Below are positions 1 to 64,000 of a stretch of DNA of 64,000 nucleotides, one piece after another. The stretch comes from SAR202 cluster bacterium (GTDB lineage: Bacteria > Chloroflexota > Dehalococcoidia > Lucifugimonadales > UBA6952). The stretch lies in assembly GCA_009392515.1 (NCBI GenBank), contig VFGE01000031.1, positions 604 through 64,603 of the forward strand, read 5' to 3'. The notes beneath the pieces were generated by a model. The model saw only the letters and a list, made by a program, of their open reading frames with translations, was not told the origin of the DNA and did no database searches. Each line of letters begins with the position of its first letter. Position 1 is the first letter of the stretch. A program made the translations under genes and the position numbers.

Positions 1-3000
1 CCTTGTGTTTATTTCTTCAATAGACTCTCCGGATGTTCTTTGTTGTGTTTGATGCCATCCCCATCCGATGACTGTAGGGTTTCCAGTATATATCGATATA
101 CGGTTGCCCCACATGTATCTATGAGGTTCAGTAGTAGCTTCAGCTATAACAGGTGATCCTGGTATATTATTTCGTATCCACATAATACCTTCTAAATCAT
201 GGTTTAAATTTAAACCATTCATTTCAGGATTCCAGAGAGGTGCTTTAGTATCTGTATACGATGCGTATTGCATAAATTCCATACCATTTAAACTTTTGAA
301 TTCTGTGGTGAATCGATTATTTACTCTTGAGGTTGTACCAAATATAGCAAATAAAGATGCATTTATAACAAAAAATCCAAGTAAAAATATCCAAAAGAAT
401 GTAACAATTCGGTTATTAAATATTAATTTAGAATTTATAGATTCGAGTAATATAGTGAGTAAAAACGCTGAGCCAATAGAAAAGAGAATCCATGCTTGAT
501 TGTAGAACTTAAAGACTGTGTTCATTCGATTTATATCATTATCAATAGTAAATATGTCTACAAAAATACAAATACTTAACGAAAGTAATATGAAAAACAA
601 GGGAAATAAATAGTATCGATTTCCTAAAGAATTCATATATAAATCTGGAATCATTAATTTAAGCATTATTATTAAAATGACAATAATACCAACGGTAAAA
701 TATCCAAAATATAGTGTGAAAGATAGGATCACCGTAATTGCTGAAATAAGAATAATACTAATTGGGAAAATTAGGTTTCTTGGGATAGGTAAAGATGTGT
801 AAAAGCTGAGTGTTTTTAGAAGAAAATATGAAAGAAGTATGAAAAGAAAAAATCCATATATCGATAGAAAATCCGAAATAGCTGTTTGTTCATTACTTAG
901 ATGGAATCCTGACGTGTAGATTGTATTATCCAAATGATATGGTAGATATAACAGGTACGAAATAGTAATAAGTGACGAAGAAATTAAGATGAGTTTTGTA
1001 ATTTTTTGTTGAATCGATGATAGTGAAGTAAAAATCCCAATAAATATAAAAAATAATGAAATGACTAAATATGTTGGATAATCCCAGGTGTTAATTACGG
1101 AAAGAGATCCCAATATTAGTGCAAAAGATAAAAAACTTGCGATAAATTTTTTTGTAAAAATTCCCTCCTGTTTTAGTAAGTTAGTACAAACATTTAAACC
1201 TACAAGTATTGCTAATATGGTAAATGGAAGGGCGATTAAATGGGCATGTAAATCAGCGAATAGAAAGGTCCAAAAAGGGAATTCTGTGATACTAAATTGT
1301 GGTTCCATCATTCTACTTGGTCCCCACCAGTCAAATCGTGTTGGGTTCATGAGATAACTTGGATTATCAATGATTTGAAAAAGTATTCCAAAATTACCTG
1401 ATAATGTTATGAGAAATAGAGTAACAAAACCAGCAAATATAGATGTTCTGCTGAGATGTATTTTTTCACGGTAAAGAGAATAAATATTATATCCAATTGA
1501 GAATGAGAGAATTGCAGTAAATGCATACAAAGTTGGGATGGCAAGATTGTACGCGATTTCTGGAAGAATACCAGAAAGGATTATGTACACAGCTATAAAA
1601 AACTGTCCAAAATAATAGTAATTGATATACCCACCGGCAAACCATGGATCGTATGGCGGCATTGTTGTTGATTTTATAATTGCATTTAGATAGGCAAAAT
1701 CCATTGGTTTTTCACCACCTAGATATGGATGCCATAAATCCGGATTAAACCATCGTATTAGTACAAATAATCCAAATGCTGAAAGAAATATCAAATCTTC
1801 TATAACAAATAGTTTGATATTATTTTTTATCGTTGTGACTATATAATCTTTGTTTGTATAAAAAATTCTTATCGAAACTGCACTAAGTATAACCACAATT
1901 AATATTATTGAAGACATTGTAAATGTAAGGATATTTAAATAAACAAACATCCATGTGATGTATGCGATTACAAATAGTGAAAGTAATTTATTGATTCCAA
2001 ATCCTTTATCGGGTAAACCGTGAAAGATAATTAGGGATATAGGTAAAAAAAGAATTGTTACAATTTCTAATAAGATAAACCATGATAAAACGGGTAGTTT
2101 TGCAATTAATATATTTTCAGAGAAAATATTATTCCATGTTCCACCGTTGCTGTTTGTTATTTTGTCTTCAAGAGTAAGCATAGAATTTAGCTTGGATGGG
2201 TAATTTGTTCGTCCACTATAAATAGTTTGGTATATTTGGTCCGGTTTATAGTGTTGGGTATTCTGAAAAATTAGTACTACAGGGTGATCATAATTTACAA
2301 TGTCGTTGTCACCATAACCTAGGTTTAAATAAAATCCTGAATTGTCATCCGTTGGAAACCCGATTGGTGTAGGTATGTTATTGATGGAGAAAGTATCATG
2401 TTGGAAATGGATACCTGCGATTTCTGGATATTGAGTAAATGATTTAATTAGTGAATATCCTAATTTTTGATTGAAAAGATTATTGTAATATGAAGCGCTA
2501 ATTGGATATTGGGATGAATTATTAAATATGGCATTGTAAGTTCTATTACTATAAAAGATCAAATACTCAGATGATGACAAATCTATGGCTATATCAAATC
2601 CTTTATCTTGTGTGTCAGATTCAAATATTGGTATTTGTTTTACTTGATAACCATAAATATCAGGGATGGATTCATCCCAGTGATTATCATTTATAATTTT
2701 TGTTCCTTTTGGGATATTCCCATTGATCCATTTACTTGCCTGAACGGCTGTATGGTCTTTTGTGTACATATTTGTGTATGCCAGACCATACAAAATTGAT
2801 GATGCAGCTAGTATTGCAATTATTATTGAAAAAACTGGACTTAAAAGGTTCTTTTTTTGACCTAAATAATTTTGTATTTTGAATAAATATCCAGAACCTA
2901 TAATGATCATTATGGGTATAAGGGGATACATATATCGAGAAAATTTAACATCTACTGTTGCAATAGTTATGAAATAAGCAAATCCCCAGACTAAAAGAAG

Positions 3001-4071
3001 AATTTCATTCATTTTGGGATATTTAAAGTTATAAATAATTGCTGATGTAAATAATACCCATAGCGAGACACCTGTTAGTAATCCAATGTTCCATTTAGTT
3101 GTTTGCAGAAATTCATAAATAAAATTTGGAGAATTTAAATACTGAATGGTATATGGAACTATACCTGCAGTATTTACAATGTTGATTTCTCGAGTATTCC
3201 ATTCCCAAAATTCTTGAAAATCTAGTATTGAATAGGGATTTAGAACTATATAGGTGGAAAGTATAACAAATCCTGTGATTAGAAATAATTTGAATTGACG
3301 AAAATGTAAGGTAATTGATTTATGATCAATTTTAGAGATCAGAAACAGAAGAAATAAAATAGAAAGTGGTATTCCTAGTGATAATGCACTGATTTTGAAT
3401 GAGAGTGCGAGGCCAATACAAAATCCAGTAACAAGATAGTGTTTGAGGGATTGTTTATTATATAACTTAAGCATGGACCAAAAACTAGCCAGAATGAAAA
3501 ATACTGAAAATGGCTCAGGTCTATAGTAGTGACTATGCTGAATACTTGTTGGTAAGAAGGCAAACAGAACAAGAGAGAACAATGCTGCCCTGCTTCCAAA
3601 AATGTTTTTAGCAATCAGATATATAAATACCATTGAACCTATATCAGCTATAATCGAAAGTGGTCTACCTATAAGGTAAAGATCATATACACCAAGTGTG
3701 AAAAAAGGAGAAAGAATTATTTTAAAAAATAATAATAGATAAATTATTGTGCTTCCTATTGGAAACCAGTGTGGGTTTAAAGGACTTTTATCACTATTTA
3801 AAAACGTTTGTACTGAAGGCAGTCCAGGCTCGGTTAATTCAAATGGTGGCGCTTTGATACAATCAAGATACCCCAAAGAATTCATGAGGACTTTATACAT
3901 GCAGTCTACACGCATATATATGGATCGTTCGTCAGGATGAAAATAATAACCACTATCCCAATTCACTCCATACAAGCGTATCAGGAAACCTATAACTATT
4001 ATTGTAATTATTATAGGTTTATTTGTGAATCCGGCATTGTTTTTAAATAATTTATTTTTCCAGTTAATCAC
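1..4071 (-). CDS. DUF2298 / Chlor_Arch_YYY-domain giant polytopic membrane protein (glycosyltransferase-C-like family); 3' end lies beyond the window
   Basis: This gene is not in the supplied ORF track because it has no stop inside the window. My manual reverse-strand translation from GTG 4071 (alternative TTG 4083) reaches position 1 with no stop, giving 1357 codons. It begins MINWKNKLFKNNAGFTNKPIIITIIVIGFLIRLYGVNWDSGYYFHPDERSIYM. Family hallmarks are DLWHPYLGGEKPMDFAYLNA (1681-1740), PPYDPWFAGGYINYYYFGQ (1603-1659), ITEFPFWTFLFADLHAHL (1237-1290) and RMNTVFKFYNQAW (490-528). Many hydrophobic segments are present. Confidence 0.85.
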   Translation of the reverse strand, partial: MINWKNKLFKNNAGFTNKPIIITIIVIGFLIRLYGVNWDSGYYFHPDERSIYMRVDCMYKVLMNSLGYLDCIKAPPFELTEPGLPSVQTFLNSDKSPLNPHWFPIGSTIIYLLLFFKIILSPFFTLGVYDLYLIGRPLSIIADIGSMVFIYLIAKNIFGSRAALFSLVLFAFLPTSIQHSHYYRPEPFSVFFILASFWSMLKLYNKQSLKHYLVTGFCIGLALSFKISALSLGIPLSILFLLFLISKIDHKSITLHFRQFKLFLITGFVILSTYIVLNPYSILDFQEFWEWNTREINIVNTAGIVPYTIQYLNSPNFIYEFLQTTKWNIGLLTGVSLWVLFTSAIIYNFKYPKMNEILLLVWGFAYFITIATVDVKFSRYMYPLIPIMIIIGSGYLFKIQNYLGQKKNLLSPVFSIIIAILAASSILYGLAYTNMYTKDHTAVQASKWINGNIPKGTKIINDNHWDESIPDIYGYQVKQIPIFESDTQDKGFDIAIDLSSSEYLIFYSNRTYNAIFNNSSQYPISASYYNNLFNQKLGYSLIKSFTQYPEIAGIHFQHDTFSINNIPTPIGFPTDDNSGFYLNLGYGDNDIVNYDHPVVLIFQNTQHYKPDQIYQTIYSGRTNYPSKLNSMLTLEDKITNSNGGTWNNIFSENILIAKLPVLSWFILLEIVTILFLPISLIIFHGLPDKGFGINKLLSLFVIAYITWMFVYLNILTFTMSSIILIVVILSAVSIRIFYTNKDYIVTTIKNNIKLFVIEDLIFLSAFGLFVLIRWFNPDLWHPYLGGEKPMDFAYLNAIIKSTTMPPYDPWFAGGYINYYYFGQFFIAVYIILSGILPEIAYNLAIPTLYAFTAILSFSIGYNIYSLYREKIHLSRTSIFAGFVTLFLITLSGNFGILFQIIDNPSYLMNPTRFDWWGPSRMMEPQFSITEFPFWTFLFADLHAHLIALPFTILAILVGLNVCTNLLKQEGIFTKKFIASFLSFALILGSLSVINTWDYPTYLVISLFFIFIGIFTSLSSIQQKITKLILISSSLITISYLLYLPYHLDNTIYTSGFHLSNEQTAISDFLSIYGFFLFILLSYFLLKTLSFYTSLPIPRNLIFPISIILISAITVILSFTLYFGYFTVGIIVILIIMLKLMIPDLYMNSLGNRYYLFPLFFILLSLSICIFVDIFTIDNDINRMNTVFKFYNQAWILFSIGSAFLLTILLESINSKLIFNNRIVTFFWIFLLGFFVINASLFAIFGTTSRVNNRFTTEFKSLNGMEFMQYASYTDTKAPLWNPEMNGLNLNHDLEGIMWIRNNIPGSPVIAEATTEPHRYMWGNRISIYTGNPTVIGWGWHQTQQRTSGESIEEINTR

Positions 4072-4099
4072 CAGGTTTATCAAGCCTAGGGTCTTTGGT

Positions 4100-5107
4100 T
4101 TATTTATTAGCAATAAATTTTAACATTTCAGCTGTTCTGCATGAATATCCCCATTCATTATCATACCAGCCTAGTATTTTAACCATTGAATTACCTAATA
4201 CCATTGTGGATAAAGAATCGAATATACAACTATAAGGACTGCCTCGGAAGTCACTAGATACTAAGGGTTCGTCACAATATTCAATTATTCCAGCCATAGA
4301 ACTTTCAGCTGCATTTTTATAAGCTTGATTAATATCTTCAGATGTTACTTTTTTATCTAATGTAGCTACAAAATCAACTACAGATACGGTTTGGGTTGGA
4401 ACACGGAGGGCAACACCATGAACCTTTCCTTGTAATTCTGGCATTACAACAGCGCATGTTTTTGCAGCACCAGTAGAGGTAGGAATTATATTCCCGGCTG
4501 CAGTTCTTGCTCTTCGTAAATCTTTATGGTTCCCATCGAGGACTTTTTGGTCATTTGTGTAGGAGTGTACCGTTGTCATTAAACCTTGGTTTATACCAAA
4601 ATTATCATGAAGTACTTTCACTAGTGGAGCTGCGCAATTCGTAGTACATGATGCATTGGATAGTATTTTATGGCTATCTGGATTATATTCATTTTCATTT
4701 ACTCCTAAAACCATTGTCAGATCTGCATTGGATGCTGGAGCGGTTACTAAGACTGTTTTCGCACCATTGTTGAGGTGTATAGATGCACTTTCTCTATCCG
4801 TTAAGTTGCCAGTAGATTCTACAACTATATCAACTTCATATTTAGACCAGTCTAAGTTCTCAGGATTACGGTCACTTGTTTTATTTATTTTATGACCATC
4901 TATTTCAAGAATGTTTTCATTGTGTGTAACTGTGCCATTATAGGTTCCATAGGTACTATCATATTTGAATAAATGAGCGTTAGTTTCAATACTGCCCCCA
5001 TCGTTGATGGATACTACTTCTAGGTCATTTTGATATTGTTCCATTATAACCCTAAGTATTTGTCTTCCAATCCTTCCAAACCCGTTTATACCTATTTTTG
5101 TTACCAT
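4100..5107 (-). CDS. gap: glyceraldehyde-3-phosphate dehydrogenase, type I
   Basis: 335 aa. It has the GINGFGRIGR Rossmann motif and the catalytic SNASCTTNCAAP motif, with full-length GAPDH-like organisation. Confidence 0.95.
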   Translation of the reverse strand: MVTKIGINGFGRIGRQILRVIMEQYQNDLEVVSINDGGSIETNAHLFKYDSTYGTYNGTVTHNENILEIDGHKINKTSDRNPENLDWSKYEVDIVVESTGNLTDRESASIHLNNGAKTVLVTAPASNADLTMVLGVNENEYNPDSHKILSNASCTTNCAAPLVKVLHDNFGINQGLMTTVHSYTNDQKVLDGNHKDLRRARTAAGNIIPTSTGAAKTCAVVMPELQGKVHGVALRVPTQTVSVVDFVATLDKKVTSEDINQAYKNAAESSMAGIIEYCDEPLVSSDFRGSPYSCIFDSLSTMVLGNSMVKILGWYDNEWGYSCRTAEMLKFIANK

Positions 5108-5123
5108 GATTTAATCCTTATTA

Positions 5124-6422
5124 TTATGATAAGAAAGGAAATGCCGATTTCCCTGCGTATGATACACTTCCTTTTAACTCCTCTTCAATACTTAATAATC
5201 GATTATATTTCGCGACTCTTTCACTTCTTGCAGGTGCTCCAGTTTTTATTTGCCCAGCACCTGTTCCGACCGCTAGGTCAGCAATAGTTGTATCTTCGGT
5301 TTCTCCAGATCTATGACTAATCACATTGCTCCATTTAGCATTCTTTGCTAATTCGATTGCATCAAAAGTTTCAGTTATACTTCCAATTTGATTAAATTTT
5401 ATAAGAATAGAATTACTGCTAGTTTTTTCAATTCCTTTTGTTAGTCTTGCAACATTAGTGGTATATAAATCATCCCCAACTAATTGAATTTTATTTCCTA
5501 TTTGTTGAGTTAAGTTAGCCCATCCATTCCAGTCATCCTCTGCTAATCCATCTTCAATACTTAATATAGGATATGAATTTACTAAATTAATTAAATATTC
5601 GACCATTTCATCACTATCTAGATTTAGATTATCTTTTTTTAGTTCATACTTTGAATCTATATAGAATTCTGAAGCAGCGACATCTAAACCCAAATAGCAA
5701 TCTACTCCTATCTTATAACCTGCATTTTCTATAGCTTTTAATATTATTTCTATTGCAGCTTGGTTAGATTTCATTTCTGGAGCAAACCCACCTTCATCTC
5801 CTACATTAGTTGATTTACCTTCTTTAGAAAGTAAAGATTTGAGAGATTGGTATGTTTCTGCACCAAATTGTAAAGATTCAGTGAAAGAGTTTAATCCAGA
5901 AGGTATAATCATAAATTCTTGAATATCTGTGGAGTTTGAAGCATGACTACCCCCATTTAAGATATTAAACATTGGAACAGGTAAAGACATTTTGTTATTG
6001 GTTATATTGGATATGTATTGATATAAAGGAATTCCATTTGAATTTGAAATTGCATGAATTGTTGCAAGGGATACTCCTAAAATAGAATTTGCTCCTAAAT
6101 TAGCTTTATTTTCAGTGCCATCTAATTCAATTAAAGTTTTATCAATAGTTTCAATATCGGTGAATTTCATACCTGATAATTTATTCGCAATAGTATTATT
6201 GACATTGGTAACAGCTTTTAATACGCCCTTGCCAGAAAATCTATTTGGATCATTATCTCTTAATTCAATTGCCTCATGTGCACCTGTGCTAGCTCCCGAT
6301 GGAACGTTAGCAGTACCGATACTATTATCTGATAAAGTAACGGAGACTCTTATGGTTGGATTAGATCTGGAATCTAATATTTCTTGAGCAATTATTGATT
6401 TTATCTGAAAGTTATCTGACAT
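5124..6422 (-). CDS. eno: enolase (phosphopyruvate hydratase)
   Basis: 432 aa. Motifs are N-terminal [10 protein letters not shown], the [10 protein letters not shown] active-site loop, and the C-terminal [19 protein letters not shown]. Confidence 0.97.
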
Positions 6423-6434
6423 GTTTTTCCTTAT

Positions 6435-7943
6435 TTATCGTATAAATACTGAAATTGAAGCACTGTTTATTGCATCCATAATTATGTCAGGATAAATTCC
6501 TAGACCAATGACCCCAATTAGAGAGGTGATTAACACCAATTTTTCTATATTAGTTGTAGAGATTGTTTGAGTATCATTAGGTTCATTAACATACATTTCT
6601 TTTATAACCATTAAATAATAATAAAGAGAGATCAGACTGTTGATAAGTGCAATAATTACCAACCATAAAAGATCTTGTTCTACTGCCGATAAAAATAGGT
6701 AAAACTTAGATATAAAACCTACAAAAAATGGCAAACCAGCAGTTGACAACAAGGCAACAGTTATACTTAGAGCAAGAAATGAATTAGTTTTATATAGCCC
6801 TGATAAATCACTAATGTTTTCTTTATAAGTTTGATTATAAAAACATATTAAAGCGGCAAATATTACTAAGCCTGAAAAAGCATAACCTATAGAGTGCAAT
6901 ATTATTGCACTATAGGAGTCAACAGTGTTTGCAGCTAATCCAACAAGAATATATCCCATATGACTGATTCCTGAATATGCAATAAGTCTTCTATATTTCG
7001 TTTGCGCTATAGCTGTAATGTTCCCTAATGACATGGTTAGAATTGCCAAAATAGCAACAATAATTACAAGGCTTGAGTGAGACCCCTCAAAAATTTCAGA
7101 AAAAATTCTTAGTATTAGGGCGATACCAGCGAGTTTTGAAGCTGTAGCTAAGTAACCAGCTATTGGTAATGGTGCTCCTTCATAAATATCTGGAGCCCAA
7201 GTATGAAATGGAACTGCAGCAATTTTAAATCCTAGACCTGTAATTAAGAGGAAAAGACCGAACATGAACAGTGGTGGTAGGCTTTCGTATTGAGACGCAT
7301 ATAAACCTATTGATGAGAAGAAAGTTGGATTAACAATATCATTTTTTATAAGTTCAGTATAAATTTGACTAATACCATAAAGAACTAATGCTGAGGTAAA
7401 TCCACCAAGTAAAATATATTTAATACTTGATTCGTTTGTTTTTTCAGGATCGTTTCCAAGTGAAACTAATATGTATAGACTGAAGCTTAGTAGTTCTAAA
7501 CCAATGTATGCAGTTAGTAATTCATTTGCAGCTGACATTATCATCATCCCTGCAATTGAAAGAATAATTAATCCATAAAATTCACCTTCATGATTTACAT
7601 GTTTATCAACGTAATCGATAGACATAAGGATTACAAAAATACCCAGAATAATAAATATAAATTTAAAAAGTAAAGAAAATGAATCTAATTTTAATAGCCC
7701 ACCATATACTAGTAAGTCTTTCATTTGATTATGGTCAGTAGTAGATAAAATATGAATATTTCCAATATCAAAAAAGAAAGTAATATAAATTGCTGTAAAT
7801 ATAAGTCCAGTTACTGATGCAAAAGGTAGAATATATTTATTTCTTATACGAGTAAAAATTCCAATACCAATTATTATAAATCCAAGAGCAGTAATTAAGA
7901 TTTCAGGTATGAGGTATGATAAATTGTTTGTTATATTTTCCAT
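6435..7943 (-). CDS. nuoN: NADH-quinone oxidoreductase subunit N
   Basis: 502 aa polytopic antiporter-like subunit with the FHTWAPDIYEGAPLPIAGYLATASK motif. It is last in the nuo gene order. Confidence 0.9.
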   Translation of the reverse strand: MENITNNLSYLIPEILITALGFIIIGIGIFTRIRNKYILPFASVTGLIFTAIYITFFFDIGNIHILSTTDHNQMKDLLVYGGLLKLDSFSLLFKFIFIILGIFVILMSIDYVDKHVNHEGEFYGLIILSIAGMMIMSAANELLTAYIGLELLSFSLYILVSLGNDPEKTNESSIKYILLGGFTSALVLYGISQIYTELIKNDIVNPTFFSSIGLYASQYESLPPLFMFGLFLLITGLGFKIAAVPFHTWAPDIYEGAPLPIAGYLATASKLAGIALILRIFSEIFEGSHSSLVIIVAILAILTMSLGNITAIAQTKYRRLIAYSGISHMGYILVGLAANTVDSYSAIILHSIGYAFSGLVIFAALICFYNQTYKENISDLSGLYKTNSFLALSITVALLSTAGLPFFVGFISKFYLFLSAVEQDLLWLVIIALINSLISLYYYLMVIKEMYVNEPNDTQTISTTNIEKLVLITSLIGVIGLGIYPDIIMDAINSASISVFIR

Positions 7944-7954
7944 GAACTATCCAG

Positions 7955-9445
7955 CTAAAAATTTGACAAATATGCATTAATTAATTGTTTTACTGATTCA
8001 TCGACAGCATCAATAAAATATATTGGTAAAACTCCCATAAATACGATAAAGAAAGCAAGAATTATGGACGGTATCAATTCAAATCTACTAATATCAGGTA
8101 AATTTGCCCATTTTTCAGAAACAGTACCAAAAAATATTCTGGCAATTAATCGTAAGATATATATAGCTGTTATAGCTGCACCAATTACTCCTAGTATTGC
8201 CATAAGTGGATTTGTTTGAAATACTCCAATAAATATGAATAATTCTGCAACAAAACCACTTAATCCAGGTAACCCTAAAGAAGTTAAACCTGCTATGACA
8301 AATAAAGTTCCAGTAATACCCATAGGTTTAATTAAACCATCGAGTGTTTCAATGTCCCTGCTATGTGTTCGTTCATATATTACTCCAACTAATGCAAAGA
8401 ATAGTGCGGTCATTATTCCATGTGAAAACATCTGAAGAACTGATCCAGCTGTACCGATGACATTTAAAGTTGCAAGCCCCATTAATACATATCCCATGTG
8501 ACTTACACTACTATAACCAATGACATATTTCAGATCTTTTTGAGCCATTGCAGATAATGCTCCGTATACTACATTTATTGTACCCAGAATAAGTAAGAGC
8601 CACATCCATTCTTGTGCACCTGCAGGTAAAAATTCAATACATCGTAAAATTCCATAAGCTCCTAATTTCATTAATATACCTGCGTGGACCATACTTACAG
8701 AAGTTGGTGCTGCAACGTGACCGTCTGGAGACCAAGTGTGAAAAGGCCACAAACCAGCCAAGACTCCAAACCCAATGAAAAAGAATGGGAAAATAAAAAT
8801 CTGGAAATCATTTCCAATATTTGCGTTTATTAAGTCTTTGAATAAGAAACTATTTTGATTAGCAACAATAAATGTGGATAAAATTCCTATCCAGATAAGT
8901 ATGCTACTTGCAACAAGGACAAGCATTAATTTTAATGCTCCGTATTCTTTTGTCCTATTAAATGTTTCGAATTCTGAGCTGTGACCCCATACTGCAATTA
9001 GTAAATACATTGGAACAACTGCTAATTCATAAAAGAAAAAGAAGAAAAAGAGATCTTGTGATATAAATACACCATATACTCCAATAATTAGAAGAATATA
9101 TAAGATAAAGAATTCTTTTATTCTTTCGGTTATTTTGCAAGAAATAAGGGTTCCGGTTAGATAGACAATTCCCACTAATAAAACCATTAATGCGGATATC
9201 CCATCTACTCCAAAGTCTAGACGGATTGATAAACTGCGTAACCAAACAACCGAAAAATCAAATTGATTTGGATCTCTGGTTTGTGCAAAAGCCATAAACA
9301 CATATAAAGAGAAAATACCAGAAATAGCAGAGCCCAAAATTGTTATATTTTTTATAGTTTCCTCATTATTTTTGGGTATAAATAATATTGCCAGTAATGT
9401 TATTACTGGTACGATAAGTATTAAAGGTAATATCCAACTATCCAA
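7955..9445 (-). CDS. nuoM: NADH-quinone oxidoreductase subunit M
   Basis: 496 aa antiporter-like subunit with FHTWSPDGHVAAPTSVSMVHAGILMKLG. It sits between nuoL and nuoN. Confidence 0.9.
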   Translation of the reverse strand: MDSWILPLILIVPVITLLAILFIPKNNEETIKNITILGSAISGIFSLYVFMAFAQTRDPNQFDFSVVWLRSLSIRLDFGVDGISALMVLLVGIVYLTGTLISCKITERIKEFFILYILLIIGVYGVFISQDLFFFFFFYELAVVPMYLLIAVWGHSSEFETFNRTKEYGALKLMLVLVASSILIWIGILSTFIVANQNSFLFKDLINANIGNDFQIFIFPFFFIGFGVLAGLWPFHTWSPDGHVAAPTSVSMVHAGILMKLGAYGILRCIEFLPAGAQEWMWLLLILGTINVVYGALSAMAQKDLKYVIGYSSVSHMGYVLMGLATLNVIGTAGSVLQMFSHGIMTALFFALVGVIYERTHSRDIETLDGLIKPMGITGTLFVIAGLTSLGLPGLSGFVAELFIFIGVFQTNPLMAILGVIGAAITAIYILRLIARIFFGTVSEKWANLPDISRFELIPSIILAFFIVFMGVLPIYFIDAVDESVKQLINAYLSNF

Positions 9446-9454
9446 TTAGTACTC

Positions 9455-11440
9455 CTATAAGATTTTACCTGTTTCAAGAAATATCCAGATAAGAACAATG
9501 ACAGATATACTAAGCACAATAAATAGTGCATAGTTATATACTTTTCCTGTTTGCATATAGCGCAATTTGTTTGAAGTTGCCTTAATAGCTTCTCCAGGGG
9601 TGTTTATTCCTATGTCATTTACAAATGCTCGATCAACATAAGATACAAGAACAGTTATTTTGTTAACGACGTTTGAAACTATCCAATTATATGCATCATC
9701 CAAATAATATTTCTGAGAAATAAGATTATTTAAAGATTTAAATATTCCTGAATGAAAAATAGATTTGTTTACATAATTTTCTTGATATAAAAAGTATCCA
9801 GCAATAATGCCGCTCAGTGCAAACCCAACTGAAAGCGCGGTAAGAATTAAATCAAATTCAAAGTGAAGAGGATCATCAAGAAAACCCCATGTTACTAAAT
9901 ACATAATATCAAGGAGTGTGTCTTGATATATTAAACACGTTATTATTCCAAACACTATGCTAAATAATGTGAGTATGATTATAGGAATGTTCATTGTTTT
10001 GGGTGCTTCGTGAATATCTTTGTATTCAGTTGTTGATTTAGACCAAAATACGAGTATAAAGACTCTTGTCATATAAAGGGCACTCAGAAAAATAAATCCT
10101 AAACTTAATAAGAAGTAAATATTTGTAAAATCTATTTTGCCATGGGTTACACCGTGAAGAAGCATATCCTTACTAAAGTAGCCACTGAGTGGCGGAATGC
10201 CAGAGAGAGAAAGCGCGCCAATGAGGAAACATACGGTAGTGATGGGCATATAGTGTCGAAGATTACCCATTTTTCGTATATCTGTTTCTTCGTGTAAAGA
10301 ATGCATTATATTACCAGCAGAGAGAAATAATAGGGCTTTTGAAAATCCATGAGCTACAAGATGAAGCATTGCTGCTGCATAACCACCTGTTCCAATACCA
10401 AAAATCATTAATCCCAAATGGCTGACTGTTGAATAAGCAAGAATTTTTTTCAGATCATTCATTACCAATGCCATTGATGCAGCAATGATGGCAGTAATTA
10501 GGCCTACAATTGTTACAACAGTAAGGGCTATAGTAGAAATTTCATATAATGGAAATAACCTGGCTGTAAGATATATACCTGCTGTAACCATTGTGGCTGC
10601 ATGAATTAAAGCACTTACTGGTGTTGGCCCTTCCATTGCGTCAGGTAGCCAAATATGTAGAGGGAACTGTGCAGATTTACCCATTGCTCCAAGGAAAATC
10701 AAAAGACAAGCCCAATTAAGCTCAGCGGTGCTATACATACCTTGTTGGGCAGCGAGGATAATATCAGGGATATGGAAAGTTCCAATCGATCCACTACTAG
10801 TTGTGAAACTAGCGCCCAATATTAAAATACCAACCATTAAACCAACATCACCTATACGGGTAGTGATAAATGCTTTTTTTGCTGCATCAACTGCAGTTTG
10901 TTTTCCATACCAAAAACCTATAAGTAAATAAGATCCTAAACCTACTAACTCCCATGCCACATAAATTAATAATAGGTTGTTAGCTAAGACAAGAAAGAGC
11001 ATTGCTGCGATGAAAAATGATATACAAGAAAAATACCAAGTTTTTCTTGGATCATCATGCATATATGATACTGAGTAAATAATAACTAACGAACCGACAA
11101 TACTTATCAAACCTAACATTGTTACTGTAAGGCCATCAATGATTGCTCCAAAATGCATTTCAATATCACCAATAACAAACCAAGGATCGATACCATTCCA
11201 ACAAACTCCTATTACGTCACAACCATATCTTGGCCATGTATGGGTGACATAAGTACTAAAAACAGTTATAAAAATTCCAATACCAATAAATGAGACAATA
11301 ATCGGAATAAAGTATGTATATTTGATTTTTGTTCTCGCTAATAGGCCTAAAGCAACAAAAGAGATTATATAGAGGACAGGTGCCCACCATACTATTCCCA
11401 GATTACTTGGAGCTTGTAAAGCCGCTTCATTTAATTCCAT
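9455..11440 (-). CDS. nuoL: NADH-quinone oxidoreductase subunit L
   Basis: 661 aa with WLPDAMEGPTPVSALIHAATMVTAG and the long C-terminal extension typical of NuoL. Confidence 0.92.
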   Translation of the reverse strand: MELNEAALQAPSNLGIVWWAPVLYIISFVALGLLARTKIKYTYFIPIIVSFIGIGIFITVFSTYVTHTWPRYGCDVIGVCWNGIDPWFVIGDIEMHFGAIIDGLTVTMLGLISIVGSLVIIYSVSYMHDDPRKTWYFSCISFFIAAMLFLVLANNLLLIYVAWELVGLGSYLLIGFWYGKQTAVDAAKKAFITTRIGDVGLMVGILILGASFTTSSGSIGTFHIPDIILAAQQGMYSTAELNWACLLIFLGAMGKSAQFPLHIWLPDAMEGPTPVSALIHAATMVTAGIYLTARLFPLYEISTIALTVVTIVGLITAIIAASMALVMNDLKKILAYSTVSHLGLMIFGIGTGGYAAAMLHLVAHGFSKALLFLSAGNIMHSLHEETDIRKMGNLRHYMPITTVCFLIGALSLSGIPPLSGYFSKDMLLHGVTHGKIDFTNIYFLLSLGFIFLSALYMTRVFILVFWSKSTTEYKDIHEAPKTMNIPIIILTLFSIVFGIITCLIYQDTLLDIMYLVTWGFLDDPLHFEFDLILTALSVGFALSGIIAGYFLYQENYVNKSIFHSGIFKSLNNLISQKYYLDDAYNWIVSNVVNKITVLVSYVDRAFVNDIGINTPGEAIKATSNKLRYMQTGKVYNYALFIVLSISVIVLIWIFLETGKIL

Positions 11441-11464
11441 TAATACATTTCCTTCGGTAGTTTG

Positions 11465-11779
11465 TTACCATTTCAAAACATCGAGTTTATCAACATCAGT
11501 GTTACGTTTTTCTTTATAAAGTTTCAACACAATAGCCAGAGCCAATGCTACTTCTGCTGCAGCTATTGTTATGATAAAAATTATGAGAATATGTCCTAAA
11601 AATCTTGATTGATCTAAAAATGCGCTAACACCAATTAAGTTAAGGTTTACTGCGTTAAGCATAAGTTCTATTGCAAGTAAAATAAGTACTGCATTCCTTC
11701 GAGAAAGAACTCCATAAATACCAATAGAAAATAATACTATGCTTGCAATTTGTATGTGTATAAGACTTAACTCATCCAT
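11465..11779 (-). CDS. nuoK: NADH-quinone oxidoreductase subunit K
   Basis: 104 aa, three TM segments, LLAIELMLNAVNLNLI motif. It has a 1-nt TAATG overlap with nuoJ. Confidence 0.9.
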   Translation of the reverse strand: MDELSLIHIQIASIVLFSIGIYGVLSRRNAVLILLAIELMLNAVNLNLIGVSAFLDQSRFLGHILIIFIITIAAAEVALALAIVLKLYKEKRNTDVDKLDVLKW

Positions 11780-12270
11780 TATTTATTACTTTCTGTGTTT
11801 GATACTACAATTGCGCCTATTAAGGCCACTAACAAAATGACGGATACTATTTCGAAAGGAATTCCCCAATACGAAAAAAGTTCTATCCCAATATTTTTCA
11901 TATCTGTACCCAAGGCCCCAGTTACAGTATTTCCACCGGTAGTAATGAAGGCAATTGTGCCTGTTATAAAAAATAATATTGAACCTATGAGGGAGTATTT
12001 CCAATGTTTGTTTTTAACTTGAAAATTAAAATCTGAAATATTAGTTAGCATTAGTGCAAAAAGAATAACAATAATTATTGCTCCGCCATAAAGCAAAATT
12101 TGTACTATTGCCAAAAACTGTGAGAGTAAAATTACATAGACTCCAGCTATACCAAATAAGGTGATTAATAAATAAAATGTAGCGTGTACTACATGGCGAC
12201 TTGTAACAACACCTATTGCAGATACTGTTATGATCGAACTTAATATGTAAAATACTAGTAAACTACTCAT
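11779..12270 (-). CDS. nuoJ: NADH-quinone oxidoreductase subunit J
   Basis: 163 aa hydrophobic protein. Its position between nuoI and nuoK and its size fit NuoJ. Confidence 0.85.
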   Translation of the reverse strand: MSSLLVFYILSSIITVSAIGVVTSRHVVHATFYLLITLFGIAGVYVILLSQFLAIVQILLYGGAIIIVILFALMLTNISDFNFQVKNKHWKYSLIGSILFFITGTIAFITTGGNTVTGALGTDMKNIGIELFSYWGIPFEIVSVILLVALIGAIVVSNTESNK

Positions 12271-12271
12271 T

Positions 12272-12757
12272 TTATTCTTTAGATTCCTTTGACGGTTTTA
12301 CTGGTGGAGCCCAATTTGTTTCTTTTTGATAACTTTTACCCATTTCTAGAAGTTGTTGTAAATTTGCCCTGTTGCCATTTCGATTGACAACGGATAATTC
12401 ATGTTGATGGCTCATCTCAATCGCATCAAAATTACATACTTCTACACAAATTCCACATAATATACAGCGGCCTAAGTTGATTTCAAATGCATCTATAATT
12501 TTTCGTCGTTTACTTTCACCAGATTCATTTTTAGGATTATCTTTCATTATTGCACTCATACAACTTGTAGGACAATTTCTTACACATACCATACATCCGG
12601 TACAATATGGTTCATCAACAACGTCATCGTACATAAGAACTGGAAATCCCATATAACGATCTGCTATTGGTAAATGCTTTTCAGGGTATTGCGCTGTTAC
12701 GACAGGTCTGAAAAATTCAGAAATTGTAGTCATTAAACCTTTTATACTACTTAACAT
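12272..12757 (-). CDS. nuoI: NADH-quinone oxidoreductase subunit I (2x[4Fe-4S] ferredoxin-type)
   Basis: 161 aa with two CxxCxxCxxxCP-type motifs (CTGCMVCVRNCP and CILCGICVEVCN). Confidence 0.92.
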   Translation of the reverse strand: MLSSIKGLMTTISEFFRPVVTAQYPEKHLPIADRYMGFPVLMYDDVVDEPYCTGCMVCVRNCPTSCMSAIMKDNPKNESGESKRRKIIDAFEINLGRCILCGICVEVCNFDAIEMSHQHELSVVNRNGNRANLQQLLEMGKSYQKETNWAPPVKPSKESKE

Positions 12758-13891
12758 TTATATTCCCTCAGGTAATTTATAATTTCTAGCTTTACGTAAC
12801 ATTTCTTCTGCATCTATTTTTGCAGGACTTGTAAATCTGGTATACAAAACATATCCAATTATAACTGTCATCAATATATTTATAATCGACAATACCAAAA
12901 GAGGTATATCGTAAAAAATGATTACTGATGAAAATATTACATTTGCAAATGATAAAGGTATTAAGACTTTCCATGCAAAAGACATAAGCTGGTCTATCCT
13001 CATTCTTGGAAAGGTTCCTCGAAACCAAAAGATGATCAACACAACACCGTAAGATTTAATAATTGTTATAAAAAACCCAAGTACTATGTTTTCTTGTAAA
13101 GATACAAATGGAATATGCCACCCACCAAGGAATAAAAGAGTAATCAATACAGCGATGGTAAAAGTTTGTATATACTCTGCTAAGTAGAAAACAGACCAAT
13201 GGGCACCACTATATTCAACAAAAGGACCTCCTACAATTTCGGATTCTGCATGATATATATCAAAAGGTATTCTTCCAACTTCAGCTATACCAGCTATGAA
13301 AAAGAGTAGCAGTCCCAAAGGGAGATAAATTGCATATGGAATTATATTTTGTTTATCGACAATTTCTTTTAAATCTGTTGTTTGACATATTATTAATACT
13401 GAAATCGCAACCATGATTATTGGTATTTCATAACTAATCAATTGCGCTGTTGATCGTAATCCCCCAAGTATTGCGTATTTATTAGCAGATCCCCATCCAG
13501 CCATAACTAATCCAGTAATTGAAACAACAGTTAAGGCGATAACAAAAAGCAGTCCGAGATTCATATTATTTACTGCCAATACTGAATTATCACTTGCTAT
13601 AGGTATGGTAACCCATATAACGAATGGAGGTACAAAGACAATAATTGGAGCAAGCCAATATATCCATTTATCTGCTGATTCTGGGATTATATCTTCTTTA
13701 ACAAGAAGTTTTATGCCGTCTGCGAGGGATTGTAAAAGTCCTTGTGGGCCTACACGGTTAGGACCAATTCTTCGTTGTATTTTTCCTAAAACTCTTCTTT
13801 CAAGCCATACCATAGATAAAACGACTATGGTTAGCCCACCAAAAAGTGCAATAATTTTTATCTGTAATAAGAAAAGGTCTACAATACTCAT
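12758..13891 (-). CDS. nuoH: NADH-quinone oxidoreductase subunit H
   Basis: 377 aa with the ERRVLGKIQRRIGPNRVGPQGLLQSLADGIKL motif. It has a 4-nt ATGA overlap with nuoD. Confidence 0.93.
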   Translation of the reverse strand: MSIVDLFLLQIKIIALFGGLTIVVLSMVWLERRVLGKIQRRIGPNRVGPQGLLQSLADGIKLLVKEDIIPESADKWIYWLAPIIVFVPPFVIWVTIPIASDNSVLAVNNMNLGLLFVIALTVVSITGLVMAGWGSANKYAILGGLRSTAQLISYEIPIIMVAISVLIICQTTDLKEIVDKQNIIPYAIYLPLGLLLFFIAGIAEVGRIPFDIYHAESEIVGGPFVEYSGAHWSVFYLAEYIQTFTIAVLITLLFLGGWHIPFVSLQENIVLGFFITIIKSYGVVLIIFWFRGTFPRMRIDQLMSFAWKVLIPLSFANVIFSSVIIFYDIPLLVLSIINILMTVIIGYVLYTRFTSPAKIDAEEMLRKARNYKLPEGI

Positions 13892-15000
13892 CGATCTACT
13901 TCACCCAAAACAATGTCAATTGAACCTAAAATCATAACTGCATCAGAAACATAGGCATTTCGCATCATATGTCTTAAAGCCATTAAGTTACAAAATGATG
14001 GGGGACGAATTTTTAGTCTATAGGGTTTATCTGAACCATCGCTAACTAAATATACCCCAAAATCCCCACGAGGATTTTCAGCATGTACAAAAATATCGCC
14101 TTCTGGAGGTCGTGCAATTCTTCTAACATTTGCTGCGATTTCTCCATCAGGTATTTGCTTTAAAGCTTGTTCAATAATTTTAACTGATTCTCTTATTTCT
14201 TGAACTCTGACAAAATATCTATCCCAAACATCTCCACGATCACCCACAGGAATATCAAAATCAAACCTTTCATAAATAGAATATGGATCATTTTTTCTCA
14301 AATCATAGGAAACGCCTGACGCTCGTAAATTTGGGCCAGTAAGTCCAAAGTCTATAGCATCTTCAGCATTGATTAATCCAATATTCCTTGTACGGTTTAG
14401 AAATATTTCATTAAACGATAATAAGCTATCTGCTTGATCAACTCCTTTTTTTATTTCGTCTATTAGCCAATAAATTTTTTCAAAAAAATCAGTTGGTAAG
14501 TCTTCTTTTACCCCCCCGATCCTAAAGTAATTATGCATCATTCTTGCACCACTTACAGATTCGAAAACAGATTGGATTTTTTCCCTATCTCTAAATCCGT
14601 AAAGTATGGGAGTACTAGCACCAGCATCCATTCCCATGGTTCCGTAAAAAAGGAAATGACTAGCTATGCGATTAAGTTCACATAAAATTACTCTTATATA
14701 TTCTGCTCTCTCTGGTATTTCTACTTCCATTAATTTTTCAACTGCCATACAAAAAACAAGTTCATTATTGAAATTAGCTAAATAATCTAATCGATCAAAA
14801 AGAGTGACGATTTGTGCATATTGTTCTCCTTCAGATAGTTTCTCTGATCCGCGATGGAGATAACCTATATACGGATCCACATCAATGACTCTTTCTCCAT
14901 CTATCTGAAGTACCATTCTGAAAACACCGTGAGTAGATGGATGCTGAGGTCCCATATTTAGTAGCATATCTACACTATTTAAACTTTGTTGATTAGTCAT
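13888..15000 (-). CDS. nuoD: NADH-quinone oxidoreductase subunit D
   Basis: 370 aa with NMGPQHPSTHGVFR and C-terminal GSIDIVLGEVDR, both typical of NuoD/49-kDa subunits. Confidence 0.95.
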   Translation of the reverse strand: MTNQQSLNSVDMLLNMGPQHPSTHGVFRMVLQIDGERVIDVDPYIGYLHRGSEKLSEGEQYAQIVTLFDRLDYLANFNNELVFCMAVEKLMEVEIPERAEYIRVILCELNRIASHFLFYGTMGMDAGASTPILYGFRDREKIQSVFESVSGARMMHNYFRIGGVKEDLPTDFFEKIYWLIDEIKKGVDQADSLLSFNEIFLNRTRNIGLINAEDAIDFGLTGPNLRASGVSYDLRKNDPYSIYERFDFDIPVGDRGDVWDRYFVRVQEIRESVKIIEQALKQIPDGEIAANVRRIARPPEGDIFVHAENPRGDFGVYLVSDGSDKPYRLKIRPPSFCNLMALRHMMRNAYVSDAVMILGSIDIVLGEVDR

Positions 15001-15003
15001 ACT

Positions 15004-15522
15004 TTACCATTCTTTATAATCGTTGAAAGGAAAATCTTTTCTTCCTGGATATCCTTCAAATTCTTCGTATAATAGCAAGGGGGATAGATTCGGGTGGCCT
15101 TCAAAAACAACCCCAAATAAATCGTGGCCTTCCCTTTCGTACCAATCGCTACCCTTCCACAAACCAATACATGATGAAATTAATGGTTTATCTTTATCTA
15201 GACTTGATTTAATAACATATCGATGGTTGAGGGTTGTAGATTGTAAGTGATAAACAGCTTCAAATCTATCTTCATAGTCAACAATACTCAGGCATAAGAA
15301 AAGGTTGCAAGATGTTTCAGGGGAGTTCTTGAGAATTGTAAGAATATCTAAAAGGTCTGTTCTTTGTATATGTATATTAATTTCTCCTAGAAAAGAAGTA
15401 ATAGTAATATCATATGTACCCAGAATATTTTCAAGTGTAGTAATCTTTTCTACTATGATTGGATCTAAATCTGCAGAAACTTCTTCTTCTGATATTGATT
15501 CAGTTGTTTCTTCTTCAGCCAT
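15004..15522 (-). CDS. nuoC: NADH-quinone oxidoreductase subunit C
   Basis: 172 aa with the [19 protein letters not shown] motif and an acidic N-terminal tail. Confidence 0.9.
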
Positions 15523-16126
15523 TTCTTCTAGCGTCCTGTTTGATTTTTTCTTGTAATCTTAATATGCCTTCCATGAGTGCTTCTGGTCGTGGAGGACAAC
15601 CTGGAACGTATACATCAACTGGTATAATGTGATCTACTCCCATAACTACTGAGTAAGATCGATAGTAAGGACCTCCATTAGTAGCACAACTTCCCATGGC
15701 AATTACCCATTTAGGTTCAGGCATTTGTTCATAAAGTAGTTGAATAGGTTTTGCCATTTTTTTAACAACAGTGCCTGCAACAATCATTACATCGGCCTGT
15801 CGTGGTGAAGGCCATGGTGTTACTCCAAATCTATCAAGGTCATGGTGTCCCATATATGTGCTCATCATCTCAATTGCACAGCAAGCTAATCCAAAAGTTA
15901 AAGGCCATAAAGACGACGTTCTAGCTAAGGCTAATAATTGGTCAATTTTGGCAGTAATTACACCAGGGGTACCAGACTTTTGAAGTAGACTTTGTGCCGG
16001 TACATTCCCAGAACTTATAGAATCAGGTGTTTCCCAATTATCATTACTTGTAGGGATTAAAGGGATTGAGAGTTTATGATCTCTTTTAGGAGTCCAGGAT
16101 TCTGGTTGCATTTTATTTATTTCCAT
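15515..16126 (-). CDS. nuoB: NADH-quinone oxidoreductase subunit B (N2 cluster subunit)
   Basis: Motifs are [19 protein letters not shown] and [11 protein letters not shown] (cluster N2 cysteines). The track ORF starts at TTG 16147. I prefer ATG 16126, which is preceded by AAGGAG with a 7-nt spacer. Confidence 0.92.
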
Positions 16127-16587
16127 TGCAGAACTCCTTTTCTCCAAGCATAAACAATTCCTAGAATTAGTATGGCAATGAATACCATCATTTCATAAAA
16201 TACTAGATTTGATAATGCCACTGTAAATTCGCCATTAACATTTTCTTTAATTTCGTTGAATACAGCAGCCCAAGGAAATATAAAAACTGCTTCAACATCG
16301 AATATAAGAAATAAGATTCCAAATATGTAATAACGTACATGAATTTGTGACCAAGAAAATGGAGTAGGTCGTATTCCATTTTCATATGTGATTAGTTTAT
16401 CAATAGATTTTCTTTTGGGAGATAATATAAATGATGCTATGAACATACCCAAAATAGAAATAACTCCAAATGCAGTTGCTATTAAAATAGCAATCCAAGT
16501 GTCTTGAATTATTTGTACTTCATTACCCACAAGAATCCTCTGAATGAAATCTATGAAAAAATGTTCAGCAGGTATAAATTGTATCAA
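16117..16587 (-). CDS. nuoA: NADH-quinone oxidoreductase subunit A
   Basis: 156 aa with YENGIRPT and [14 protein letters not shown] motifs. It is first in the operon. The exact start is uncertain because the N-terminus is longer than is usual for NuoA. Confidence 0.85.
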
Positions 16588-16686
16588 TCCAATTATAGGG
16601 GTGTCAAACTTCTAGAGGATGTTTTTTATAACTTCTTATAATATGATGGTGGTAATATAAATTTTAACGTAAATTGTGCTAAATTT

Positions 16687-17169
16687 ATGTCTACTATAAA
16701 ATATTGTTCTTCATGTGCTACTGAAATGATTCTTAAACCTTTTGAGAATATCAATAGGTTTTTTTGTATTAATTGTGATCGTATGGAATTTATAGACCCC
16801 AAAGTTGTGACTGGTGTTTTATTTACAATTAAATCAAAAGTTTTATTAATCCAAAGAAATCTGGAACCTCAAAGAGGGAAATGGACTTTTCCTGCTGGGT
16901 TTGTGGATAGAGGCGAGAAAGTAGAAGATGCGGCTATACGAGAAGTTTTTGAAGAAACGGGTTATATTGTAGAACTTGATAAACTAATAGGAGTATATTC
17001 ACAAAAAAATGATCCGATTATACTCATTGTATATGGTGGGCACGTTGTTGGTGGTGAAATAACTGACAATTCAGAAGTTCAAAGCATACAAACTTTTCCA
17101 ATAGATAAATTACCTGTTTTAGCTTTTGAAAGAGATCAGAAAATTATAGATGAGTGGATGGAACAATAA
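16687..17169 (+). CDS. NUDIX hydrolase with N-terminal CxxC...CxxC zinc ribbon
   Basis: 160 aa with the Nudix box GFVDRGEKVEDAAIREVFEETGY and an N-terminal CSSC...CINC. Confidence 0.85.
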   Translation: MSTIKYCSSCATEMILKPFENINRFFCINCDRMEFIDPKVVTGVLFTIKSKVLLIQRNLEPQRGKWTFPAGFVDRGEKVEDAAIREVFEETGYIVELDKLIGVYSQKNDPIILIVYGGHVVGGEITDNSEVQSIQTFPIDKLPVLAFERDQKIIDEWMEQ

Positions 17170-17170
17170 G

Positions 17171-18052
17171 CTATTCTTGAAGATATTTTGAAAATATATC
17201 AATCAATTCTTCTAATGAGCGGTCTTCTTTATAATTTTCAGGTGTTTCATTAAGCGCAATTTCTGTCTTACTAACAAAATCATAGGTGTCTGCTGCAGCT
17301 TTATGAAACATTCCACTGAGATTTGCAGATTCAAAAGTTGAACTGATTTCTAACATTTCACCAATCCATCTATTTGATTTAGTATGAACTTCACTCATGC
17401 CATTCATACGTTTTAACATTTCAGACTGACTTTTACTAAATTCAGCAATTAGGCTGTCGTATACTCCTAAAATTTTGGCAGTTGATAAAACAGAAATATT
17501 CAAAGCTATAGTACCCTTAGTCATTCCTGCATAACACATTTTAATCGCAGAAGCTTGTCCAATTTCAGAACCTATATTATTCACTTTAATACCCTTGCCG
17601 TTTAGACTTTCTAAAGGGGTTGTATCAGGCCCACTAGTATAAAAAACTGGTTGGTAGTTTTCTGATGGAGGTCCCCCGATAATACCACCATCGATAAAAA
17701 TCGCTGATGTACCGTTAAAATATTCCGACATTTTTTGAGTTGTTTGTGGAGCGATTGCATTGCAATCTGCAAAATAAATAGATTTATCTAATGATTTGAT
17801 AGTTTCTGAAATCGTTTTGGCAAAAGGTACAGCTTGTGATGGGACTAATATAGATAGGATCAAGTCGGAATTTTCAACTAAGTTTTTTAAATTTCCTACA
17901 TCTTGTATTTTTGCATATTTTGCTAACGATTTGGTCCTTTTACTTCTTCCTTCTAATGAAGTGATTACATTAACGTTATTATTTATGAGTTGTGCTCCAA
18001 CAGCATGCCCCATATCTCCGGGGCTAATTATTCCGACAGTAATATTTTTCAA
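17171..18052 (-). CDS. NAD(P)-binding dehydrogenase, 6-phosphogluconate-dehydrogenase-like N-domain plus DUF1932-like C-domain
   Basis: 293 aa with N-terminal ITVGIISPGDMGHAVG dinucleotide-fold glycines and a helical C-terminal half. The substrate is unknown. Confidence 0.6.
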   Translation of the reverse strand: MKNITVGIISPGDMGHAVGAQLINNNVNVITSLEGRSKRTKSLAKYAKIQDVGNLKNLVENSDLILSILVPSQAVPFAKTISETIKSLDKSIYFADCNAIAPQTTQKMSEYFNGTSAIFIDGGIIGGPPSENYQPVFYTSGPDTTPLESLNGKGIKVNNIGSEIGQASAIKMCYAGMTKGTIALNISVLSTAKILGVYDSLIAEFSKSQSEMLKRMNGMSEVHTKSNRWIGEMLEISSTFESANLSGMFHKAAADTYDFVSKTEIALNETPENYKEDRSLEELIDIFSKYLQE

Positions 18053-18063
18053 AATACTCCTTA

Positions 18064-18963
18064 TTATATTCTTGCTTTCACATTCGAAAGTTGTTCATGG
18101 GCTTTAACTAATGCTTGAGTACCTTCGTCTCCTAGTCCTTGACTTAATAACCCTGCAAATAACTGGCTGACAAGCGAAGTACCAGGTATTGCGACGTTTA
18201 GTTCTTGAGCTGACTCAATAATTAGTCTCAGATCTTTTTGTTGTAGTTTAATCATAAATCCAGGATCAAAATCACCTTTAATTAGTCTAGGACCTAGTGT
18301 GTTTAATTGCCAAGAAGCCGCAGCGCCTCCACCAACGGCTTCAATAGTAGTAGGTAAATCTGCCCCGGATTTAGCGGCGAAAACCATTGCTTCAGCTACA
18401 GCATTCATGGTACCAGCTACTAATATTTGATTTACTAATTTAGTAGTTTGCCCCATACCTGAAGATCCTGTGTGGATTATATTTTTACCCATTGCTTCAA
18501 ATACAGGTAGGCAAGTATTAAAATCTTCGTTACTTCCACCAATCATTATTGAAAGTGTGCCTTCGATAGCTCCCCAAGAACCACCGCTAACAGGTGCATC
18601 AAGTAATGAACTTTGATGTTTGCTTAATTCCTCATTGATATTTCTAGTTATCTTCGGAGAGATTGTACTCATATCAATTACAATACTATTTGCTTGAATA
18701 CCTTGAATTACTCCATTTTCTCCGAGAATTATTTGTTCAACATCTGAAGAATCAGTAAGCATAGTAATTATACATTTGGCATTTTCTGCAACCTCTTTTG
18801 GATTACTAGCTACTCGAGCTCCTAATTCACTTAGTTCCTTAGTTTTTGATTTGGTACGATTGTATACAATGAGGTCAAAATTACTCTTAATTAGGTTTTT
18901 TGCCATTGGAAGACCCATAATTCCTAATCCGATAAATCCGATAGTTTCGTTTTTTACATTCAT
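18064..18963 (-). CDS. beta-hydroxyacid dehydrogenase (3-hydroxyisobutyrate / 2-hydroxy-3-oxopropionate reductase family)
   Basis: Motifs IGFIGLGIMGLPMAKNL and DAPVSGG. The track ORF extends to 19065. I trimmed it to ATG 18963 (MNVKNETIGFIGLG), which is preceded by GAGGG. Confidence 0.85.
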   Translation of the reverse strand: MNVKNETIGFIGLGIMGLPMAKNLIKSNFDLIVYNRTKSKTKELSELGARVASNPKEVAENAKCIITMLTDSSDVEQIILGENGVIQGIQANSIVIDMSTISPKITRNINEELSKHQSSLLDAPVSGGSWGAIEGTLSIMIGGSNEDFNTCLPVFEAMGKNIIHTGSSGMGQTTKLVNQILVAGTMNAVAEAMVFAAKSGADLPTTIEAVGGGAAASWQLNTLGPRLIKGDFDPGFMIKLQQKDLRLIIESAQELNVAIPGTSLVSQLFAGLLSQGLGDEGTQALVKAHEQLSNVKARI

Positions 18964-19056
18964 GTTGTGTCCCTCTTGGTAAATTTGCGACATTAGTATA
19001 GAGTAGTAGTACAAACTGTAAAACAACGTAATTGCGGAGTCAACAGGAGTTCCATA

Positions 19057-22000
19057 GTGTTTCATAAAGTGTCAGAATTATTTAACAATTCTGACTGGTA
19101 TTTAAGTCTAATCGACTTATTAAAAACCAATCTTTACACAGAGGTCTCAGTACCTGATTGTGGCAGATCACTATTGTTTAATTCACTAAATTTTAGATTC
19201 AATTCACCAATTTTGTATTTGACTCGTGATATTAATCGTGCAGAAACCTTAGTTAATGATTTATTAATGATTACAGGTTCTCAAAACCAGGTGTTTTATT
19301 ATCCTCCACTTGAAAACATACCATTTGAATTTTTACATATTAACTCCATGACCTACACTCAAAGATCCAAAGCTTTATCTGCAATCATTGAATCAGAAAA
19401 AACACAATATCCTCCGATAGTTGTTGCCCCAATTTCTGCCATTACAAATAAAATAATTAGTTCTTTTGAAATGAAAGAAAAAAGGCTGATTATTAAAGAA
19501 GGCACATCATTAAAAATGAAAAATTTGTTATTTTTACTATTACAGTTTGGCTATAAATTGAACAAGTTTACTGAAATGGAAGGACAATGTAGTCAAAGAG
19601 GTGGAATTGTTGATATTTTTTGTCCGATCTATGCAAATCCAATTCGAATGGAGTTTTGGGGCGATGAGGTAGTAAGTTTACGCAGTTTTGATACTAATTC
19701 CCAAACTTCCTTAGAAGTAATGAATGAAGCTATAATTTATCCAGTAAGCGAAGTCGTTTTCCCAACAAATAATGCCTCAATTGAATACTTTGGTAACCAA
19801 ATGGGACAGAAGCAAAATATTCAACAATTTTCTGGAGAGCTCAAGTTTAATAATAATTTCGAATTCCCCGACTTTTACGCTGGTATATACAATAACAGTT
19901 CATTATTAGATTACTTTGATAACACAGGTTTGGTAATTATTGATGGTAAAGAAAAAATACTCGAGAAATATTATGAATTGTATGAAGAAATACTTGATCG
20001 TCAAAATACTTATAGTAAAACGAACGCCTTACCAGAGGATTTCCAGTCTCCCTATTTCTCATATACTGAATTTAACAATTTTGTAGATAATCTTAATAAA
20101 GTTATCGATATTAAAGAGTTTCAGTCAAAAGGTTTTAATGTGCCCATCAAACCGATTTTAGCTTATCAAAATCAATTTGATAAGTTAATAAGCGATATAA
20201 AAATGAAGATTAAAACTGGTATGGTTATTGTTGTGTCTTCATATTTGAATAGAATTAAGGAATTATTTCAAGAGTATGAAATACCATATGAAATTCTAAC
20301 AGATCAAACAAAAACCATCAGAAAAAATATAGTAACAATAGCAGAAGGTAATTTAAAAGAAGGACTTTTAATAGAGCAGAATGAAGAAGTATTAATACTT
20401 AGTGATAATGAAATTTTTGGATACAGTAAACAACGGAATATTATAGTTAATGAGAATAAAACCCGAGGTGTATCCTCAATATCTCTTGATGAGTTTAGTA
20501 TTAATTCTTTTGTTGTACATATTGATCATGGTATTGGGAAATTTATTGGCACTACTGTTATGAGTGAATATGGAGACAGTGAAGAATATATGGTTTTACA
20601 GTATGCAGATAAAGGAAAGATTTATGTCCCAACGCATATGTCTCATAGAGTCAGTTTATATAAGGGATCAAGTGGTACAAACCCATCTTTATCAAGATTA
20701 TCCACATTGGAATGGAAAAGAACAAAAGCGCAAGTAGAGGAAGACACTTTAGAGATTGCTAAAGATTTACTTGATTTATATGCCCAAAGGAGTTTAGCCA
20801 AAGGAAAGAGTTTTCCTAGTGATAGTTTATGGCAAATAGAATTAGAAGATTCTTTTCCATACATTGAAACTGAAGATCAAATCAGAGTTATAAATGAGGT
20901 AAAAGAAGACATGGAATCTGAAACACCTATGGATAGATTAATTTGCGGTGATGTAGGATTTGGGAAAACGGAAGTTGCTCTAAGATCCGCATTTAAAGCT
21001 GTTGATTCAGGGGCTCAGGTTATCATTTTAGTACCAACAACAGTATTAGCAACTCAACACTTTGAGACATTTGTTAATCGATTAAAACCATATCCTATTA
21101 CGATCAAAATGTTGAGCAGATTGGTTCCTAAAAGTGAACAAAAACAAATAATTACTGATTTATCGAATGGTCAAGTTGATATTTGTATAGGTACTCATAG
21201 ATTATTACAAAAAGATATAAAATTAAAAAATTTAGGATTAGTTATTGTTGATGAAGAACATCGATTTGGTGTACTCCAAAAAGACCGACTTAAAGAAATG
21301 CGTTTAGGAGTTGATTATTTATCTATGAGCGCAACACCAATACCTAGGACACTTAGTATGACTATGTCTGGATTAAAGGATATGAGTACTATAGACACTG
21401 CACCAGAGTATAGATTACCAGTTAAAACTTTTGTATCTGAAGAGAGTGATGAACTAATTGCAGAGGCAATAAAAAGAGAATTATCCCGGCAAGGTCAAGT
21501 ATATTATTTGCATAATCGAGTTCATTCCATTCATATGATTGCGAGTAAATTAAAAAAATTAATACCTAATTTACGAGTTGCTATAGCTCATGGACGGATG
21601 TTGCCGGAAAGTTTAGATAAAGTTATGACCGATTTTGTAGCAAAGAAATTTGACGTATTGGTGTGTACAACCATAATTGAATCTGGACTAGATTTGCCTT
21701 CAGTAAACACATTAATAGTAGATAATGCTGATCGTTTTGGGCTTGCACAATTATATCAGTTAAGGGGACGGATCGGTCGTAGTTATAGACAAGGATATGC
21801 TTATTTTACAATTCCGGAATTTAAAATTATTACTCCACCTGCACAAGCAAGATTAGATACTATTTTAGCATCTTCTGATATAGGTTCTGGTTATAGAGTA
21901 GCGAGTAGAGATTTAGAAATTCGAGGTGCTGGACAAGTTCTTGGGAAGAAACAGAGTGGTCATATTACAACGATAGGTTTTGATCTCTATATGAAAATGA

Positions 22001-22524
22001 TTTCTCATGCAATGAAAAAAGTGAAAGGACAAGAATTGCTTGATGATAAGGATGCAAAACTATTTGAAAATCAAAACCCAAAAGGCCCACATTTAAAATT
22101 AAATTTAAACGCATTAATTCCTACTGAATTTATTCCGGAGGTTTCCACTCGTATTTCTCTTTATAATGAATTGGCAGAAATTGATGCTATTGAAGATTTA
22201 TATACCCTAAAGGTAGAAATTATTGATAAGTATGGCCAAATCCCTATAGAATTTGAGAACTTATTTACCGTTGCACGTCTTCGTTTAATGAGTTTTCAAT
22301 GTGGAATTGATTCAATAATATTAAAAGGAAATATTTATCATATTCGATTCGATCAAACAATAAAATCCTTAAAGTATATATTGGAAAGTAATGAAGAACT
22401 TGATATCAATGTTAAAAACAGAAGTTTAAATTGCAAGGTTTCTAGATACTCAAATATAGATACACTTGATAAGTTATTTAACTTTATTTTTGAAATCAAA
22501 CATCGTGTAGAAAGTATTCACTAA
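19057..22524 (+). CDS. mfd: transcription-repair coupling factor
   Basis: 1155 aa with a CarD-like segment (FVVHIDHGIGKF), SF2 helicase motifs (GDVGFGKTEVA, DEEHRFGV, QLRGRIGRS) and a TRCF C-terminal domain. It uses a GTG start, with an alternative GTG at 19069. Confidence 0.95.
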   Translation: MFHKVSELFNNSDWYLSLIDLLKTNLYTEVSVPDCGRSLLFNSLNFRFNSPILYLTRDINRAETLVNDLLMITGSQNQVFYYPPLENIPFEFLHINSMTYTQRSKALSAIIESEKTQYPPIVVAPISAITNKIISSFEMKEKRLIIKEGTSLKMKNLLFLLLQFGYKLNKFTEMEGQCSQRGGIVDIFCPIYANPIRMEFWGDEVVSLRSFDTNSQTSLEVMNEAIIYPVSEVVFPTNNASIEYFGNQMGQKQNIQQFSGELKFNNNFEFPDFYAGIYNNSSLLDYFDNTGLVIIDGKEKILEKYYELYEEILDRQNTYSKTNALPEDFQSPYFSYTEFNNFVDNLNKVIDIKEFQSKGFNVPIKPILAYQNQFDKLISDIKMKIKTGMVIVVSSYLNRIKELFQEYEIPYEILTDQTKTIRKNIVTIAEGNLKEGLLIEQNEEVLILSDNEIFGYSKQRNIIVNENKTRGVSSISLDEFSINSFVVHIDHGIGKFIGTTVMSEYGDSEEYMVLQYADKGKIYVPTHMSHRVSLYKGSSGTNPSLSRLSTLEWKRTKAQVEEDTLEIAKDLLDLYAQRSLAKGKSFPSDSLWQIELEDSFPYIETEDQIRVINEVKEDMESETPMDRLICGDVGFGKTEVALRSAFKAVDSGAQVIILVPTTVLATQHFETFVNRLKPYPITIKMLSRLVPKSEQKQIITDLSNGQVDICIGTHRLLQKDIKLKNLGLVIVDEEHRFGVLQKDRLKEMRLGVDYLSMSATPIPRTLSMTMSGLKDMSTIDTAPEYRLPVKTFVSEESDELIAEAIKRELSRQGQVYYLHNRVHSIHMIASKLKKLIPNLRVAIAHGRMLPESLDKVMTDFVAKKFDVLVCTTIIESGLDLPSVNTLIVDNADRFGLAQLYQLRGRIGRSYRQGYAYFTIPEFKIITPPAQARLDTILASSDIGSGYRVASRDLEIRGAGQVLGKKQSGHITTIGFDLYMKMISHAMKKVKGQELLDDKDAKLFENQNPKGPHLKLNLNALIPTEFIPEVSTRISLYNELAEIDAIEDLYTLKVEIIDKYGQIPIEFENLFTVARLRLMSFQCGIDSIILKGNIYHIRFDQTIKSLKYILESNEELDINVKNRSLNCKVSRYSNIDTLDKLFNFIFEIKHRVESIH

Positions 22525-23254
22525 GTTGTAAATGTACTAAAAACTCTCTATTTCCTGTTTGTCCTTTTATTGGTGAAGAGGTGAAATTTTTGATAGCAAA
22601 CTGATTATTTATCAGCCAGTTTGTTAAACGTCCAATAATTAGTGAGTGTGTTTGGTAATCTTTGATAAGACCTTTTCGTCCAACTTCCTCTTTTTTAGCT
22701 TCAAATTGAGGTTTTAAGAGCCAAATGATCGAGCCATTATTTTTTAAATGGGTAGAAATATTTTTTAATAATAGACGTGCTGATATGAATGAAACATCCA
22801 TAGTAATTAAATCTACTTTTTCATCCAAATTAAATGGATTTCGCGCATTAATTCCTTCCATGCACACAACTTTAGGGTTGATTCTTAATTTATAATCTAA
22901 TTGGTTTTTACCCACATCAACAGCATAGATTTTATTTGAACCATTTTGTAATAAACAATCAGTAAATCCGCCTGTAGATGAGCCGACATCAAGAGCAATA
23001 CTTTCTTTTGTTTCTATATGAAAAACCTCTAATGCGTGCTGGAGTTTATCTCCGCCTCGACTAACAAATTTTTTGGATTGATTGACTTTTATTGTAGAAA
23101 TACTGGGGTCAAATAATGTTCCTGGCTTGGTTACTTTTTGATCATTTACGTAAACTTTTCCTGCCATGATTAATGCTTGTGCTTGAGATCGTGAATTTGC
23201 AAAATTTAATTCATGAATAAGAAAATCAATTCTTTTTTTTCTTTTTGAAGTCAT
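22496..23254 (-). CDS. tlyA: TlyA-family 16S/23S rRNA (cytidine-2'-O)-methyltransferase (S4 + FtsJ domains)
   Basis: 252 aa with an S4-like N-terminus (RIDFLIHELNFANSRSQAQALIMAGKVYVN) and the SAM motif LDVGSSTGGFTD. Its 3' end overlaps mfd by 29 nt. Confidence 0.88.
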   Translation of the reverse strand: MTSKRKKRIDFLIHELNFANSRSQAQALIMAGKVYVNDQKVTKPGTLFDPSISTIKVNQSKKFVSRGGDKLQHALEVFHIETKESIALDVGSSTGGFTDCLLQNGSNKIYAVDVGKNQLDYKLRINPKVVCMEGINARNPFNLDEKVDLITMDVSFISARLLLKNISTHLKNNGSIIWLLKPQFEAKKEEVGRKGLIKDYQTHSLIIGRLTNWLINNQFAIKNFTSSPIKGQTGNREFLVHLQLSEYFLHDV

Positions 23255-23313
23255 ATCTACTTCTATTTATCTAAATGATTTAGAAATTTACAAGAGATAT
23301 TATGTTACATTAA

Positions 23314-23343
23314 TTGACATAATATATATATAGAAACTATAAT
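23314..23343 (+). promoter_or_regulatory. candidate sigma70-type promoter for rpmH-rnpA operon
   Basis: TTGACA (23314-23319), an 18-nt spacer, then TATAAT (23338-23343), 38 nt upstream of the rpmH ATG. AT-rich background raises the chance of a false match. Confidence 0.45.
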
Positions 23344-23380
23344 CCGTTGGTAAATTTTTTTATTTTTTTGTTATTTTGTT

Positions 23381-23518
23381 ATGCCTAAGAGAACTTATCA
23401 ACCAAAAAAACGTAGAAGACTTAGAGTGCATGGTTTTCGAAGTAGAATGAGCACTAAGGGTGGTCGAGCGGTGTTGAGCCGTCGACGTGCTAAAGGTCGT
23501 CATTCTCTTACCGTATAG
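23381..23518 (+). CDS. rpmH: 50S ribosomal protein L34
   Basis: It is below the ORF-track size cut-off. Manual translation gives [45 protein letters not shown] (45 aa), the canonical L34 sequence, directly upstream of rnpA. Confidence 0.95.
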
Positions 23519-23564
23519 TCACATTTAGTCAATCCTGTATTGTTTCGTATAATAATTTTGCTTA

Positions 23565-23897
23565 TTGGAATTTATGTACAAGACCATAAAAAAAACGGTG
23601 GAGTTTAAGTCCGTCCATAGTCTAAATTATGGTTATTCAAGTAGATATATGAGAGTAAAGATAAAGAATAATTCTCAAATATCTACAAGGGTAGGATATT
23701 CAATTAGCAAAAAAATAGGAACTGCAGTTACGCGCAATTTGGTAAAACGAAGATTGAAAAATATAATTGGTGATTTTAAATTAAAACCTGGATGGGACAT
23801 TGTCGTAGTAGCTAGGGTAGGAATAAGAGATACCAGTTATGATGAATTAGTAGAAGATCTGAAAAGGATATGTAGTAAATTGGATTTATTTCAATGA
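23565..23897 (+). CDS. rnpA: ribonuclease P protein component
   Basis: 110 aa with the RVGYSISKKIGTAVTRNLVKRRLKN (RNR-type) motif, in synteny after rpmH. The start is either TTG 23565 or ATG 23574. Confidence 0.85.
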   Translation: MEFMYKTIKKTVEFKSVHSLNYGYSSRYMRVKIKNNSQISTRVGYSISKKIGTAVTRNLVKRRLKNIIGDFKLKPGWDIVVVARVGIRDTSYDELVEDLKRICSKLDLFQ

Positions 23898-23922
23898 GCT
23901 TATAAATGATAAGTGAAATAAA

Positions 23923-24135
23923 GTGACATTATTAGCAATAAAAATAATTAGGTTATATCAAAAAGTAATATCGCCTTACTTACCTTCTGCATGCAGATAC
24001 GAACCAACGTGTTCCGAGTACTCAATAGAAGCTATGAAAAGATTTGGAATCATAAAAGGCATTTTTTTGACGGTGAAAAGATTATTACGATGTAACCCAT
24101 TAGGTGGAAAGGGATATGATCCTATTCCTAAGTAA
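23923..24135 (+). CDS. yidD: membrane protein insertion efficiency factor YidD
   Basis: 70 aa with the [27 protein letters not shown] and [12 protein letters not shown] hallmark motifs. Confidence 0.92.
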
Positions 24136-24160
24136 TTCAATTAATTTAGAACTTTAACTT

Positions 24161-25501
24161 ATGTTTAAAAGAAAAAATATATTAACCTACTTAATGATAA
24201 TTGCAATAGTGATTTTATCAGGTTGTGATAGTGATAGATTCACAGCGGATTATGGTTGGGCTAGTCCAATTCTAGTAGAGGACTCAGTTATAAGCATGTC
24301 AGAGAAAGGTATGGTTTTTGTTGCAGATACCAATTTACTTCCTGTGACAGGAGAATCTGAAAACCAAAGACCTTCTGCAAAATTTTCACCAGAAGATAGT
24401 CACCAGAATTGTGATTCCGATTACTTAGATAAAGCTGGAGAAGCAATTTATAGTACACCTGGATACAGTGCTAATAATAGTACAGTAATTGTTGGCTATT
24501 ATACTGGTTTAGTTGTAGGTTTGAGATATCCAGATTTAAGCTTGAAATGGTGTAATTTTATAGATCCATTATCCAAAGGTAATTCTAATGGAGGGTTTTT
24601 TAGCTTTTTAAGTTTTGGGCCGAGGCATCAACCGGACACCTTAATTGGTAATATTACTGTTCATGATGGGTTAGCTATAATGGGAACATCTAAAGGTTTT
24701 ATTTTGGCAATGAGTGTTGATACTGGAAATATTAAGTGGTGTTTTAATGGAGAAGTCACTACTGCTATTTGCCAACCTGAGTCTATAATGGGTTCTATTT
24801 ATGACTCTCCTTTAGTAGATGCTGGTAAAGTATATATTTCTTCCTTAGATGGATCAATTTATGCATTGGATGTATATGAAGGAACTACCAAAATACCTAA
24901 TGCGACTTTTTTTCAAACAGAAAATAAATCTGCTTTAATTTCTAGACCATCTGCGACATCGGGTATGTTTATAATTAACTCGCTCGATAGAAACATTTAT
25001 GTAATAAATAAAAAAGATGGATCAATTATTACGACTCTATTTAATGATACTGAAAAAGCGAGTGGAAGATTTTGGGCAGGTTCTTTGATTGATGACAATC
25101 AAGTATACTCTGTTACTACAAATGGAAGATTGTATAAATTTGAAATAGATACTTCGGGACGAAAGAAAAATATGACATCTGTACAGCTAAAAAACAGGGG
25201 TCAAACAGCTGGAGAAGATATTTTAATTACAAGTTCTCCAATATTATTAGACGATACTTTGATTATTGTGGATTCTATTTCCGGTAATATTTGGGAAGTT
25301 TCATCAAATTCCTTTCAATCTACTAATATTGTGGAACTTTCTCCTGTTAAACATGGTTCTGACGAATCATGGCAGGGTATTCCTTCTGAACCTTTAGCAA
25401 TTGATAGAACTATGTATTTTCATTCAAGTGAGAAAAAATTCTTATGTAAAAAAGATTTGCATCAAGATGCAATAGGCTGTTTATCAGTAACGGAGAAATA
25501 G
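24161..25501 (+). CDS. PQQ-like (BamB-type) beta-propeller repeat lipoprotein
   Basis: 446 aa with signal peptide plus lipobox LSGC (MIIAIVILSGCDS). It has repeated G-x-[IL]-[YL]-A-[LM]-D-x-x-[TE]-G-type blades (GFILAMSVDTGNIKW, GSIYALDVYEGT, RNIYVINKKDGS, GRLYKFEIDTSG). Confidence 0.7.
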   Translation: MFKRKNILTYLMIIAIVILSGCDSDRFTADYGWASPILVEDSVISMSEKGMVFVADTNLLPVTGESENQRPSAKFSPEDSHQNCDSDYLDKAGEAIYSTPGYSANNSTVIVGYYTGLVVGLRYPDLSLKWCNFIDPLSKGNSNGGFFSFLSFGPRHQPDTLIGNITVHDGLAIMGTSKGFILAMSVDTGNIKWCFNGEVTTAICQPESIMGSIYDSPLVDAGKVYISSLDGSIYALDVYEGTTKIPNATFFQTENKSALISRPSATSGMFIINSLDRNIYVINKKDGSIITTLFNDTEKASGRFWAGSLIDDNQVYSVTTNGRLYKFEIDTSGRKKNMTSVQLKNRGQTAGEDILITSSPILLDDTLIIVDSISGNIWEVSSNSFQSTNIVELSPVKHGSDESWQGIPSEPLAIDRTMYFHSSEKKFLCKKDLHQDAIGCLSVTEK

Positions 25502-25508
25502 AGGTATT

Positions 25509-26387
25509 ATGGGAGATTTATGGAACGCATTGATTTTTGATCCAATGTTAAATAGCTTAATAATATTATATACATTTTTAGGAAATAACTTTGGTTTAAC
25601 AATTATTGTATTTACTTTAATCGTCAATATAATAATGTTGCCTTTGAGACTTAAACAAATACGTTCTACAAAAAAACTTGCTGTACTTGGACCAAGATTA
25701 CAGGCTATTCAGAAGAAATATGCAAATGATTCTCAGCGTAGAGGACAAGAAACTATGAGAATCTACAAAGAAGAAGGTATTAGTCCACTAGGTTGTTTAG
25801 GTCCATTAGTAATTCAAATGCCCATATGGATAAGCTTGTATTGGTGTATATATGCTTTAATTCCCACGTTTCCAGAAAATTTTGCAAGCTTGACTTCACA
25901 TATGTACGATTCTCTAGAATTTTTGGATACAGCTATTCCGTTGAACAGTACATTTTTAGGTTTAGATTTGGCACAACCAGTAGCATTATTTGCATTACTT
26001 GTGGGCGGTTCGATGTGGGTTTTGCAAAAAATGTCCATGATGGAATCTACAGATCCCAGACAACAACAGACACAAAAAATGATGTTATGGATGATGCCTT
26101 TCATGTTTGGATTTTTATGTTTGCAATTTCCATCCGGCTTATCTATGTATTGGATGACAAGTAATTTAGTTGGTATAGCAGTTCAATACTTCGTTGCTGG
26201 TTGGGGTGGTTTGATTCAAAGTACAGATACAAATCAATCTACAACAGTAAAACAATCAATAATAAATGAAGACGATGTTTCTTCAGAAGAGGAGGATTTA
26301 GATGAGAAACAGCATAAAAATAAGCGGCAAGACGGTAGAAGACGCAATAGAAATAGCTCTAATAGAACTCGACGTAAGCAGAGATGA
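25509..26387 (+). CDS. yidC: membrane protein insertase YidC/Oxa1 family, short (monoderm-type)
   Basis: 292 aa, lacking a large periplasmic domain. Motifs are LPLRLKQIRSTKKLAVLGPRLQAIQKKY and GISPLGCLGPLVIQMPIW, with a polybasic C-terminal tail. Confidence 0.9.
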   Translation: MGDLWNALIFDPMLNSLIILYTFLGNNFGLTIIVFTLIVNIIMLPLRLKQIRSTKKLAVLGPRLQAIQKKYANDSQRRGQETMRIYKEEGISPLGCLGPLVIQMPIWISLYWCIYALIPTFPENFASLTSHMYDSLEFLDTAIPLNSTFLGLDLAQPVALFALLVGGSMWVLQKMSMMESTDPRQQQTQKMMLWMMPFMFGFLCLQFPSGLSMYWMTSNLVGIAVQYFVAGWGGLIQSTDTNQSTTVKQSIINEDDVSSEEEDLDEKQHKNKRQDGRRRNRNSSNRTRRKQR

Positions 26388-26943
26388 AGTATCCATAGAT
26401 ATCATATCAGAAGGTAAGTCAGGTCTTTTTGGCATTGGTGCAACAGAAGCAACCGTAAAGGTTACTCGGCTAGGAGATTCTTCCGCAGCATCAGGTACAG
26501 CAATAACATATCTAAATGAAATATTATCTTTTTTAGATGTTGATGCTTTAGCAACAATCAGAACTGTAAACAATAGTAAAAACAAAGGACCAGTTATTGA
26601 TATACAGGGTGAGGATGCTGGTTTACTTATAGGTAAAAAAGGTGAAAATCTAAGTGCATTACAATTTATATTAAATAGAATATTAAGATCTAACAGTGTC
26701 GATTCATTTGTTACGTTAGATATAGAGCAATACAAGGAAAGAAGATCGCAATCATTAAATACTTTAGCAGCTAAAGTTGCCGATAGGGTGATGAATAATA
26801 AACGTTCAATAACCTTGGAGCCGATGACAGCTTCAGAACGAAGAGTTATTCATACAGCTCTTGCAGATCATCCAGGTGTTAAAACCGAGAGTTTTGGTTC
26901 AGGGTATAACCGTAAAGTAGTGGTTATGCCAAATAACGCTTAA
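26302..26943 (+). CDS. jag: Jag/KhpB RNA-binding protein (Jag_N + KH + R3H)
   Basis: 213 aa. Domains are Jag_N (SGKTVEDAIEIALIELDVSRDEV), KH GxxG (IGKKGENLSALQ) and R3H (ERRVIHTALADHPGVKTES). It overlaps the yidC 3' end by 86 nt in the +1 frame. Confidence 0.88.
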   Translation: MRNSIKISGKTVEDAIEIALIELDVSRDEVSIDIISEGKSGLFGIGATEATVKVTRLGDSSAASGTAITYLNEILSFLDVDALATIRTVNNSKNKGPVIDIQGEDAGLLIGKKGENLSALQFILNRILRSNSVDSFVTLDIEQYKERRSQSLNTLAAKVADRVMNNKRSITLEPMTASERRVIHTALADHPGVKTESFGSGYNRKVVVMPNNA

Positions 26944-27506
26944 GAATTCTTTAGATTTAACCTGACCAATTCAATACTGTCTTTTAGATCGTGTTTTGTT
27001 TTTGGAGCAATATAATTAGGGTCATTTTCGACCTTCAATGTTACAAATATTGGTCCTGGGGTGTTTAATATAGTTTCAATGTCTAAAGTGAAATCTTCAA
27101 TATTGTCAAATTCAAACGTTTTTGCATAACCTACAGCATCAGCCATTTTTGAAAAAGAAAGTTGGCTACTTGAAGGTATCGGTTGATTTCCTGATCCTGC
27201 ATATGAACCATTCTGGACTACAAAATGGATGAAATTTTCAGGTTGAACCTCGCTAACGGTTGCTAATGAACCTAAGTTCATTAGCAAACTCCCATCGCCG
27301 TCTAAAACGATAACTTTACTGTTTGGTTTAGCTAATGCAATACCTAAACCAAGTGAGGATCCTTTACCCATACAGTCTTCAAAATATATATCCAAGTTTT
27401 GATTATTGCTAACAGAATTCCACACATGGCTACTTGATTCACAAGCAACCACAACTTCATCTTTTCGGTATTTACCAAGCTCAATAAGACAATTTTCAAT
27501 CAACAT
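26940..27506 (-). CDS. sulfopyruvate/phosphonopyruvate decarboxylase family, beta-type subunit paralog 2 (TPP-binding C-domain)
   Basis: 188 aa with the TPP motif LDGDGSLLMNLGSLATVSEVQPENFIHFVVQNG. It shares about 45-50% identity by eye with the upstream paralog over the core, including an identical EFDNIEDF. Confidence 0.7.
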   Translation of the reverse strand: MLIENCLIELGKYRKDEVVVACESSSHVWNSVSNNQNLDIYFEDCMGKGSSLGLGIALAKPNSKVIVLDGDGSLLMNLGSLATVSEVQPENFIHFVVQNGSYAGSGNQPIPSSSQLSFSKMADAVGYAKTFEFDNIEDFTLDIETILNTPGPIFVTLKVENDPNYIAPKTKHDLKDSIELVRLNLKNS

Positions 27507-27520
27507 TTGGTTTATCTATA

Positions 27521-28108
27521 TTAAAGTGTACCTAGTTCTTTTCGAAGATCTTTAATTGCGTCATTCGTAGAACGATTTCTTGGATCTCTAGTTCGTCTAC
27601 CAATTGGCTCATTTTGTATTTCAGGAACAGAATGGATATGAACAAAAATTGGACCTTCTGCTGTGAAAATTTCTTCTACCTTTCCAGCAAAGTCCTCGAT
27701 GTTATCAAATTCGTATGAAGCAGCATAACCTGCACCAGCAGCCATTTGTGAAAAATTAGCTTCATCGGCTGCTGCAATAGGTTGACCTCCAGTTACTGAA
27801 AAGTACCCATTATTAAGTACAAAATGGATCAAATTTTTTGGTTTTGCTCCAGCAATAGTCATCATTGTACCTAGGTTCATATTGAGACTGCCATCACCAT
27901 CGAAACAAACAACTTTTGTATCTGGTTGGGCTAGGGCTAAACCCATTGCAAAGTTTGATGCTTTACCCATTGCTCCGCCAACACTTACATCTCTTGATGG
28001 TTGGTCACTAGAATCTAACCATCCACGTGAACCCGTCATAGTAGGTATCGCAATCGCTTTACCTCTAAATTTTTTTATTTCTGCCATTAAATCGTCGTTA
28101 TTTATCAT
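27521..28108 (-). CDS. sulfopyruvate/phosphonopyruvate decarboxylase family, beta-type subunit paralog 1 (TPP-binding C-domain)
   Basis: 195 aa with the TPP motif FDGDGSLNMNLGTMMTIAGAKPKNLIHFVLNNG. Length and layout resemble ComE. Confidence 0.7.
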   Translation of the reverse strand: MINNDDLMAEIKKFRGKAIAIPTMTGSRGWLDSSDQPSRDVSVGGAMGKASNFAMGLALAQPDTKVVCFDGDGSLNMNLGTMMTIAGAKPKNLIHFVLNNGYFSVTGGQPIAAADEANFSQMAAGAGYAASYEFDNIEDFAGKVEEIFTAEGPIFVHIHSVPEIQNEPIGRRTRDPRNRSTNDAIKDLRKELGTL

Positions 28109-28156
28109 AGTTAACCTCGATACTAATTTTCATAAACATTTGTCTGATAAAATAAA

Positions 28157-28711
28157 TTATCCTTCTTTGATTATTTTTCTTTCTTCATCCAAATTCATTC
28201 TGTTGAATCCATGATATTCATCACCCACGAGAACTGCTACAGGTTTTTGGGTCGCTGCTGCAGTTTGAAATGCAAGTGTAATTCGATCTGCATCTCCATC
28301 ATGCTCAACTAGATAGTATTGTATTCCCCATGCATTAAGAGTTGGTTCAGTAAGTCTTGCGGCTGAGTCAGGAGTTATACCCCATCTAGTCCAGCCTCGG
28401 TACCCAATAATCATAACTATTGGTAAGTTACAATCTAATCCAAGTCCACGAATAGAATCTCCGGACTCCATCATCCCAGTATTTTGTACTAAGCAAACAG
28501 GTATTTTACCACCAACGATAACCCCTGCTGCTATTGCCATAGTTTCTGCTTCTCTTCCAACAGTGATAACTTCAATGTTAGGATCTTCTTCCATGGCGAT
28601 AAATAAATGATTAGTCTCGCTGTCAGGTAGATAAATCACATGAGTCACATTGTTTTCTTTAATTTTATCTAAGATAGTTAGAGGGCTTAACATAGCCTGT
28701 TGTTCAGTCAT
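28157..28711 (-). CDS. sulfopyruvate/phosphonopyruvate decarboxylase family, alpha-type subunit (TPP pyrimidine-binding N-domain)
   Basis: 184 aa from ATG 28711, which is preceded by GGGGAGG. The track ORF was extended to 28840. The pattern GREAETMAIAAGVIVGGKIPVCLVQNTGMMESGDSI...PIVMIIGYRG matches ComD/Ppd N-domains with the catalytic Glu. Confidence 0.75.
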   Translation of the reverse strand: MTEQQAMLSPLTILDKIKENNVTHVIYLPDSETNHLFIAMEEDPNIEVITVGREAETMAIAAGVIVGGKIPVCLVQNTGMMESGDSIRGLGLDCNLPIVMIIGYRGWTRWGITPDSAARLTEPTLNAWGIQYYLVEHDGDADRITLAFQTAAATQKPVAVLVGDEYHGFNRMNLDEERKIIKEG

Positions 28712-28877
28712 CAGAACCTCCCCATTGAGTAAAATTGCTACAGTGCTCACAATATAATAGAAATGTTTTTCTAAAGCAAGTAAATAGATGCATTTATTTT
28801 GCTTACCTACTTTGTTGTTAATATATTTAATATAATGCATAATTTATGTTGGTAATAAAAATAAGGAACTACTTAAA

Positions 28878-29982
28878 ATGGAAGAGTTAAATAATAGGTC
28901 TGTTAGTTTAGAATCAAAATTTGCAGATATAATGGTGCGTCTTTGACTTACCTAAAACAGAAGCTGAAATTGAGGCTTTACAACAGAAAACTTTAGCTGC
29001 AGACTTTTGGGATAATTCTTCTTTGGCTAAAGATGTAATGCAACGTTTAGCTGATCTAACAAATTTTGTTCAAAAGTGTCGTTCCCTCGAGTCAGATATT
29101 AGTGAATTAGTAGAATTAACTTCAATCATAGATGAGGATGATGTTGAGGTTGAGAAACAATTACTTGAAGAAATTACCAGGGTGGAAGAAGAATTATCTA
29201 TTGTAGAATTCAATTTACTCTTTTCAGGTGAGTATGACGATTCAAATTCTATACTTGCAATTCATGCTGGAGCAGGAGGTACTGAATCTCAAGATTGGTC
29301 TCAGATGTTGCTCAGGATGTATTTAAGATGGGCAGAGAAGAAAAATTATTCTGCTGAGATAATCGAGTTATCAGAAGGTGATGAAGCAGGTATCAAGAGT
29401 GTACTTATTTCCATAAAGGGACGATGGTCTTATGGGAATTTGAAATCAGAAAGAGGGGTTCATAGGTTAGTTAGAGTATCCCCGTTTGATGCTTCAAAAT
29501 CAAGACATACTTCATTTGCATTAGTTGAAGTTTTACCAGATACAGAAAAAAATGTTGATGTAACAATAGATAATGATGATTTGCGGATAGATGTTTTTCG
29601 AGCTGGAGGGCATGGAGGGCAAAATGTGCAGAAAAATTCTACAGCAATACGTATAACTCATTTACCTACTGGAGTTGTAGTCGTTTGTCAAAATGAAAGA
29701 TCACAATTACAGAATAAAGAACTCGCAATGCAAATATTGAAGGCACGATTACTAGATATAAGAATGAAAGAATTAGAGAAAGAACATTCTGAATTAAAGG
29801 GTGAACACATATCTGCAGAATGGGGAAATCAAATTAGAAGTTATGTTTTACATCCATATAAAATGGTAAAAGATCACAGAACTGGGCATGAAGATACTGA
29901 TACTAATTCTGTATTAGATGGTAATATCAATGATTTTTTACAATCATATCTGTTAAATCAAGTCTCTAATGATACTTTCTAA
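28878..29982 (+). CDS. prfB: peptide chain release factor 2, expressed via programmed +1 frameshift
   Basis: Frame 0 reads ATG 28878 ...MEELNNRSVSLESKFADIMVRL then TGA at 28944. The +1 frame from GAC 28945 continues DLPKTEAEIEALQQKTLAADFWDN... into the track ORF 29023-29982. That ORF contains the SPF tripeptide (RVSPFD) and the GGQ motif (AGGHGGQNVQK). Confidence 0.93.
28941..28947 (+). promoter_or_regulatory. RF2 autoregulatory +1 frameshift site CTT TGA C
   Basis: The exact canonical heptamer CTTTGAC is present, with an upstream GGTG that could act as an SD-like stimulator 3 nt before CTT. Confidence 0.9.
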
Positions 29983-30393
29983 TTATTTTTCTAAAGCACT
30001 GATTATTTGGTCAGAATAACTGCCTTCTTCTACTTCTAGTATATGGTCAACTACTTCTCTAGGTGACCAATCTTCTGCAGATGGTTTGGTATCAAGCTCT
30101 TCATCAGTTAATGTGCTTAACATTCCGATTAATTTTCCGCGACTTTCAGCTAACTCTTCAAGAATTTGTTCTGCTTCACTCAAATGTACGCCTAAAGATC
30201 TTACAGTTTTCGCTAGGTGAATAGTATGTTCTATTTCATGAGCAACTAGTCTGTAAAATATAAAACGTACAGATATATTATCTCTATTTGGTATTGGTAA
30301 AGTCATAGCCTCATCGGGAACATTTTGTAATTTAGCTATGACTTTTGCTCTAGATTCTGCCATATTTTTTAAATAATCATTTACTTTACTCAT
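29983..30393 (-). CDS. DinB-superfamily (DinB_2-like) metal-binding protein
   Basis: 136 aa with His-rich helices (RLVAHEIEHTIHLAK and WSPREVVDHILEVEE) and an AAGGAG SD in the 15-nt spacer. It is the last gene of a five-gene operon. Confidence 0.7.
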   Translation of the reverse strand: MSKVNDYLKNMAESRAKVIAKLQNVPDEAMTLPIPNRDNISVRFIFYRLVAHEIEHTIHLAKTVRSLGVHLSEAEQILEELAESRGKLIGMLSTLTDEELDTKPSAEDWSPREVVDHILEVEEGSYSDQIISALEK

Positions 30394-30408
30394 ATTATCT
30401 CCTTATTT

Positions 30409-31194
30409 TTAATGTAAATTTTGGTTGGTTGTTAATGGATATCTGATTCGGTCTACCCAAACACATTCATCAACTTTAATATTCATTACATTGATCTCTG
30501 GCCCAAGTGATTGGACTAACCATTCACATAATTCCATCCAAGGTTGTTCTAAATTGTAACCTCGACGGAGTTCAAAATAAATATGTTCCAAACCAACAGC
30601 TTTTGCGATTGTCGGCAATACATCGATCATATTATTTTCTCGTAGTAATTTTGTTTCTGCAGATTCTAAGATTACATGCTCGCTACCTGCCTCTAAATCT
30701 TCAAGTACTGCTTTGATGGCATCATCAGAGTTCATTGGAGAAACAGGCTTTTTCTTTCCAATTTCAGTAAACACTCTGAGTCCCATTGATTTTGCTTCCT
30801 TAATAATATCAGTACGTACTCCTGGAGGCATATCAGGGATACTATCTTCACTAACTTCTATAGCACTAAATCCTAACTCTAAATTTTTTTCAAAAAATTG
30901 ACGATGTTTACCCTGAACATAAGCCATTTCAAATACCATACCACCTATATAAGAACCAACATTATGTTTGGCTAAAGTTTTGTTTCTTTTTGAAAACCAT
31001 ATATCGTCATAAGTACTAATTGTTCTACGATGATTTTGAATTTTTACCCAGTCAATAATATCTTCAAAATCGTCGAGATAATCATCCATCATTGAGGTTG
31101 TCCACATAACATCAGTAACGCAAGTTACACCTTTAGACCTTGGTTTAGGATTAGGCAAATTTATTGAGATGAAATTAAATGAAGGTTTAGTCAT
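30409..31194 (-). CDS. (2R)-phospho-3-sulfolactate synthase (ComA) family protein
   Basis: 261 aa. The segments KPRSKGVTCVTD, IGGMVFEMAYVQGKHRQFFEKNLELGFSAIEVSEDSI and GLRVFTEIGKKKP align by eye with the archaeal ComA core (GGTLFEYA...LGFEAVEISDGS...EVGKK). The KFGWGTS-type segment is divergent (KIQNHRRT). Confidence 0.78.
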   Translation of the reverse strand: MTKPSFNFISINLPNPKPRSKGVTCVTDVMWTTSMMDDYLDDFEDIIDWVKIQNHRRTISTYDDIWFSKRNKTLAKHNVGSYIGGMVFEMAYVQGKHRQFFEKNLELGFSAIEVSEDSIPDMPPGVRTDIIKEAKSMGLRVFTEIGKKKPVSPMNSDDAIKAVLEDLEAGSEHVILESAETKLLRENNMIDVLPTIAKAVGLEHIYFELRRGYNLEQPWMELCEWLVQSLGPEINVMNIKVDECVWVDRIRYPLTTNQNLH

Positions 31195-31208
31195 TTTTGT
31201 TCCTTTGT

Positions 31209-32342
31209 TTAGTAAACTGGAGCTTCAATTTTAGCATCAACCTTTTTTGCAACTACTTCTTTTCCGGTTGTTTTAAATATGGTTTGATATTTTCTTGAAA
31301 GTATTCCGTAATATTGAATTAAACTTTTACCTTGTCGAGGAGTTAGTACATTGGGAATATTTTCACTGCTTATACGAATAGGTAGTATGGAAACTCTTTT
31401 TCTACCTAAGCTGTCTATATCTACCTGTGCAATACAAGAATCTCGCTCTATTGATCGAATTGCTGTTCCTCCAAATGAGAAATTCCCCAAACTGTAGAAA
31501 ATTGGTTTACCTTTGTAAATTTCTATTCCTTGGGGTTCATGAGGATGATGACCCATAATAATATCTGCTCCTGCATCTATTGCAGTATGAGCCATTTCTT
31601 CTTGATACTCTGTGACATAGCATGGAGCAATTTCTACTGGTACACCTAAAGATCGAGCATTACCCCTTGCAGTTTGTCCCCAGTGCCAACTAATTATAAC
31701 TATATCTGAATTAATTTTTGCCCTACGTACATCTTCTTTCATTACTTCTAAATGTTCTGGATTAGCCCAACTAATTATTCTTGGAATTGAACCTGGTTGA
31801 TATGGGGCATTATATGAAGCTTCGTATGCGGTTTGTGCATTTACTACTGCACATCCAGGTTTGTTTTCTCCTGCGGGAAATGTTAAAGGAACATAACAAG
31901 AGGTGTATGATAAAAATCCAATTTTTCTGCCCTTAGAGTCAAGATAAACAGGTTTATGTGCTTCATCTATATTCATCCCAGAACCAGCATGCGGTATTTT
32001 TGCTTTATCTAAAGCATTGAGAGTTTGAATAAGGCCTTCCTCTCCATAATCCATGGTATGGTTATTCGCAGTAGAAACAGCATCTACATTTGCGAATTTC
32101 AATATTTTTTCAATTGGACCAGAGGGCATTCGCACATGTCCTCCACTTCCTGATTCTGTTTTACCTGGAAGAGTAGATACTGATTCATCACATATTACTC
32201 CTTCGACATTTGCTAAGGTGATGTCACCATTTTGCAGAATTGGTAAAGCGTTCCCAAAGGCAATTTCCGGATCAATAGCTTCTGTAATTATTACATCTCC
32301 TACCATTACTATACGTAAGGTCGAATCAGATTTTTTAGGCAT
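31209..32342 (-). CDS. CapA-family metallophosphoesterase-fold protein (PGA_cap)
   Basis: 377 aa with motifs VMVGDV, ANVEGVI, STANNHTMDYGEEGL, HAGSGMNIDEA and GHHPHEPQGIEIYKGKPIFYSLGNFSFG. Confidence 0.85.
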   Translation of the reverse strand: MPKKSDSTLRIVMVGDVIITEAIDPEIAFGNALPILQNGDITLANVEGVICDESVSTLPGKTESGSGGHVRMPSGPIEKILKFANVDAVSTANNHTMDYGEEGLIQTLNALDKAKIPHAGSGMNIDEAHKPVYLDSKGRKIGFLSYTSCYVPLTFPAGENKPGCAVVNAQTAYEASYNAPYQPGSIPRIISWANPEHLEVMKEDVRRAKINSDIVIISWHWGQTARGNARSLGVPVEIAPCYVTEYQEEMAHTAIDAGADIIMGHHPHEPQGIEIYKGKPIFYSLGNFSFGGTAIRSIERDSCIAQVDIDSLGRKRVSILPIRISSENIPNVLTPRQGKSLIQYYGILSRKYQTIFKTTGKEVVAKKVDAKIEAPVY

Positions 32343-32357
32343 CTATATCTCCTTAAA

Positions 32358-33281
32358 TCAATGTGGCTCTGCTCGGTTCCATACTTCAACAAGTGTTCCT
32401 ATACAAGTTTTAGGATGAAACCATGCAACATAATTGATATCAAGACCCGGTTCAGGAACTGCTCCGATCTGTTGTATACCATATTCTGTAGCTTGGTCGA
32501 TTACTTTATGGACATTTGGAGACCATGGTCCGATATGATGGAAAGCAGCACCTTTTAGTGCTCTCTGCGCAACGAATTTAGCTGTACCACTATCTTCATC
32601 TGCAGGTATACTAATTTCAATTACACAACTACCTATTGGGAATTCTTTGAGATAAACAGGGTCATCGGGTCCGAGTCTTGGTGTACCGTCAGGGTTTGTT
32701 TGACGAGGTCCTCCTCTATCGCGTGTAAAGTCTTGTGGTAATTTAAAACATTCTTCCCAAAGAAACTTTTGTTCTTCATAACTTCTTGCAGCTATACCTA
32801 TATGGGCCATTCCATTAAAGTTTCCATTTCCTCTGTATGCTGGATGTGGATAATAATCTTCTGACGAGCAAACCATTAGCTGTAATCCAAAAGTTGTTTC
32901 TGGATCCAAAAGCACTGGGGTTTTCCCATTCCATCCCTCGAGTTGATCGCTTCTGATTTTTATACCTTTTGATTCAAGATGTTTGATATCTTCAGTTAAA
33001 TTATCGGAATTTAAGCACAAGTGATGTATTCCACCAGAAGATTTCTCTTGAATGAATTCATAAGCTTCTCCCTTTTCTGTTATAGGAGTAGCAAATTCTA
33101 CACACATTTCGGCAATAGGCATAAGTAAGCTGTTTACATCAGGAAGGGATCCTGGATTGATTTTTGATATAGGTGTCCGACTTTGATCAACTGACATACC
33201 AAATCCATTGCAGTATATATCTCTAGCTTTATCAAGGTCAGGGGCTAATATAGTTACATGGTCAATTCTAGTGAAAGACAT
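32358..33281 (-). CDS. two-domain VOC (glyoxalase/dioxygenase/epimerase-fold) protein
   Basis: 307 aa with an N-terminal RIDHVTILAPDLDKARDIY and a second module around MAHIGIAARSYEE. AAGGAG SD. Confidence 0.72.
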   Translation of the reverse strand: MSFTRIDHVTILAPDLDKARDIYCNGFGMSVDQSRTPISKINPGSLPDVNSLLMPIAEMCVEFATPITEKGEAYEFIQEKSSGGIHHLCLNSDNLTEDIKHLESKGIKIRSDQLEGWNGKTPVLLDPETTFGLQLMVCSSEDYYPHPAYRGNGNFNGMAHIGIAARSYEEQKFLWEECFKLPQDFTRDRGGPRQTNPDGTPRLGPDDPVYLKEFPIGSCVIEISIPADEDSGTAKFVAQRALKGAAFHHIGPWSPNVHKVIDQATEYGIQQIGAVPEPGLDINYVAWFHPKTCIGTLVEVWNRAEPH

Positions 33282-33294
33282 ACATTTCTCCTTT

Positions 33295-34182
33295 TCAGTT
33301 ATTATTTAGAGAATATAAAGGGCTAGTTTCTTCTATTTTCCCTTCTTCCGATAATTTTTCTAAGTGAGTTCGAACGTTTCGGGCAGCAGCCTCTCTAAGA
33401 TTAGGATTTAAATCTTTAGGATATACAAAATCTACAATTTCATAAACTGTTTGAGATGCATTTTTAGTTAAGGCATCAATAATTTGCGTTTCTCTTTTTG
33501 TGCGGTGCTGTATATAAGATTTTATTTTTGCAGTCCCATCTTCTACTAAAGCTCCATGTGCTGGAAAAACTTTTGTGGGTTTATGGGCAAGTATAATTTC
33601 TAGACTATTCATATACTGTTTTAAATTTCTTACTGAAGATGAAGAACTTCCTAATACTGTGTCTCCTGTAAACATAATTTGTTCTTCTTGTAGAAAATAG
33701 CAAATATGGTCATTTTCATGCCCTGGTGTGTAGAGAGCTAAAAGGTTGATATTATCATTAACCTTTAATATTTCTTGATCTTCTATAGAAAATACAATTC
33801 CCTCTTCTAGAATCATCTGCAATTTAGGTTTTAAATTTATATGGCATCCAACTTTACATTGAAATGTTTTTTGGAGACGATCAACTCCCCCAATATGGTC
33901 GTAGTGACCATGGGTAATATAAATGTTGGAAATATTTGGAGAGCCTAATTCTTTGTGATAGGCAAGTATTTGATCAGTCCAACTTCGATAATGTTCGCCA
34001 GTATCCATGACAACCATATTAGTATCAGGATCCCCAATGAAATATATACTTGAACCTCCTGGGTGATAAGTGCCGAACGGACTATCGTCTTCATTGATAT
34101 GGACTCTATAAACATATTCAGAAATTTTCATAGATGATTTTTTCTTTCTTTTTGTTGGATAAATATGAAAAAAATGTCTCAT
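33295..34182 (-). CDS. MBL-fold metallo-hydrolase
   Basis: It has the ITHGHYDHIGG (HxHxDH) motif and a later TPGHENDH. The true start is probably ATG 34131 (MKISEYVYRV) rather than 34182. Confidence 0.85.
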   Translation of the reverse strand: MRHFFHIYPTKRKKKSSMKISEYVYRVHINEDDSPFGTYHPGGSSIYFIGDPDTNMVVMDTGEHYRSWTDQILAYHKELGSPNISNIYITHGHYDHIGGVDRLQKTFQCKVGCHINLKPKLQMILEEGIVFSIEDQEILKVNDNINLLALYTPGHENDHICYFLQEEQIMFTGDTVLGSSSSSVRNLKQYMNSLEIILAHKPTKVFPAHGALVEDGTAKIKSYIQHRTKRETQIIDALTKNASQTVYEIVDFVYPKDLNPNLREAAARNVRTHLEKLSEEGKIEETSPLYSLNNN

Positions 34183-34200
34183 AGATAGCTGTTGATAATT

Positions 34201-34243
34201 ATAGGTTGTTTATTTTTGTCGTCAACATCTATAAGTTGTTTAT
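34201..34243. promoter_or_regulatory. pair of 13-nt direct repeats in a divergent promoter region (candidate operator)
   Basis: ATAGGTTGTTTAT (34201-34213) and ATAAGTTGTTTAT (34231-34243) sit 30 nt apart. The second overlaps a TATAAT (34241-34246). They lie between the MBL operon and the CoA-transferase gene. Confidence 0.25.
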
Positions 34244-34318
34244 AATTTCTTATATACTTGCTTCATTCGATTATAACGCTATTCATTCTATTTTTATGTA
34301 AATGGGGGGATATACAAA

Positions 34319-35605
34319 ATGAAAGGTCCTTTAGAAAATATACGTGTTTTGGATTTTTCAGAAATTATAGCAGGTCCTTTTGCAGGTATGCTTTTATCTG
34401 ATATGGGCGCTGATGTCATAAAAATAGAACCACCTTGGGGAGAGCCGTGGAGATTTTCTCAGCCAATCGTTCCAAATGAAAGTCGGACATATATTAGTTT
34501 AAATCGTGGGAAAAAAAGTCTTACCTTGGATTTAAATAAAGATTCTGCAAAGCAAATTATCTATGATTTAATCAATGATATAGACGTTGTAATTGTAAAT
34601 TACCGTCCAGATGTCCCCGCAAATCTTGGGATAGATTATGATACTTTGTCAAAAATGAATCCTAAATTAATTTATTGTCAAAATACTGCCTACGGAAGTG
34701 AAGGAAATGATAGTTATCGTCCAGGTTACGACATAATTATCCAAGCTATGAGTGGATTGATGGCTGCTGATGGTAAACTTAATGAAGGTATACCACAATC
34801 TATAAGTGCGACTGCTCTTGCTGATTTTTCAACTGCATTGACTATGAGCATGTCAATATGTGCGGCTTTACATGCCAGATCAATCACTGGAAAAGGACAA
34901 AAAATAGAAGCTTCTTTATTAGCAACAGCATTAGCATTACAGACTACAAGTTTTTTAGAAGTTGAAATGGTTGATAAAGAACCAAAAGAAGAGCTAATTG
35001 AAACAATTAATTTATTGAGAGAAACCGGTGCTCCTTACAGTGATATCCATGATTATGTTGATGGAATAAGACTAAATAATCCTGCAGCATTCGGCATTAG
35101 AATGATTTATTACAGAACCTATCAGGCTAAAGATAGTGTTATAGCTGTAGCCTGTTTAAGTGACAGACTTAGAAAAAAAATGGCAGATGCTATAGGAATT
35201 TATGATCGAAGGTTTGAACCAGGTTACAAAGCTGATCTGGAAGATAATATTGCATTTACTCAAAATCTTAGAAAAGAAGTAGAAGAACTATTCCTTACTA
35301 AAACTGTAGAAGAATGGATGGAAGTCTTGGATAGTGCTGGAGTTCCATGTGGCCCTGTAAAATTCGTATCTGAACTTATGACAGATAATCAAGTTATTGC
35401 AAATGATATCATTCGTGAACATGAACATCCGTTGGTTGGAAAAATAAAAATGATAGGGCCTATAGTTAAAATGTCTGAAACTCCACTTGTCCCACATGAT
35501 CCATCTCCGACGTTAGGTCAAAATAATGATGAGATATTAAGTGCATTAGGATATTCAGAACAAAAGATAAAAGAATTGAGAGATTCTGGGGCTGTTGGTG
35601 AATAA
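34319..35605 (+). CDS. family III CoA-transferase (CaiB/BaiF family)
   Basis: 428 aa with N-terminal PLENIRVLDFSEIIAGPFAGMLLSDMGADVIKIEPP, typical of the family. A G-rich SD is present. Confidence 0.9.
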   Translation: MKGPLENIRVLDFSEIIAGPFAGMLLSDMGADVIKIEPPWGEPWRFSQPIVPNESRTYISLNRGKKSLTLDLNKDSAKQIIYDLINDIDVVIVNYRPDVPANLGIDYDTLSKMNPKLIYCQNTAYGSEGNDSYRPGYDIIIQAMSGLMAADGKLNEGIPQSISATALADFSTALTMSMSICAALHARSITGKGQKIEASLLATALALQTTSFLEVEMVDKEPKEELIETINLLRETGAPYSDIHDYVDGIRLNNPAAFGIRMIYYRTYQAKDSVIAVACLSDRLRKKMADAIGIYDRRFEPGYKADLEDNIAFTQNLRKEVEELFLTKTVEEWMEVLDSAGVPCGPVKFVSELMTDNQVIANDIIREHEHPLVGKIKMIGPIVKMSETPLVPHDPSPTLGQNNDEILSALGYSEQKIKELRDSGAVGE

Positions 35606-35635
35606 TTATTAAATTAAATTGTTCTTAGGTTACAT

Positions 35636-38047
35636 ATGTCTACTTTTAAAAATCGTGATCGTACTCTCAAAGATTATGTTGAATCTTTAAGCGCAATATG
35701 TAATTTAGAAAAAAATACGGGATGTATTGATAGATCTGTTTTTGGTGGATTAGATCGTCTACTTAGTCAATGGTCACTTCGTGAAACTATAAATCCTTTA
35801 TTTCAGAAATTTAAAAGTAATAATTTATATCCTGTGGCATATTCTGAACTTGATCAGAAACAAAGAATTATTTGGGTAAAAAAAATTCTACAGATACTAG
35901 AACAAGTAGATCTCACAAGTCCTTCTGGTATTCTAAATAAGTTCGACCAAGAATTAGTATATTTTAAAGGAATTACAAATGCTTTAGCTACAAAGCTAAA
36001 TAAATTAAATATATTTAAGTTAAATGATTTGTTATATCACTTCCCACGTAGATATAGCAGAATTACCACAATAGATAAATTAGTTCCTGGTCAAGATTCT
36101 ACTATTTTGGCTAGATGTGATGGAACACAAGTAGTCTTTTTGGGTAATAAAAGAAATTTTAAAGCGACAGAAGCAATATTTACTGATCAATCTGGCACAA
36201 TAAAAGTTATCTGGTATAACCAAACATATTTAAGTAAACAATTATCGACAGGTAAACTTTATATTTTATCTGGTAAAACAAATATTCATAATGGATACAA
36301 AACTATAGAATCTCCAGATTGGGAATTAGCTGACGCTAAAATGGCAAATCAAAAATTTTTGAACGTAGGAAGGCTTTTTCCTGTTTATGGAAAAACTGAA
36401 GGTGTTTCGCAATCAAGAATACGTAAAGTAATAAGAGATTTTTTGAGAGATTTTGCTTCTGAAATTGAAGAATATTTACCTGAATCACTCATACTTAAAA
36501 ATAGCCTTTTGAAATTGAGAGAAGCATTAATACAAATGCATTATCCATCATCATTATCAAGCTTAGAACAGTCACGAAGAAGACTAGCTTTCGACGAACT
36601 ATTTTTATTACAAATGTCTTTTTTGTATTATCGTTCAGATATAGAAAAGGATATATCATCAATTAAAGTGACAAATATAAGTGAAAGCCTCACACAGTTT
36701 ATCAATATTTTACCTTTCACATTAACTGAAGGGCAAAAAAAGGTTATTAGAGAAATAATTGATGATTTATCAAATTCTCATAAGCCAATGAGGAGATTAT
36801 TACAAGGTGATGTAGGTAGCGGAAAAACTGTTGTAGCATTAGGATCTTTGTTGTCTGTTGTTGGAGCAGGATATCAGGGTGTATTAATGGCACCAACTGA
36901 AGTATTAGCTGAACAGCATTTTTTGACAGTTAAAAAATTACTTTCAAATGAATCAAATCAATCAGACTCATATTTTCACGTGAGTAATTTAATCAACAAC
37001 AGAGACTGTAGGATAGGAATTTTGATAGGAAGTATGCCAAGAAAGAAAAAAGAAAAAATTCAAGAAATGCTGGAAAATGGCGAATTAGATATTGTGATTG
37101 GTACTCATTCAGTAATTCAAGAGAGTGTGATAATTCCAAAACTTGCTTTAGCAGTAGTTGATGAAGAGCATCGATTCGGTGTGGATCAACGAAATGCTTT
37201 ATTTGAAAAGAGAATTGATCAAAATACTATCCCCCATATGCTTGCCATGACAGCAACTCCCATTCCTGCGTCATTAGCTATGGCTATATATGGAGATTTA
37301 GAATCTTCTGTAATAGATTCTCTTCCAGAAGGTCGCCAAAAAATAAGAACAAGAGTTGTGGATAAAATTAACAGAAATAAAATGTATGAATTTGTTCGGA
37401 AGCAAATTGATCAAGGTCGACAAGCTTTTGTCGTGTATCCACTTATTAATGAATCTGAATCGATTAATGCAAAAGCTGCAATCATTGAGCAAATACGATT
37501 ACAAAAAGATATATTTCCAGATAGAATTGTGGGTTTACTTCATGGGAAAATGAAGATGGAAGAAAAACAATTAGTCATGGATAGTTTTAGAGAAGGGTTA
37601 ATTGATATATTAGTTTCTACACCAGTAATTGAAGTTGGGGTTGATATACCTAATGCATCAGTTATGATTATTGAAGGGGCAGACAGATTTGGTATTGCGC
37701 AATTACATCAATTTAGGGGACGGGTTGGTAGAGGCAAACATGAAAGTTACTGTATGCTAGTTGCTGAGGATCCATCAGAAGATTCTCTAGAAAGACTTAA
37801 AGCTCTAGAGCAAGTATCCGATGGTTTTAGACTTGCTGAAATTGATTTGGAATTACGAGGAGAAGGGAATGTTCGGCAACATGGCAAAGTTCAGAGTGGT
37901 CATGATTTTCTGAAAATTGCAAATATTCAAACAGATTTTAAATTGATGCAAATCGCAAGATTTGAAGCTAAAAATATTATTGAGAACGACCCATTTCTAA
38001 AGGAAGAAAAAAATCAGGGCATTGCAAATGCTTTGATTAATATTTGA
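35636..38047 (+). CDS. recG: ATP-dependent DNA helicase RecG
   Basis: 803 aa with a wedge/OB region, helicase motifs (GDVGSGKTVVA, DEEHRFGV, QFRGRVGRG) and the TRG-like C-terminus. Confidence 0.93.
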   Translation: MSTFKNRDRTLKDYVESLSAICNLEKNTGCIDRSVFGGLDRLLSQWSLRETINPLFQKFKSNNLYPVAYSELDQKQRIIWVKKILQILEQVDLTSPSGILNKFDQELVYFKGITNALATKLNKLNIFKLNDLLYHFPRRYSRITTIDKLVPGQDSTILARCDGTQVVFLGNKRNFKATEAIFTDQSGTIKVIWYNQTYLSKQLSTGKLYILSGKTNIHNGYKTIESPDWELADAKMANQKFLNVGRLFPVYGKTEGVSQSRIRKVIRDFLRDFASEIEEYLPESLILKNSLLKLREALIQMHYPSSLSSLEQSRRRLAFDELFLLQMSFLYYRSDIEKDISSIKVTNISESLTQFINILPFTLTEGQKKVIREIIDDLSNSHKPMRRLLQGDVGSGKTVVALGSLLSVVGAGYQGVLMAPTEVLAEQHFLTVKKLLSNESNQSDSYFHVSNLINNRDCRIGILIGSMPRKKKEKIQEMLENGELDIVIGTHSVIQESVIIPKLALAVVDEEHRFGVDQRNALFEKRIDQNTIPHMLAMTATPIPASLAMAIYGDLESSVIDSLPEGRQKIRTRVVDKINRNKMYEFVRKQIDQGRQAFVVYPLINESESINAKAAIIEQIRLQKDIFPDRIVGLLHGKMKMEEKQLVMDSFREGLIDILVSTPVIEVGVDIPNASVMIIEGADRFGIAQLHQFRGRVGRGKHESYCMLVAEDPSEDSLERLKALEQVSDGFRLAEIDLELRGEGNVRQHGKVQSGHDFLKIANIQTDFKLMQIARFEAKNIIENDPFLKEEKNQGIANALINI

Positions 38048-38094
38048 GTGTAACAAGTCATATTGTTTCTTTACCAAATGTATAAATATAGAAA

Positions 38095-38931
38095 CTAGGT
38101 TTTTTTACTTAATACTGAATACATAGAATCAATAGGCGCTTCTAGTCCTGTCCATAATTTAAATGATAATCCTGCTTGTTCAATTAGCATACCTATACCA
38201 TTAATTCCGATTCCACCGTACTTTTGTACCTCTGAAACAATTGGTGTTATAGGCGGGTTGTAAACAAGATCGTAAAAAATCCGACATTGTTTTACAAGAT
38301 GCTGTGGTAGGGGTAACTTTCCTTCAAGTTCGCTGTGTTTCATACCGAATGAAGTGCAGTTAATAATAATATCAAATTTTGAAAAATTTTCAGTTTGATC
38401 AAATTTTGAAGATATGGTTTTAATATTTCCGAGGTGTGAAAATTTATTAACAATATCTTCTGCTTTATCTTGTGTTCGATTAATAATTGTAATTGATTGA
38501 CAGTTATTTTTTAGGAGACCATAAATTATAGCTTTAGAAGATCCTCCTGCACCCAACACAAGTATATTTTTATTAGTAATAGAGATATTATGCCTGTCGG
38601 TTAAATCTTTAATAAAACCACTTGAATCTGTATTTTCTCCATGGAGTTGACCCTCACGATTTATGATTGTATTTACTGCCCCAATCGTTTTTACTTCATC
38701 TGATAAACTGTCTAACCAGGGAATAACTTGCTCTTTATATGGTATTGTTACATTTGCACCGAGTACTTTATCTTGCTTTAATAGATCTATTCGGTTTTTT
38801 AATTCAGGTAGTGGTGTATCCCAAATTTCATAGTTTGCATTTATATTATGGGTTTTTAGTGCTAAATTTTGGATTATGGGTGAAAGAGAGTGTTTGATAG
38901 AATTACCTATAATCCCAACTTGTAGTTTCAT
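38095..38931 (-). CDS. aroE: shikimate dehydrogenase
   Basis: 278 aa with motifs GNSIKHSLSP, NVTIPYKE, NTD and VLGAGGSSKAI. Confidence 0.92.
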   Translation of the reverse strand: MKLQVGIIGNSIKHSLSPIIQNLALKTHNINANYEIWDTPLPELKNRIDLLKQDKVLGANVTIPYKEQVIPWLDSLSDEVKTIGAVNTIINREGQLHGENTDSSGFIKDLTDRHNISITNKNILVLGAGGSSKAIIYGLLKNNCQSITIINRTQDKAEDIVNKFSHLGNIKTISSKFDQTENFSKFDIIINCTSFGMKHSELEGKLPLPQHLVKQCRIFYDLVYNPPITPIVSEVQKYGGIGINGIGMLIEQAGLSFKLWTGLEAPIDSMYSVLSKKT

Positions 38932-38944
38932 TTTACATGCTTCT

Positions 38945-39373
38945 TTATATTTTATTATTTTGTCTATCCAAATAAGATTGCAACATTATTGTTGCTGCAA
39001 CGTCATCAATAAATTGTTTTTGTTGTTTTGATTTTTTTTTTGATTTTGGTTTTTCAAATGTACGTTGTGCTTGAATCGAAGTGAAACGTTCATCCCAAGT
39101 TTCTATTGTGATTTGTGTTTGATTCTGTAAAGCATCTTTAAATTTTAAGGTAGATTCAGTTTGTTGATTTTGATTCCCACTTAAAGATAAAGGGAGTCCT
39201 ATAATAATTTTAGATATTGAGTTAGTTTCAGTTAACGAATTTATATGATCAATATCTTTTTGAATATTTTCTCTGAAATAAATTGCATGTGGTAATGCAA
39301 AAATATTTGATGGATCGGAAATCGATATTCCAATGCGTTTATTTCCAAAATCGAGACCTAGTATACGATCCAT
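38945..39373 (-). CDS. ruvX: Holliday-junction-resolvase-like nuclease RuvX/YqgF
   Basis: 142 aa with N-terminal ILGLDFGNKRIGISISD and DERFTS motifs. It has a 1-nt overlap with alaS. Confidence 0.9.
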   Translation of the reverse strand: MDRILGLDFGNKRIGISISDPSNIFALPHAIYFRENIQKDIDHINSLTETNSISKIIIGLPLSLSGNQNQQTESTLKFKDALQNQTQITIETWDERFTSIQAQRTFEKPKSKKKSKQQKQFIDDVAATIMLQSYLDRQNNKI

Positions 39374-42006
39374 TAGCCACCTAGTTGTTTGATAATTATT
39401 TCTTCATTCATATTTATTGCTTCGTTTACTTTAGAGATATCCTTGCCGCCTCCAGTAGCCATATTAGGTTTACCACCTCCGCCTCCTTGTAAGAACTTTG
39501 AAGATTCTTTAATTGCGGCAACAGCAACAGCTCCTTTTTCTACTAAGTCATCTGTAATTACTAGTAATGTATGAGGTTTATTGTCGATAATAGCACCTAA
39601 GTTAATAATTCCGGATTTGATATTATCTCTAAGTAAATCGGCAATATTTTTTATATCTTGTGGGTTAAAAACATTTACCATGCTTGTAATAATTTCGATA
39701 TTATTGATAATTTTCATTTTTGAGGATAATTCTTTGGCTTGATTTACAAATTGTGTTTGTTGATAAGAATTTAAACTTGATTTAAGGTTTTTATTTTCTT
39801 GTAATATAGAATCTAATCTAGATTCGATTGTAGTTATATTTGTTTCAAGTATCTGTGCTATTCGTGTAAGAGTAAATTGATCATTTATCGAATATTCCGA
39901 AGCTGTTTCTCCTGATATAGCTTCAATTCTTCTCATGCCAGAACCAATATTTGTTTCATTAATTATTTTTATATAACCGATTTGCCCAGTGTTGTCTAAA
40001 TGTGTACCACCGCAAACTTCTATACTAAATGGTTCACCTGTTGCTATTGTAACCATTCTGACTTCACTTCCATAACGATCTCCAAAAAAAGCGAGAGCTC
40101 CGTTAGCGACTGCATCTCTATATGTTGTTATGTTTGTTGAAATAGAATGATTATTTCTCACTTGTGTATTTGCAAGGTTTTCAACAGCTTTTATTTCTTC
40201 TAAAGACATGCTACCAATATGAGTAAAATCAAATCTTAATCGATCATTTCCTACGCTAGAACCTGCCTGTCTTACATGTGTACCTAATATTTCTCTAAGG
40301 CTACTATGTAATATGTGAGTTGCTGTATGGTTTCTGGAAGTTCCTTGTCGGTAGATACTATCTACATTGGCTGTACTATCTTCAGTAGTAAATACAGTCC
40401 CATTCGCAACGTAACCTTTATGGGAAATTATTCCAGGTATTGGTGATTGCGTATCTTCAACAACAAATGTTCCGGTTTTAGTTTGTATATATCCCTTATC
40501 TCCGAGTTGACCTCCTGCTTCTGCATAGAAAGGTGTAGAAGAAAGAATTATTTCTCCATTTTGGTTAGATTCAAGTTTTTCTATTTGCTGACCGTTAGAA
40601 ATAATTGCGATTATTTTAGAATTCCCCTCAATTTTCTCGTATCCAATAAATGAAGATTCAGAATTTATAGAGTTGTATATCTTGTTTGCTTCAATATCTC
40701 CAGTAAAATCAGCGCTTGATCTAGCCTTAGTTTTTTGACCTTCCATTAATTGTTCGAAATTATCTGTATCAAGATTAACACCATTTTCTTCAGCAACTTC
40801 CTTGGTAACTTCAATTGGAAACCCATAAGTGTCATGTAGTTTGAATATTTCTTCTCCCGGTATAACTCCGTTGTTTATGCCTTGTTCAATTAGTTGCATA
40901 AGATAGTCATATCCTCGGTCTAGAATTTTAGAAAATTGTAGTTCTTCTTGGTCTAATACTTTGTAAATAAATTTTTCTCCTGCAATTAGATCAGGATAGT
41001 GCTGACCCATTGTTTCAATTACCGTTTTTGAAACTTGGTTTAGGCATAAATCATTAGATTCAGGATAAATCTTTTTTGAAAATCTAATTGCTCTTCTTAT
41101 CAATCTTCGTAATACATAACCTCTTCCTTCATTACTAGGAACTACACCATCAGCTATAAGGAAAGTCGCAGATCGTACATGTTCTGCAATTACTCTAATG
41201 GCATAATCAGTATCAGTATTAGAACCATATTTTGTTTTATATATAACCTCAACCTTTTCGATTATTGGAATAAATAAATCTGTTTCATAAAGTGAATTTA
41301 CTTTTTGTAAAATCATTGCTGCTCTCTCAAGACCCATTCCTGTATCGATATTTGGATTAGGTAATGGGGTTCTATTTCCTTCCAAATCTTGAAAGTATTG
41401 CATAAAAACAAGATTCCATAATTCCAAAAATCTCGCACAGCAATTTGGTCCACAATTATCATCATTATTTGCTGTACATGGTCCACCAAAATCATAATGC
41501 AATTCACTACAGGGTCCACAAGGACCTTCTGCACCAGCTGGTCCCCAAAAATTATCAGAATCTCCGAATCTACGTATTCTATTTTCTGGAATTCCAGCAT
41601 TTATCCATAAATTAAGTGCTTCATCGTCATCGGTATAAATAGTTGCCCATAACTTTTCTTTTTCTAGTCCTAAATAGTTTGTTACAAAATCAAGAGACCA
41701 GATAATCGCTTCTTTTTTAAAATAATCACCAATACTAAAGTTTCCTAACATTTCAAAGAATGTAAGATGAGTTTCGTCTCCAACTTCTTCTAAGTCAGTT
41801 ACTCTGAAGCACTTTTGAGAACTGGTGAATCTGGTAATATCAGTGGAAATTTCTCCAGTAAAATATGGTTTAAATTGAACCATACCAGCTGTAGTTAATA
41901 ATAATGTGGGATCTTCAGCAGGAATTAATGAAGAACTTGGCATTATTTGATGTTTTTGATTTTCAAAAAAATCTAAGTATTTTCTTCTTATTTCTGAACT
42001 AAGCAT
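39373..42006 (-). CDS. alaS: alanine--tRNA ligase
   Basis: Full-length AlaRS with the SSEIRRKYLDFF start region, an HxxxH editing domain (HTATHILH), CGGTH and a DHHA1-like C-terminus. The track ORF starts at TTG 42024. ATG 42006 (MLSSEIRR), preceded by GAAAGG, is preferred. Confidence 0.95.
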   Translation of the reverse strand: MLSSEIRRKYLDFFENQKHQIMPSSSLIPAEDPTLLLTTAGMVQFKPYFTGEISTDITRFTSSQKCFRVTDLEEVGDETHLTFFEMLGNFSIGDYFKKEAIIWSLDFVTNYLGLEKEKLWATIYTDDDEALNLWINAGIPENRIRRFGDSDNFWGPAGAEGPCGPCSELHYDFGGPCTANNDDNCGPNCCARFLELWNLVFMQYFQDLEGNRTPLPNPNIDTGMGLERAAMILQKVNSLYETDLFIPIIEKVEVIYKTKYGSNTDTDYAIRVIAEHVRSATFLIADGVVPSNEGRGYVLRRLIRRAIRFSKKIYPESNDLCLNQVSKTVIETMGQHYPDLIAGEKFIYKVLDQEELQFSKILDRGYDYLMQLIEQGINNGVIPGEEIFKLHDTYGFPIEVTKEVAEENGVNLDTDNFEQLMEGQKTKARSSADFTGDIEANKIYNSINSESSFIGYEKIEGNSKIIAIISNGQQIEKLESNQNGEIILSSTPFYAEAGGQLGDKGYIQTKTGTFVVEDTQSPIPGIISHKGYVANGTVFTTEDSTANVDSIYRQGTSRNHTATHILHSSLREILGTHVRQAGSSVGNDRLRFDFTHIGSMSLEEIKAVENLANTQVRNNHSISTNITTYRDAVANGALAFFGDRYGSEVRMVTIATGEPFSIEVCGGTHLDNTGQIGYIKIINETNIGSGMRRIEAISGETASEYSINDQFTLTRIAQILETNITTIESRLDSILQENKNLKSSLNSYQQTQFVNQAKELSSKMKIINNIEIITSMVNVFNPQDIKNIADLLRDNIKSGIINLGAIIDNKPHTLLVITDDLVEKGAVAVAAIKESSKFLQGGGGGKPNMATGGGKDISKVNEAINMNEEIIIKQLGG

Positions 42007-42069
42007 TATGGCCTTTCGGTTCAATATTGTTAAGATTATTTATAAAAGATTACTCCTGTAAATGGTTTT

Positions 42070-42098
42070 TTGACAAGCATTCTCTTTCTAGGTATTTA
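42070..42098 (+). promoter_or_regulatory. candidate promoter for GNAT gene (possibly leaderless transcript)
   Basis: TTGACA (42070-42075), a 17-nt spacer, then TATTTA (42093-42098). The ATG at 42105 lies about 7 nt downstream of the -10 and has no SD. Confidence 0.3.
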
Positions 42099-42104
42099 AT
42101 CTTT

Positions 42105-42569
42105 ATGACAGTAGAATATAATGTGCTAATGGAAAATAACACAAAAGTAACGCAGGCTATTACAGAAAAAGATCAACAAGATTGTTTTTCGATTCGAATT
42201 GAAGTTTTTGTTGAAGAACAAGGTGTTCCTAGCGAAGAAGAACTAGATGAATTAGATGAAACTTCTTTTCATGCTATAGCTCGTATTAATACTTATCCTG
42301 TTGGAACTGGTAGGCTTATACCTGAAGGTAATAATAATGGAAGAATTGGAAGAATGGCTGTTCGAAAAGATTATAGAAGATTTGGTATAGGAGGGTTAGT
42401 TTTAACGTATTTGGAAGAAATAGCAGTGAATAAAGGTATAACACGAATTACTTTGGATGCTCAAGAATATGTTAAACAATTTTATTTAGATCATGGATAT
42501 CACGTACAGGGTGATGTATTTTTAGAGGTGGGGATTCCACATGTTACAATGGTTAAAATTATAAATTAA
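42105..42569 (+). CDS. GNAT-family N-acetyltransferase
   Basis: It has the acetyl-CoA-binding motif RMAVRKDYRRFGIGGLVL. The track ORF begins at TTG 42027, inside the alaS-GNAT intergenic region. ATG 42105 or 42129 is more plausible. Confidence 0.8.
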   Translation: MTVEYNVLMENNTKVTQAITEKDQQDCFSIRIEVFVEEQGVPSEEELDELDETSFHAIARINTYPVGTGRLIPEGNNNGRIGRMAVRKDYRRFGIGGLVLTYLEEIAVNKGITRITLDAQEYVKQFYLDHGYHVQGDVFLEVGIPHVTMVKIIN

Positions 42570-42579
42570 GGAGATAAAT

Positions 42580-43593
42580 ATGAAAGTTTACTGTGGTTTG
42601 CCGAGAGATAATTTAAAAGATATTCCTAAACTTGCTCAAGCAGCAGAAGAGTTAGGTTTCGATGGCATATCTTTTGGAGAATTAGCACATGATTCATTTT
42701 TGTTATCAACTTTGGCTTTAGAACATACAAAAAAAATAAAGGTTGGTACCTCTATAGCTATTGCTTTTGCCCGAAGCCCAATGGTTTCTGCTTACATGTC
42801 ATGGGATTTACAGCGGATGTCTGATGGTAGGTTTGAATTAGGATTAGGTTCACAGGTGAAAGGTCATAATGAACGACGATTTGGAGTTCAGTGGTCTGCT
42901 CCTGCACCGCGTATTAAGGAATATGTTGAATCTATACGTGCAATTTGGGATTGTTGGCAAAATGGATCACCGTTAAATTATCAAGGAAAACATTATTCAA
43001 TTACTTTGATGACCCCAGAATTTAATCCTGGTCCTTTAGATTGTGAACAACCTCCAATTTATATAGCTGCTGTTGGTGAAGCTATGACTAGAGTCGCAGG
43101 TAATGTTTGTGATGGGATACTTTTGCATAGTTTTAATAATAAAAGATATGTTGATGAAGTAATTTTGCCAAATATAAAAGAAGGTGCTAATTTGTCTGGA
43201 CGTAATTTAGAAGATATTTCAATATCAGGCGGTGGAATGATCGCAACAGGAGCAACCGAAGAACAAGTTACGCAACAAAGAGAAATTTGTAGAAAAAGAA
43301 TATCTTTTTATGGTTCTACCCGTAGTTATAAAACCGTTATGGATATGCATGAATGGGGAGATACCTGTCTAAGATTACATGACATGTCAAAAGAAGGTAA
43401 ATGGGATGAAATGCCCAACTTAATTGATGATACTATGGTGGATACTTTTAGTGTATCTGGGACATATAAAGAAATTGGTCCCTCTTTGAAAGAGCGTTTT
43501 GGAGGGTATGCTTCACGAATTTCAATTGGCCTTCCTTCTGATATAAAAGATTATAATGATGTTGGCGATTTACTTACATATCTACATGAATAA
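42580..43593 (+). CDS. LLM-class (luciferase-like) F420-dependent oxidoreductase
   Basis: 337 aa TIM-barrel LLM pattern (GFDGISFGELAHDSFL and LGLGSQVKGHNERRFG) with an AAGGAG SD. The cofactor assignment is by family resemblance only. Confidence 0.8.
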   Translation: MKVYCGLPRDNLKDIPKLAQAAEELGFDGISFGELAHDSFLLSTLALEHTKKIKVGTSIAIAFARSPMVSAYMSWDLQRMSDGRFELGLGSQVKGHNERRFGVQWSAPAPRIKEYVESIRAIWDCWQNGSPLNYQGKHYSITLMTPEFNPGPLDCEQPPIYIAAVGEAMTRVAGNVCDGILLHSFNNKRYVDEVILPNIKEGANLSGRNLEDISISGGGMIATGATEEQVTQQREICRKRISFYGSTRSYKTVMDMHEWGDTCLRLHDMSKEGKWDEMPNLIDDTMVDTFSVSGTYKEIGPSLKERFGGYASRISIGLPSDIKDYNDVGDLLTYLHE

Positions 43594-43613
43594 TTGATTT
43601 AAGGGGTTGTAAA

Positions 43614-43937
43614 TTGGCTTTAGAAATAGTTGGTTTTGTATTAGCTTTTATGATGGGGGCTTGCATTGCTAATGGTATTCCTCATTATACCAAAGGAGTG
43701 ACTGGTCAATCTCACATGACAGTTTTTAGCAAACTTTCTTCCCCTATAGTAAATGTGTTGTGGGGATTATTTAATTGGTTGCTAGCATTTATTTTATACT
43801 TATTATTAAATTCCTTAATTGATAATTTTACTAATATACATATGATTATTACTATTGGTGGGGGAGTATTTATTTCTTTACGTTTAGCTAAATTATGGAG
43901 TGACCCTAACGCTAAATTGCCATGGCATAAAGAGTAA
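43614..43937 (+). CDS. small integral membrane protein, unknown function
   Basis: 107 aa with three predicted hydrophobic helices and a TTG start. I recognised no motif. Confidence 0.45.
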   Translation: MALEIVGFVLAFMMGACIANGIPHYTKGVTGQSHMTVFSKLSSPIVNVLWGLFNWLLAFILYLLLNSLIDNFTNIHMIITIGGGVFISLRLAKLWSDPNAKLPWHKE

Positions 43938-43954
43938 AAGGTTTATATTTTTCT

Positions 43955-45604
43955 ATGAATAATATATTTTTAGTTGGTTTTTCAGGTACTGGTAAATCGG
44001 AAATTGGACCGATTGTTTCTAATATACTGTCATACAAATTTATAGACCTTGATACCGAGATAGTTAAATATTTCAATAAATCTATTGATAAGATATTTTC
44101 AGAAGATTCGGAAGAGGTATTTCGAAAGAAAGAAAGTGAATTATTAGAATATTATGGATCTTCATCACAACTTGTTATAGCCACTGGTGGTGGGGCTATA
44201 ATTTATAATGATAATTATGAATTAATGAAATCTAATGGTTTCATTGTTTGCTTAGAAGCAACTCCACAAACTATATACAATAGACTTACAAGTGAGGATG
44301 GAAAAAACGAAATACGACCAGTTCTAAAAGATAATGTAAATATAGATTCCATCACGAATATAAAAAACAAAAGACAAAAATATTATGCTAAGTCTGATTG
44401 GACTATACATACTGATAATCTAACACCTTACCAATCTGCTGAAGAGGTATCAAAAATATACAAAACTTTTGTTAATTTAGATACTTCAAAGTTCATTCAG
44501 AAAGATATGAAAGCCGATTTAGCTGGAATAGTTACTTATACTAATGGAGTTTGCCCTATATATTCCGGTTGGGATATATATAAGGATATTCCGAAAATTT
44601 TTTCACGATTAAATATTCAAGGCAATTTATTTCTAATTTCTGATACCAATGTATATAGCTTATATGGTCAAGAAGTAGAAAAATATATTGCTTCTACAGG
44701 TAAACAAGTTTTTTCTCATGAGTTAGAACCTGGGGAACATAATAAAACCTTTGATGCAATATCTAATGTCTATAGTTGGCTAGCAGAATCAAAGGCACAA
44801 AGACGAGATACTATTGTTGCCTTAGGTGGTGGAGTAGTTGGAGATATGGCCGGTTTTGTAGCAGCAACATATAACCGTGGGTTGGGATTTATACAAATTC
44901 CAACTAGCCTAGCAGCTATGGTTGATGCATCGGTTGGTGGGAAAACAGCAGTTGATTTACCAGAAGGGAAAAATCTTGTAGGCGCTTTTTATCAACCTAA
45001 AGTGGTAATTGCTGATGTATCTACTTTGAAATCTCTACCGCATCGTGAAACCATGGAGGGTTGGGCTGAGGCTATTAAACATGGATTAATATTAGATAAG
45101 CAATTATTTGAGGTTTTTGAAAACCGATATGAAGAATTATTAAATTTAGAACCTAACCTTACAACAGATGTTGTCAAACGAAGTATTCAAATAAAGGCAG
45201 AAATTGTATCTCAAGATGAAAAAGAAACTAGAGGTATTAGGACTTTATTAAATTACGGTCATACAATTGGTCATGGACTTGAAGCTGCAACTGGATATCA
45301 TCAATTATTACATGGAGAGGCAGTATCAATAGGAATGATGGGTGCTGCAATGATAGGAAACAAAATGGGTATCACAGACAGTTCTATATTAGAACGCCAA
45401 TTATCTATTTTGAAAAAGTTTGATTTACCTATATCCTTTAATAATATTACTATTGAATCAATAAAATCAGCCATGTCTCTCGATAAAAAAGCAGTAGGTT
45501 CATCGATAAATTGGGTTCTACTATCTGAGATAGGGCGAGCTGAAGTAAATTCAAATGTTGATAATTCTGTGGTGGACAGTGTTTTAGAAGAATTATCCTC
45601 TTAA
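43955..45604 (+). CDS. bifunctional shikimate kinase / 3-dehydroquinate synthase (AroK-AroB fusion)
   Basis: 549 aa. The N-terminal part has a P-loop GFSGTGKSEIG and an ATGGG lid region. The C-terminal part of about 350 aa has AroB motifs (GGGVVGDMAGFVAATYNRG, NYGHTIGHGLE). Confidence 0.92.
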   Translation: MNNIFLVGFSGTGKSEIGPIVSNILSYKFIDLDTEIVKYFNKSIDKIFSEDSEEVFRKKESELLEYYGSSSQLVIATGGGAIIYNDNYELMKSNGFIVCLEATPQTIYNRLTSEDGKNEIRPVLKDNVNIDSITNIKNKRQKYYAKSDWTIHTDNLTPYQSAEEVSKIYKTFVNLDTSKFIQKDMKADLAGIVTYTNGVCPIYSGWDIYKDIPKIFSRLNIQGNLFLISDTNVYSLYGQEVEKYIASTGKQVFSHELEPGEHNKTFDAISNVYSWLAESKAQRRDTIVALGGGVVGDMAGFVAATYNRGLGFIQIPTSLAAMVDASVGGKTAVDLPEGKNLVGAFYQPKVVIADVSTLKSLPHRETMEGWAEAIKHGLILDKQLFEVFENRYEELLNLEPNLTTDVVKRSIQIKAEIVSQDEKETRGIRTLLNYGHTIGHGLEAATGYHQLLHGEAVSIGMMGAAMIGNKMGITDSSILERQLSILKKFDLPISFNNITIESIKSAMSLDKKAVGSSINWVLLSEIGRAEVNSNVDNSVVDSVLEELSS

Positions 45605-46333
45605 TGTTGTTAGTAAAGTTAATGATGCTCCAGTCATTATTATTAAAATAATGATTCGCGTAAAAAGTTGTTGATTAATTATTGGTAGAATATTTTTCCC
45701 AATAAAATATCCAATTAACACTGATGGTATGAGGAATAAATTTGCAGCTAATGTATCACGTGTTATAAAACCACTTATAAAAAGTGATACCACAGTAACT
45801 GTATCAATGATAGAAAAATAAAGTGCTAGATTGTTTCTAAAGTCTAATTTCTCCCATTTTTGGTTGATGAGAAAAATAGTAATTGGTGGTCCAGATAAGC
45901 CCGAGGTACTCACTAATATACCACTAAAAAATCCAGCGAACATGGAGGTTAATTTCTCCCGTTTAATAATTATTGTTTTTCCTGTAAAAAGAAATAAAGC
46001 AGCTATTAAAATTATAATAGATATTATTATTTTTAATACGTACATATCTAAATTGGATAGTATGATAATTCCCAGTGGTATTCCTAAAATTGCAGAACCA
46101 GCGATAGGGAGAATTTTGTCTGGTTTTAAATATTGTTTATTTTCAATAGCGATAATATAGTCATTAATTAAAACTAAAGGCATGATTATTGGTACAATAA
46201 TTGTTAAATCTAGTACTGGCAAAAGCAAGGGCGTAGAGACCAATGCAAACCCAAAGCCAACAGTGGTTTTCACGGTTGATGCAAATAAAATAACTAAAAT
46301 TAGAATAATAATGATGTTGGTTTCTAATAACAT
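45593..46333 (-). CDS. TauE/SafE-family anion (sulfite-type) permease
   Basis: 246 aa with about 8 TM segments and duplicated 4-TM halves carrying G-rich motifs (TTVGFGFALV and SGLSGPP). Confidence 0.8.
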   Translation of the reverse strand: MLLETNIIIILILVILFASTVKTTVGFGFALVSTPLLLPVLDLTIIVPIIMPLVLINDYIIAIENKQYLKPDKILPIAGSAILGIPLGIIILSNLDMYVLKIIISIIILIAALFLFTGKTIIIKREKLTSMFAGFFSGILVSTSGLSGPPITIFLINQKWEKLDFRNNLALYFSIIDTVTVVSLFISGFITRDTLAANLFLIPSVLIGYFIGKNILPIINQQLFTRIIILIIMTGASLTLLTTLRG

Positions 46334-46408
46334 ATTTGAAATACTATCTGATTAAATCAATTTCTTTCGACTAAATTTTGAAGTAATTCATGGTATTATT
46401 ACCACGAT

Positions 46409-47191
46409 ATGGATATATTGCTTTATTTAGTGGTTTTATTATTAACTTTTCTTGGTGGATGGTTGTCTGGCTTATTTGGTGTTAGTGGGGCTGTAGTAAC
46501 TGTCCCATTTCTTTTGTATGGTCCGCAAATTCTCGGTATGCCAGCAATAGATATCAAGCAAGTTATGGCTATATCTCTGGTTCAAGGCCTAGTATCTAGT
46601 TTTACCGGGGCATTAGTTTATAAAAAGAGTGGTTTAATTGATAGAACTATTGTCATTTGGGGAGGTATGCTAGTTGCTGCAGGAGGTTTAATTGGTGGTA
46701 TTCTTTCTAAGTGGTCACCGGATACACTCTTATTATTTATTTTTGGTTCAATGTCTACAACAGCTGTTATTTTAATGCTATCGAATTCCGGAGAAAGTAT
46801 AGAAGATAAGGATAATAAATCTACGAATTATAAGATTTTAGCAATATTTTTTCCTGAAGGATTAATGGCTGGTATGGTTGGTGTTGGAGGTGGTTTTTTA
46901 ACAGTTCCAATTTTGAATAGACTAATGAAAATCCCACTACGAAACGCAATTGCGAGTTCTCTTGCGATGACATTTTTTGCAGTTTTTGCTGGATTATTAG
47001 GTAAAATTATTACTTTTCAGGTACCATTTATCCTTTCATTATTAGCAGTGGCAGGAGGAATACCTGGAGCAAAGTTAGGAACATTTGTAAATTCCAAATT
47101 AACTTTGAAAAATTTACGTTTTGGATTTGTTATATTATTGACGGTAATTTCTATAAGAATATGGTTCGATGTAGCAACAGCTATACTATAG
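46409..47191 (+). CDS. TauE/SafE-family anion (sulfite-type) permease
   Basis: 260 aa with GLFGVSGAVVTVP and GMVGVGGGFLTVP repeat motifs characteristic of the family. Confidence 0.82.
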   Translation: MDILLYLVVLLLTFLGGWLSGLFGVSGAVVTVPFLLYGPQILGMPAIDIKQVMAISLVQGLVSSFTGALVYKKSGLIDRTIVIWGGMLVAAGGLIGGILSKWSPDTLLLFIFGSMSTTAVILMLSNSGESIEDKDNKSTNYKILAIFFPEGLMAGMVGVGGGFLTVPILNRLMKIPLRNAIASSLAMTFFAVFAGLLGKIITFQVPFILSLLAVAGGIPGAKLGTFVNSKLTLKNLRFGFVILLTVISIRIWFDVATAIL

Positions 47192-48248
47192 CAAGATTTT
47201 CTTTAACTTGAGATATAACTTCTCTAGGGATTTTTTCTAAATAGGCTTCTGGTCCATTATCTGGGACAGGAGGATTGGGTATTGGATGAAGAACAACATA
47301 TTCAAACTCTATGCCTGCTTTTTCGCATTTTTTTAATATTTCAGTAATTTGAGTAACTATTTGATTTACGCCACCCATTAAGCAAAAAGCTTTTGCTAGA
47401 TTTTCAGACATAAAATCCACTGCTTTGCCACTTTCAATCAAATTGGCTGCATGATGAAAATCTGGCCAAACTAAACCTTGTTTTTTAAGTTCATCTGGGT
47501 GTGGACCATTCCAAGGAATATCTAAATTATCTACAAGCATTGGAGAATATTCGTAATAACCAGCAGCCATTGATTTACCCATTAGCATTGCATCATCTTC
47601 ATCTTCACAAAAAACGGTATGGAAAACAGTACCAAGTTTAACGTTGTTAGGATTTCTACCTGATTTTATAGCGCCTTCTTTTATTCTATTAACTGATATT
47701 TCTATATTTTTTATATCTGTACCAACTCTGATAAAAACACCGTCTGCACACGATCCTGCCATTTCTAAAGTTTTAGGTCCTCCAGCGGCCAACCATACAG
47801 GTACATTTTGAGGAAACGGAAGTTTTGCTGGTCTTGCTGCCCCAACTTCAACTTCTTCTCCAGCAAGCAGGGATTTTATTATATGAATTCCTTGTTCTAA
47901 TTCCTTTATTTTAGCAGGTTTTAGCCCAGCCAAACGTACTGCTGTATCACCTACCCCCATTCCTAATACTGTTCTATTTGGTGCAAGTTCGGCAACAGTT
48001 GCAATGCTTGAAGCTGTAACAGATGGATGCCTAGTAATAGGATTGGTTAATAACGGCCCAATAGTAATTGATTTTGTAGCTTGAGCTGCACCTGATAAAA
48101 GGACATAATTATCTCGTAATCTTAAGGGCGAGTCAGGGAGAAAAGCACAGTCCCATCCTGCCTGTTCAGCTCGAAGTACATCTAAAGCAAATGAAGAAAG
48201 AGAACTAGTATTATGTCTATTTAGTCCGAATTTGGGTATATTCATCAA
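47181..48248 (-). CDS. LLM-class flavin/F420-dependent oxidoreductase (Mer/SsuD-fold)
   Basis: 355 aa luciferase-like pattern (AEQAGWDCAFLPDS and LGMGVGDTAVRLAG). It is the last gene of a three-gene operon. Confidence 0.8.
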   Translation of the reverse strand: MMNIPKFGLNRHNTSSLSSFALDVLRAEQAGWDCAFLPDSPLRLRDNYVLLSGAAQATKSITIGPLLTNPITRHPSVTASSIATVAELAPNRTVLGMGVGDTAVRLAGLKPAKIKELEQGIHIIKSLLAGEEVEVGAARPAKLPFPQNVPVWLAAGGPKTLEMAGSCADGVFIRVGTDIKNIEISVNRIKEGAIKSGRNPNNVKLGTVFHTVFCEDEDDAMLMGKSMAAGYYEYSPMLVDNLDIPWNGPHPDELKKQGLVWPDFHHAANLIESGKAVDFMSENLAKAFCLMGGVNQIVTQITEILKKCEKAGIEFEYVVLHPIPNPPVPDNGPEAYLEKIPREVISQVKENLAIV

Positions 48249-48256
48249 TCTTATTA

Positions 48257-49435
48257 TTAGTTGTTTTTATTGGCTATTACAGATTTTATTCGTTCAGCAA
48301 CAATCACATCTTCTCCGTCATTTAGTCCAAACATATGAATATCGATAAAGTCATCATTTTTGCCGGTTACTGAAACTCTTGTCCAAATTGGTGGGTCGCC
48401 AGCTTTTAACATATCTACAATATCTTGAGCTGTATAGTTGGCATTGCTATTAGGTTTAATTCGTAAACCGAAAGGCATGTGTCCTATGACATTATCAATA
48501 ATAGAAACATCAAGAGAGGGTATGTCTTTAATTCCATTAATTATTGTCATTGTCATAGTTTCAGATTTCGATAACCTATCTTCATGATTAAGACTCATCC
48601 ATCGTTTTACTGCAGCTAAAACACCAATCATTTCTTGTCTGTCTACCTTTTGAGGTCTACCAACGCCGCGTATTCTCCGCCCTTCGTAACCTACAAAAGA
48701 CTGTAATGAAAGTTTATATATCATTTCTTTTGTTCCTAATGCTAATCCAGTAGATTGAGGAGCTCCTAAATATTTGGCTGCTATACATTGAAAATCTGCG
48801 CCCATTCTCACATATTTCCCCAAATTTTCTAAAGGATATATTTGTCCAGCTGCATCAACCATTACTGGAACATTATGTTTTTTAGCAACCTCAAGAGTAT
48901 CTTCTAGCGAAAGTGCATTTGGATCTATATTTTGTTCTACTGCATAGTAATGTACAGCAACGGTATTTTCATTGATCGCTCTTTCAAGATCATCTTTGGT
49001 TGTTTTATCTTCTGATCCAAAATCTATTAACCGAGCTCCTGCAAGTTCAAGACATCGGTCATACCAATAGTGTTGTCGTTTTTGTATTAGAATTTCATTT
49101 TTCATGCCTGTAGTATTAGGCAATTGTTGGATGAAATCATCGTTGTCGCCTGCCATAAAAGCTGCCGTAGCCAATGTTAAAGCAGAGCCAGCGCCTGAAG
49201 TTATATATGCAGCAGGAACATTTAATAGATCAGCCACTGCTGAACCTGCTTTTTCTTCTAATTCCATCAAGGGTATATAGGCTGATTCTGCTAATTCCAT
49301 AGCTTCTTTTACTTCCGGGACAGGTGTAGACCCTCCCAACATCGTAACACTTCCAATAGCATTGATTATTGGAGTGGCACCTAATGATTTATATATTTGT
49401 CCCCATTCACTATTCATATTTTTTTCCTTTATCAA
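48257..49435 (-). CDS. SelA-like PLP-dependent enzyme (COG1921 / DgaE-like family)
   Basis: 392 aa with fold-type I layout. The candidate Schiff-base lysine is in CIAAKYLGAPQSTG (compare SelA-family SGDKLLGGPQ). It lacks the long SelA N-terminal domain. Confidence 0.65.
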   Translation of the reverse strand: MIKEKNMNSEWGQIYKSLGATPIINAIGSVTMLGGSTPVPEVKEAMELAESAYIPLMELEEKAGSAVADLLNVPAAYITSGAGSALTLATAAFMAGDNDDFIQQLPNTTGMKNEILIQKRQHYWYDRCLELAGARLIDFGSEDKTTKDDLERAINENTVAVHYYAVEQNIDPNALSLEDTLEVAKKHNVPVMVDAAGQIYPLENLGKYVRMGADFQCIAAKYLGAPQSTGLALGTKEMIYKLSLQSFVGYEGRRIRGVGRPQKVDRQEMIGVLAAVKRWMSLNHEDRLSKSETMTMTIINGIKDIPSLDVSIIDNVIGHMPFGLRIKPNSNANYTAQDIVDMLKAGDPPIWTRVSVTGKNDDFIDIHMFGLNDGEDVIVAERIKSVIANKNN

Positions 49436-49444
49436 TATTTATTT

Positions 49445-50443
49445 TCAACAATCTTTAATATTAATTACAGTCCTTCCTTGAATCTTACCTTCAAGAATGA
49501 GCTTTGCCGGTTTTTCTATTTCACTTAAAGAAACTTCATTTGTAATATTTTCAAATTCTTCTGAGGTAATAAGATCTCCTAGTCTTTTCCATGCATCGTT
49601 TCTCATATTTGTTGGGCAATACACCGAATCAATTCCAATAAGTTGTATTTTACGTAATATAAAAGGTAAAACAGTTGTTGGTAAATCATTTCCTGAAGCA
49701 TTTCCACAACAAGCAACACTGCCACCATAGTTTATTGCAGATAAAACATTTGCAAGTAATGTACTGCCTACAGTATCAATACCTCCTGCCCATTTACCAG
49801 AATTTAATGGCCTCGACATAGCTAATAAATCGTCTCTTGACATTATATTAATAGCTCCAAGATCTTTTAAATATCCTTCTAACTCCATTCTACCTGTTAC
49901 AGCGGTTACAGAATATCCTAACTTGTTTAATAGCATAATCGATAAACTTCCAACCCCTCCTGCAGCACCTGTTACTACTATTTCGCCACTAGAATTTGTG
50001 ATTCCTGAATTTTCTAGTTCTATAATTGATAACATTGCAGTTAATCCTGCTGTCCCAACAGACATAGTGTGTTTTAGAGAGATGTTATCTGGTTTTTTTA
50101 TTAGCCAATCACTGTTTACTCTAGCTACTTGTGAATAACCACCTGAATGAGTTTCTCCTAGCCCCCAACCCGTTACAATAACTTCATCACCTGTTTTAAA
50201 GTTATTATTAGATGAAGAGCTTATAATTCCTGCCAAATCAATACCTGGAGACATTGGGAGGTTTCTCATAATACGAGCTTTATTTCCATTTACAGCCATA
50301 CCGTCTTTATAATTCAGTGAAGAATAATGTACATCTATGGTGGTGTCTCCATCTGGCAAATCTTCAAGTCCTATTTCAGTAATTTTTATATCTAATTCTT
50401 CAGATTCAAGCTCTGCCCTTAAGGCTTTGAAAGTATTTGACAT
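49445..50443 (-). CDS. YhdH/AcuI-family NADPH-dependent quinone/acrylyl-CoA reductase (MDR superfamily)
   Basis: 332 aa with VHYSSLNYKDGMA, GIDLAG and VTGAAGGVGS motifs typical of the YhdH/YhfP/AcuI subgroup. A TAGGAG SD is present. Confidence 0.85.
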   Translation of the reverse strand: MSNTFKALRAELESEELDIKITEIGLEDLPDGDTTIDVHYSSLNYKDGMAVNGNKARIMRNLPMSPGIDLAGIISSSSNNNFKTGDEVIVTGWGLGETHSGGYSQVARVNSDWLIKKPDNISLKHTMSVGTAGLTAMLSIIELENSGITNSSGEIVVTGAAGGVGSLSIMLLNKLGYSVTAVTGRMELEGYLKDLGAINIMSRDDLLAMSRPLNSGKWAGGIDTVGSTLLANVLSAINYGGSVACCGNASGNDLPTTVLPFILRKIQLIGIDSVYCPTNMRNDAWKRLGDLITSEEFENITNEVSLSEIEKPAKLILEGKIQGRTVINIKDC

Positions 50444-50703
50444 CGCATCTCCTAAGTAGATTTTTCAATCGATACTTGTACTATACTTCAAGATATAAGT
50501 GCCTTCAATAATAAAATATGATGAATTAAGTATTTTTTTATCTTTGGTTTATTGAAGGTTAGGTAAGATATCTACGATTTTCTTCACATTTAGTTGATAC
50601 TTGCCTACTTTTCGAATTATATGCAATAATATCATCATTATTTTAATGCGGAATTAAATCTATTTTGGGTTTATTAACCGTATTTACGTTAAGGAGGATT
50701 CAT

Positions 50704-51942
50704 ATGATTAAATTTTCTTCGTATGTTTCGTTCATTTTAGTTACAGCTTTGATAGGTGTATCAATGGTGGCATGTGATAGCTTGCCTTCATTAGGAGAGG
50801 AAGAAGAAGCTGAACCATTAGAAATAGGTACATTACTGGATTATACTGGTGATTTGGGTGTATATGGTAAACCTATGCGTAATGGCGCCGAATTAGCAGT
50901 GACTCTTTTGAATGATGCAGGTATGAATGTTGTACCAGTTCATAAAGACTCAGGAACTGATGCAAAGGTTGCTAGTGATGCTGCTCGAGCATTGCAAGCT
51001 GCTGGCGTATCTGGAATAGTTGGTTCATTATCTAGTGGTGTTACTACAGCTGTTGCAGAATCTGTAACAATACCAGGAGGTACTGTTTTAGTTTCACCAG
51101 CTTCCACAGCTCCTTCTATTTCAGTAATTGATGATAACGATCTATTATTTAGAAGTACTGTATCCGATGCAGCACAAGGTTCTGTTTTAGGAAAACTTGC
51201 TGATGAACTTGGATACAAAAAAGTTGGTATTTTATATGTAAATAATCCTTATGGTGAAGGTTTAGCAAACATCTTTACTGCTAATTTTAGCGGTACTGTT
51301 CAAGCTGTTCCTCATGAAGGTGAATTGTCAACATATATGAGTGAAGTGACTAAAGCTACTGAAGGTGGAGTTGACGCTTTAATAGCCATGAGTTATCCAG
51401 GTAGTGCTCAAGTATATATTAGAGAAGCATTAGAAGGTGGATTTGCTGATACCTTTATGTTTGTCGATGGTACTAAGAGCCAAGATATGTTAGATAGCTT
51501 AGGTGCTAATAATTTTGAAGGTATGTATGGTACAGCACCAGGAGCTCCTCCTAGTGAAGCTAAAAATACTTTTGAAGAACTCTATGAAGCTCGATTTGGT
51601 GAAATTCCTTCAGATCCATTCCTTGGTGAAACATTTGATGCATTTGTGATGATCGCACTTGCAACAGAAAAATGTTTACACGATGGTGGTGACGATGCTA
51701 ACTGTGATGGTGCTGGTGTTGCAGCTGCAATCCGTGACGTCTCAAATGCACCTGGTACTAAAGTCGGCCCTGGTGACTTAGCTCAAGCAGTTGAATTGAT
51801 ACGATCAGGTGAAGATATTGACTTTGAAGGTGTTGCTGGTTCTCAAGAAATTGATGATAATGGTGACGTTTTGAATTCAATTGAAATCTGGAGTGTTAAA
51901 GGTGGAATGATAGAATCTACTAATAGATTTGAAGCTCCGTAA
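50704..51942 (+). CDS. ABC transporter substrate-binding lipoprotein, Liv/Peripla_BP_6 family
   Basis: ATG 50704 is preceded by AAGGAGG, while the track ORF starts at TTG 50665. It has a signal peptide with a Cys (GVSMVACDS) and a LivJ-like two-lobe pattern. It is convergent with the permease/ATPase genes. Confidence 0.88.
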   Translation: MIKFSSYVSFILVTALIGVSMVACDSLPSLGEEEEAEPLEIGTLLDYTGDLGVYGKPMRNGAELAVTLLNDAGMNVVPVHKDSGTDAKVASDAARALQAAGVSGIVGSLSSGVTTAVAESVTIPGGTVLVSPASTAPSISVIDDNDLLFRSTVSDAAQGSVLGKLADELGYKKVGILYVNNPYGEGLANIFTANFSGTVQAVPHEGELSTYMSEVTKATEGGVDALIAMSYPGSAQVYIREALEGGFADTFMFVDGTKSQDMLDSLGANNFEGMYGTAPGAPPSEAKNTFEELYEARFGEIPSDPFLGETFDAFVMIALATEKCLHDGGDDANCDGAGVAAAIRDVSNAPGTKVGPGDLAQAVELIRSGEDIDFEGVAGSQEIDDNGDVLNSIEIWSVKGGMIESTNRFEAP

Positions 51943-51960
51943 TTGATATAGAAATATAAT

Positions 51961-51988
51961 AAAAAGAGGCCTATACAGGCCTCTTTTT
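51961..51988. terminator. bidirectional rho-independent terminator
   Basis: This is a perfect 12-bp stem, AAAAAGAGGCCT (51961-51972) with AGGCCTCTTTTT (51977-51988), and loop ATAC. A-tract and T-tract flanks allow function on both strands. It lies between convergent stops at 51942 and 52003. Confidence 0.8.
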
Positions 51989-52002
51989 ATTTGGTCTTAA
52001 GT

Positions 52003-52980
52003 TTACTTAATTTTTCTTTCTATTGTTTCAGGAATTATACCGCTAGGTTTAAACAAGAGCATAACAACGATTAACAAACCTACCATGAAGTAGCGTAAAT
52101 CTGGACTAGAAAGGAATCCTGGTAAAAACTGAGTTGTTGACCAAACACCCCAAACGATAAATGCTCCAGCTATTGCTCCTCTATTATTTCCACTCCCTCC
52201 AACCATTAACATTGTCCATATAATAAACGTAGAGAGTAAGGGTCTAAAAGTGAAAGGGTCTAAAAAGCGAAATCCGTGTGCAAATACTGCTCCTCCAACA
52301 CCCATAATGAAAGCACCAAGAATAAATGATTGTACTTTAAATGAGAAAACATTTTTTCCCAGAGATGTTGCGGCAATTTCATCTTCTCGAATTGATTTTA
52401 AAACTCTACCCCAAGGCGATTTAATAATTCTTTGAACGATTAGGTAAATAACTAATAAAATTACCATTGCGATGATCGCATATAGTATATCGTAATATTT
52501 TGGTGCAACTATATCCCCAAGAAATTTTGGTATGCCATACATACCTCGACCACCATTAGCTAACCATGCTTCATTTAAAAATATCAAACGAATAGTTTCA
52601 GCTATACCTAGGGCAGCCATACCTAAATAATCTTCTCTCAATCGTAAAGTAATTAATGCAATTGGAGCAGCAATAAGTGCGCAAACGAGACCTGCGAAAA
52701 TCAATGCAAAAAAGAACCACAAATCTATACCCAGATTAAGGAATCCCAATATTTCTGGTAAGTTCCCTCCAAATATATAATCTTCAAACAAGTCAGGCTC
52801 GGGTGGTTCGATTGTTATTAGGGCAGAGGAGTATGCACCGATAGCAAAAAATCCAGCAATTCCAATATTAAAAAGACCGGTGAATCCCCAATGGATATTT
52901 AACGCAATTGAAAATATTCCATATATGCTAGCCATAATTATGAAGCCAGAAATATAAATTAATATGCCACCTAAATCCAT
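52003..52980 (-). CDS. livM: branched-chain-amino-acid-type ABC permease (LivM-like)
   Basis: 325 aa polytopic protein with a HAAT-family permease pattern (GFTGLFNIGIAGFFAIGAY). It has a 1-nt overlap with livH. Confidence 0.88.
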   Translation of the reverse strand: MDLGGILIYISGFIIMASIYGIFSIALNIHWGFTGLFNIGIAGFFAIGAYSSALITIEPPEPDLFEDYIFGGNLPEILGFLNLGIDLWFFFALIFAGLVCALIAAPIALITLRLREDYLGMAALGIAETIRLIFLNEAWLANGGRGMYGIPKFLGDIVAPKYYDILYAIIAMVILLVIYLIVQRIIKSPWGRVLKSIREDEIAATSLGKNVFSFKVQSFILGAFIMGVGGAVFAHGFRFLDPFTFRPLLSTFIIWTMLMVGGSGNNRGAIAGAFIVWGVWSTTQFLPGFLSSPDLRYFMVGLLIVVMLLFKPSGIIPETIERKIK

Positions 52981-53963
52981 TAGTCTTTTTCTCCAAATAA
53001 TCCGTTAGGTTTTACAAGCAACATTGCAATCATTATTGTAAAAGCTACAGCTGGTTTGTATGTGGGATTTAGCCAAGCTGTAGAAGCTTCCATAGAAATG
53101 CCAATTATTATAGCTCCAACTAGCGCACCAATAGGTTTCCCGATTCCTCCTAATATTACACTAGCAAATATAGGTAGTAAGATTTTCCATCCTGTCATAG
53201 GAAGAATTTGTGCTTGAGAGACTGCCAACATAGTTCCTCCTGCTGCGGCCAAACTTCCACTAATTATCCAAGTCCACATAATGACGATACTAGTATTAAT
53301 TCCAGTTGATAAGCTAAGATTAGGATTATTAGCAGTAGCTCTCATAAATTTTCCGTACTTATTATATTTTAGGAATAAGTACACACCTATAGTCATCAGT
53401 ACTGCCATAATCCCCAAAATTATATTATCGGGAGGTATTCTTATATCAAGAGGTAGCATATAAAATTGTTTTGATTCTCTAGGAAAATATTCAGGCTCAT
53501 TTCCCCATAAAAATTGCACTAATCCACGTATCATTATTGCAACTCCTAATGAAGCTATGCTGATAAGCATTGTAGAAGCCTGACGAGATCGCAATTTTTT
53601 GTAAATTAATTGGTCTAATATCACGACAATTATTGAAGTTAATAACATAGTCAAGGGAATTGCTAGTATCACAGGCAGACCAAAAGTGAATGGTCCTAAT
53701 CCTGTTCCAGTAAAACCTATTCCTGCGAAAATTACTGTGACAATAGTTAGAGAAATATATCCACCTAATGTCATCAAATCGCCTTGTGCAAAATTTCCAA
53801 ATCTTAATATACCAAATACTAAAGTTAAACCTATTGCTCCCAAAGAGTAAATAAATCCTAAAAGCAGTCCATTGATTATTAAACTAGGTTGCCCAAAAAT
53901 AATAAGAATTGATAGTGCTGTAATAAATATGATCCAAAAATAATCGAAATTTTTTAAAGTCAT
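52980..53963 (-). CDS. livH: branched-chain-amino-acid-type ABC permease (LivH-like)
   Basis: 327 aa polytopic protein with a GFIYSLGAIGLTLVFGILRFGNFAQGD motif typical of LivH. Confidence 0.88.
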   Translation of the reverse strand: MTLKNFDYFWIIFITALSILIIFGQPSLIINGLLLGFIYSLGAIGLTLVFGILRFGNFAQGDLMTLGGYISLTIVTVIFAGIGFTGTGLGPFTFGLPVILAIPLTMLLTSIIVVILDQLIYKKLRSRQASTMLISIASLGVAIMIRGLVQFLWGNEPEYFPRESKQFYMLPLDIRIPPDNIILGIMAVLMTIGVYLFLKYNKYGKFMRATANNPNLSLSTGINTSIVIMWTWIISGSLAAAGGTMLAVSQAQILPMTGWKILLPIFASVILGGIGKPIGALVGAIIIGISMEASTAWLNPTYKPAVAFTIMIAMLLVKPNGLFGEKD

Positions 53964-54673
53964 TAGTTTGAACCTCCTAAATATAACATTCCAACATCTG
54001 GGTTGTTTAATAAGTTCAAACCTGTATCATCTATTTTATTTTCACCAGTAGCTAAAACATAACCTCTGTCAGCAATCGAAAGAATTTTTTTTGCATTTTG
54101 CTCGACAATAAGTATGGTTACACCACTTTTATTTATTGATTCTATTGTTTCAAAAGTAGCGTCAGCCATTATAGGTGATAAACCTGCAGAAGGTTCGTCT
54201 AGTATCATTAACGACGGTTTTGAAATTAAAGCTTTTGCAAAGGCTAAAGTTTGCCTTTGTCCACCTGAAAGCGTTCCGGCTTTTGTATTCATTTTTGTGT
54301 CTAATATTGGGAATAATTCCAATATTTCTTCTAAACGTTTTTTAAAATCAAATTTTAGAACCAGAGATGGTATTTCAAGATTCTCTTTAATTGTCATGTT
54401 GGTAAATACATTTTCAGCTTGCGGTACATAAGAAATACCTAGCTCAACTATTTTTTGAGGAGATGAATTAGTAATATTGTCGGTCATAAACTCAATATCA
54501 CCTTTTTTAGCTTCTAATAAACCTACTATTACTTTAAGTAATGTTGATTTTCCTGATCCATTAGGTCCAATAATTGCTACTAGGTTACCTTCATTTACTT
54601 GTATAGAAACAGAGTGAAGAATCTCTGTTTCTCCATAACCTGCATTAATATTTTTTACATTTAATAATGTCAT
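53963..54673 (-). CDS. livF: ABC transporter ATP-binding protein (LivF-like)
   Basis: 236 aa with Walker A GPNGSGKST, signature LSGGQRQ and Walker B LMILDEPS. Confidence 0.92.
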   Translation of the reverse strand: MTLLNVKNINAGYGETEILHSVSIQVNEGNLVAIIGPNGSGKSTLLKVIVGLLEAKKGDIEFMTDNITNSSPQKIVELGISYVPQAENVFTNMTIKENLEIPSLVLKFDFKKRLEEILELFPILDTKMNTKAGTLSGGQRQTLAFAKALISKPSLMILDEPSAGLSPIMADATFETIESINKSGVTILIVEQNAKKILSIADRGYVLATGENKIDDTGLNLLNNPDVGMLYLGGSN

Positions 54674-55441
54674 TCACCCTCCTAAATAGGCATTCACAAC
54701 ATTTTGATTTGATTTTATTTGTTTTGCGGTACCTTCAGCGATTTTTGTCCCATTACTTAAAACTATTATTGGGTCGCATAAGTTCATAATAAAATTCATA
54801 TTATGTTCGATTATGAGAAATGTGATACCTAATTCTTCATTGCTTCTACGTATATTATCCATAAGATCATTTACTAAAGTTGGATTCACACCAGCTACAG
54901 GTTCGTCAAGTAATACTAATTTGGGGTCAGACATTAAAGTTCTAGCTAATTCTAGTAGTTTTTTTTGTCCTGTAGAAAGATTTCCTGCATATTCATTGGT
55001 TAGATGGTTGAGTCGTATAAAGTCCAATATATCCTTAGCTTTATTAATATTGGTTTCTTCTTCTCGTTGAATTTTTTTGAACGAGAATAGAGGAGACCAG
55101 ATATTCTCACCAATTTGATTTTTTGGAACAACTAATAAATTTTCTAATACTGTCATTTTTTTTAATTCACGGGGTATCTGAAAAGTTCTAACCAGTCCTT
55201 TTTTGAAGATATTATGTGTTGGTTCTTTATCAATTAGATTTTGGCGAAAAAATACATTTCCACTATCTTGAGGTAAAAATCCAGTAATGAGGTTAAATAC
55301 AGTTGTCTTACCTGCACCATTTGGGCCTATTAGACCAGTTATAGACCCAGAAGATACATTGAATGAACAATTGTTTACGGCCTGAATTCCATCAAATGAT
55401 TTTGATAAATTTTCAATAGTTAGTATGTTATTATTAGGCAT
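54674..55441 (-). CDS. livG: ABC transporter ATP-binding protein (LivG-like)
   Basis: 255 aa with Walker A GPNGAGKTT, signature LSTGQKK and Walker B LVLLDEPVAG. Confidence 0.92.
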   Translation of the reverse strand: MPNNNILTIENLSKSFDGIQAVNNCSFNVSSGSITGLIGPNGAGKTTVFNLITGFLPQDSGNVFFRQNLIDKEPTHNIFKKGLVRTFQIPRELKKMTVLENLLVVPKNQIGENIWSPLFSFKKIQREEETNINKAKDILDFIRLNHLTNEYAGNLSTGQKKLLELARTLMSDPKLVLLDEPVAGVNPTLVNDLMDNIRRSNEELGITFLIIEHNMNFIMNLCDPIIVLSNGTKIAEGTAKQIKSNQNVVNAYLGG

Positions 55442-55671
55442 TTTTTACCATTATATGTAACAGCTTTATTGCTACTTTTCGTAGTTTTTCCACCCAAGAA
55501 CCACCATTTATGACTACAGTATACCTTCATTTGTTCAAACTATCCAAAAAATATTAATATTCATTTGAGATGATAATATTAAATTAACAAAAAGTGATTT
55601 AAAAGTATTAACTTTTTCTCAAAAACCAATATTATAATTAATTAGATTTAGATAAAAATTATGAGTATTTA

Positions 55672-55995
55672 ATGCATAGTTATCCGCGACAATATAGGTA
55701 TTTGTATTTATTATTTGCTGTGCTAGGTTCTTTGGTTAGCCATATACCTTTAACAGTTGGTGTATTTTATTCTTGGGGATGGGCATTTGATATAGAAGTG
55801 GTTAATTTTTTGGAATATGGAATTATAGTAGGAGCTACTACTGGAAGTATATTGGGGATTTTAATAGGAAGACAATCTACTCGTGAAAGCTCAAGAGAAA
55901 TTGCCTGGAGGCTGCAACCTAAATTTTGGAGTGTGGCGATTGCATTGATTACCTTGGCATTTATTATTAAAAGCCTTAGAGAGTTTATATTCTAA
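55672..55995 (+). CDS. small integral membrane protein, unknown function
   Basis: 107 aa with three hydrophobic helices. I recognised no motif. Confidence 0.4.
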   Translation: MHSYPRQYRYLYLLFAVLGSLVSHIPLTVGVFYSWGWAFDIEVVNFLEYGIIVGATTGSILGILIGRQSTRESSREIAWRLQPKFWSVAIALITLAFIIKSLREFIF

Positions 55996-56012
55996 GACCT
56001 TTAAATTTTATA

Positions 56013-56420
56013 TTATTTTACAGGTTCTCCGTAGTTATTTGAATCAGGATCACCCTCTTGAAACATTGTCCAATAGATAAATATAAAAGCAGGAATAAGT
56101 AAATAAAAACCAGGAATGAGCATTAGTATAAACCAGGGGGATTTGTTAGTATCGTGGAGCCTTCTTACAATAACAGCAATTCGAGGGACAAAAAAGAGCA
56201 ATATAATTATTATTTGTATTCTCTGTATCCAGTTTATTAAGTTCAGTTCGGTAATCAGATTGTTAGCGTTTATCTCCAAAAAAGCTGTAATTATACCGAA
56301 GCCTAAACCAATAAAACATTCAAACAAAACCCAGTAGTTGAATTCTGATCTGCGAGCTCTTCCCTCAAATCCGAAATAATTATCTACTAAAACTGATTTG
56401 ATTGCGTCTGTAAAATTCAT
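56013..56420 (-). CDS. DUF805-family inner-membrane protein (paralog A)
   Basis: 135 aa with GRARRSEFNYW and VRRLHDTNKS hallmark motifs. The C-terminus is NNYGEPVK. Confidence 0.8.
   Translation of the reverse strand: MNFTDAIKSVLVDNYFGFEGRARRSEFNYWVLFECFIGLGFGIITAFLEINANNLITELNLINWIQRIQIIIILLFFVPRIAVIVRRLHDTNKSPWFILMLIPGFYLLIPAFIFIYWTMFQEGDPDSNNYGEPVK
56020..56053 (-). repeat. 34-nt exact repeat copy 1 (3' end of DUF805 paralog A)
   Basis: ATATTATTTTACAGGTTCTCCGTAGTTATTTGAA is identical to 56447-56480. It covers the stop codon and the last 10 codons. Confidence 0.9.
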
Positions 56421-56446
56421 AATTTATATATATATATTTAAAATAG

Positions 56447-56480
56447 ATATTATTTTACAGGTTCTCCGTAGTTATTTGAA
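56447..56480 (-). repeat. 34-nt exact repeat copy 2 (3' end of DUF805 paralog B)
   Basis: This copy is identical to 56020-56053. Confidence 0.9.
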
Positions 56481-56857
56481 CTAGAATCTCCTTCTTTGAT
56501 TATTAACCAGTAGAGATAAATAAAAACTGGAATCACTAAAAGACTTAAGGGTATCATTATTAACACCCACCAACCAGATTTGTTAATATCGTGAAGTCTC
56601 CTTACACCAACAGAAATACCAGGTATAAATAGGAGTAATGAAACTATTAATTGTATTCCAGCTAGCCATGCTAAAGATGTCAATGCGGAGATGATATCAT
56701 CAGTGTTTGTGCCTAATAAATAGGCTAGTATAGTAAATCCTATATTAATTAGAATATTGAACAATAAAAAGTAGTTATATTCTGATCTTCGGGCCCTTCC
56801 GCTGAAGTTGAAGTAATTTACTATTAAGACAGATTTAATTGCGTCTACAAAACTCAT
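56450..56857 (-). CDS. DUF805-family inner-membrane protein (paralog B)
   Basis: 135 aa with GRARRSEYNYF and VRRLHDINKS motifs. It is about 50% identical to paralog A by eye and has an AGGTG SD. Confidence 0.8.
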   Translation of the reverse strand: MSFVDAIKSVLIVNYFNFSGRARRSEYNYFLLFNILINIGFTILAYLLGTNTDDIISALTSLAWLAGIQLIVSLLLFIPGISVGVRRLHDINKSGWWVLIMIPLSLLVIPVFIYLYWLIIKEGDSSSNNYGEPVK

Positions 56858-57016
56858 AATTACACCTACTTTTAGTTTTAAGTATATTTAAAACGAATTG
56901 TTATAATTTATATAAATATTTTTAGTCATTAATGTCAATATACTGCCCATATTATTACGACATCCGGAATAGTAATTAGGGTATAAATAGCAAGAATGAA
57001 AAATATGCAGATAGTA

Positions 57017-57946
57017 TTATTCAGTAATTTCGCCACGTGCTAATTTTTCTAATGGCAATAAGGCGTTATAGATAAATGTATTCACAGGAATTGATACATT
57101 ATTTTCTTTTCCGATTCTCACTATGGTTCCTATTTGATGTTCAATTTCTGATGGCCTTCCGTTAGCAATATCCCTATGCATAGAGGTACTTCCAACACCT
57201 TGCGGTAAATTATCAATTCTATCTTGTATCTCTTGATAAGGAACATCTATATTCAGACTTTTTGCGACTGCACGTGTTTCTTCCATATTTTTTACCCACA
57301 TTTCAACGACACTTGGTATTTGTCTCCACACTGGTGAATTACTTCGTGTTATTGCTCCAGTAGAACCTAATGCCGAAACGGCCATTAGTTTTGCCCATTG
57401 ATCAACTTGAAAATTTTCCGGTACTACTGCATTGAATCCAGCATTATTTAATGTAGATTGTAATGAAAGTAAACGTTTAGTTTTTTCATTATTTGTTTCT
57501 GCAATTGTTAGTTTAGGGTTGTTTGCCATACCCCTAACAACACCTGGGCTTATTACTTGTGCTCCAAAGTGACAAATCCCTTCTAAAACTTTTTCTTTTC
57601 CAAGAATTTGTCCTATTCTTTGTGATGCAGTTAGTCCATTTTGTGTTTGCACTATTATCGTATTTTTATCGATCAAAGGTTTTATCATTTCGCTTGCAAT
57701 TTCTACAGCATCTGCTTTAACACAAATGATTATTGTATCTACAATACCAATTTCTTTAGGATCATCAGTTATGTGTATTGGGTTTACATTATAGTTATTA
57801 TTTTCAGTATGAATTGTTAGACCTGAGTTACGTATTACGTTCAGTGTCTCCCCTCTTGATATAAGAGAAACTTCTTCTCCTGCATTAGTTAATCGGCCAG
57901 CTATATATCCACCTATTGCTCCAATGCCAAAAATTGCAATTTTCAT
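57017..57946 (-). CDS. panE: 2-dehydropantoate 2-reductase (ApbA/PanE family)
   Basis: 309 aa with N-terminal MKIAIFGIGAIGGYIAGRL, the family C-terminal domain, and a conserved K/N/E pattern (VKADA and STSMHRDI). Confidence 0.82.
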   Translation of the reverse strand: MKIAIFGIGAIGGYIAGRLTNAGEEVSLISRGETLNVIRNSGLTIHTENNNYNVNPIHITDDPKEIGIVDTIIICVKADAVEIASEMIKPLIDKNTIIVQTQNGLTASQRIGQILGKEKVLEGICHFGAQVISPGVVRGMANNPKLTIAETNNEKTKRLLSLQSTLNNAGFNAVVPENFQVDQWAKLMAVSALGSTGAITRSNSPVWRQIPSVVEMWVKNMEETRAVAKSLNIDVPYQEIQDRIDNLPQGVGSTSMHRDIANGRPSEIEHQIGTIVRIGKENNVSIPVNTFIYNALLPLEKLARGEITE

Positions 57947-58022
57947 TAATTCTCCTTTTAATTGTTTATGTTAAGATTTCCGTATTAGATTATTTTTAAT
58001 ACGCACAAATAATGGTAGTACT

Positions 58023-58685
58023 TTGAGTGACAATTTATCAATTCAAATATTGGATTATTATACATGGGAAATTCCTGATTCCGAAATAGGTCAAGGTTTA
58101 TTGTTAAAGACGAATAGAGGAAGCATAAAAACTATTGTTCATCAATCACCACAACTACAAACAGATAAAGCTATTATATGGGTATGCGGTGCAAATGGAG
58201 GATTTGAAGGCCCTGCTAATGGGATGTATAGAACAATTTCAGAATCTTTAAAAAATACCATTAGATCTATAAGAATGGATTATCGAGAACCAAATGTATT
58301 AAGTGAATGTGCATTAGATATTTTATCAACTATAACTTTTTTAAAATCTTTAGGACATTCTCAAATAGTATTAGTTGGACATTCTTTTGGAGGAGCAGTA
58401 GTCATAACTGCTGCAGAATTTTCTGATTTAGTAATTGGAGTAGTGGCTTTATCAAGCCAAGGATACGGCACCTCTACAGTTGCTAATATTTCGCCTCGAT
58501 CATTACTTTTACTCCATGGTGGTTCAGATACGCGTTTACCATCTGAAATTTCCGAAAAGATATATTTATATGCAAAAGAACCGAAAGAAATAAAAATTTT
58601 TCCGGGAAATAGTCATGGCCTACGAGAATCTTCTGATGAAATTACATTGTTTGTAAAAAATTGGATTCTTAACATATTGGAATAA
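58023..58685 (+). CDS. alpha/beta hydrolase (dienelactone-hydrolase-like)
   Basis: 220 aa with nucleophile elbow GHSFGG, Asp in HGGSDTRLP and His in GNSHGL. It uses a TTG start. Confidence 0.75.
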   Translation: MSDNLSIQILDYYTWEIPDSEIGQGLLLKTNRGSIKTIVHQSPQLQTDKAIIWVCGANGGFEGPANGMYRTISESLKNTIRSIRMDYREPNVLSECALDILSTITFLKSLGHSQIVLVGHSFGGAVVITAAEFSDLVIGVVALSSQGYGTSTVANISPRSLLLLHGGSDTRLPSEISEKIYLYAKEPKEIKIFPGNSHGLRESSDEITLFVKNWILNILE

Positions 58686-58733
58686 AATTCAAATAATTAT
58701 TATAATTATACATATAGGATTTACAATTAAGCT

Positions 58734-59912
58734 ATGTTAATAAACCCCACAAAATTTATAGCCAATTATTTAAACCAGATTTCTGTAGGTTATTTAGTTG
58801 TTTCATTTCCAGATGGTTCTAAAAAATCTTTTGGCGATATAAGTTCTGACCTACAAACAGAATTACATATTCGAGATAATACCCTTTTAAAAAATTTATT
58901 ATTTCGAGGTGAAATAGCCTTAGGAGAGGGATATATAAATGGTTTATGGGAATGTGATAATATTGCTAATCTACTTAAGCTATTTGTTTTAAATTTCAAA
59001 CAAACAGGAAGATTAAAACCAAAATTTCAAGGAATATTCACTTTATTAGACAAAATTTCTCATCGATTTAAAAGAAATACAATTACTAAAGCTAAAGATA
59101 ACATTTCAGCACACTATGATTTAGGAAATGAATTTTTTCAAACATTTTTAGATAAAAATATGGTTTATTCATGTGGTTTATTTGAGAAAGCTGACGATTC
59201 TCTAGAAGTAGCTCAAAAAAATAAAATACAAGAGATTATAGGGCAAGCAAGAATACAATCAGGCCAGAGGGTATTAGAGATTGGTTGTGGATGGGGGGCT
59301 TTTTCACTGACATTAGCTCAACAAATGGATGTTAGTATTACTGCAATTACTATATCAGAAGAACAGTATCATTTTGTTAAGAAACTTGTAGCAGCACATG
59401 AATTAACAAATCGTATTGAAGTCAAATTAGAAGACTATCGAAATTTAGCAGGGCAATATGACCGAATAGTTTCTATTGAAATGCTTGAAGCTGTTGGACA
59501 TGAAGGGTTAACTGATTTTTATACACAATGTAGTAATTTATTGAGTGACGATGGTTTGTTATCAGTTCAAGTAATTACTATGCCTGATTCCCGTTATGAA
59601 AGTTACAGAAAAAATGTCGATTTTATTCAAAAGTATGTTTTTCCTGGGGGGCATTTACCTTCTTTAGGAGCACTTAATCATGCTTCATCAATACAAAATT
59701 CTTTTTCTCTTCAAAACATGAATAATATTGGCATACATTATGCTAAAACATTACATTCATGGAATCAAAACCTACAACAAAATAAACAAAAAATTGTTGA
59801 ACTTGGCTATCCAGAAAGATTAATTAAAATATGGGAATATTACTTTGGTTACTGCCAAGCAGGATTTGAGACGTATTTATTAGATAATTTACAATTGGTA
59901 TATTCGAAATAA
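58734..59912 (+). CDS. cfa: cyclopropane-fatty-acyl-phospholipid synthase family SAM methyltransferase
   Basis: 392 aa with the CFAS N-terminal region (LGEGYINGLWECDNIANLL), HYDLGNEFF, the SAM motif VLEIGCGWGAF and C-terminal YYFGYCQAGF. Confidence 0.88.
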   Translation: MLINPTKFIANYLNQISVGYLVVSFPDGSKKSFGDISSDLQTELHIRDNTLLKNLLFRGEIALGEGYINGLWECDNIANLLKLFVLNFKQTGRLKPKFQGIFTLLDKISHRFKRNTITKAKDNISAHYDLGNEFFQTFLDKNMVYSCGLFEKADDSLEVAQKNKIQEIIGQARIQSGQRVLEIGCGWGAFSLTLAQQMDVSITAITISEEQYHFVKKLVAAHELTNRIEVKLEDYRNLAGQYDRIVSIEMLEAVGHEGLTDFYTQCSNLLSDDGLLSVQVITMPDSRYESYRKNVDFIQKYVFPGGHLPSLGALNHASSIQNSFSLQNMNNIGIHYAKTLHSWNQNLQQNKQKIVELGYPERLIKIWEYYFGYCQAGFETYLLDNLQLVYSK

Positions 59913-59920
59913 GGAAAAAT

Positions 59921-60940
59921 ATGTGGTATGAATATTTTCTTGATAGGGGTTTAATTCCATTTCCGTTAGTTAGATATTTTATTAATAGATTAAATGGTCG
60001 AACTTATTACAAATTAAAAAATATTACAGAAGAGGATCGAAAAGTATTTTCCGAATTAATTTCAAAAGGGCCTATAGCCTATGATACTGAAATTGCAAAT
60101 CAACAACACTATGAAGTCACCTCGGAATTTTTTCAATCGATTCTCGGTTCACATTTGAAATATAGTTCTTGTTACTGGGATGAGTCGACAAGTAACCTTG
60201 ATGATGCAGAGATTAAAATGCTAAATGTGTATATAGAGAGATGCGAAATTCAAGACGGATTATCAGTATTAGATTTAGGGTGTGGTTGGGGGTCGGTTAC
60301 TTTATATTTAGCGCAAAAATTCCCTCATTCGACTTTTACATGTATATCTAATTCTGAGACACAAATAAATTATATAAAAAATATAGTTGATGAAAAACAA
60401 TTAGAAAATGTAATTGCAATAAAGTCAGATATTAATGAATTTAATCCACAAGAAAAATTTGACAGGATAATTTCAATTGAAATGTTTGAACACATGAATA
60501 ACCTACAAGAACTATTACGTCGTATTTCTCTCTGGATGACTCCTGATGCTATTTTATTTATTCATGTATTCAGTCATAAAGATACTCCTTATTTTTTTCT
60601 CGATGAAAAATCTTGGATGGCAAAACATTTTTTCCGTTCTGGTATGATGCCTAGCTATGATTTGTTTGATAATTTTTCTGAAGAATTATTATTACAGGAA
60701 TCATGGTTAATTAATGGAACCCATTATCAGAGAACTCTTGATGAATGGGAGAAAAAGTTACTTAGCAATAAAGAAAAGATATTAAAAGTCTTTCAAAAGG
60801 ATGTTGGTAAAAAACATTCTTTAATTCTTTGGCGAAGATGGCGCATCTTTTTAGCAGCATGTTCTTCCCTATTTGGGTTTAATGCAGGAGATGTTTGGTT
60901 TGTTGCTCATCACAAATTCCGTTTGAGAGAAAACGGATGA
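59921..60940 (+). CDS. second CMAS-family SAM-dependent methyltransferase (shorter, divergent)
   Basis: 339 aa with QQHYEVTSEFF, YSSCYW, the SAM motif VLDLGCGWGSV and SIEMFEHM. It lacks the N-terminal domain of the upstream paralog. Confidence 0.85.
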   Translation: MWYEYFLDRGLIPFPLVRYFINRLNGRTYYKLKNITEEDRKVFSELISKGPIAYDTEIANQQHYEVTSEFFQSILGSHLKYSSCYWDESTSNLDDAEIKMLNVYIERCEIQDGLSVLDLGCGWGSVTLYLAQKFPHSTFTCISNSETQINYIKNIVDEKQLENVIAIKSDINEFNPQEKFDRIISIEMFEHMNNLQELLRRISLWMTPDAILFIHVFSHKDTPYFFLDEKSWMAKHFFRSGMMPSYDLFDNFSEELLLQESWLINGTHYQRTLDEWEKKLLSNKEKILKVFQKDVGKKHSLILWRRWRIFLAACSSLFGFNAGDVWFVAHHKFRLRENG

Positions 60941-62193
60941 GTAAAATTGCGATTATAGGATCTGGTGTATCAGGTTTAACGGCTGCATATTTGTTGAATA
61001 AGAAACATGATGTGTATTTATATGAACAAAATCAATATTTCGGGGGCCATACAAATACTATTTCTGTTCAAGAAAATCCCAAATCATCAGTCAATATCGA
61101 TACTGGGTTTATTGTATTTAATTCAAAAAATTATCCTCTATTTTTATCACTCTTAAATAGTTTAAAAGTTCCATATTTTTTATCTGATATGTCTTTTGCA
61201 TATTATGATCCGAAAAGATCATTAGCCTATTGTGGTGGACGTGGAATATATAGTTTACTTGGTACGTTTAAAAATATATTTAATATTTCTCATTTGCAAT
61301 TTTTATTAGGTATTAGAAAATATTCGCGCAAAATGGTTAAGGACCAAAAGGTCGGTTTAACAAAAAATAAAACTTTATTTGAATATTGTTCTGAATTTAA
61401 TGTTCCTCAGAAAGTTGTAGATGATTATTTTATACCTATAGGCTCTGCTATTTGGTCTTCACAAATTCATGATATTAAACAGTTTCCTGTCGATGCATAT
61501 ATAACATTCTTCCAAAACCATGGTTTGTTATTTGAAGACAGTCCACCAATATGGTATTCAATTGAAGGAGGTTCCCAACGTTATGTTCAAAAGATAATTA
61601 ATCTTTTGGGTAACAATGCTTATCTATCCTCTAAGATTAATTCAGTAGTTCGTTTTTCCGATCACGTAGAAATCGGATTAGATAATGGCCATAAATATAA
61701 TTATGACAAGGTGGTTATAGCTACTCATGCAAACCAAGCAATTAAAATGTTACAAGAACCTACCAAGCTTGAAAAAAAACTTCTTTCAGTTTGGGAATAT
61801 AGTGAAAATGATACAATACTTCATAGTTATGATAGATTTTTACCACAGAATGATAGATTGTGGGGATCATGGAATTTTTTACAAAGAGATAATGATAATT
61901 CGATAGTTACATATAATATGAATAGGCTTCAATCATTAAATTCTAATACTCAATACTTAGTCACATTAAATTCTGATATAGAAATCCCTGAGAAATATAT
62001 ACATTACAAAACTAAATATACACATCCTAGATATACACAAGAATCAATGAGTACTCAAGAGCAACTACCATTATTAAATGGTGTAAATAATACATATTTC
62101 TGTGGTAGTTATTTTGGATATGGTTTTCATGAAGATGCAGTTAAGTCAGCTGTAAATATTGTCACAGAAATTGATGGATCTTATGAATTCTAA
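60937..62193 (+). CDS. COG2907-type NAD/FAD-binding oxidoreductase (amine-oxidase/desaturase-like)
   Basis: Motifs are MSKIAIIGSGVSGLTAAYLL...GGHTNT and IDTGFIVFNSKNYP...SDMSFAY. ATG 60937 forms an ATGA overlap with the upstream stop. The track ORF starts at 60895. Confidence 0.85.
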   Translation: MSKIAIIGSGVSGLTAAYLLNKKHDVYLYEQNQYFGGHTNTISVQENPKSSVNIDTGFIVFNSKNYPLFLSLLNSLKVPYFLSDMSFAYYDPKRSLAYCGGRGIYSLLGTFKNIFNISHLQFLLGIRKYSRKMVKDQKVGLTKNKTLFEYCSEFNVPQKVVDDYFIPIGSAIWSSQIHDIKQFPVDAYITFFQNHGLLFEDSPPIWYSIEGGSQRYVQKIINLLGNNAYLSSKINSVVRFSDHVEIGLDNGHKYNYDKVVIATHANQAIKMLQEPTKLEKKLLSVWEYSENDTILHSYDRFLPQNDRLWGSWNFLQRDNDNSIVTYNMNRLQSLNSNTQYLVTLNSDIEIPEKYIHYKTKYTHPRYTQESMSTQEQLPLLNGVNNTYFCGSYFGYGFHEDAVKSAVNIVTEIDGSYEF

Positions 62194-62977
62194 AATAATG
62201 TTCGGTCATTTAATGCATACACGAAAAAAAATTCATCAATTTAGATTCCGTCATTATTTTTTTGCTCTTGATCTGGATGAGCTTGAATCCTTAAGTAAGC
62301 ATAAATTATTTGGATGGAACAAAGGATGGTTTTTTTCTTTTTTAGATCAAGACTATCTTGGACAAACCACTGGTTCTATAAAATCAAAACTAAACTCTCG
62401 ATTATCACATTTGGGTATTGATATAGAAAAATTAACTATTTTACTTGTTACTACACCCAGATTTATGAAACATACATTTAATCCAGTAAATTTTTACTAT
62501 TGTTATACAAGTACAAAAAAATTAGAAAAAGTTATTATTGAAGTAAATAATACTTTTGGAGAAGCTCATTTATATGTTCTAGATAATCTAATTGAAAAGA
62601 ATGGATACTTTATAGATTCCCATGCTAAGTTGTTTCATGTTTCACCAATGAATAATATGGAGGGGGTATATACTTTTTATTTTACCGACATTCTTAATAC
62701 CAATCATTTAGATTTAGGTATCAATTTACACTATGAGGAAACACCTTTTTTTACAAGCAGATTCATTGGCAATGCAAAAATCTTTAGTGATAAATCGTTA
62801 TTGTGGCTAGGAATTAGATATACTTTAAGTACTTTTTTAGCATTACCGAGAATATTAATACATGCTGGAATATTACATTACATTAAAAAATTACCAATTT
62901 TTTCTAAACCAGATCCGTCTAGCGAAATGACATATACTTCGACATATAAACCGTATATCAATGAGTTTAAAAAATAA
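62183..62977 (+). CDS. DUF1365-family protein
   Basis: The segment GHLMHTRKKIHQFRFRHYFFALDLDEL matches the DUF1365 N-terminal signature. ATG 62183 overlaps the upstream gene by 11 nt. The track ORF starts at 62159. Confidence 0.8.
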   Translation: MNSKIMFGHLMHTRKKIHQFRFRHYFFALDLDELESLSKHKLFGWNKGWFFSFLDQDYLGQTTGSIKSKLNSRLSHLGIDIEKLTILLVTTPRFMKHTFNPVNFYYCYTSTKKLEKVIIEVNNTFGEAHLYVLDNLIEKNGYFIDSHAKLFHVSPMNNMEGVYTFYFTDILNTNHLDLGINLHYEETPFFTSRFIGNAKIFSDKSLLWLGIRYTLSTFLALPRILIHAGILHYIKKLPIFSKPDPSSEMTYTSTYKPYINEFKK

Positions 62978-62979
62978 TG

Positions 62980-63270
62980 TTAAGCAATCTCACTCAGTAC
63001 ATAAAATCCGTCTGTCCATGTAGGTTCAGTTTCAAGATGTTCCATCATTTTTAAAAATGATTCATGTTGCTCAGGTCTATTTGCATTAGCAACATAAGCG
63101 TCTTGGCTTTCAAAAACAGCTACACCAATCCATTCGTCTTTTTCATCGGGATTCATTACAAACCATGCGACCATGCCTTCAGGTTTTGGCTCATTCGAAT
63201 TAAAAGTTTTTGTTAATTCTTCTTCATGTCCTTTTTTTACACGTAAATTAAATATTGAACCGTAATACAT
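62980..63270 (-). CDS. small cytoplasmic protein, possibly ABM/Dabb (ferredoxin-like fold) domain
   Basis: 96 aa. Its size and the pattern (...WIGVAVFESQDAYVANANRPEQHESF...) are reminiscent of antibiotic-biosynthesis-monooxygenase domains. The assignment is weak. Confidence 0.4.
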   Translation of the reverse strand: MYYGSIFNLRVKKGHEEELTKTFNSNEPKPEGMVAWFVMNPDEKDEWIGVAVFESQDAYVANANRPEQHESFLKMMEHLETEPTWTDGFYVLSEIA

Positions 63271-63286
63271 TTTTTGCTCCTTTAAT

Positions 63287-64000
63287 TTAGGTTAGGGCTT
63301 TTTGTAAATCAATATTTGAAGTAAGCCATAATTTAAGTTTTTGTTTTATAAATGATTTAATCCCAGGTAGTGGAGCGACTTTTGAACCAATTCCAAGAGC
63401 TTCAAGAATAATTTCACCAACAAGCCCATGGCAACCTCTAAAAGATTTAATCAATTGAAAAAGCTGTGCACGAGGGAATTTTTCTAGATATTTCAATTCT
63501 TTTCCGTTGCTCATTCCAAATACAACTCTTGCTATAAGAGAAGGATCGTCAGAGATTTGTTGTACATGCGTAATAATTTTCTTTAAGAGGTTTGCTACAC
63601 TTCCGCCCATTAAAGGAATCCATTGTTGAGCTTTACTTTCGTATTGAGAAACTAATTCGATTTTATTTGCAGGCATTTCAAAGTGAGCTACTGTGAAAAG
63701 ACATGGTTCTAATAATCCAGGATCGTCTTCAAGTTGCAATGCAGTCATGTCTCTGTATTGAACAGTATGAAGCGCTTCTCTACCTTTTACTTTTTGAAGA
63801 ATCTTTTTTGCATTTGAACCGGTAGGGAAAAGAGAGGCTTGAAGTTCATACCAATAATCTGTTATACATTCCTGAAATAAACCAAATGTCGTTAATTGGA
63901 CTGGCATCAACCCAGCTTCATGATTTTCTTTGTAACTTGTTTGTTCATCAGCTTCTTTTAGCATAAGATCTAGTTCATGTTCAGTATAACCAAAGTTCAT
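63287..64000 (-). CDS. hypothetical soluble protein, possibly 5'-truncated by the window edge
   Basis: 237 aa ORF with good coding appearance and no motif I can name. Its first codon coincides with the last 3 nt of the window, so the true start may lie outside. Confidence 0.5.
   Translation of the reverse strand: MNFGYTEHELDLMLKEADEQTSYKENHEAGLMPVQLTTFGLFQECITDYWYELQASLFPTGSNAKKILQKVKGREALHTVQYRDMTALQLEDDPGLLEPCLFTVAHFEMPANKIELVSQYESKAQQWIPLMGGSVANLLKKIITHVQQISDDPSLIARVVFGMSNGKELKYLEKFPRAQLFQLIKSFRGCHGLVGEIILEALGIGSKVAPLPGIKSFIKQKLKLWLTSNIDLQKALT

What the first reader, a model, noticed from the sequence alone, without database searches (positions are those of the whole stretch)
26940..28711. 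Split TPP decarboxylase with one alpha and two diverged beta subunit genes (alpha-beta-beta')
Sulfopyruvate decarboxylase (ComDE), and split phosphonopyruvate decarboxylases in at least some organisms, are built from one N-domain (alpha) and one TPP-binding (beta) polypeptide. Here a three-gene operon encodes one alpha (catalytic-Glu region REAE...QNTGMMES) followed by two beta paralogs. The paralogs are about 45-50% identical over the core by eye. Both retain the GDGS...N(N/Q)G TPP-Mg motif and an identical EFDNIEDF block. I know of no described alpha/beta/beta' arrangement. It could give a hetero-oligomer with two non-equivalent active sites, or two alternative enzymes sharing one alpha. A ComA-family gene lies 1.7 kb away, and no PEP mutase is present, which favours sulfopyruvate over phosphonopyruvate as substrate.
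Basis: partly seen in the sequence, partly recalled or inferred. Interest (0 to 1): 0.55.

Follow-up and report, generated by a model that had tools for sequence, protein, structure and literature searches.

The report
One alpha, two beta thiamine decarboxylase
A marine Dehalococcoidia bacterium keeps and appears to transcribe an operon for a split thiamine-dependent decarboxylase with one pyrimidine-binding subunit and two old, intact cofactor-binding subunits. This layout recurs across Dehalococcoidia, I found no description of it, and its substrate is unknown.

Summary
On the minus strand lie alpha (28711-28157, TPP_enzyme_N), beta (28108-27521) and beta' (27506-26940, both TPP_enzyme_C).

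- **Both betas look intact.** Both keep GDG-X26-N. Beta' keeps every invariant and near-invariant family residue and is under strong purifying selection (dN/dS 0.03-0.04), so it is not a decaying copy.
- **The duplication is old.** Beta and beta' fall in two separately supported clades, and a within-genus duplication is rejected (p-AU 0.009).
- **The module recurs.** The same tightly spaced alpha-beta-beta' module occurs in distant Chloroflexota with 60-62% GC. At the syntenic yidC-jag locus of another family, a beta'-clade protein is the only beta.
- **Tandem betas are common in this lineage.** They follow a single alpha in 10 of 41 genomes of the order and in 19 of 80 best public loci. All of these are Chloroflexota, and the tandems arose more than once.
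- **It appears to be transcribed.** Metatranscriptome contigs bridge both gene junctions.
- **It is not ComDE or Ppd.** All three proteins score far below those cut-offs. The nearby "ComA" is also below its cut-off and lies in another transcription unit. ComB, an Xsc equivalog and a PEP mutase equivalog were not found in the genome. Sulfopyruvate is therefore only a guess.

I read this as a new variant of a known kind. The scan had already noted the same layout in two other genomes, probably of the same genus, and a related four-gene module with a motif-less beta.

The parts
28157..28711 (-). alpha: PYR-domain subunit, 184 aa, catalytic Glu54 in GREAE
   Evidence: PF02776 scores 40.1 bits. Glu54 is invariant in 47 alpha sequences. 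dN/dS is 0-0.018 against two species of the same genus.
27521..28108 (-). beta: PP-domain subunit, 195 aa, canonical motifs GGAMG / GDG / NNG / TGGQP
   Evidence: PF02775 scores 68.4 bits. Motif table. It belongs to the b1 clade with L048, L125 and L017 first betas (SH-aLRT 96). dN/dS is 0.004-0.012.
26940..27506 (-). beta': second PP-domain subunit, 188 aa, motifs EDCMG / GDG / QNG / SGNQP, on a long branch
   Evidence: PF02775 scores 57.5 bits. It keeps all invariant and near-invariant family residues. It belongs to the beta' clade (SH-aLRT 99). dN/dS is 0.028-0.042. The modelled alpha-beta' interface scores ipSAE 0.88 against 0.00 for controls.
28712..28729 (-). short leader with the Shine-Dalgarno GGGGAGG (28717-28723); likely transcript 5' end near 28729
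   Evidence: Sequence. RNA-library contigs of four runs from three studies end at 28693-28729, and in three of the four runs no contig was laid upstream of them. This is a weak hint only.
27507..27520 (-). 14-nt beta/beta' spacer without a Shine-Dalgarno-like motif or a small ORF
   Evidence: Sequence. Orthologous modules have 11-15 nt here. The other Dehalococcoidia module type has 180-1090 nt here, in most loci with a 2-TM microprotein ORF.

Best explanation
The operon encodes a split thiamine-diphosphate-dependent 2-oxoacid decarboxylase of the ComDE/Ppd superfamily. It belongs to an unnamed sister family, not to ComDE or Ppd themselves. A single PYR subunit (alpha, catalytic Glu54) serves two anciently diverged PP subunits, beta and beta'. 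Each PP subunit keeps its own ThDP-Mg site (Asp of GDG plus Asn).

Each active site forms at an alpha/beta or alpha/beta' interface, so the cell makes two kinds of active site from three genes. In this genus the two kinds differ in two loops that I place near the cofactor/substrate pocket (GGAMG to EDCMG, and TGGQP to SGNQP). The two sites therefore probably differ in substrate or kinetics.

**Shown:**
- the gene anatomy;
- intact motifs in both betas;
- purifying selection on all three genes;
- the age and orthology of both beta clades;
- recurrence of the module;
- presence of RNA-library contigs that bridge both gene junctions.

**Inferred:**
- that both betas assemble with alpha;
- that both are catalytic;
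- that the substrate is an anionic 3-substituted pyruvate.

I cannot decide whether beta and beta' sit in one mixed particle (alpha2-beta-beta', about 40%) or in separate alpha2beta2 and alpha2beta'2 enzymes (about 35%).
For: - **Domains and motifs:**
- **Selection:** dN/dS is 0.00-0.04 for all three genes, like the neighbouring yidC and jag.
- **Age of the duplication:** beta and beta' lie in separate supported clades (96 and 99 SH-aLRT). Holding them together as a recent duplicate is rejected (p-AU 0.0086).
- **The same module elsewhere:** alpha (184 aa), beta (194-195 aa) and beta' (192-193 aa) occur in contigs of 60-62% GC. Identities to the window are alpha 73-83%, beta 56-65% and beta' 45-54%. 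The beta-beta' spacer is 11 nt in four of them, 57 nt in one and 532 nt in L048.
- **Beta' as sole beta:** at the syntenic rnpA-yidC-jag locus of another family, a beta'-clade protein is the only beta next to alpha. That clade can therefore presumably serve as the only PP subunit.
- **Modelled alpha-beta' pair:** score 0.88, best of 3 controls 0.00.
  - The mark was reached by 58 of 80 solved complexes and by 2 of 110 mismatched pairs.
  - The runs agree in at least 95% of contacts, and the partner's pLDDT is at least 87.
  - My own alignments were used, so these counts hold only roughly.
  - A like complex, RhiEF (9IZ3), is solved, so the pass may reflect likeness only.
  - The interface includes the alpha Glu54 helix and beta' residues 44-46.
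- **Transcription:** contigs from RNA libraries of three runs in two studies bridge both gene junctions.
Against: - No biochemical data exist for any member of this sister family.
- The HMM scores are about equidistant from ComE, Ppd and PRK06163, and all are below cut-off, so the substrate is unconstrained.
- Beta' has no Shine-Dalgarno motif, and in this genus it has lost the basic C-terminal tail kept by its orthologs. It could therefore be made at a lower level or assemble differently.
- RNA-library contigs can contain DNA and give no expression levels.
- A relationship of beta' to the motif-less second betas of the other module type is not rejected (p-AU 0.11).
Confidence: 0.62

Rival explanations
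1. Obligate mixed hetero-oligomer: alpha2-beta-beta' (or a higher multiple) is the only functional particle. It would have two non-equivalent active sites that work together, for example as alternating or half-of-the-sites catalysis hard-wired into two genes.
For: - Beta and beta' are 11-15 nt apart and co-inherited with a single alpha in four deeply diverged lineages: this genus, L125-L127, and the P0010 and P0014 contigs.
- In the other Dehalococcoidia module type, the second beta has lost GDG (CDA, SGT) yet is conserved. In the loci examined it never occurs without a canonical beta beside it. This argues for betas that work only in company.
Against: - A beta'-clade protein is the sole beta at the syntenic locus in L023, L046 and L047, so a beta partner is not obligatory for that clade.
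- I had no way to test stoichiometry or beta-beta' contacts here.
Confidence: 0.4
2. Two alternative isoenzymes, alpha2beta2 and alpha2beta'2, share alpha but act on different 2-oxoacids. This would be a cheap way for a 1.55-Mb genome to widen its substrate range.
For: - Both betas are fully competent by sequence.
- Tandem canonical-canonical beta duplications arose repeatedly: L017, L018, L019, L122 and L028. A single origin of the second betas is rejected (p-AU 3.7e-10).
- Relatives carry up to 7 beta paralogs per genome, which points to diversification by paralogy.
- The two betas differ in two loops that I place near the active site.
Against: - Isoenzymes for different substrates would more often be regulated apart, whereas here the two betas are only 14 nt apart in one operon.
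- Nothing prevents mixed assembly if both betas bind the same alpha surface.
Confidence: 0.35
3. It is an authentic sulfopyruvate decarboxylase (ComDE). It would act with the nearby ComA-like gene in a sulfolactate or sulfopyruvate pathway.
For: - The best or near-best NCBIfam hits include ComD and ComE.
- The genome has three Ldh_2 (ComC-family) dehydrogenases and six TauE-family permeases.
- A ComA-family gene lies 1.7 kb away.
Against: - Scores are 86 against a cut-off of 148 for alpha, and 95 and 105 against 221.5 for the betas.
- The ComA-like gene scores 122 against 280. It lies in another transcription unit beyond prfB and is not linked to the module in the five relatives checked.
- ComB was not found, and there is no Xsc equivalog (378 against 676 bits).
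Confidence: 0.2
4. Beta' is a non-catalytic or decaying duplicate.
For: - Beta' sits on a long branch (0.7-0.8 substitutions per site).
- It carries unusual residues (E43-D44 and S105/N107) at otherwise conserved positions.
- It has lost the C-terminal basic tail and has no Shine-Dalgarno motif.
Against: - dN/dS is 0.03-0.04.
- GDG and the Mg-ligand Asn are intact, and all invariant family residues are kept.
- The unusual residues are themselves conserved at 85-93% identity in marine relatives.
- RNA-library contigs cover the gene.
Confidence: 0.05

Closest known systems
RhiEF, heteromeric phosphonopyruvate decarboxylase of Bacillus subtilis (PDB 9IZ3/9IZ4; reviewed in PMC12141560)
   Same: - Separate PYR (about 180 aa) and PP (about 186 aa) polypeptides encoded by adjacent genes.
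- It is the best PDB match of all three proteins: E 7e-10 for alpha, 2.9e-18 for beta and 1.7e-16 for beta'.
- It shares the xGxMG, GDGS, xNG and TGGQ motifs.
   Different: - RhiEF has one beta only and is described as using a heterotetrameric interface.
- It sits in a phosphonate cluster, a pathway that begins with PEP mutase (my own knowledge of the pathway). This genome has no PEP mutase equivalog.
- The Ppd model TIGR03297 is not reached.
ComDE sulfopyruvate decarboxylase of Methanocaldococcus jannaschii (Graupner et al. 2000, cited in PMC12141560)
   Same: A split alpha/beta ThDP decarboxylase. It is the top NCBIfam hit for alpha and among the top three for both betas.
   Different: - Scores are well below the equivalog cut-offs.
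- ComDE has one beta only.
- There is no ComB here, the ComA-like gene is below its cut-off, and no coenzyme M pathway context is present.
Four-gene Dehalococcoidia module seen in this scan (notes e1-2252321 and others): alpha, canonical beta, a 2-TM microprotein, and a second beta without the cofactor motif
   Same: - The same enzyme superfamily and the same lineage.
- One alpha followed by two beta paralogs.
- I re-found it in L020, L021, L053, L082, L105-L107, L110, L114, L124 and others.
   Different: - In the window both betas keep GDG...N.
- The spacer is 14 nt, with no microprotein ORF.
- Beta and beta' fall in other clades than that module's two betas, although a link between beta' and the motif-less clade is not rejected (p-AU 0.11).

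Membership tests
Split ThDP-dependent decarboxylase (ComDE/Ppd superfamily) | PYR-domain polypeptide with the catalytic glutamate | tested here: met
   PF02776 scores 40.1 against a cut-off of 26.8. Glu54 is invariant in 47 alphas.
Split ThDP-dependent decarboxylase (ComDE/Ppd superfamily) | Separate PP-domain polypeptide with the GDG-X(25-30)-N ThDP-Mg motif, encoded next to alpha | tested here: met
   Both beta and beta' have PF02775 above cut-off and GDG-X26-N. The three genes are adjacent and co-oriented.
Sulfopyruvate decarboxylase ComDE (TIGR03845 / TIGR03846 equivalogs) | Score at or above the curated equivalog cut-offs | tested here: not met
   Alpha scores 86.1 against 147.95. Beta scores 94.8 and beta' 104.6 against 221.5.
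Sulfopyruvate decarboxylase ComDE (TIGR03845 / TIGR03846 equivalogs) | Pathway partners ComA, ComB and ComC in the genome | tested here: not met
   The ComA-like gene scores 122 against 280. ComB (PF04029) was not found in a 98%-complete genome. Three Ldh_2 genes are present but none lies next to either alpha-beta locus.
Sulfopyruvate decarboxylase ComDE (TIGR03845 / TIGR03846 equivalogs) | Decarboxylates 3-sulfopyruvate | not testable with these tools
   This needs an enzyme assay.
Phosphonopyruvate decarboxylase (TIGR03297; RhiEF type) | Score at or above the cut-off of 312.5 (the model covers the fused protein) | tested here: not met
   Alpha scores 44.9 and beta 119.5, or beta' 116.7. Even summed, these are below 312.5.
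Phosphonopyruvate decarboxylase (TIGR03297; RhiEF type) | PEP mutase in the genome to supply phosphonopyruvate | tested here: not met
   The best TIGR02320 hit scores 116 bits against a cut-off of 319.55.
Dehalococcoidia four-gene module with a motif-less second beta (scan-internal, unpublished) | A 2-TM microprotein ORF between the betas, and a second beta lacking GDG | tested here: not met
   The spacer is 14 nt with no ORF, and beta' has GDG/QNG.

The most novel reading that the evidence does not exclude
The module builds a single asymmetric ThDP enzyme, alpha2-beta-beta', with two chemically different active sites in one particle. Together with the related Dehalococcoidia modules whose second beta has lost the cofactor motif, it would document a natural series. 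The series would run from a symmetric split ThDP enzyme, through a two-site heteromer, to an enzyme with a dedicated pseudo-subunit. As far as I know and could find, no ThDP decarboxylase with non-equivalent PP subunits has been described.
Probability: 0.3. Interest if true: 0.7.

Novelty: new variant of a known kind. Interest (0 to 1): 0.45.

Why it matters
Split ComDE/RhiEF-type enzymes are regarded as the ancestral form of ThDP enzymes, and only alpha-beta pairs have been characterised. A conserved operon with one PYR subunit and two competent PP subunits bears on two questions:

- how subunit duplication creates new specificity, or built-in active-site asymmetry, in ThDP enzymes;
- how streamlined marine Dehalococcoidia diversify 2-oxoacid catabolism.

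It also warns against automatic annotation. Some sources label members of this family as sulfopyruvate or phosphonopyruvate decarboxylase, although none of those tested here meets those families' cut-offs.

Tried and rejected
- **Joint tree with authentic ComE, Ppd and RhiF.** No tool gave me those sequences, so I used the NCBIfam cut-offs instead.
- **The search for related loci with a 12-sequence alignment that included motif-less betas.** It failed for lack of a conserved stretch. It worked after I removed them.
- **First attempt to fetch 20 regions at once.** It gave a machine error, so I split the request.
- **Promoter and terminator scan of 26700-29100.** Six promoter-like sites were found against 7.4 expected, and no terminators. 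This was uninformative.
- **Gene-neighbourhood clustering for functional clues.**
  - For the window-type module, only housekeeping synteny (rnpA, PQQ-propeller, yidC, jag) recurs.
  - An MFS transporter and a luciferase-like monooxygenase lie upstream in L125-L127 and P0010. Those contigs are close kin, so I did not count this.
- **Is alpha more conserved where it serves two betas?**
  - The raw contrast was strong: alpha was more conserved than beta in 98% of ABB pairs against 34% of AB pairs.
  - It mostly vanished when I restricted the comparison to the same alpha family and matched beta divergence.
  - The pairs are also not independent. I did not use this as evidence.
- **RNA depth.** Depth figures from contigs cannot rank the three genes or give levels.
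- **Literature.**
  - No paper links these enzyme names to Chloroflexota or SAR202, or describes extra beta subunits.
  - The RhiEF structure paper (Nakamura 2024) is not held.
  - PDB 9U8Q-9U8S, another split ThDP enzyme, has no paper in the library.
- **Gene conversion as the cause of the shared EFDNIEDF block.** Rejected, because all six fully shared codons (D-N-I-E-D-F) differ at third positions.
Full report
**1. Observation**

The window has about 33% GC. It comes from a 1.55-Mb, 98%-complete genome. Named near relatives are marine Dehalococcoidia MAGs.

On the minus strand, three ORFs follow one another:
- alpha, 28711-28157, 184 aa;
- beta, 28108-27521, 195 aa;
- beta', 27506-26940, 188 aa.

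Pfam places alpha in TPP_enzyme_N and both betas in TPP_enzyme_C, all above gathering scores. Beta and beta' are 37% identical overall and about 48% identical in the core.

Both betas carry GDGS and, 26 residues later, the Mg-ligand Asn (NNG in beta, QNG in beta'). They also share EFDNIEDF. All six fully shared codons of that block (D-N-I-E-D-F) differ at synonymous positions. It is therefore conserved as protein, not copied by gene conversion.

Alpha and beta have Shine-Dalgarno motifs (GGGGAGG and GAGG). Beta' follows beta after 14 nt and has none.

**2. Is beta' alive?**

- Against the two other species of the genus that carry the whole module, dN/dS is 0-0.018 for alpha, 0.004-0.012 for beta and 0.028-0.042 for beta'. 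The neighbouring yidC gives 0.04-0.06 and jag 0.02-0.03.
- In a 58-sequence alignment, beta' keeps all 11 invariant and 18 near-invariant residues.
- Its departures are E43-D44 where most relatives have xG before the C/A-M-G, and SGNQP for TGGQP. Marine relatives at 85-93% identity share these changes.
- Met46 corresponds to the hydrophobic residue that holds ThDP in its V shape in other ThDP enzymes. The loop after the Asn corresponds by position to the segment that carries active-site residues in benzoylformate and pyruvate decarboxylases. Both statements rest on my own knowledge of those enzymes plus position counting. The HMMER alignment to BFD puts a gap there, so the second is inference only.
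- A two-chain model of alpha with beta' passed: score 0.88, best of 3 controls 0.00.
  - The mark was reached by 58 of 80 solved complexes and by 2 of 110 mismatched pairs.
  - The runs agree in at least 95% of contacts, and the partner's pLDDT is at least 87.
  - My own alignments were used, so these counts hold only roughly.
  - The RhiEF complex is solved, so the pass may show likeness only.
  - The interface holds the Glu54 helix of alpha and residues 44-46 of beta'.

**3. Transcription**

Contigs from metatranscriptome libraries bridge the alpha/beta junction (runs X7, X14, X17) and the beta/beta' junction (the same three runs, from two studies). Contigs of four runs from three studies end at 28693-28729, just upstream of the alpha start codon. 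In three of those four runs no contig was laid beyond that point.

RNA libraries can hold DNA, and contigs give no expression levels. I count this as moderate support for one transcript and weak support for a 5' end near 28729.

**4. Family**

NCBIfam ranks ComD, ComE, Ppd and the unnamed PRK06163 model on top, but all lie far below their cut-offs. Representatives of every other clade I met show the same pattern.

The nearest solved structure is RhiEF, the split phosphonopyruvate decarboxylase (PMC12141560).

At genome level:
- there is no PEP mutase equivalog;
- there is no Xsc equivalog among eight full-length acetolactate-synthase-like paralogs;
- ComB was not found;
- there are three Ldh_2 dehydrogenases and six TauE permeases.

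The ComA-like gene 1.7 kb away scores 122 bits against a cut-off of 280. It lies beyond prfB, which runs on the other strand, and it is not linked to the module in the five relatives checked.

The enzyme therefore belongs to an unnamed sister family of ComDE/Ppd, and the substrate is open.

**5. Distribution**

Within the order, of 41 genomes:
- 33 have alpha homologs, and up to 7 beta paralogs occur per genome;
- 10 carry one alpha followed by two betas, or three in one genome.

Among the 80 best loci from GTDB species representatives:
- 19 are alpha-beta-beta or alpha-beta-beta-beta, all Chloroflexota;
- one more locus has two betas at a contig start, where an alpha could be cut off;
- the Binatia, proteobacterial, Acidoferrales and other non-Chloroflexota loci are alpha-beta only.

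Motif tabulation and trees show at least two module types.

*Type I* has a canonical first beta (one clade, SH-aLRT 99). Its second beta has CDA, SGT or CDS for GDG, EDA for xNG, DCMD for GAMG and TDGxP for TGGQP. In most loci a 50-90-aa two-helix membrane ORF lies between the two betas. Earlier notes of this scan had already described this module.

*Type II* is the window's type. The two betas are tightly spaced, both are canonical, and there is no microprotein ORF. Its members are:
- this genus;
- a groundwater Chloroflexi MAG, L048, with 62% GC. It has a wider 532-nt spacer, a partly altered second beta (TDG for GDG) and a third beta. Its alpha is 83% identical to the window's;
- a group of 60-61% GC contigs (L125-L127, P0010, P0014), with alpha 73-75%, beta 56-58% and beta' 53-54% identical, and an 11-nt spacer;
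- P0006 and P0016.

In the final tree, the window's beta sits in a clade of first betas (SH-aLRT 96). Beta' sits in a separate clade (SH-aLRT 99) that holds all these second betas.

AU tests gave three results:
- holding beta and beta' together as a recent duplicate is rejected (p-AU 0.0086);
- a single origin of all second and third betas is rejected (p-AU 3.7e-10);
- a link between beta' and the motif-less clade is not rejected (p-AU 0.11).

**6. Synteny**

The module lies beside rnpA, a PQQ-propeller gene, yidC and jag in this genus and in L017, L023, L046 and L047. The neighbours are housekeeping genes and say nothing about function.

The comparison is still informative:
- L017 has alpha, a first-clade beta and a third-type beta;
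- L023, L046 and L047 have alpha plus only a beta'-clade protein with fully canonical motifs.

A beta'-clade subunit can therefore presumably be the sole PP partner of alpha.

**7. Reading**

Both betas look competent, both are old, and they are co-inherited with one alpha. The operon thus yields two kinds of alpha/PP active site. Nothing here decides whether they share one particle or form two enzymes:
- tight spacing, deep co-inheritance and the existence of motif-less second betas elsewhere favour mixed particles;
- the sole-beta' loci and repeated tandem duplications of canonical betas favour interchangeable specificity subunits.

I put these at about 40% and 35%. A decaying copy is excluded for practical purposes.

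**8. Novelty**

I found no description of a ThDP decarboxylase with one PYR and two PP subunits. Public records name these proteins generically or, in some sources, as sulfopyruvate or phosphonopyruvate decarboxylase.

The scan had already flagged the same layout in two other genomes, probably of the same genus, from first-stage notes alone (e1-5051527, e1-2328820). It had also flagged type I modules elsewhere.

I rate this a new variant of a known kind, of moderate interest. The claim rests on gene anatomy and evolution, not on biochemistry.

Noticed in passing
L020 8290-9742; L021 8862-10303; L053, L082, L105-L107, L110, L114, L124 (loci from relatives): A second module type. It has alpha, a canonical beta, a 50-90-aa ORF with two hydrophobic helices (recurring G-F-[WY]-L-L ... 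IP-x-G-[MLI]-[WY] pattern), and a second beta. In that second beta GDG is CDA/SGT/CDS, xNG is EDA, GAMG is DCMD and TGGQP is TDGxP. The altered motifs are themselves conserved, and in the loci examined this beta never occurs without a canonical beta beside it.
   Followed up: partly
L028 8181-9947; L030, L031, L072, L076, L077, L085, L086, L116: A clade of betas (FGAMG, xDG) with no alpha hit nearby. The gene directly upstream, where alpha would be, is a UbiX/Dfp-type flavoprotein (PF02441, 122 bits). UbiD and UbiA genes lie nearby in most of these loci.
   Followed up: partly
own genome, contig C14:13874-14985 (L006 7866-8995): A second alpha-beta pair in the same genome. Its beta has SEG in place of GDG, a variant shared by a supported clade of five. 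It lies beside an AlaX-like editing domain, an EamA transporter, ThiD and a THI5/NMT1-type binding protein with an ABC permease (thiamine-precursor salvage genes).
   Followed up: partly
window 26940-26943: The stop codons of beta' (minus strand) and jag (plus strand) overlap in the palindrome TTAA. The two convergent genes therefore leave no room for a terminator between them.
   Followed up: partly
window 28879-29982: prfB (release factor 2) has the classic +1 frameshift site CTT TGA C at about 28940-28946. The ORF list shows only the downstream 319-aa part. This is ordinary and well known.
   Followed up: partly
window 45632-46303 (-) and 46436-47158 (+): Two divergent TauE/SafE-family anion permease genes. 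The 1.55-Mb genome has six such genes in all, along with eight full-length acetolactate-synthase-like ThDP enzymes and three Ldh_2 dehydrogenases. That is a marked paralog load for so small a genome.
   Followed up: no
metagenome contig of P0006 (no DNA held): One contig carries alpha, two betas, a PGA_cap (CapA-like) gene and then two more betas. A PGA_cap gene also lies 2.5 kb from the window's module (31209-32342), next to the ComA-like gene.
   Followed up: no

Follow-up and report, generated by a model that had tools for sequence, protein, structure and literature searches.

Canonical ComA proteins (M. jannaschii MJ0255, PDB entry 1QWG; B. subtilis YitD, 1U83; Xanthobacter XcbB) belong to the PF02679 family and adopt a (β/α)8 fold. 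Canonical bacterial ComA genes served as our positive control for gene neighbourhoods, with an adjacent ComB gene at 26 of 60 Paenibacillaceae loci. The sole characterised CapA relatives are tied to epimerisation rather than to phosphatase activity. They are PgsA/CapA of poly-γ-glutamate synthase, which influences the polymer's D/L ratio, and the lasso-peptide C-terminal Trp epimerase MslH, for which residue roles have been described, including the catalytic dyads D11/H295 and H88/D91 (PMC10406935).

Genes of both families lie next to each other in the window analysed here, a stretch of 64,000 nucleotides from a SAR202 cluster bacterium. A first-pass annotation had described them as part of a five-gene polycistronic unit. 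An ORF check and reading of the sequence confirmed five minus-strand ORFs spanning 34182-29983, together with the spacers and their Shine-Dalgarno motifs (Table 1). Pfam upheld the family assignments in the order Lactamase_B plus BLACT_WH (MBL), two Glyoxalase domains (VOC), PGA_cap, ComA and DinB_2. No terminator-like sites were seen on the minus strand inside the unit, and the 13-15-nt spacers and the single promoter are kept across relatives with 81-98% ComA identity. The five cistrons form a genuine single-promoter operon of a marine Dehalococcoidia lineage. Housekeeping genes (prfB, yidC, jag, recG, alaS and aroE) surround it. The stop codons of DinB and prfB are directly adjacent, and there is minimal intergenic space in the surroundings.

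Table 1. The five-gene operon and other features of the window (window coordinates).
Feature	Coordinates	Strand	Details
TPP alpha/beta/beta genes	26940..28840		
Cistron 5, mini DinB-like protein	29983..30393	-	136 aa; Pfam DinB_2 44 bits
ComA-like to DinB spacer	30394..30408	-	taa-AAATAAGGAGATAAT-atg, 15 nt, AAGGAG
Cistron 4, non-canonical ComA-family (β/α)8 barrel, group A	30409..31194	-	261 aa; Pfam ComA 145 bits
CapA-like to ComA-like spacer	31195..31208	-	taa-ACAAAGGAACAAAA-atg, 14 nt, AAGGAA
Cistron 3, soluble CapA/PGA_cap-family protein, calcineurin-like fold	31209..32342	-	377 aa; PGA_cap 210 bits
VOC to CapA-like spacer	32343..32357	-	tga-TTTAAGGAGATATAG-atg, 15 nt, AAGGAG
Cistron 2, tandem two-domain VOC protein	32358..33281	-	307 aa; Pfam Glyoxalase x2
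MBL to VOC spacer	33282..33294	-	tga-AAAGGAGAAATGT-atg, 13 nt, AAGGAG
Cistron 1, LACTB2-like metallo-beta-lactamase-fold hydrolase	33295..34182	-	295 aa; Lactamase_B 74 bits, BLACT_WH 48 bits
Sigma-70-like, promoter-like site	34198..34225	-	TTGACG-16-TATAAT, 11/12; just 5' of cistron 1
Promoter-like site facing the CaiB gene	34219..34246	+	10/12; overlaps the minus-strand promoter-like site of the operon
CaiB-type (family-III) CoA-transferase	34319..35605	+	divergent; Pfam CoA_transf_3 337 bits
Two TauE genes	45593..47191		

The five genes are not co-conserved in relatives. A lack of co-conservation had been named beforehand as counting against the earlier proposal, and the relatives largely show it: contigs L097 and L098 carry the MBL-VOC pair and lack CapA-ComA, the reverse being true of L002, so that the two pairs are separable. 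Contig L097 carries CaiB (57% identity) near the MBL-VOC pair, a DinB homologue (45% identity) and prfB, with CapA-ComA absent, while L098 and L099 show the MBL-VOC pair only. To our knowledge, this conserved gene pair has no earlier description in Chloroflexota. A VOC homologue at 47% identity sits with thiolase and enoyl-CoA hydratase genes. On L002, a divergent contig of group A (the ComA-family group that includes cistron 4), CapA (74% identity, the gene cut by the contig end) recurs within 2 kb of ComA, which adjoins PrpD and SDR genes. The proposed link between ComA and CapA is thus real, and in group A it is seen in two independent contexts only, this lineage and L002. On a further group A contig, L094, ComA adjoins TctC.

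Separable modules would also be expected of an operon of convenience in a streamlined, low-GC genome, in which MBL-VOC, CapA-ComA and DinB are co-transcribed and translationally coupled while serving two or three unrelated functions. The housekeeping surroundings, the scarcity of intergenic space and the abutting stop codons fit this reading, but the uniform spacers and single promoter have been maintained among the relatives, and the predicted products, five metal-dependent enzymes for small carboxylate- or thioester-type substrates, would suit a single pathway. We consider such an operon unlikely.

In the sulfolactate model that goes back to the first-pass annotation, the ComA-like protein adds sulfite to PEP and the CapA-like protein replaces ComB as phosphosulfolactate phosphatase. 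The resulting sulfolactate would detoxify sulfite or act as a precursor, and the ComDE-like and TauE genes would extend the pathway. The AF2 model of the ComA-like protein is a confident (β/α)8 barrel (pLDDT 87.7), which Foldseek matched to 1QWG (TM 0.78) and 1U83 (TM 0.70). With regard to active-site residues, the family-wide core stood: K17-P18-R19, D28, K51, G84-G85, E113, E144, K148, E177, E208, N235, N238 and R251 are all kept, and E113 and K148 correspond to E103 and K137 of MJ ComA, which we take to be, respectively, the Glu that binds Mg and the Lys that acts as general acid. The residues specific to canonical enzymes did not. Conservation tables showed that all ten canonical-only invariants (MJ K21, G47, T48, T76, D106, G107, R170, P207, Q209 and Q210), which are also found in the ComB-linked Paenibacillaceae enzymes, are replaced. 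At 29% identity to canonical ComA, the motifs DKG, K-FG[WT]GT[SA], PGGT, SDG[ST] and E[GA]RESG read DVM, K-IQNHRR, IGGM, SEDS and ESAETK, and EAPxKxQQ reads FELRRGYNLEQPW, with an 8-residue insertion. The KFGWGTS region, already noticed as divergent, is KIQNHRRT here. In the AF2 model, the divergent motifs come directly after strands β2, β3, β4, β6 and β7, which is the catalytic face. H55, R56, R57, R210 and R211 are predicted to form a newly gained Arg/His-rich pocket. The protein scores 122 bits against the PSL-synthase equivalog TIGR03849, with its cut-off of 280 and, lacking every canonical-specific motif, could not be upheld as a PSL synthase. Judged by its sequence, it is a member of a non-canonical clade without the signatures of real PSL synthases.

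The closest relatives outside group A are the group B proteins, found for example in Chloroflexi UBA6077 and Thermodesulfobacteriota MAGs, which score at most 240 bits against the group A profile. Both groups have the SEDxIP loop, have lost R170 and KxQQ and often carry [DN]-H after the β2 Lys, whereas the NHRR and RRGY insertions and the CapA linkage are particular to group A. Neighbours of group B ComA genes encode GntR, TctCBA, both aconitase subunits (L and S), MR_MLE, HMGL-like and PEP_mutase/ICL proteins; no CapA was detected near them. A CapA clade at 40-52% identity is likewise found in TctCBA/MR_MLE/ICL/aconitase/HMGL/PrpD clusters. For ComA, the Tct/aconitase association rests mainly on group B, which is just 32-38% identical to the query. 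No ComB, ComC or sulfite genes lay beside non-canonical ComA relatives in the neighbourhoods examined, and the ComA-like gene of the operon has no ComB neighbour.

The closest solved relative of the CapA-like protein is MslH (8GQ9). In the alignment, D16, E47, N94, H95, D98, H220 and H268 match MslH D11, E44, N87, H88, D91, H259 and H295, and MslH H261 is replaced by Gly; both catalytic dyads and three of the four Ca ligands are present. The protein reaches 101.9 bits against the MslH equivalog model (cut-off 700), no lasso-peptide cluster is present here and, in contrast to PgsA/CapA, there is no membrane anchor and no pgsB or pgsC. A small molecule, not a peptide, is its likely substrate. 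We know of no PGA_cap member that is a phosphatase, and the phosphatase role was not borne out.

In line with the first-pass annotation, no ComB (PF04029) or ComC (PF02615) domain appeared among the ~48 ORFs annotated in the window. The ComDE-like and TauE genes are present, but as separate transcription units among housekeeping genes. The TPP genes, which make up a unit of their own beyond prfB, miss the sulfopyruvate decarboxylase cut-off as well as that for phosphonopyruvate decarboxylase, and the TauE copies, members of a generic anion-permease family, lie 11 kb off beside aro genes and luciferase-like monooxygenases. The association claimed for them came down to sub-equivalog scores and to synteny in close relatives only. 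A sulfolactate pathway could still draw on the ComA family membership, fold and universal core, on the strongly cationic pocket (R56, R57, R210 and R211), on the calcineurin-like fold with most metal ligands, on CapA and group A ComA sharing neighbourhoods in two lineages, on the lack of ComB and ComC in the window, and on a sulfopyruvate/phosphonopyruvate-decarboxylase-like TPP enzyme 1.1 kb off. Against these stand the sub-equivalog ComA score, the rebuilt R170, KxQQ and FG.GT(S) positions, the neighbourhoods of the clade and the epimerase links of PGA_cap, and we regard this pathway as improbable. An organic-acid-processing operon is more likely than a novel sulfolactate pathway.

The MBL protein, which may start at ATG 34182 or ATG 34131 (relatives are called at 277 aa), shares the HxHxDH motif of LACTB2 and glyoxalase-II-type hydrolases (HGHYDH, residues 91-96) and a C-terminal winged helix of the LACTB2 type. 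Among solved structures it is closest to human LACTB2 (4AD9, 130 bits); in NCBIfam, hydroxyacylglutathione hydrolase comes first, at 69.7 bits and far under cut-off. The VOC protein is a fused tandem that matches TIGR03081 in two stretches just under the equivalog cut-off (108.9 against 114.95 bits). PDB matches (3RMU, 6QH4 and 1JC4) cover both halves, each of which aligns with methylmalonyl-CoA epimerase and resembles it more than glyoxalase I, to which matches are weak. The mini-DinB consists of two ~68-aa repeats (internal repeat alignment) and matches the N-terminal regions of mycothiol and bacillithiol transferases far under cut-offs. In a thiol-cofactor-dependent detoxification system, VOC would be a glyoxalase-I-like isomerase, MBL would serve as glyoxalase-II-like thioesterase and DinB would be the thiol S-transferase, with ComA/CapA making or recycling a sulfonate-bearing thiol or precursor. 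This reading would build on these glyoxalase and transferase matches but is very improbable, as all of them are far under cut-offs, VOC and MBL are nearer to methylmalonyl-CoA epimerase and LACTB2, the window showed no genes for thiol biosynthesis, and CaiB next door suggests CoA esters.

The reading that we tentatively favour is a mosaic operon of two separable modules, in which the CapA-like/ComA-like pair acts on a polyanionic carboxylate and which is not a dedicated sulfolactate pathway. The first module, the LACTB2-like MBL and the tandem epimerase-like VOC with the divergent CaiB and mini-DinB nearby, would be the older arrangement. It is present in other Chloroflexota without CapA/ComA and may process acyl-CoA or other thioester intermediates by transfer, epimerisation and hydrolysis. 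Only in this lineage do VOC and DinB flank the second module, the CapA-like/ComA-like pair, which may have been inserted here or lost elsewhere. The tight translational coupling of the five cistrons argues against this mosaic reading and for joint work, and a different binding geometry might still let the new Arg-rich pocket accommodate PEP phosphate and sulfite.

The ComA-like barrel has retained the family-wide catalytic scaffold, but all the substrate-facing loops that do not vary among true PSL synthases are rebuilt. Under the mosaic reading, we infer that its substrate is a polyanionic 2-substituted carboxylate and not PEP plus sulfite, and that its chemistry is Mg-dependent and of the enolate type; it could be addition/elimination or alpha-proton exchange. 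The cytoplasmic CapA-like protein, in which both His/Asp dyads of MslH are intact, may be a metal-dependent epimerase for this compound or for what the barrel makes of it; a hydrolase role is less likely. Overall, the operon would break down or salvage an organic acid that is taken up from outside and is probably chiral.

The five minus-strand open reading frames lie exactly where the first-pass annotation had placed them, and Pfam bore out the families assigned to each. The ribosome-binding motifs described for the spacers are also present in the reverse-strand sequence, in which the spacers measure 13, 15, 14 and 15 nt along the operon. A strong sigma-70-like site with 11 of 12 matches lies directly upstream of cistron 1, accompanied by a 10/12 site pointing the other way, towards the divergent family-III CoA-transferase gene (CaiB), and no terminator-like site occurs on the minus strand within the five-gene unit. 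The stop codon of the DinB-like gene adjoins that of the convergent prfB gene without any gap, and this junction (29982/29983) showed no terminator-like hairpin. Therefore, the single polycistronic unit proposed earlier is a real operon. Rfam and tRNA scans across the window gave no matches. The prfB gene (RF-2) contains a classical programmed +1 frameshift, with a 21-codon frame from the ATG ending at the shift site and the +1 frame running on into a 319-aa open reading frame. The DinB-like protein (136 aa) is an internal duplication of two helix-hairpin halves of ~68 aa (local alignment score 59), of which only the second matches Pfam DinB_2, against the N-terminal part of the profile.

Coordinates of features in the window and on contigs of relatives (L-numbers)
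Feature	Sequence	Position	Strand	Detail
Promoter-like site	window	34225->34198	-	TTGACG-16-TATAAT
CaiB	window	34319-35605	+	family-III CoA-transferase
MBL (cistron 1)	window	33295-34182	-	Lactamase_B + BLACT_WH
Spacer	window	33282-33294	-	AAGGAG
VOC (cistron 2)	window	32358-33281	-	2x Glyoxalase/VOC
Spacer	window	32343-32357	-	AAGGAG
CapA-like (cistron 3)	window	31209-32342	-	PGA_cap
Spacer	window	31195-31208	-	AAGGAA
ComA-like (cistron 4)	window	30409-31194	-	ComA
Spacer	window	30394-30408	-	AAGGAG
DinB-like (cistron 5)	window	29983-30393	-	DinB_2
prfB	window	28879-29982	+	ATG at 28879
prfB shift site	window	28939-28945	+	CTT TGA C
prfB 319-aa ORF	window	from 29023	+	
TPP alpha, beta, beta	window	26940-28840	-	
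Luciferase-like monooxygenase	window	42580-43593	+	
Shikimate kinase/3-dehydroquinate synthase	window	43955-45604		fused gene
TauE/SafE	window	45593-46333	-	
TauE/SafE	window	46409-47191	+	
Luciferase-like monooxygenase	window	47181-48248	-	
Giant open frame	window	1-~4100	-	runs off window start
DUF805 paralogues	window	56013-56857	-	tandem, 135 aa each
Putative lipid-modification cluster	window	58734-62977	+	
NHL-MBL-VOC region	L097	4254-8912		
NHL-MBL-VOC region	L098	3954-6668		
comA locus	L015	9437-10759		Paenibacillaceae
comA locus	L023	10736-11488		Paenibacillaceae
278-aa protein	L090	7778-8620		no Pfam match

Both its sequence and its predicted fold place the ComA-like protein in the ComA family. 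It matched PF02679 with 144.7 bits (gathering threshold 25.2) over residues 16-254 and profile positions 5-240 of 243, and its AlphaFold2 model (pLDDT 87.7, pTM 0.87) consists of eight strand-helix units forming a (beta/alpha)8 barrel. With this model as the query, Foldseek ranked 1QWG first (E=1e-17, TM 0.78) and the Bacillus subtilis phosphosulfolactate (PSL) synthase 1U83 third (TM 0.70). The score against the PSL synthase equivalog TIGR03849 (EC 4.4.1.19) was 122.2 bits, under the cut-off of 280. We aligned the 137 full-length family members nearest the query with the Methanocaldococcus jannaschii (MJ) sequence and used conservation in place of a published list of active-site residues. The protein keeps the universal layer entirely (KPR, D28, K51, G84-G85, E89, E113, E144, G146, K148, E177, E208, N235, N238 and R251); the counterparts of E113 and K148 in the MJ enzyme are E103 and K137, which reportedly bind Mg and serve as general acid, respectively. 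A second layer is conserved at ≥88-100% in the canonical class and variable outside it (MJ K21, G47, T48, T76, D106, G107, R170, P207, Q209 and Q210), and here all ten positions are replaced (V29, H55, R56, M86, E116, D117, A179, R210, L222 and C223), with an 8-residue insertion, FELRRGYNLEQPW. All replacements directly follow strands b2, b3, b4, b6 and b7, the catalytic face of the barrel in the predicted model. The divergence first seen in the KFGWGTS region extends throughout the canonical loops.

ComA proteins of Paenibacillaceae that are linked to ComB have all canonical motifs despite only ~28% identity to the archaeal enzyme, which argues that these motifs, absent from the window's protein, track PSL-synthase function. 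R170 is missing from 100 of the 137 aligned relatives, and the Pfam ComA family is thus largely non-canonical; the same 100 proteins also lack the loops that define genuine PSL synthases. We searched 1.84 billion representative proteins exhaustively by HMM and obtained only 703 ComA-family clusters, with the protein's own subgroup (group A) making up essentially one cluster at 528 bits before the scores fell to 240. Our literature searches on the ComA family (PF02679), on PSL synthase in SAR202, and on phosphosulfolactate and sulfite in Chloroflexi found nothing relevant. As far as these searches show, the non-canonical majority is uncharacterised and the window's protein is a rare, remodelled member with a new partner.

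We then considered the neighbours of ComA-family genes. The reported absence of ComB and ComC was upheld within the window, where none of the ~48 annotated ORFs encodes ComB (PF04029), ComC or xcb products, and no ComB, ComC or recognisable sulfite/sulfonate genes were present at loci of group A or of other non-canonical proteins (group B; 32-38% identity to the window's protein). As a control, ComB was an adjacent conserved neighbour of canonical comA at 26 of 60 Paenibacillaceae loci, beside the spoIIIA sporulation operon. In some genomes of this family (among L014-L084) the ORF through comA spans ~440 aa, a length suggestive of overlapping genes or of ComB fused to ComA. Non-canonical relatives with readable context lie within organic-acid uptake and catabolism clusters. 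Group B loci combine a GntR/FCD regulator, TctC-TctB-TctA and the large and small aconitase subunits (L009), aconitase-like subunits, TctC/TctA and an ornithine cyclodeaminase-family gene (L010), a Crp regulator, MR_MLE and TctA/TctC (L012), a HMGL-like/homocitrate-synthase-like gene, a nitroreductase and TctC (L011), or contain a PEP-mutase/ICL-family gene (L007 and L008). In group A, one contig (L094; ComA-like protein of 54% identity) has a TctC gene at its end and another (L002; 65%) a divergent PrpD/MmgE gene and SDRs. No CapA, MBL, VOC, DinB or TPP homologues were found near group B or canonical ComA genes. A metagenome scan for further group A loci recovered only close relatives, so independent contexts stay few.

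The CapA-like protein matched PF09587 (PGA_cap) with 210.5 bits (threshold 27). Its N-terminus, MPKKSDSTLRIVMVGD, contains no hydrophobic segment, the protein is cytoplasmic, and neither pgsB nor pgsC (capB/capC) lies beside the gene. We rejected a role in capsule synthesis of the poly-gamma-glutamate synthase CapA/PgsA type because both the membrane anchor and pgsBC are lacking. The sole solved relatives are structures of MslH, a Ca-dependent C-alpha epimerase with the dyads His88/Asp91 and His295/Asp11 and the Ca ligands Glu44, Asn87, His259 and His261 (PMC10406935). D16, E47, N94, H95, D98, H220 and H268 are conserved with MslH, and only the equivalent of H261 differs (Gly222). The score against the MslH equivalog NF038314 was 101.9 bits (cut-off 700), and no lasso-peptide/RiPP genes lie near the CapA-like gene. 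Five of seven YmdB-type metal ligands are matched, with the equivalents of Asn40 and His175 missing, a loss partly seen in mononuclear MslH too (PMC10406935). Deletion of pgsA in B. subtilis shifts poly-glutamate from 75% D to 95% L (PMC6029982). By analogy, the precedent for the CapA-like protein would be stereo-inversion next to a carboxylate, and its sequence may also be compatible with phosphoester hydrolysis. We know of no PGA_cap member proven to be a phosphatase.

CapA homologues of 40-52% identity occur in clusters with TctCBA, MR_MLE, ICL/PEP-mutase, aconitase-like, Amidohydro_2, HMGL-like and PrpD genes, a theme shared with the group B ComA contexts. On L002 ~2 kb separates the ComA-like gene from a CapA gene of 74% identity, in an arrangement that differs from the window; this is the sole independent indication that the two belong together. 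One Tct/MR_MLE/ICL/CapA/HMGL cluster (L090) also encodes a 278-aa protein between the aconitase-like subunits and an Amidohydro_2 gene. An HMM test for cryptic ComA proteins, covering this protein and the ORFs of the CapA-clade loci, gave no match at E≤1.

At the protein level, a contig of Dehalococcoidia bacterium ALOHA_A2.5_17 shares 98% identity with the window (GC ~33%). The complete arrangement of CaiB, the five genes, prfB and TPP alpha/beta/beta is confined to close relatives whose ComA-like proteins are 81-98% identical (L001, L005, L006 and L085-L089, from TARA, ALOHA and other marine metagenomes); this is synteny by descent and so says little on function. In three other Chloroflexota contigs (L097, L098 and L099) a LACTB2-like MBL+WH gene is followed immediately by a tandem VOC homologue of 58-62% identity, and neither CapA nor ComA comes after it. 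Co-conservation of the five genes, on which the first-pass proposal relied, is thus largely absent. L097 even has the wider neighbourhood without CapA-ComA, with 57% identity for CaiB, 52% for MBL, 62% for VOC, 45% for a 137-aa DinB and 64% for prfB. A VOC homologue of 47% identity is found alongside thiolase-like and enoyl-CoA hydratase genes. Both VOC halves resemble methylmalonyl-CoA epimerase, and the protein, a tandem fusion, scored 108.9 against TIGR03081, just under the cut-off of 114.95. These distributions suggest that MBL-VOC with CaiB and DinB is an older module, probably related to CoA esters, and that CapA-ComA was either gained in this lineage or lost in others. In two independent contigs (L097 and L098) the MBL-VOC pair has an NHL-repeat gene ahead of it, which points to a putative conserved NHL-MBL-VOC module. 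In L097, a full-length TPP enzyme lies between the NHL-repeat and MBL genes; it is not Xsc, as it matched a generic acetolactate-synthase-like subfamily.

We tentatively favour a mosaic operon, a reading that we hold to be quite possible, in which the CapA-like/ComA-like pair acts on a polyanionic, probably chiral carboxylate. The inserted pair would combine metal-dependent enolate chemistry with epimerisation of the carboxylate, and the MBL-VOC-CaiB module would handle thioesters alongside it. What this analysis establishes is the operon structure, the loss of motifs, the modularity, the gene contexts and the assignments to families and fold; every chemical role is an inference. It is doubtful that the pair constitutes a previously unrecognised two-enzyme system, consisting of a remodelled barrel and a PGA_cap epimerase or hydrolase for a small-molecule carboxylate. 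In such a system the barrel would perform a Michael-type addition/elimination in which the acceptor is not PEP or the nucleophile is not sulfite, perhaps with a sulfonate or phosphate ester still involved, and the soluble PGA_cap protein would be a cofactor-independent, metal-dependent epimerase or hydrolase. Co-transcription of five genes without a common pathway would agree with the separability of the modules in other genomes; with the uniform spacers and the single promoter set against it, we consider this unlikely.

A PSL synthase paired with a CapA phosphatase replacing ComB, the model first proposed, now appears distinctly improbable. It draws on the fold, the universal residues and the absence of ComB, and is opposed by the replaced catalytic face and by neighbourhoods free of sulfonate genes. 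The ComDE-like genes exist and belong to the sulfopyruvate/phosphonopyruvate decarboxylase clade, but they form a separate unit beyond prfB and their identity as sulfopyruvate decarboxylase was not sustained, with 85.3 for alpha against TIGR03845 (cut-off 147.95) and 104.6 and 94.8 for the betas against TIGR03846 (cut-off 221.5). The betas scored higher to phosphonopyruvate decarboxylase (117-119), still under its cut-off of 312.5. Their arrangement is unusual, with an alpha-type subunit (TPP_enzyme_N) ahead of two beta-type paralogues that share ~37-41% identity. The two TauE/SafE genes, members of a generic anion-permease family, are likewise real and lie 11 kb off, with aroKB and luciferase-like monooxygenase genes around them. 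Two luciferase-like flavin monooxygenase genes flank the pair, with the fused shikimate kinase/3-dehydroquinate synthase gene between them. We also considered the MBL as a sulfite-producing persulfide dioxygenase, but its best match was LACTB2. A thiol-dependent detoxification system is the least probable explanation, and we regard it as very unlikely.

Elsewhere in the window, a giant protein whose N-terminal region is hydrophobic is encoded by a frame that stays open over at least 1373 codons. A run of genes for two cyclopropane-fatty-acid-synthase-like methyltransferases, one flavin amine-oxidase-like protein and one DUF1365 protein looks like a conserved lipid-modification cluster, and two DUF805 paralogues stand in tandem.

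Matches to 'ComA' in marine Chloroflexota are currently taken as sulfolactate/coenzyme-M-type sulfonate metabolism, and our analysis indicates that such a reading is unsafe. If the CapA-like/ComA-like pair were indeed a two-enzyme system, the PGA_cap family would gain its first small-molecule function, and the large non-canonical half of the ComA family would have a function assigned for the first time. At this stage the pair is a clear, well-defined target for enzymology, not a new pathway that has been demonstrated. Characterising the non-canonical clade and its CapA-like partner would give chemistry to two sizeable groups of known name and unknown function, and would also refine models of dissolved organic acid processing by deep-ocean Dehalococcoidia.
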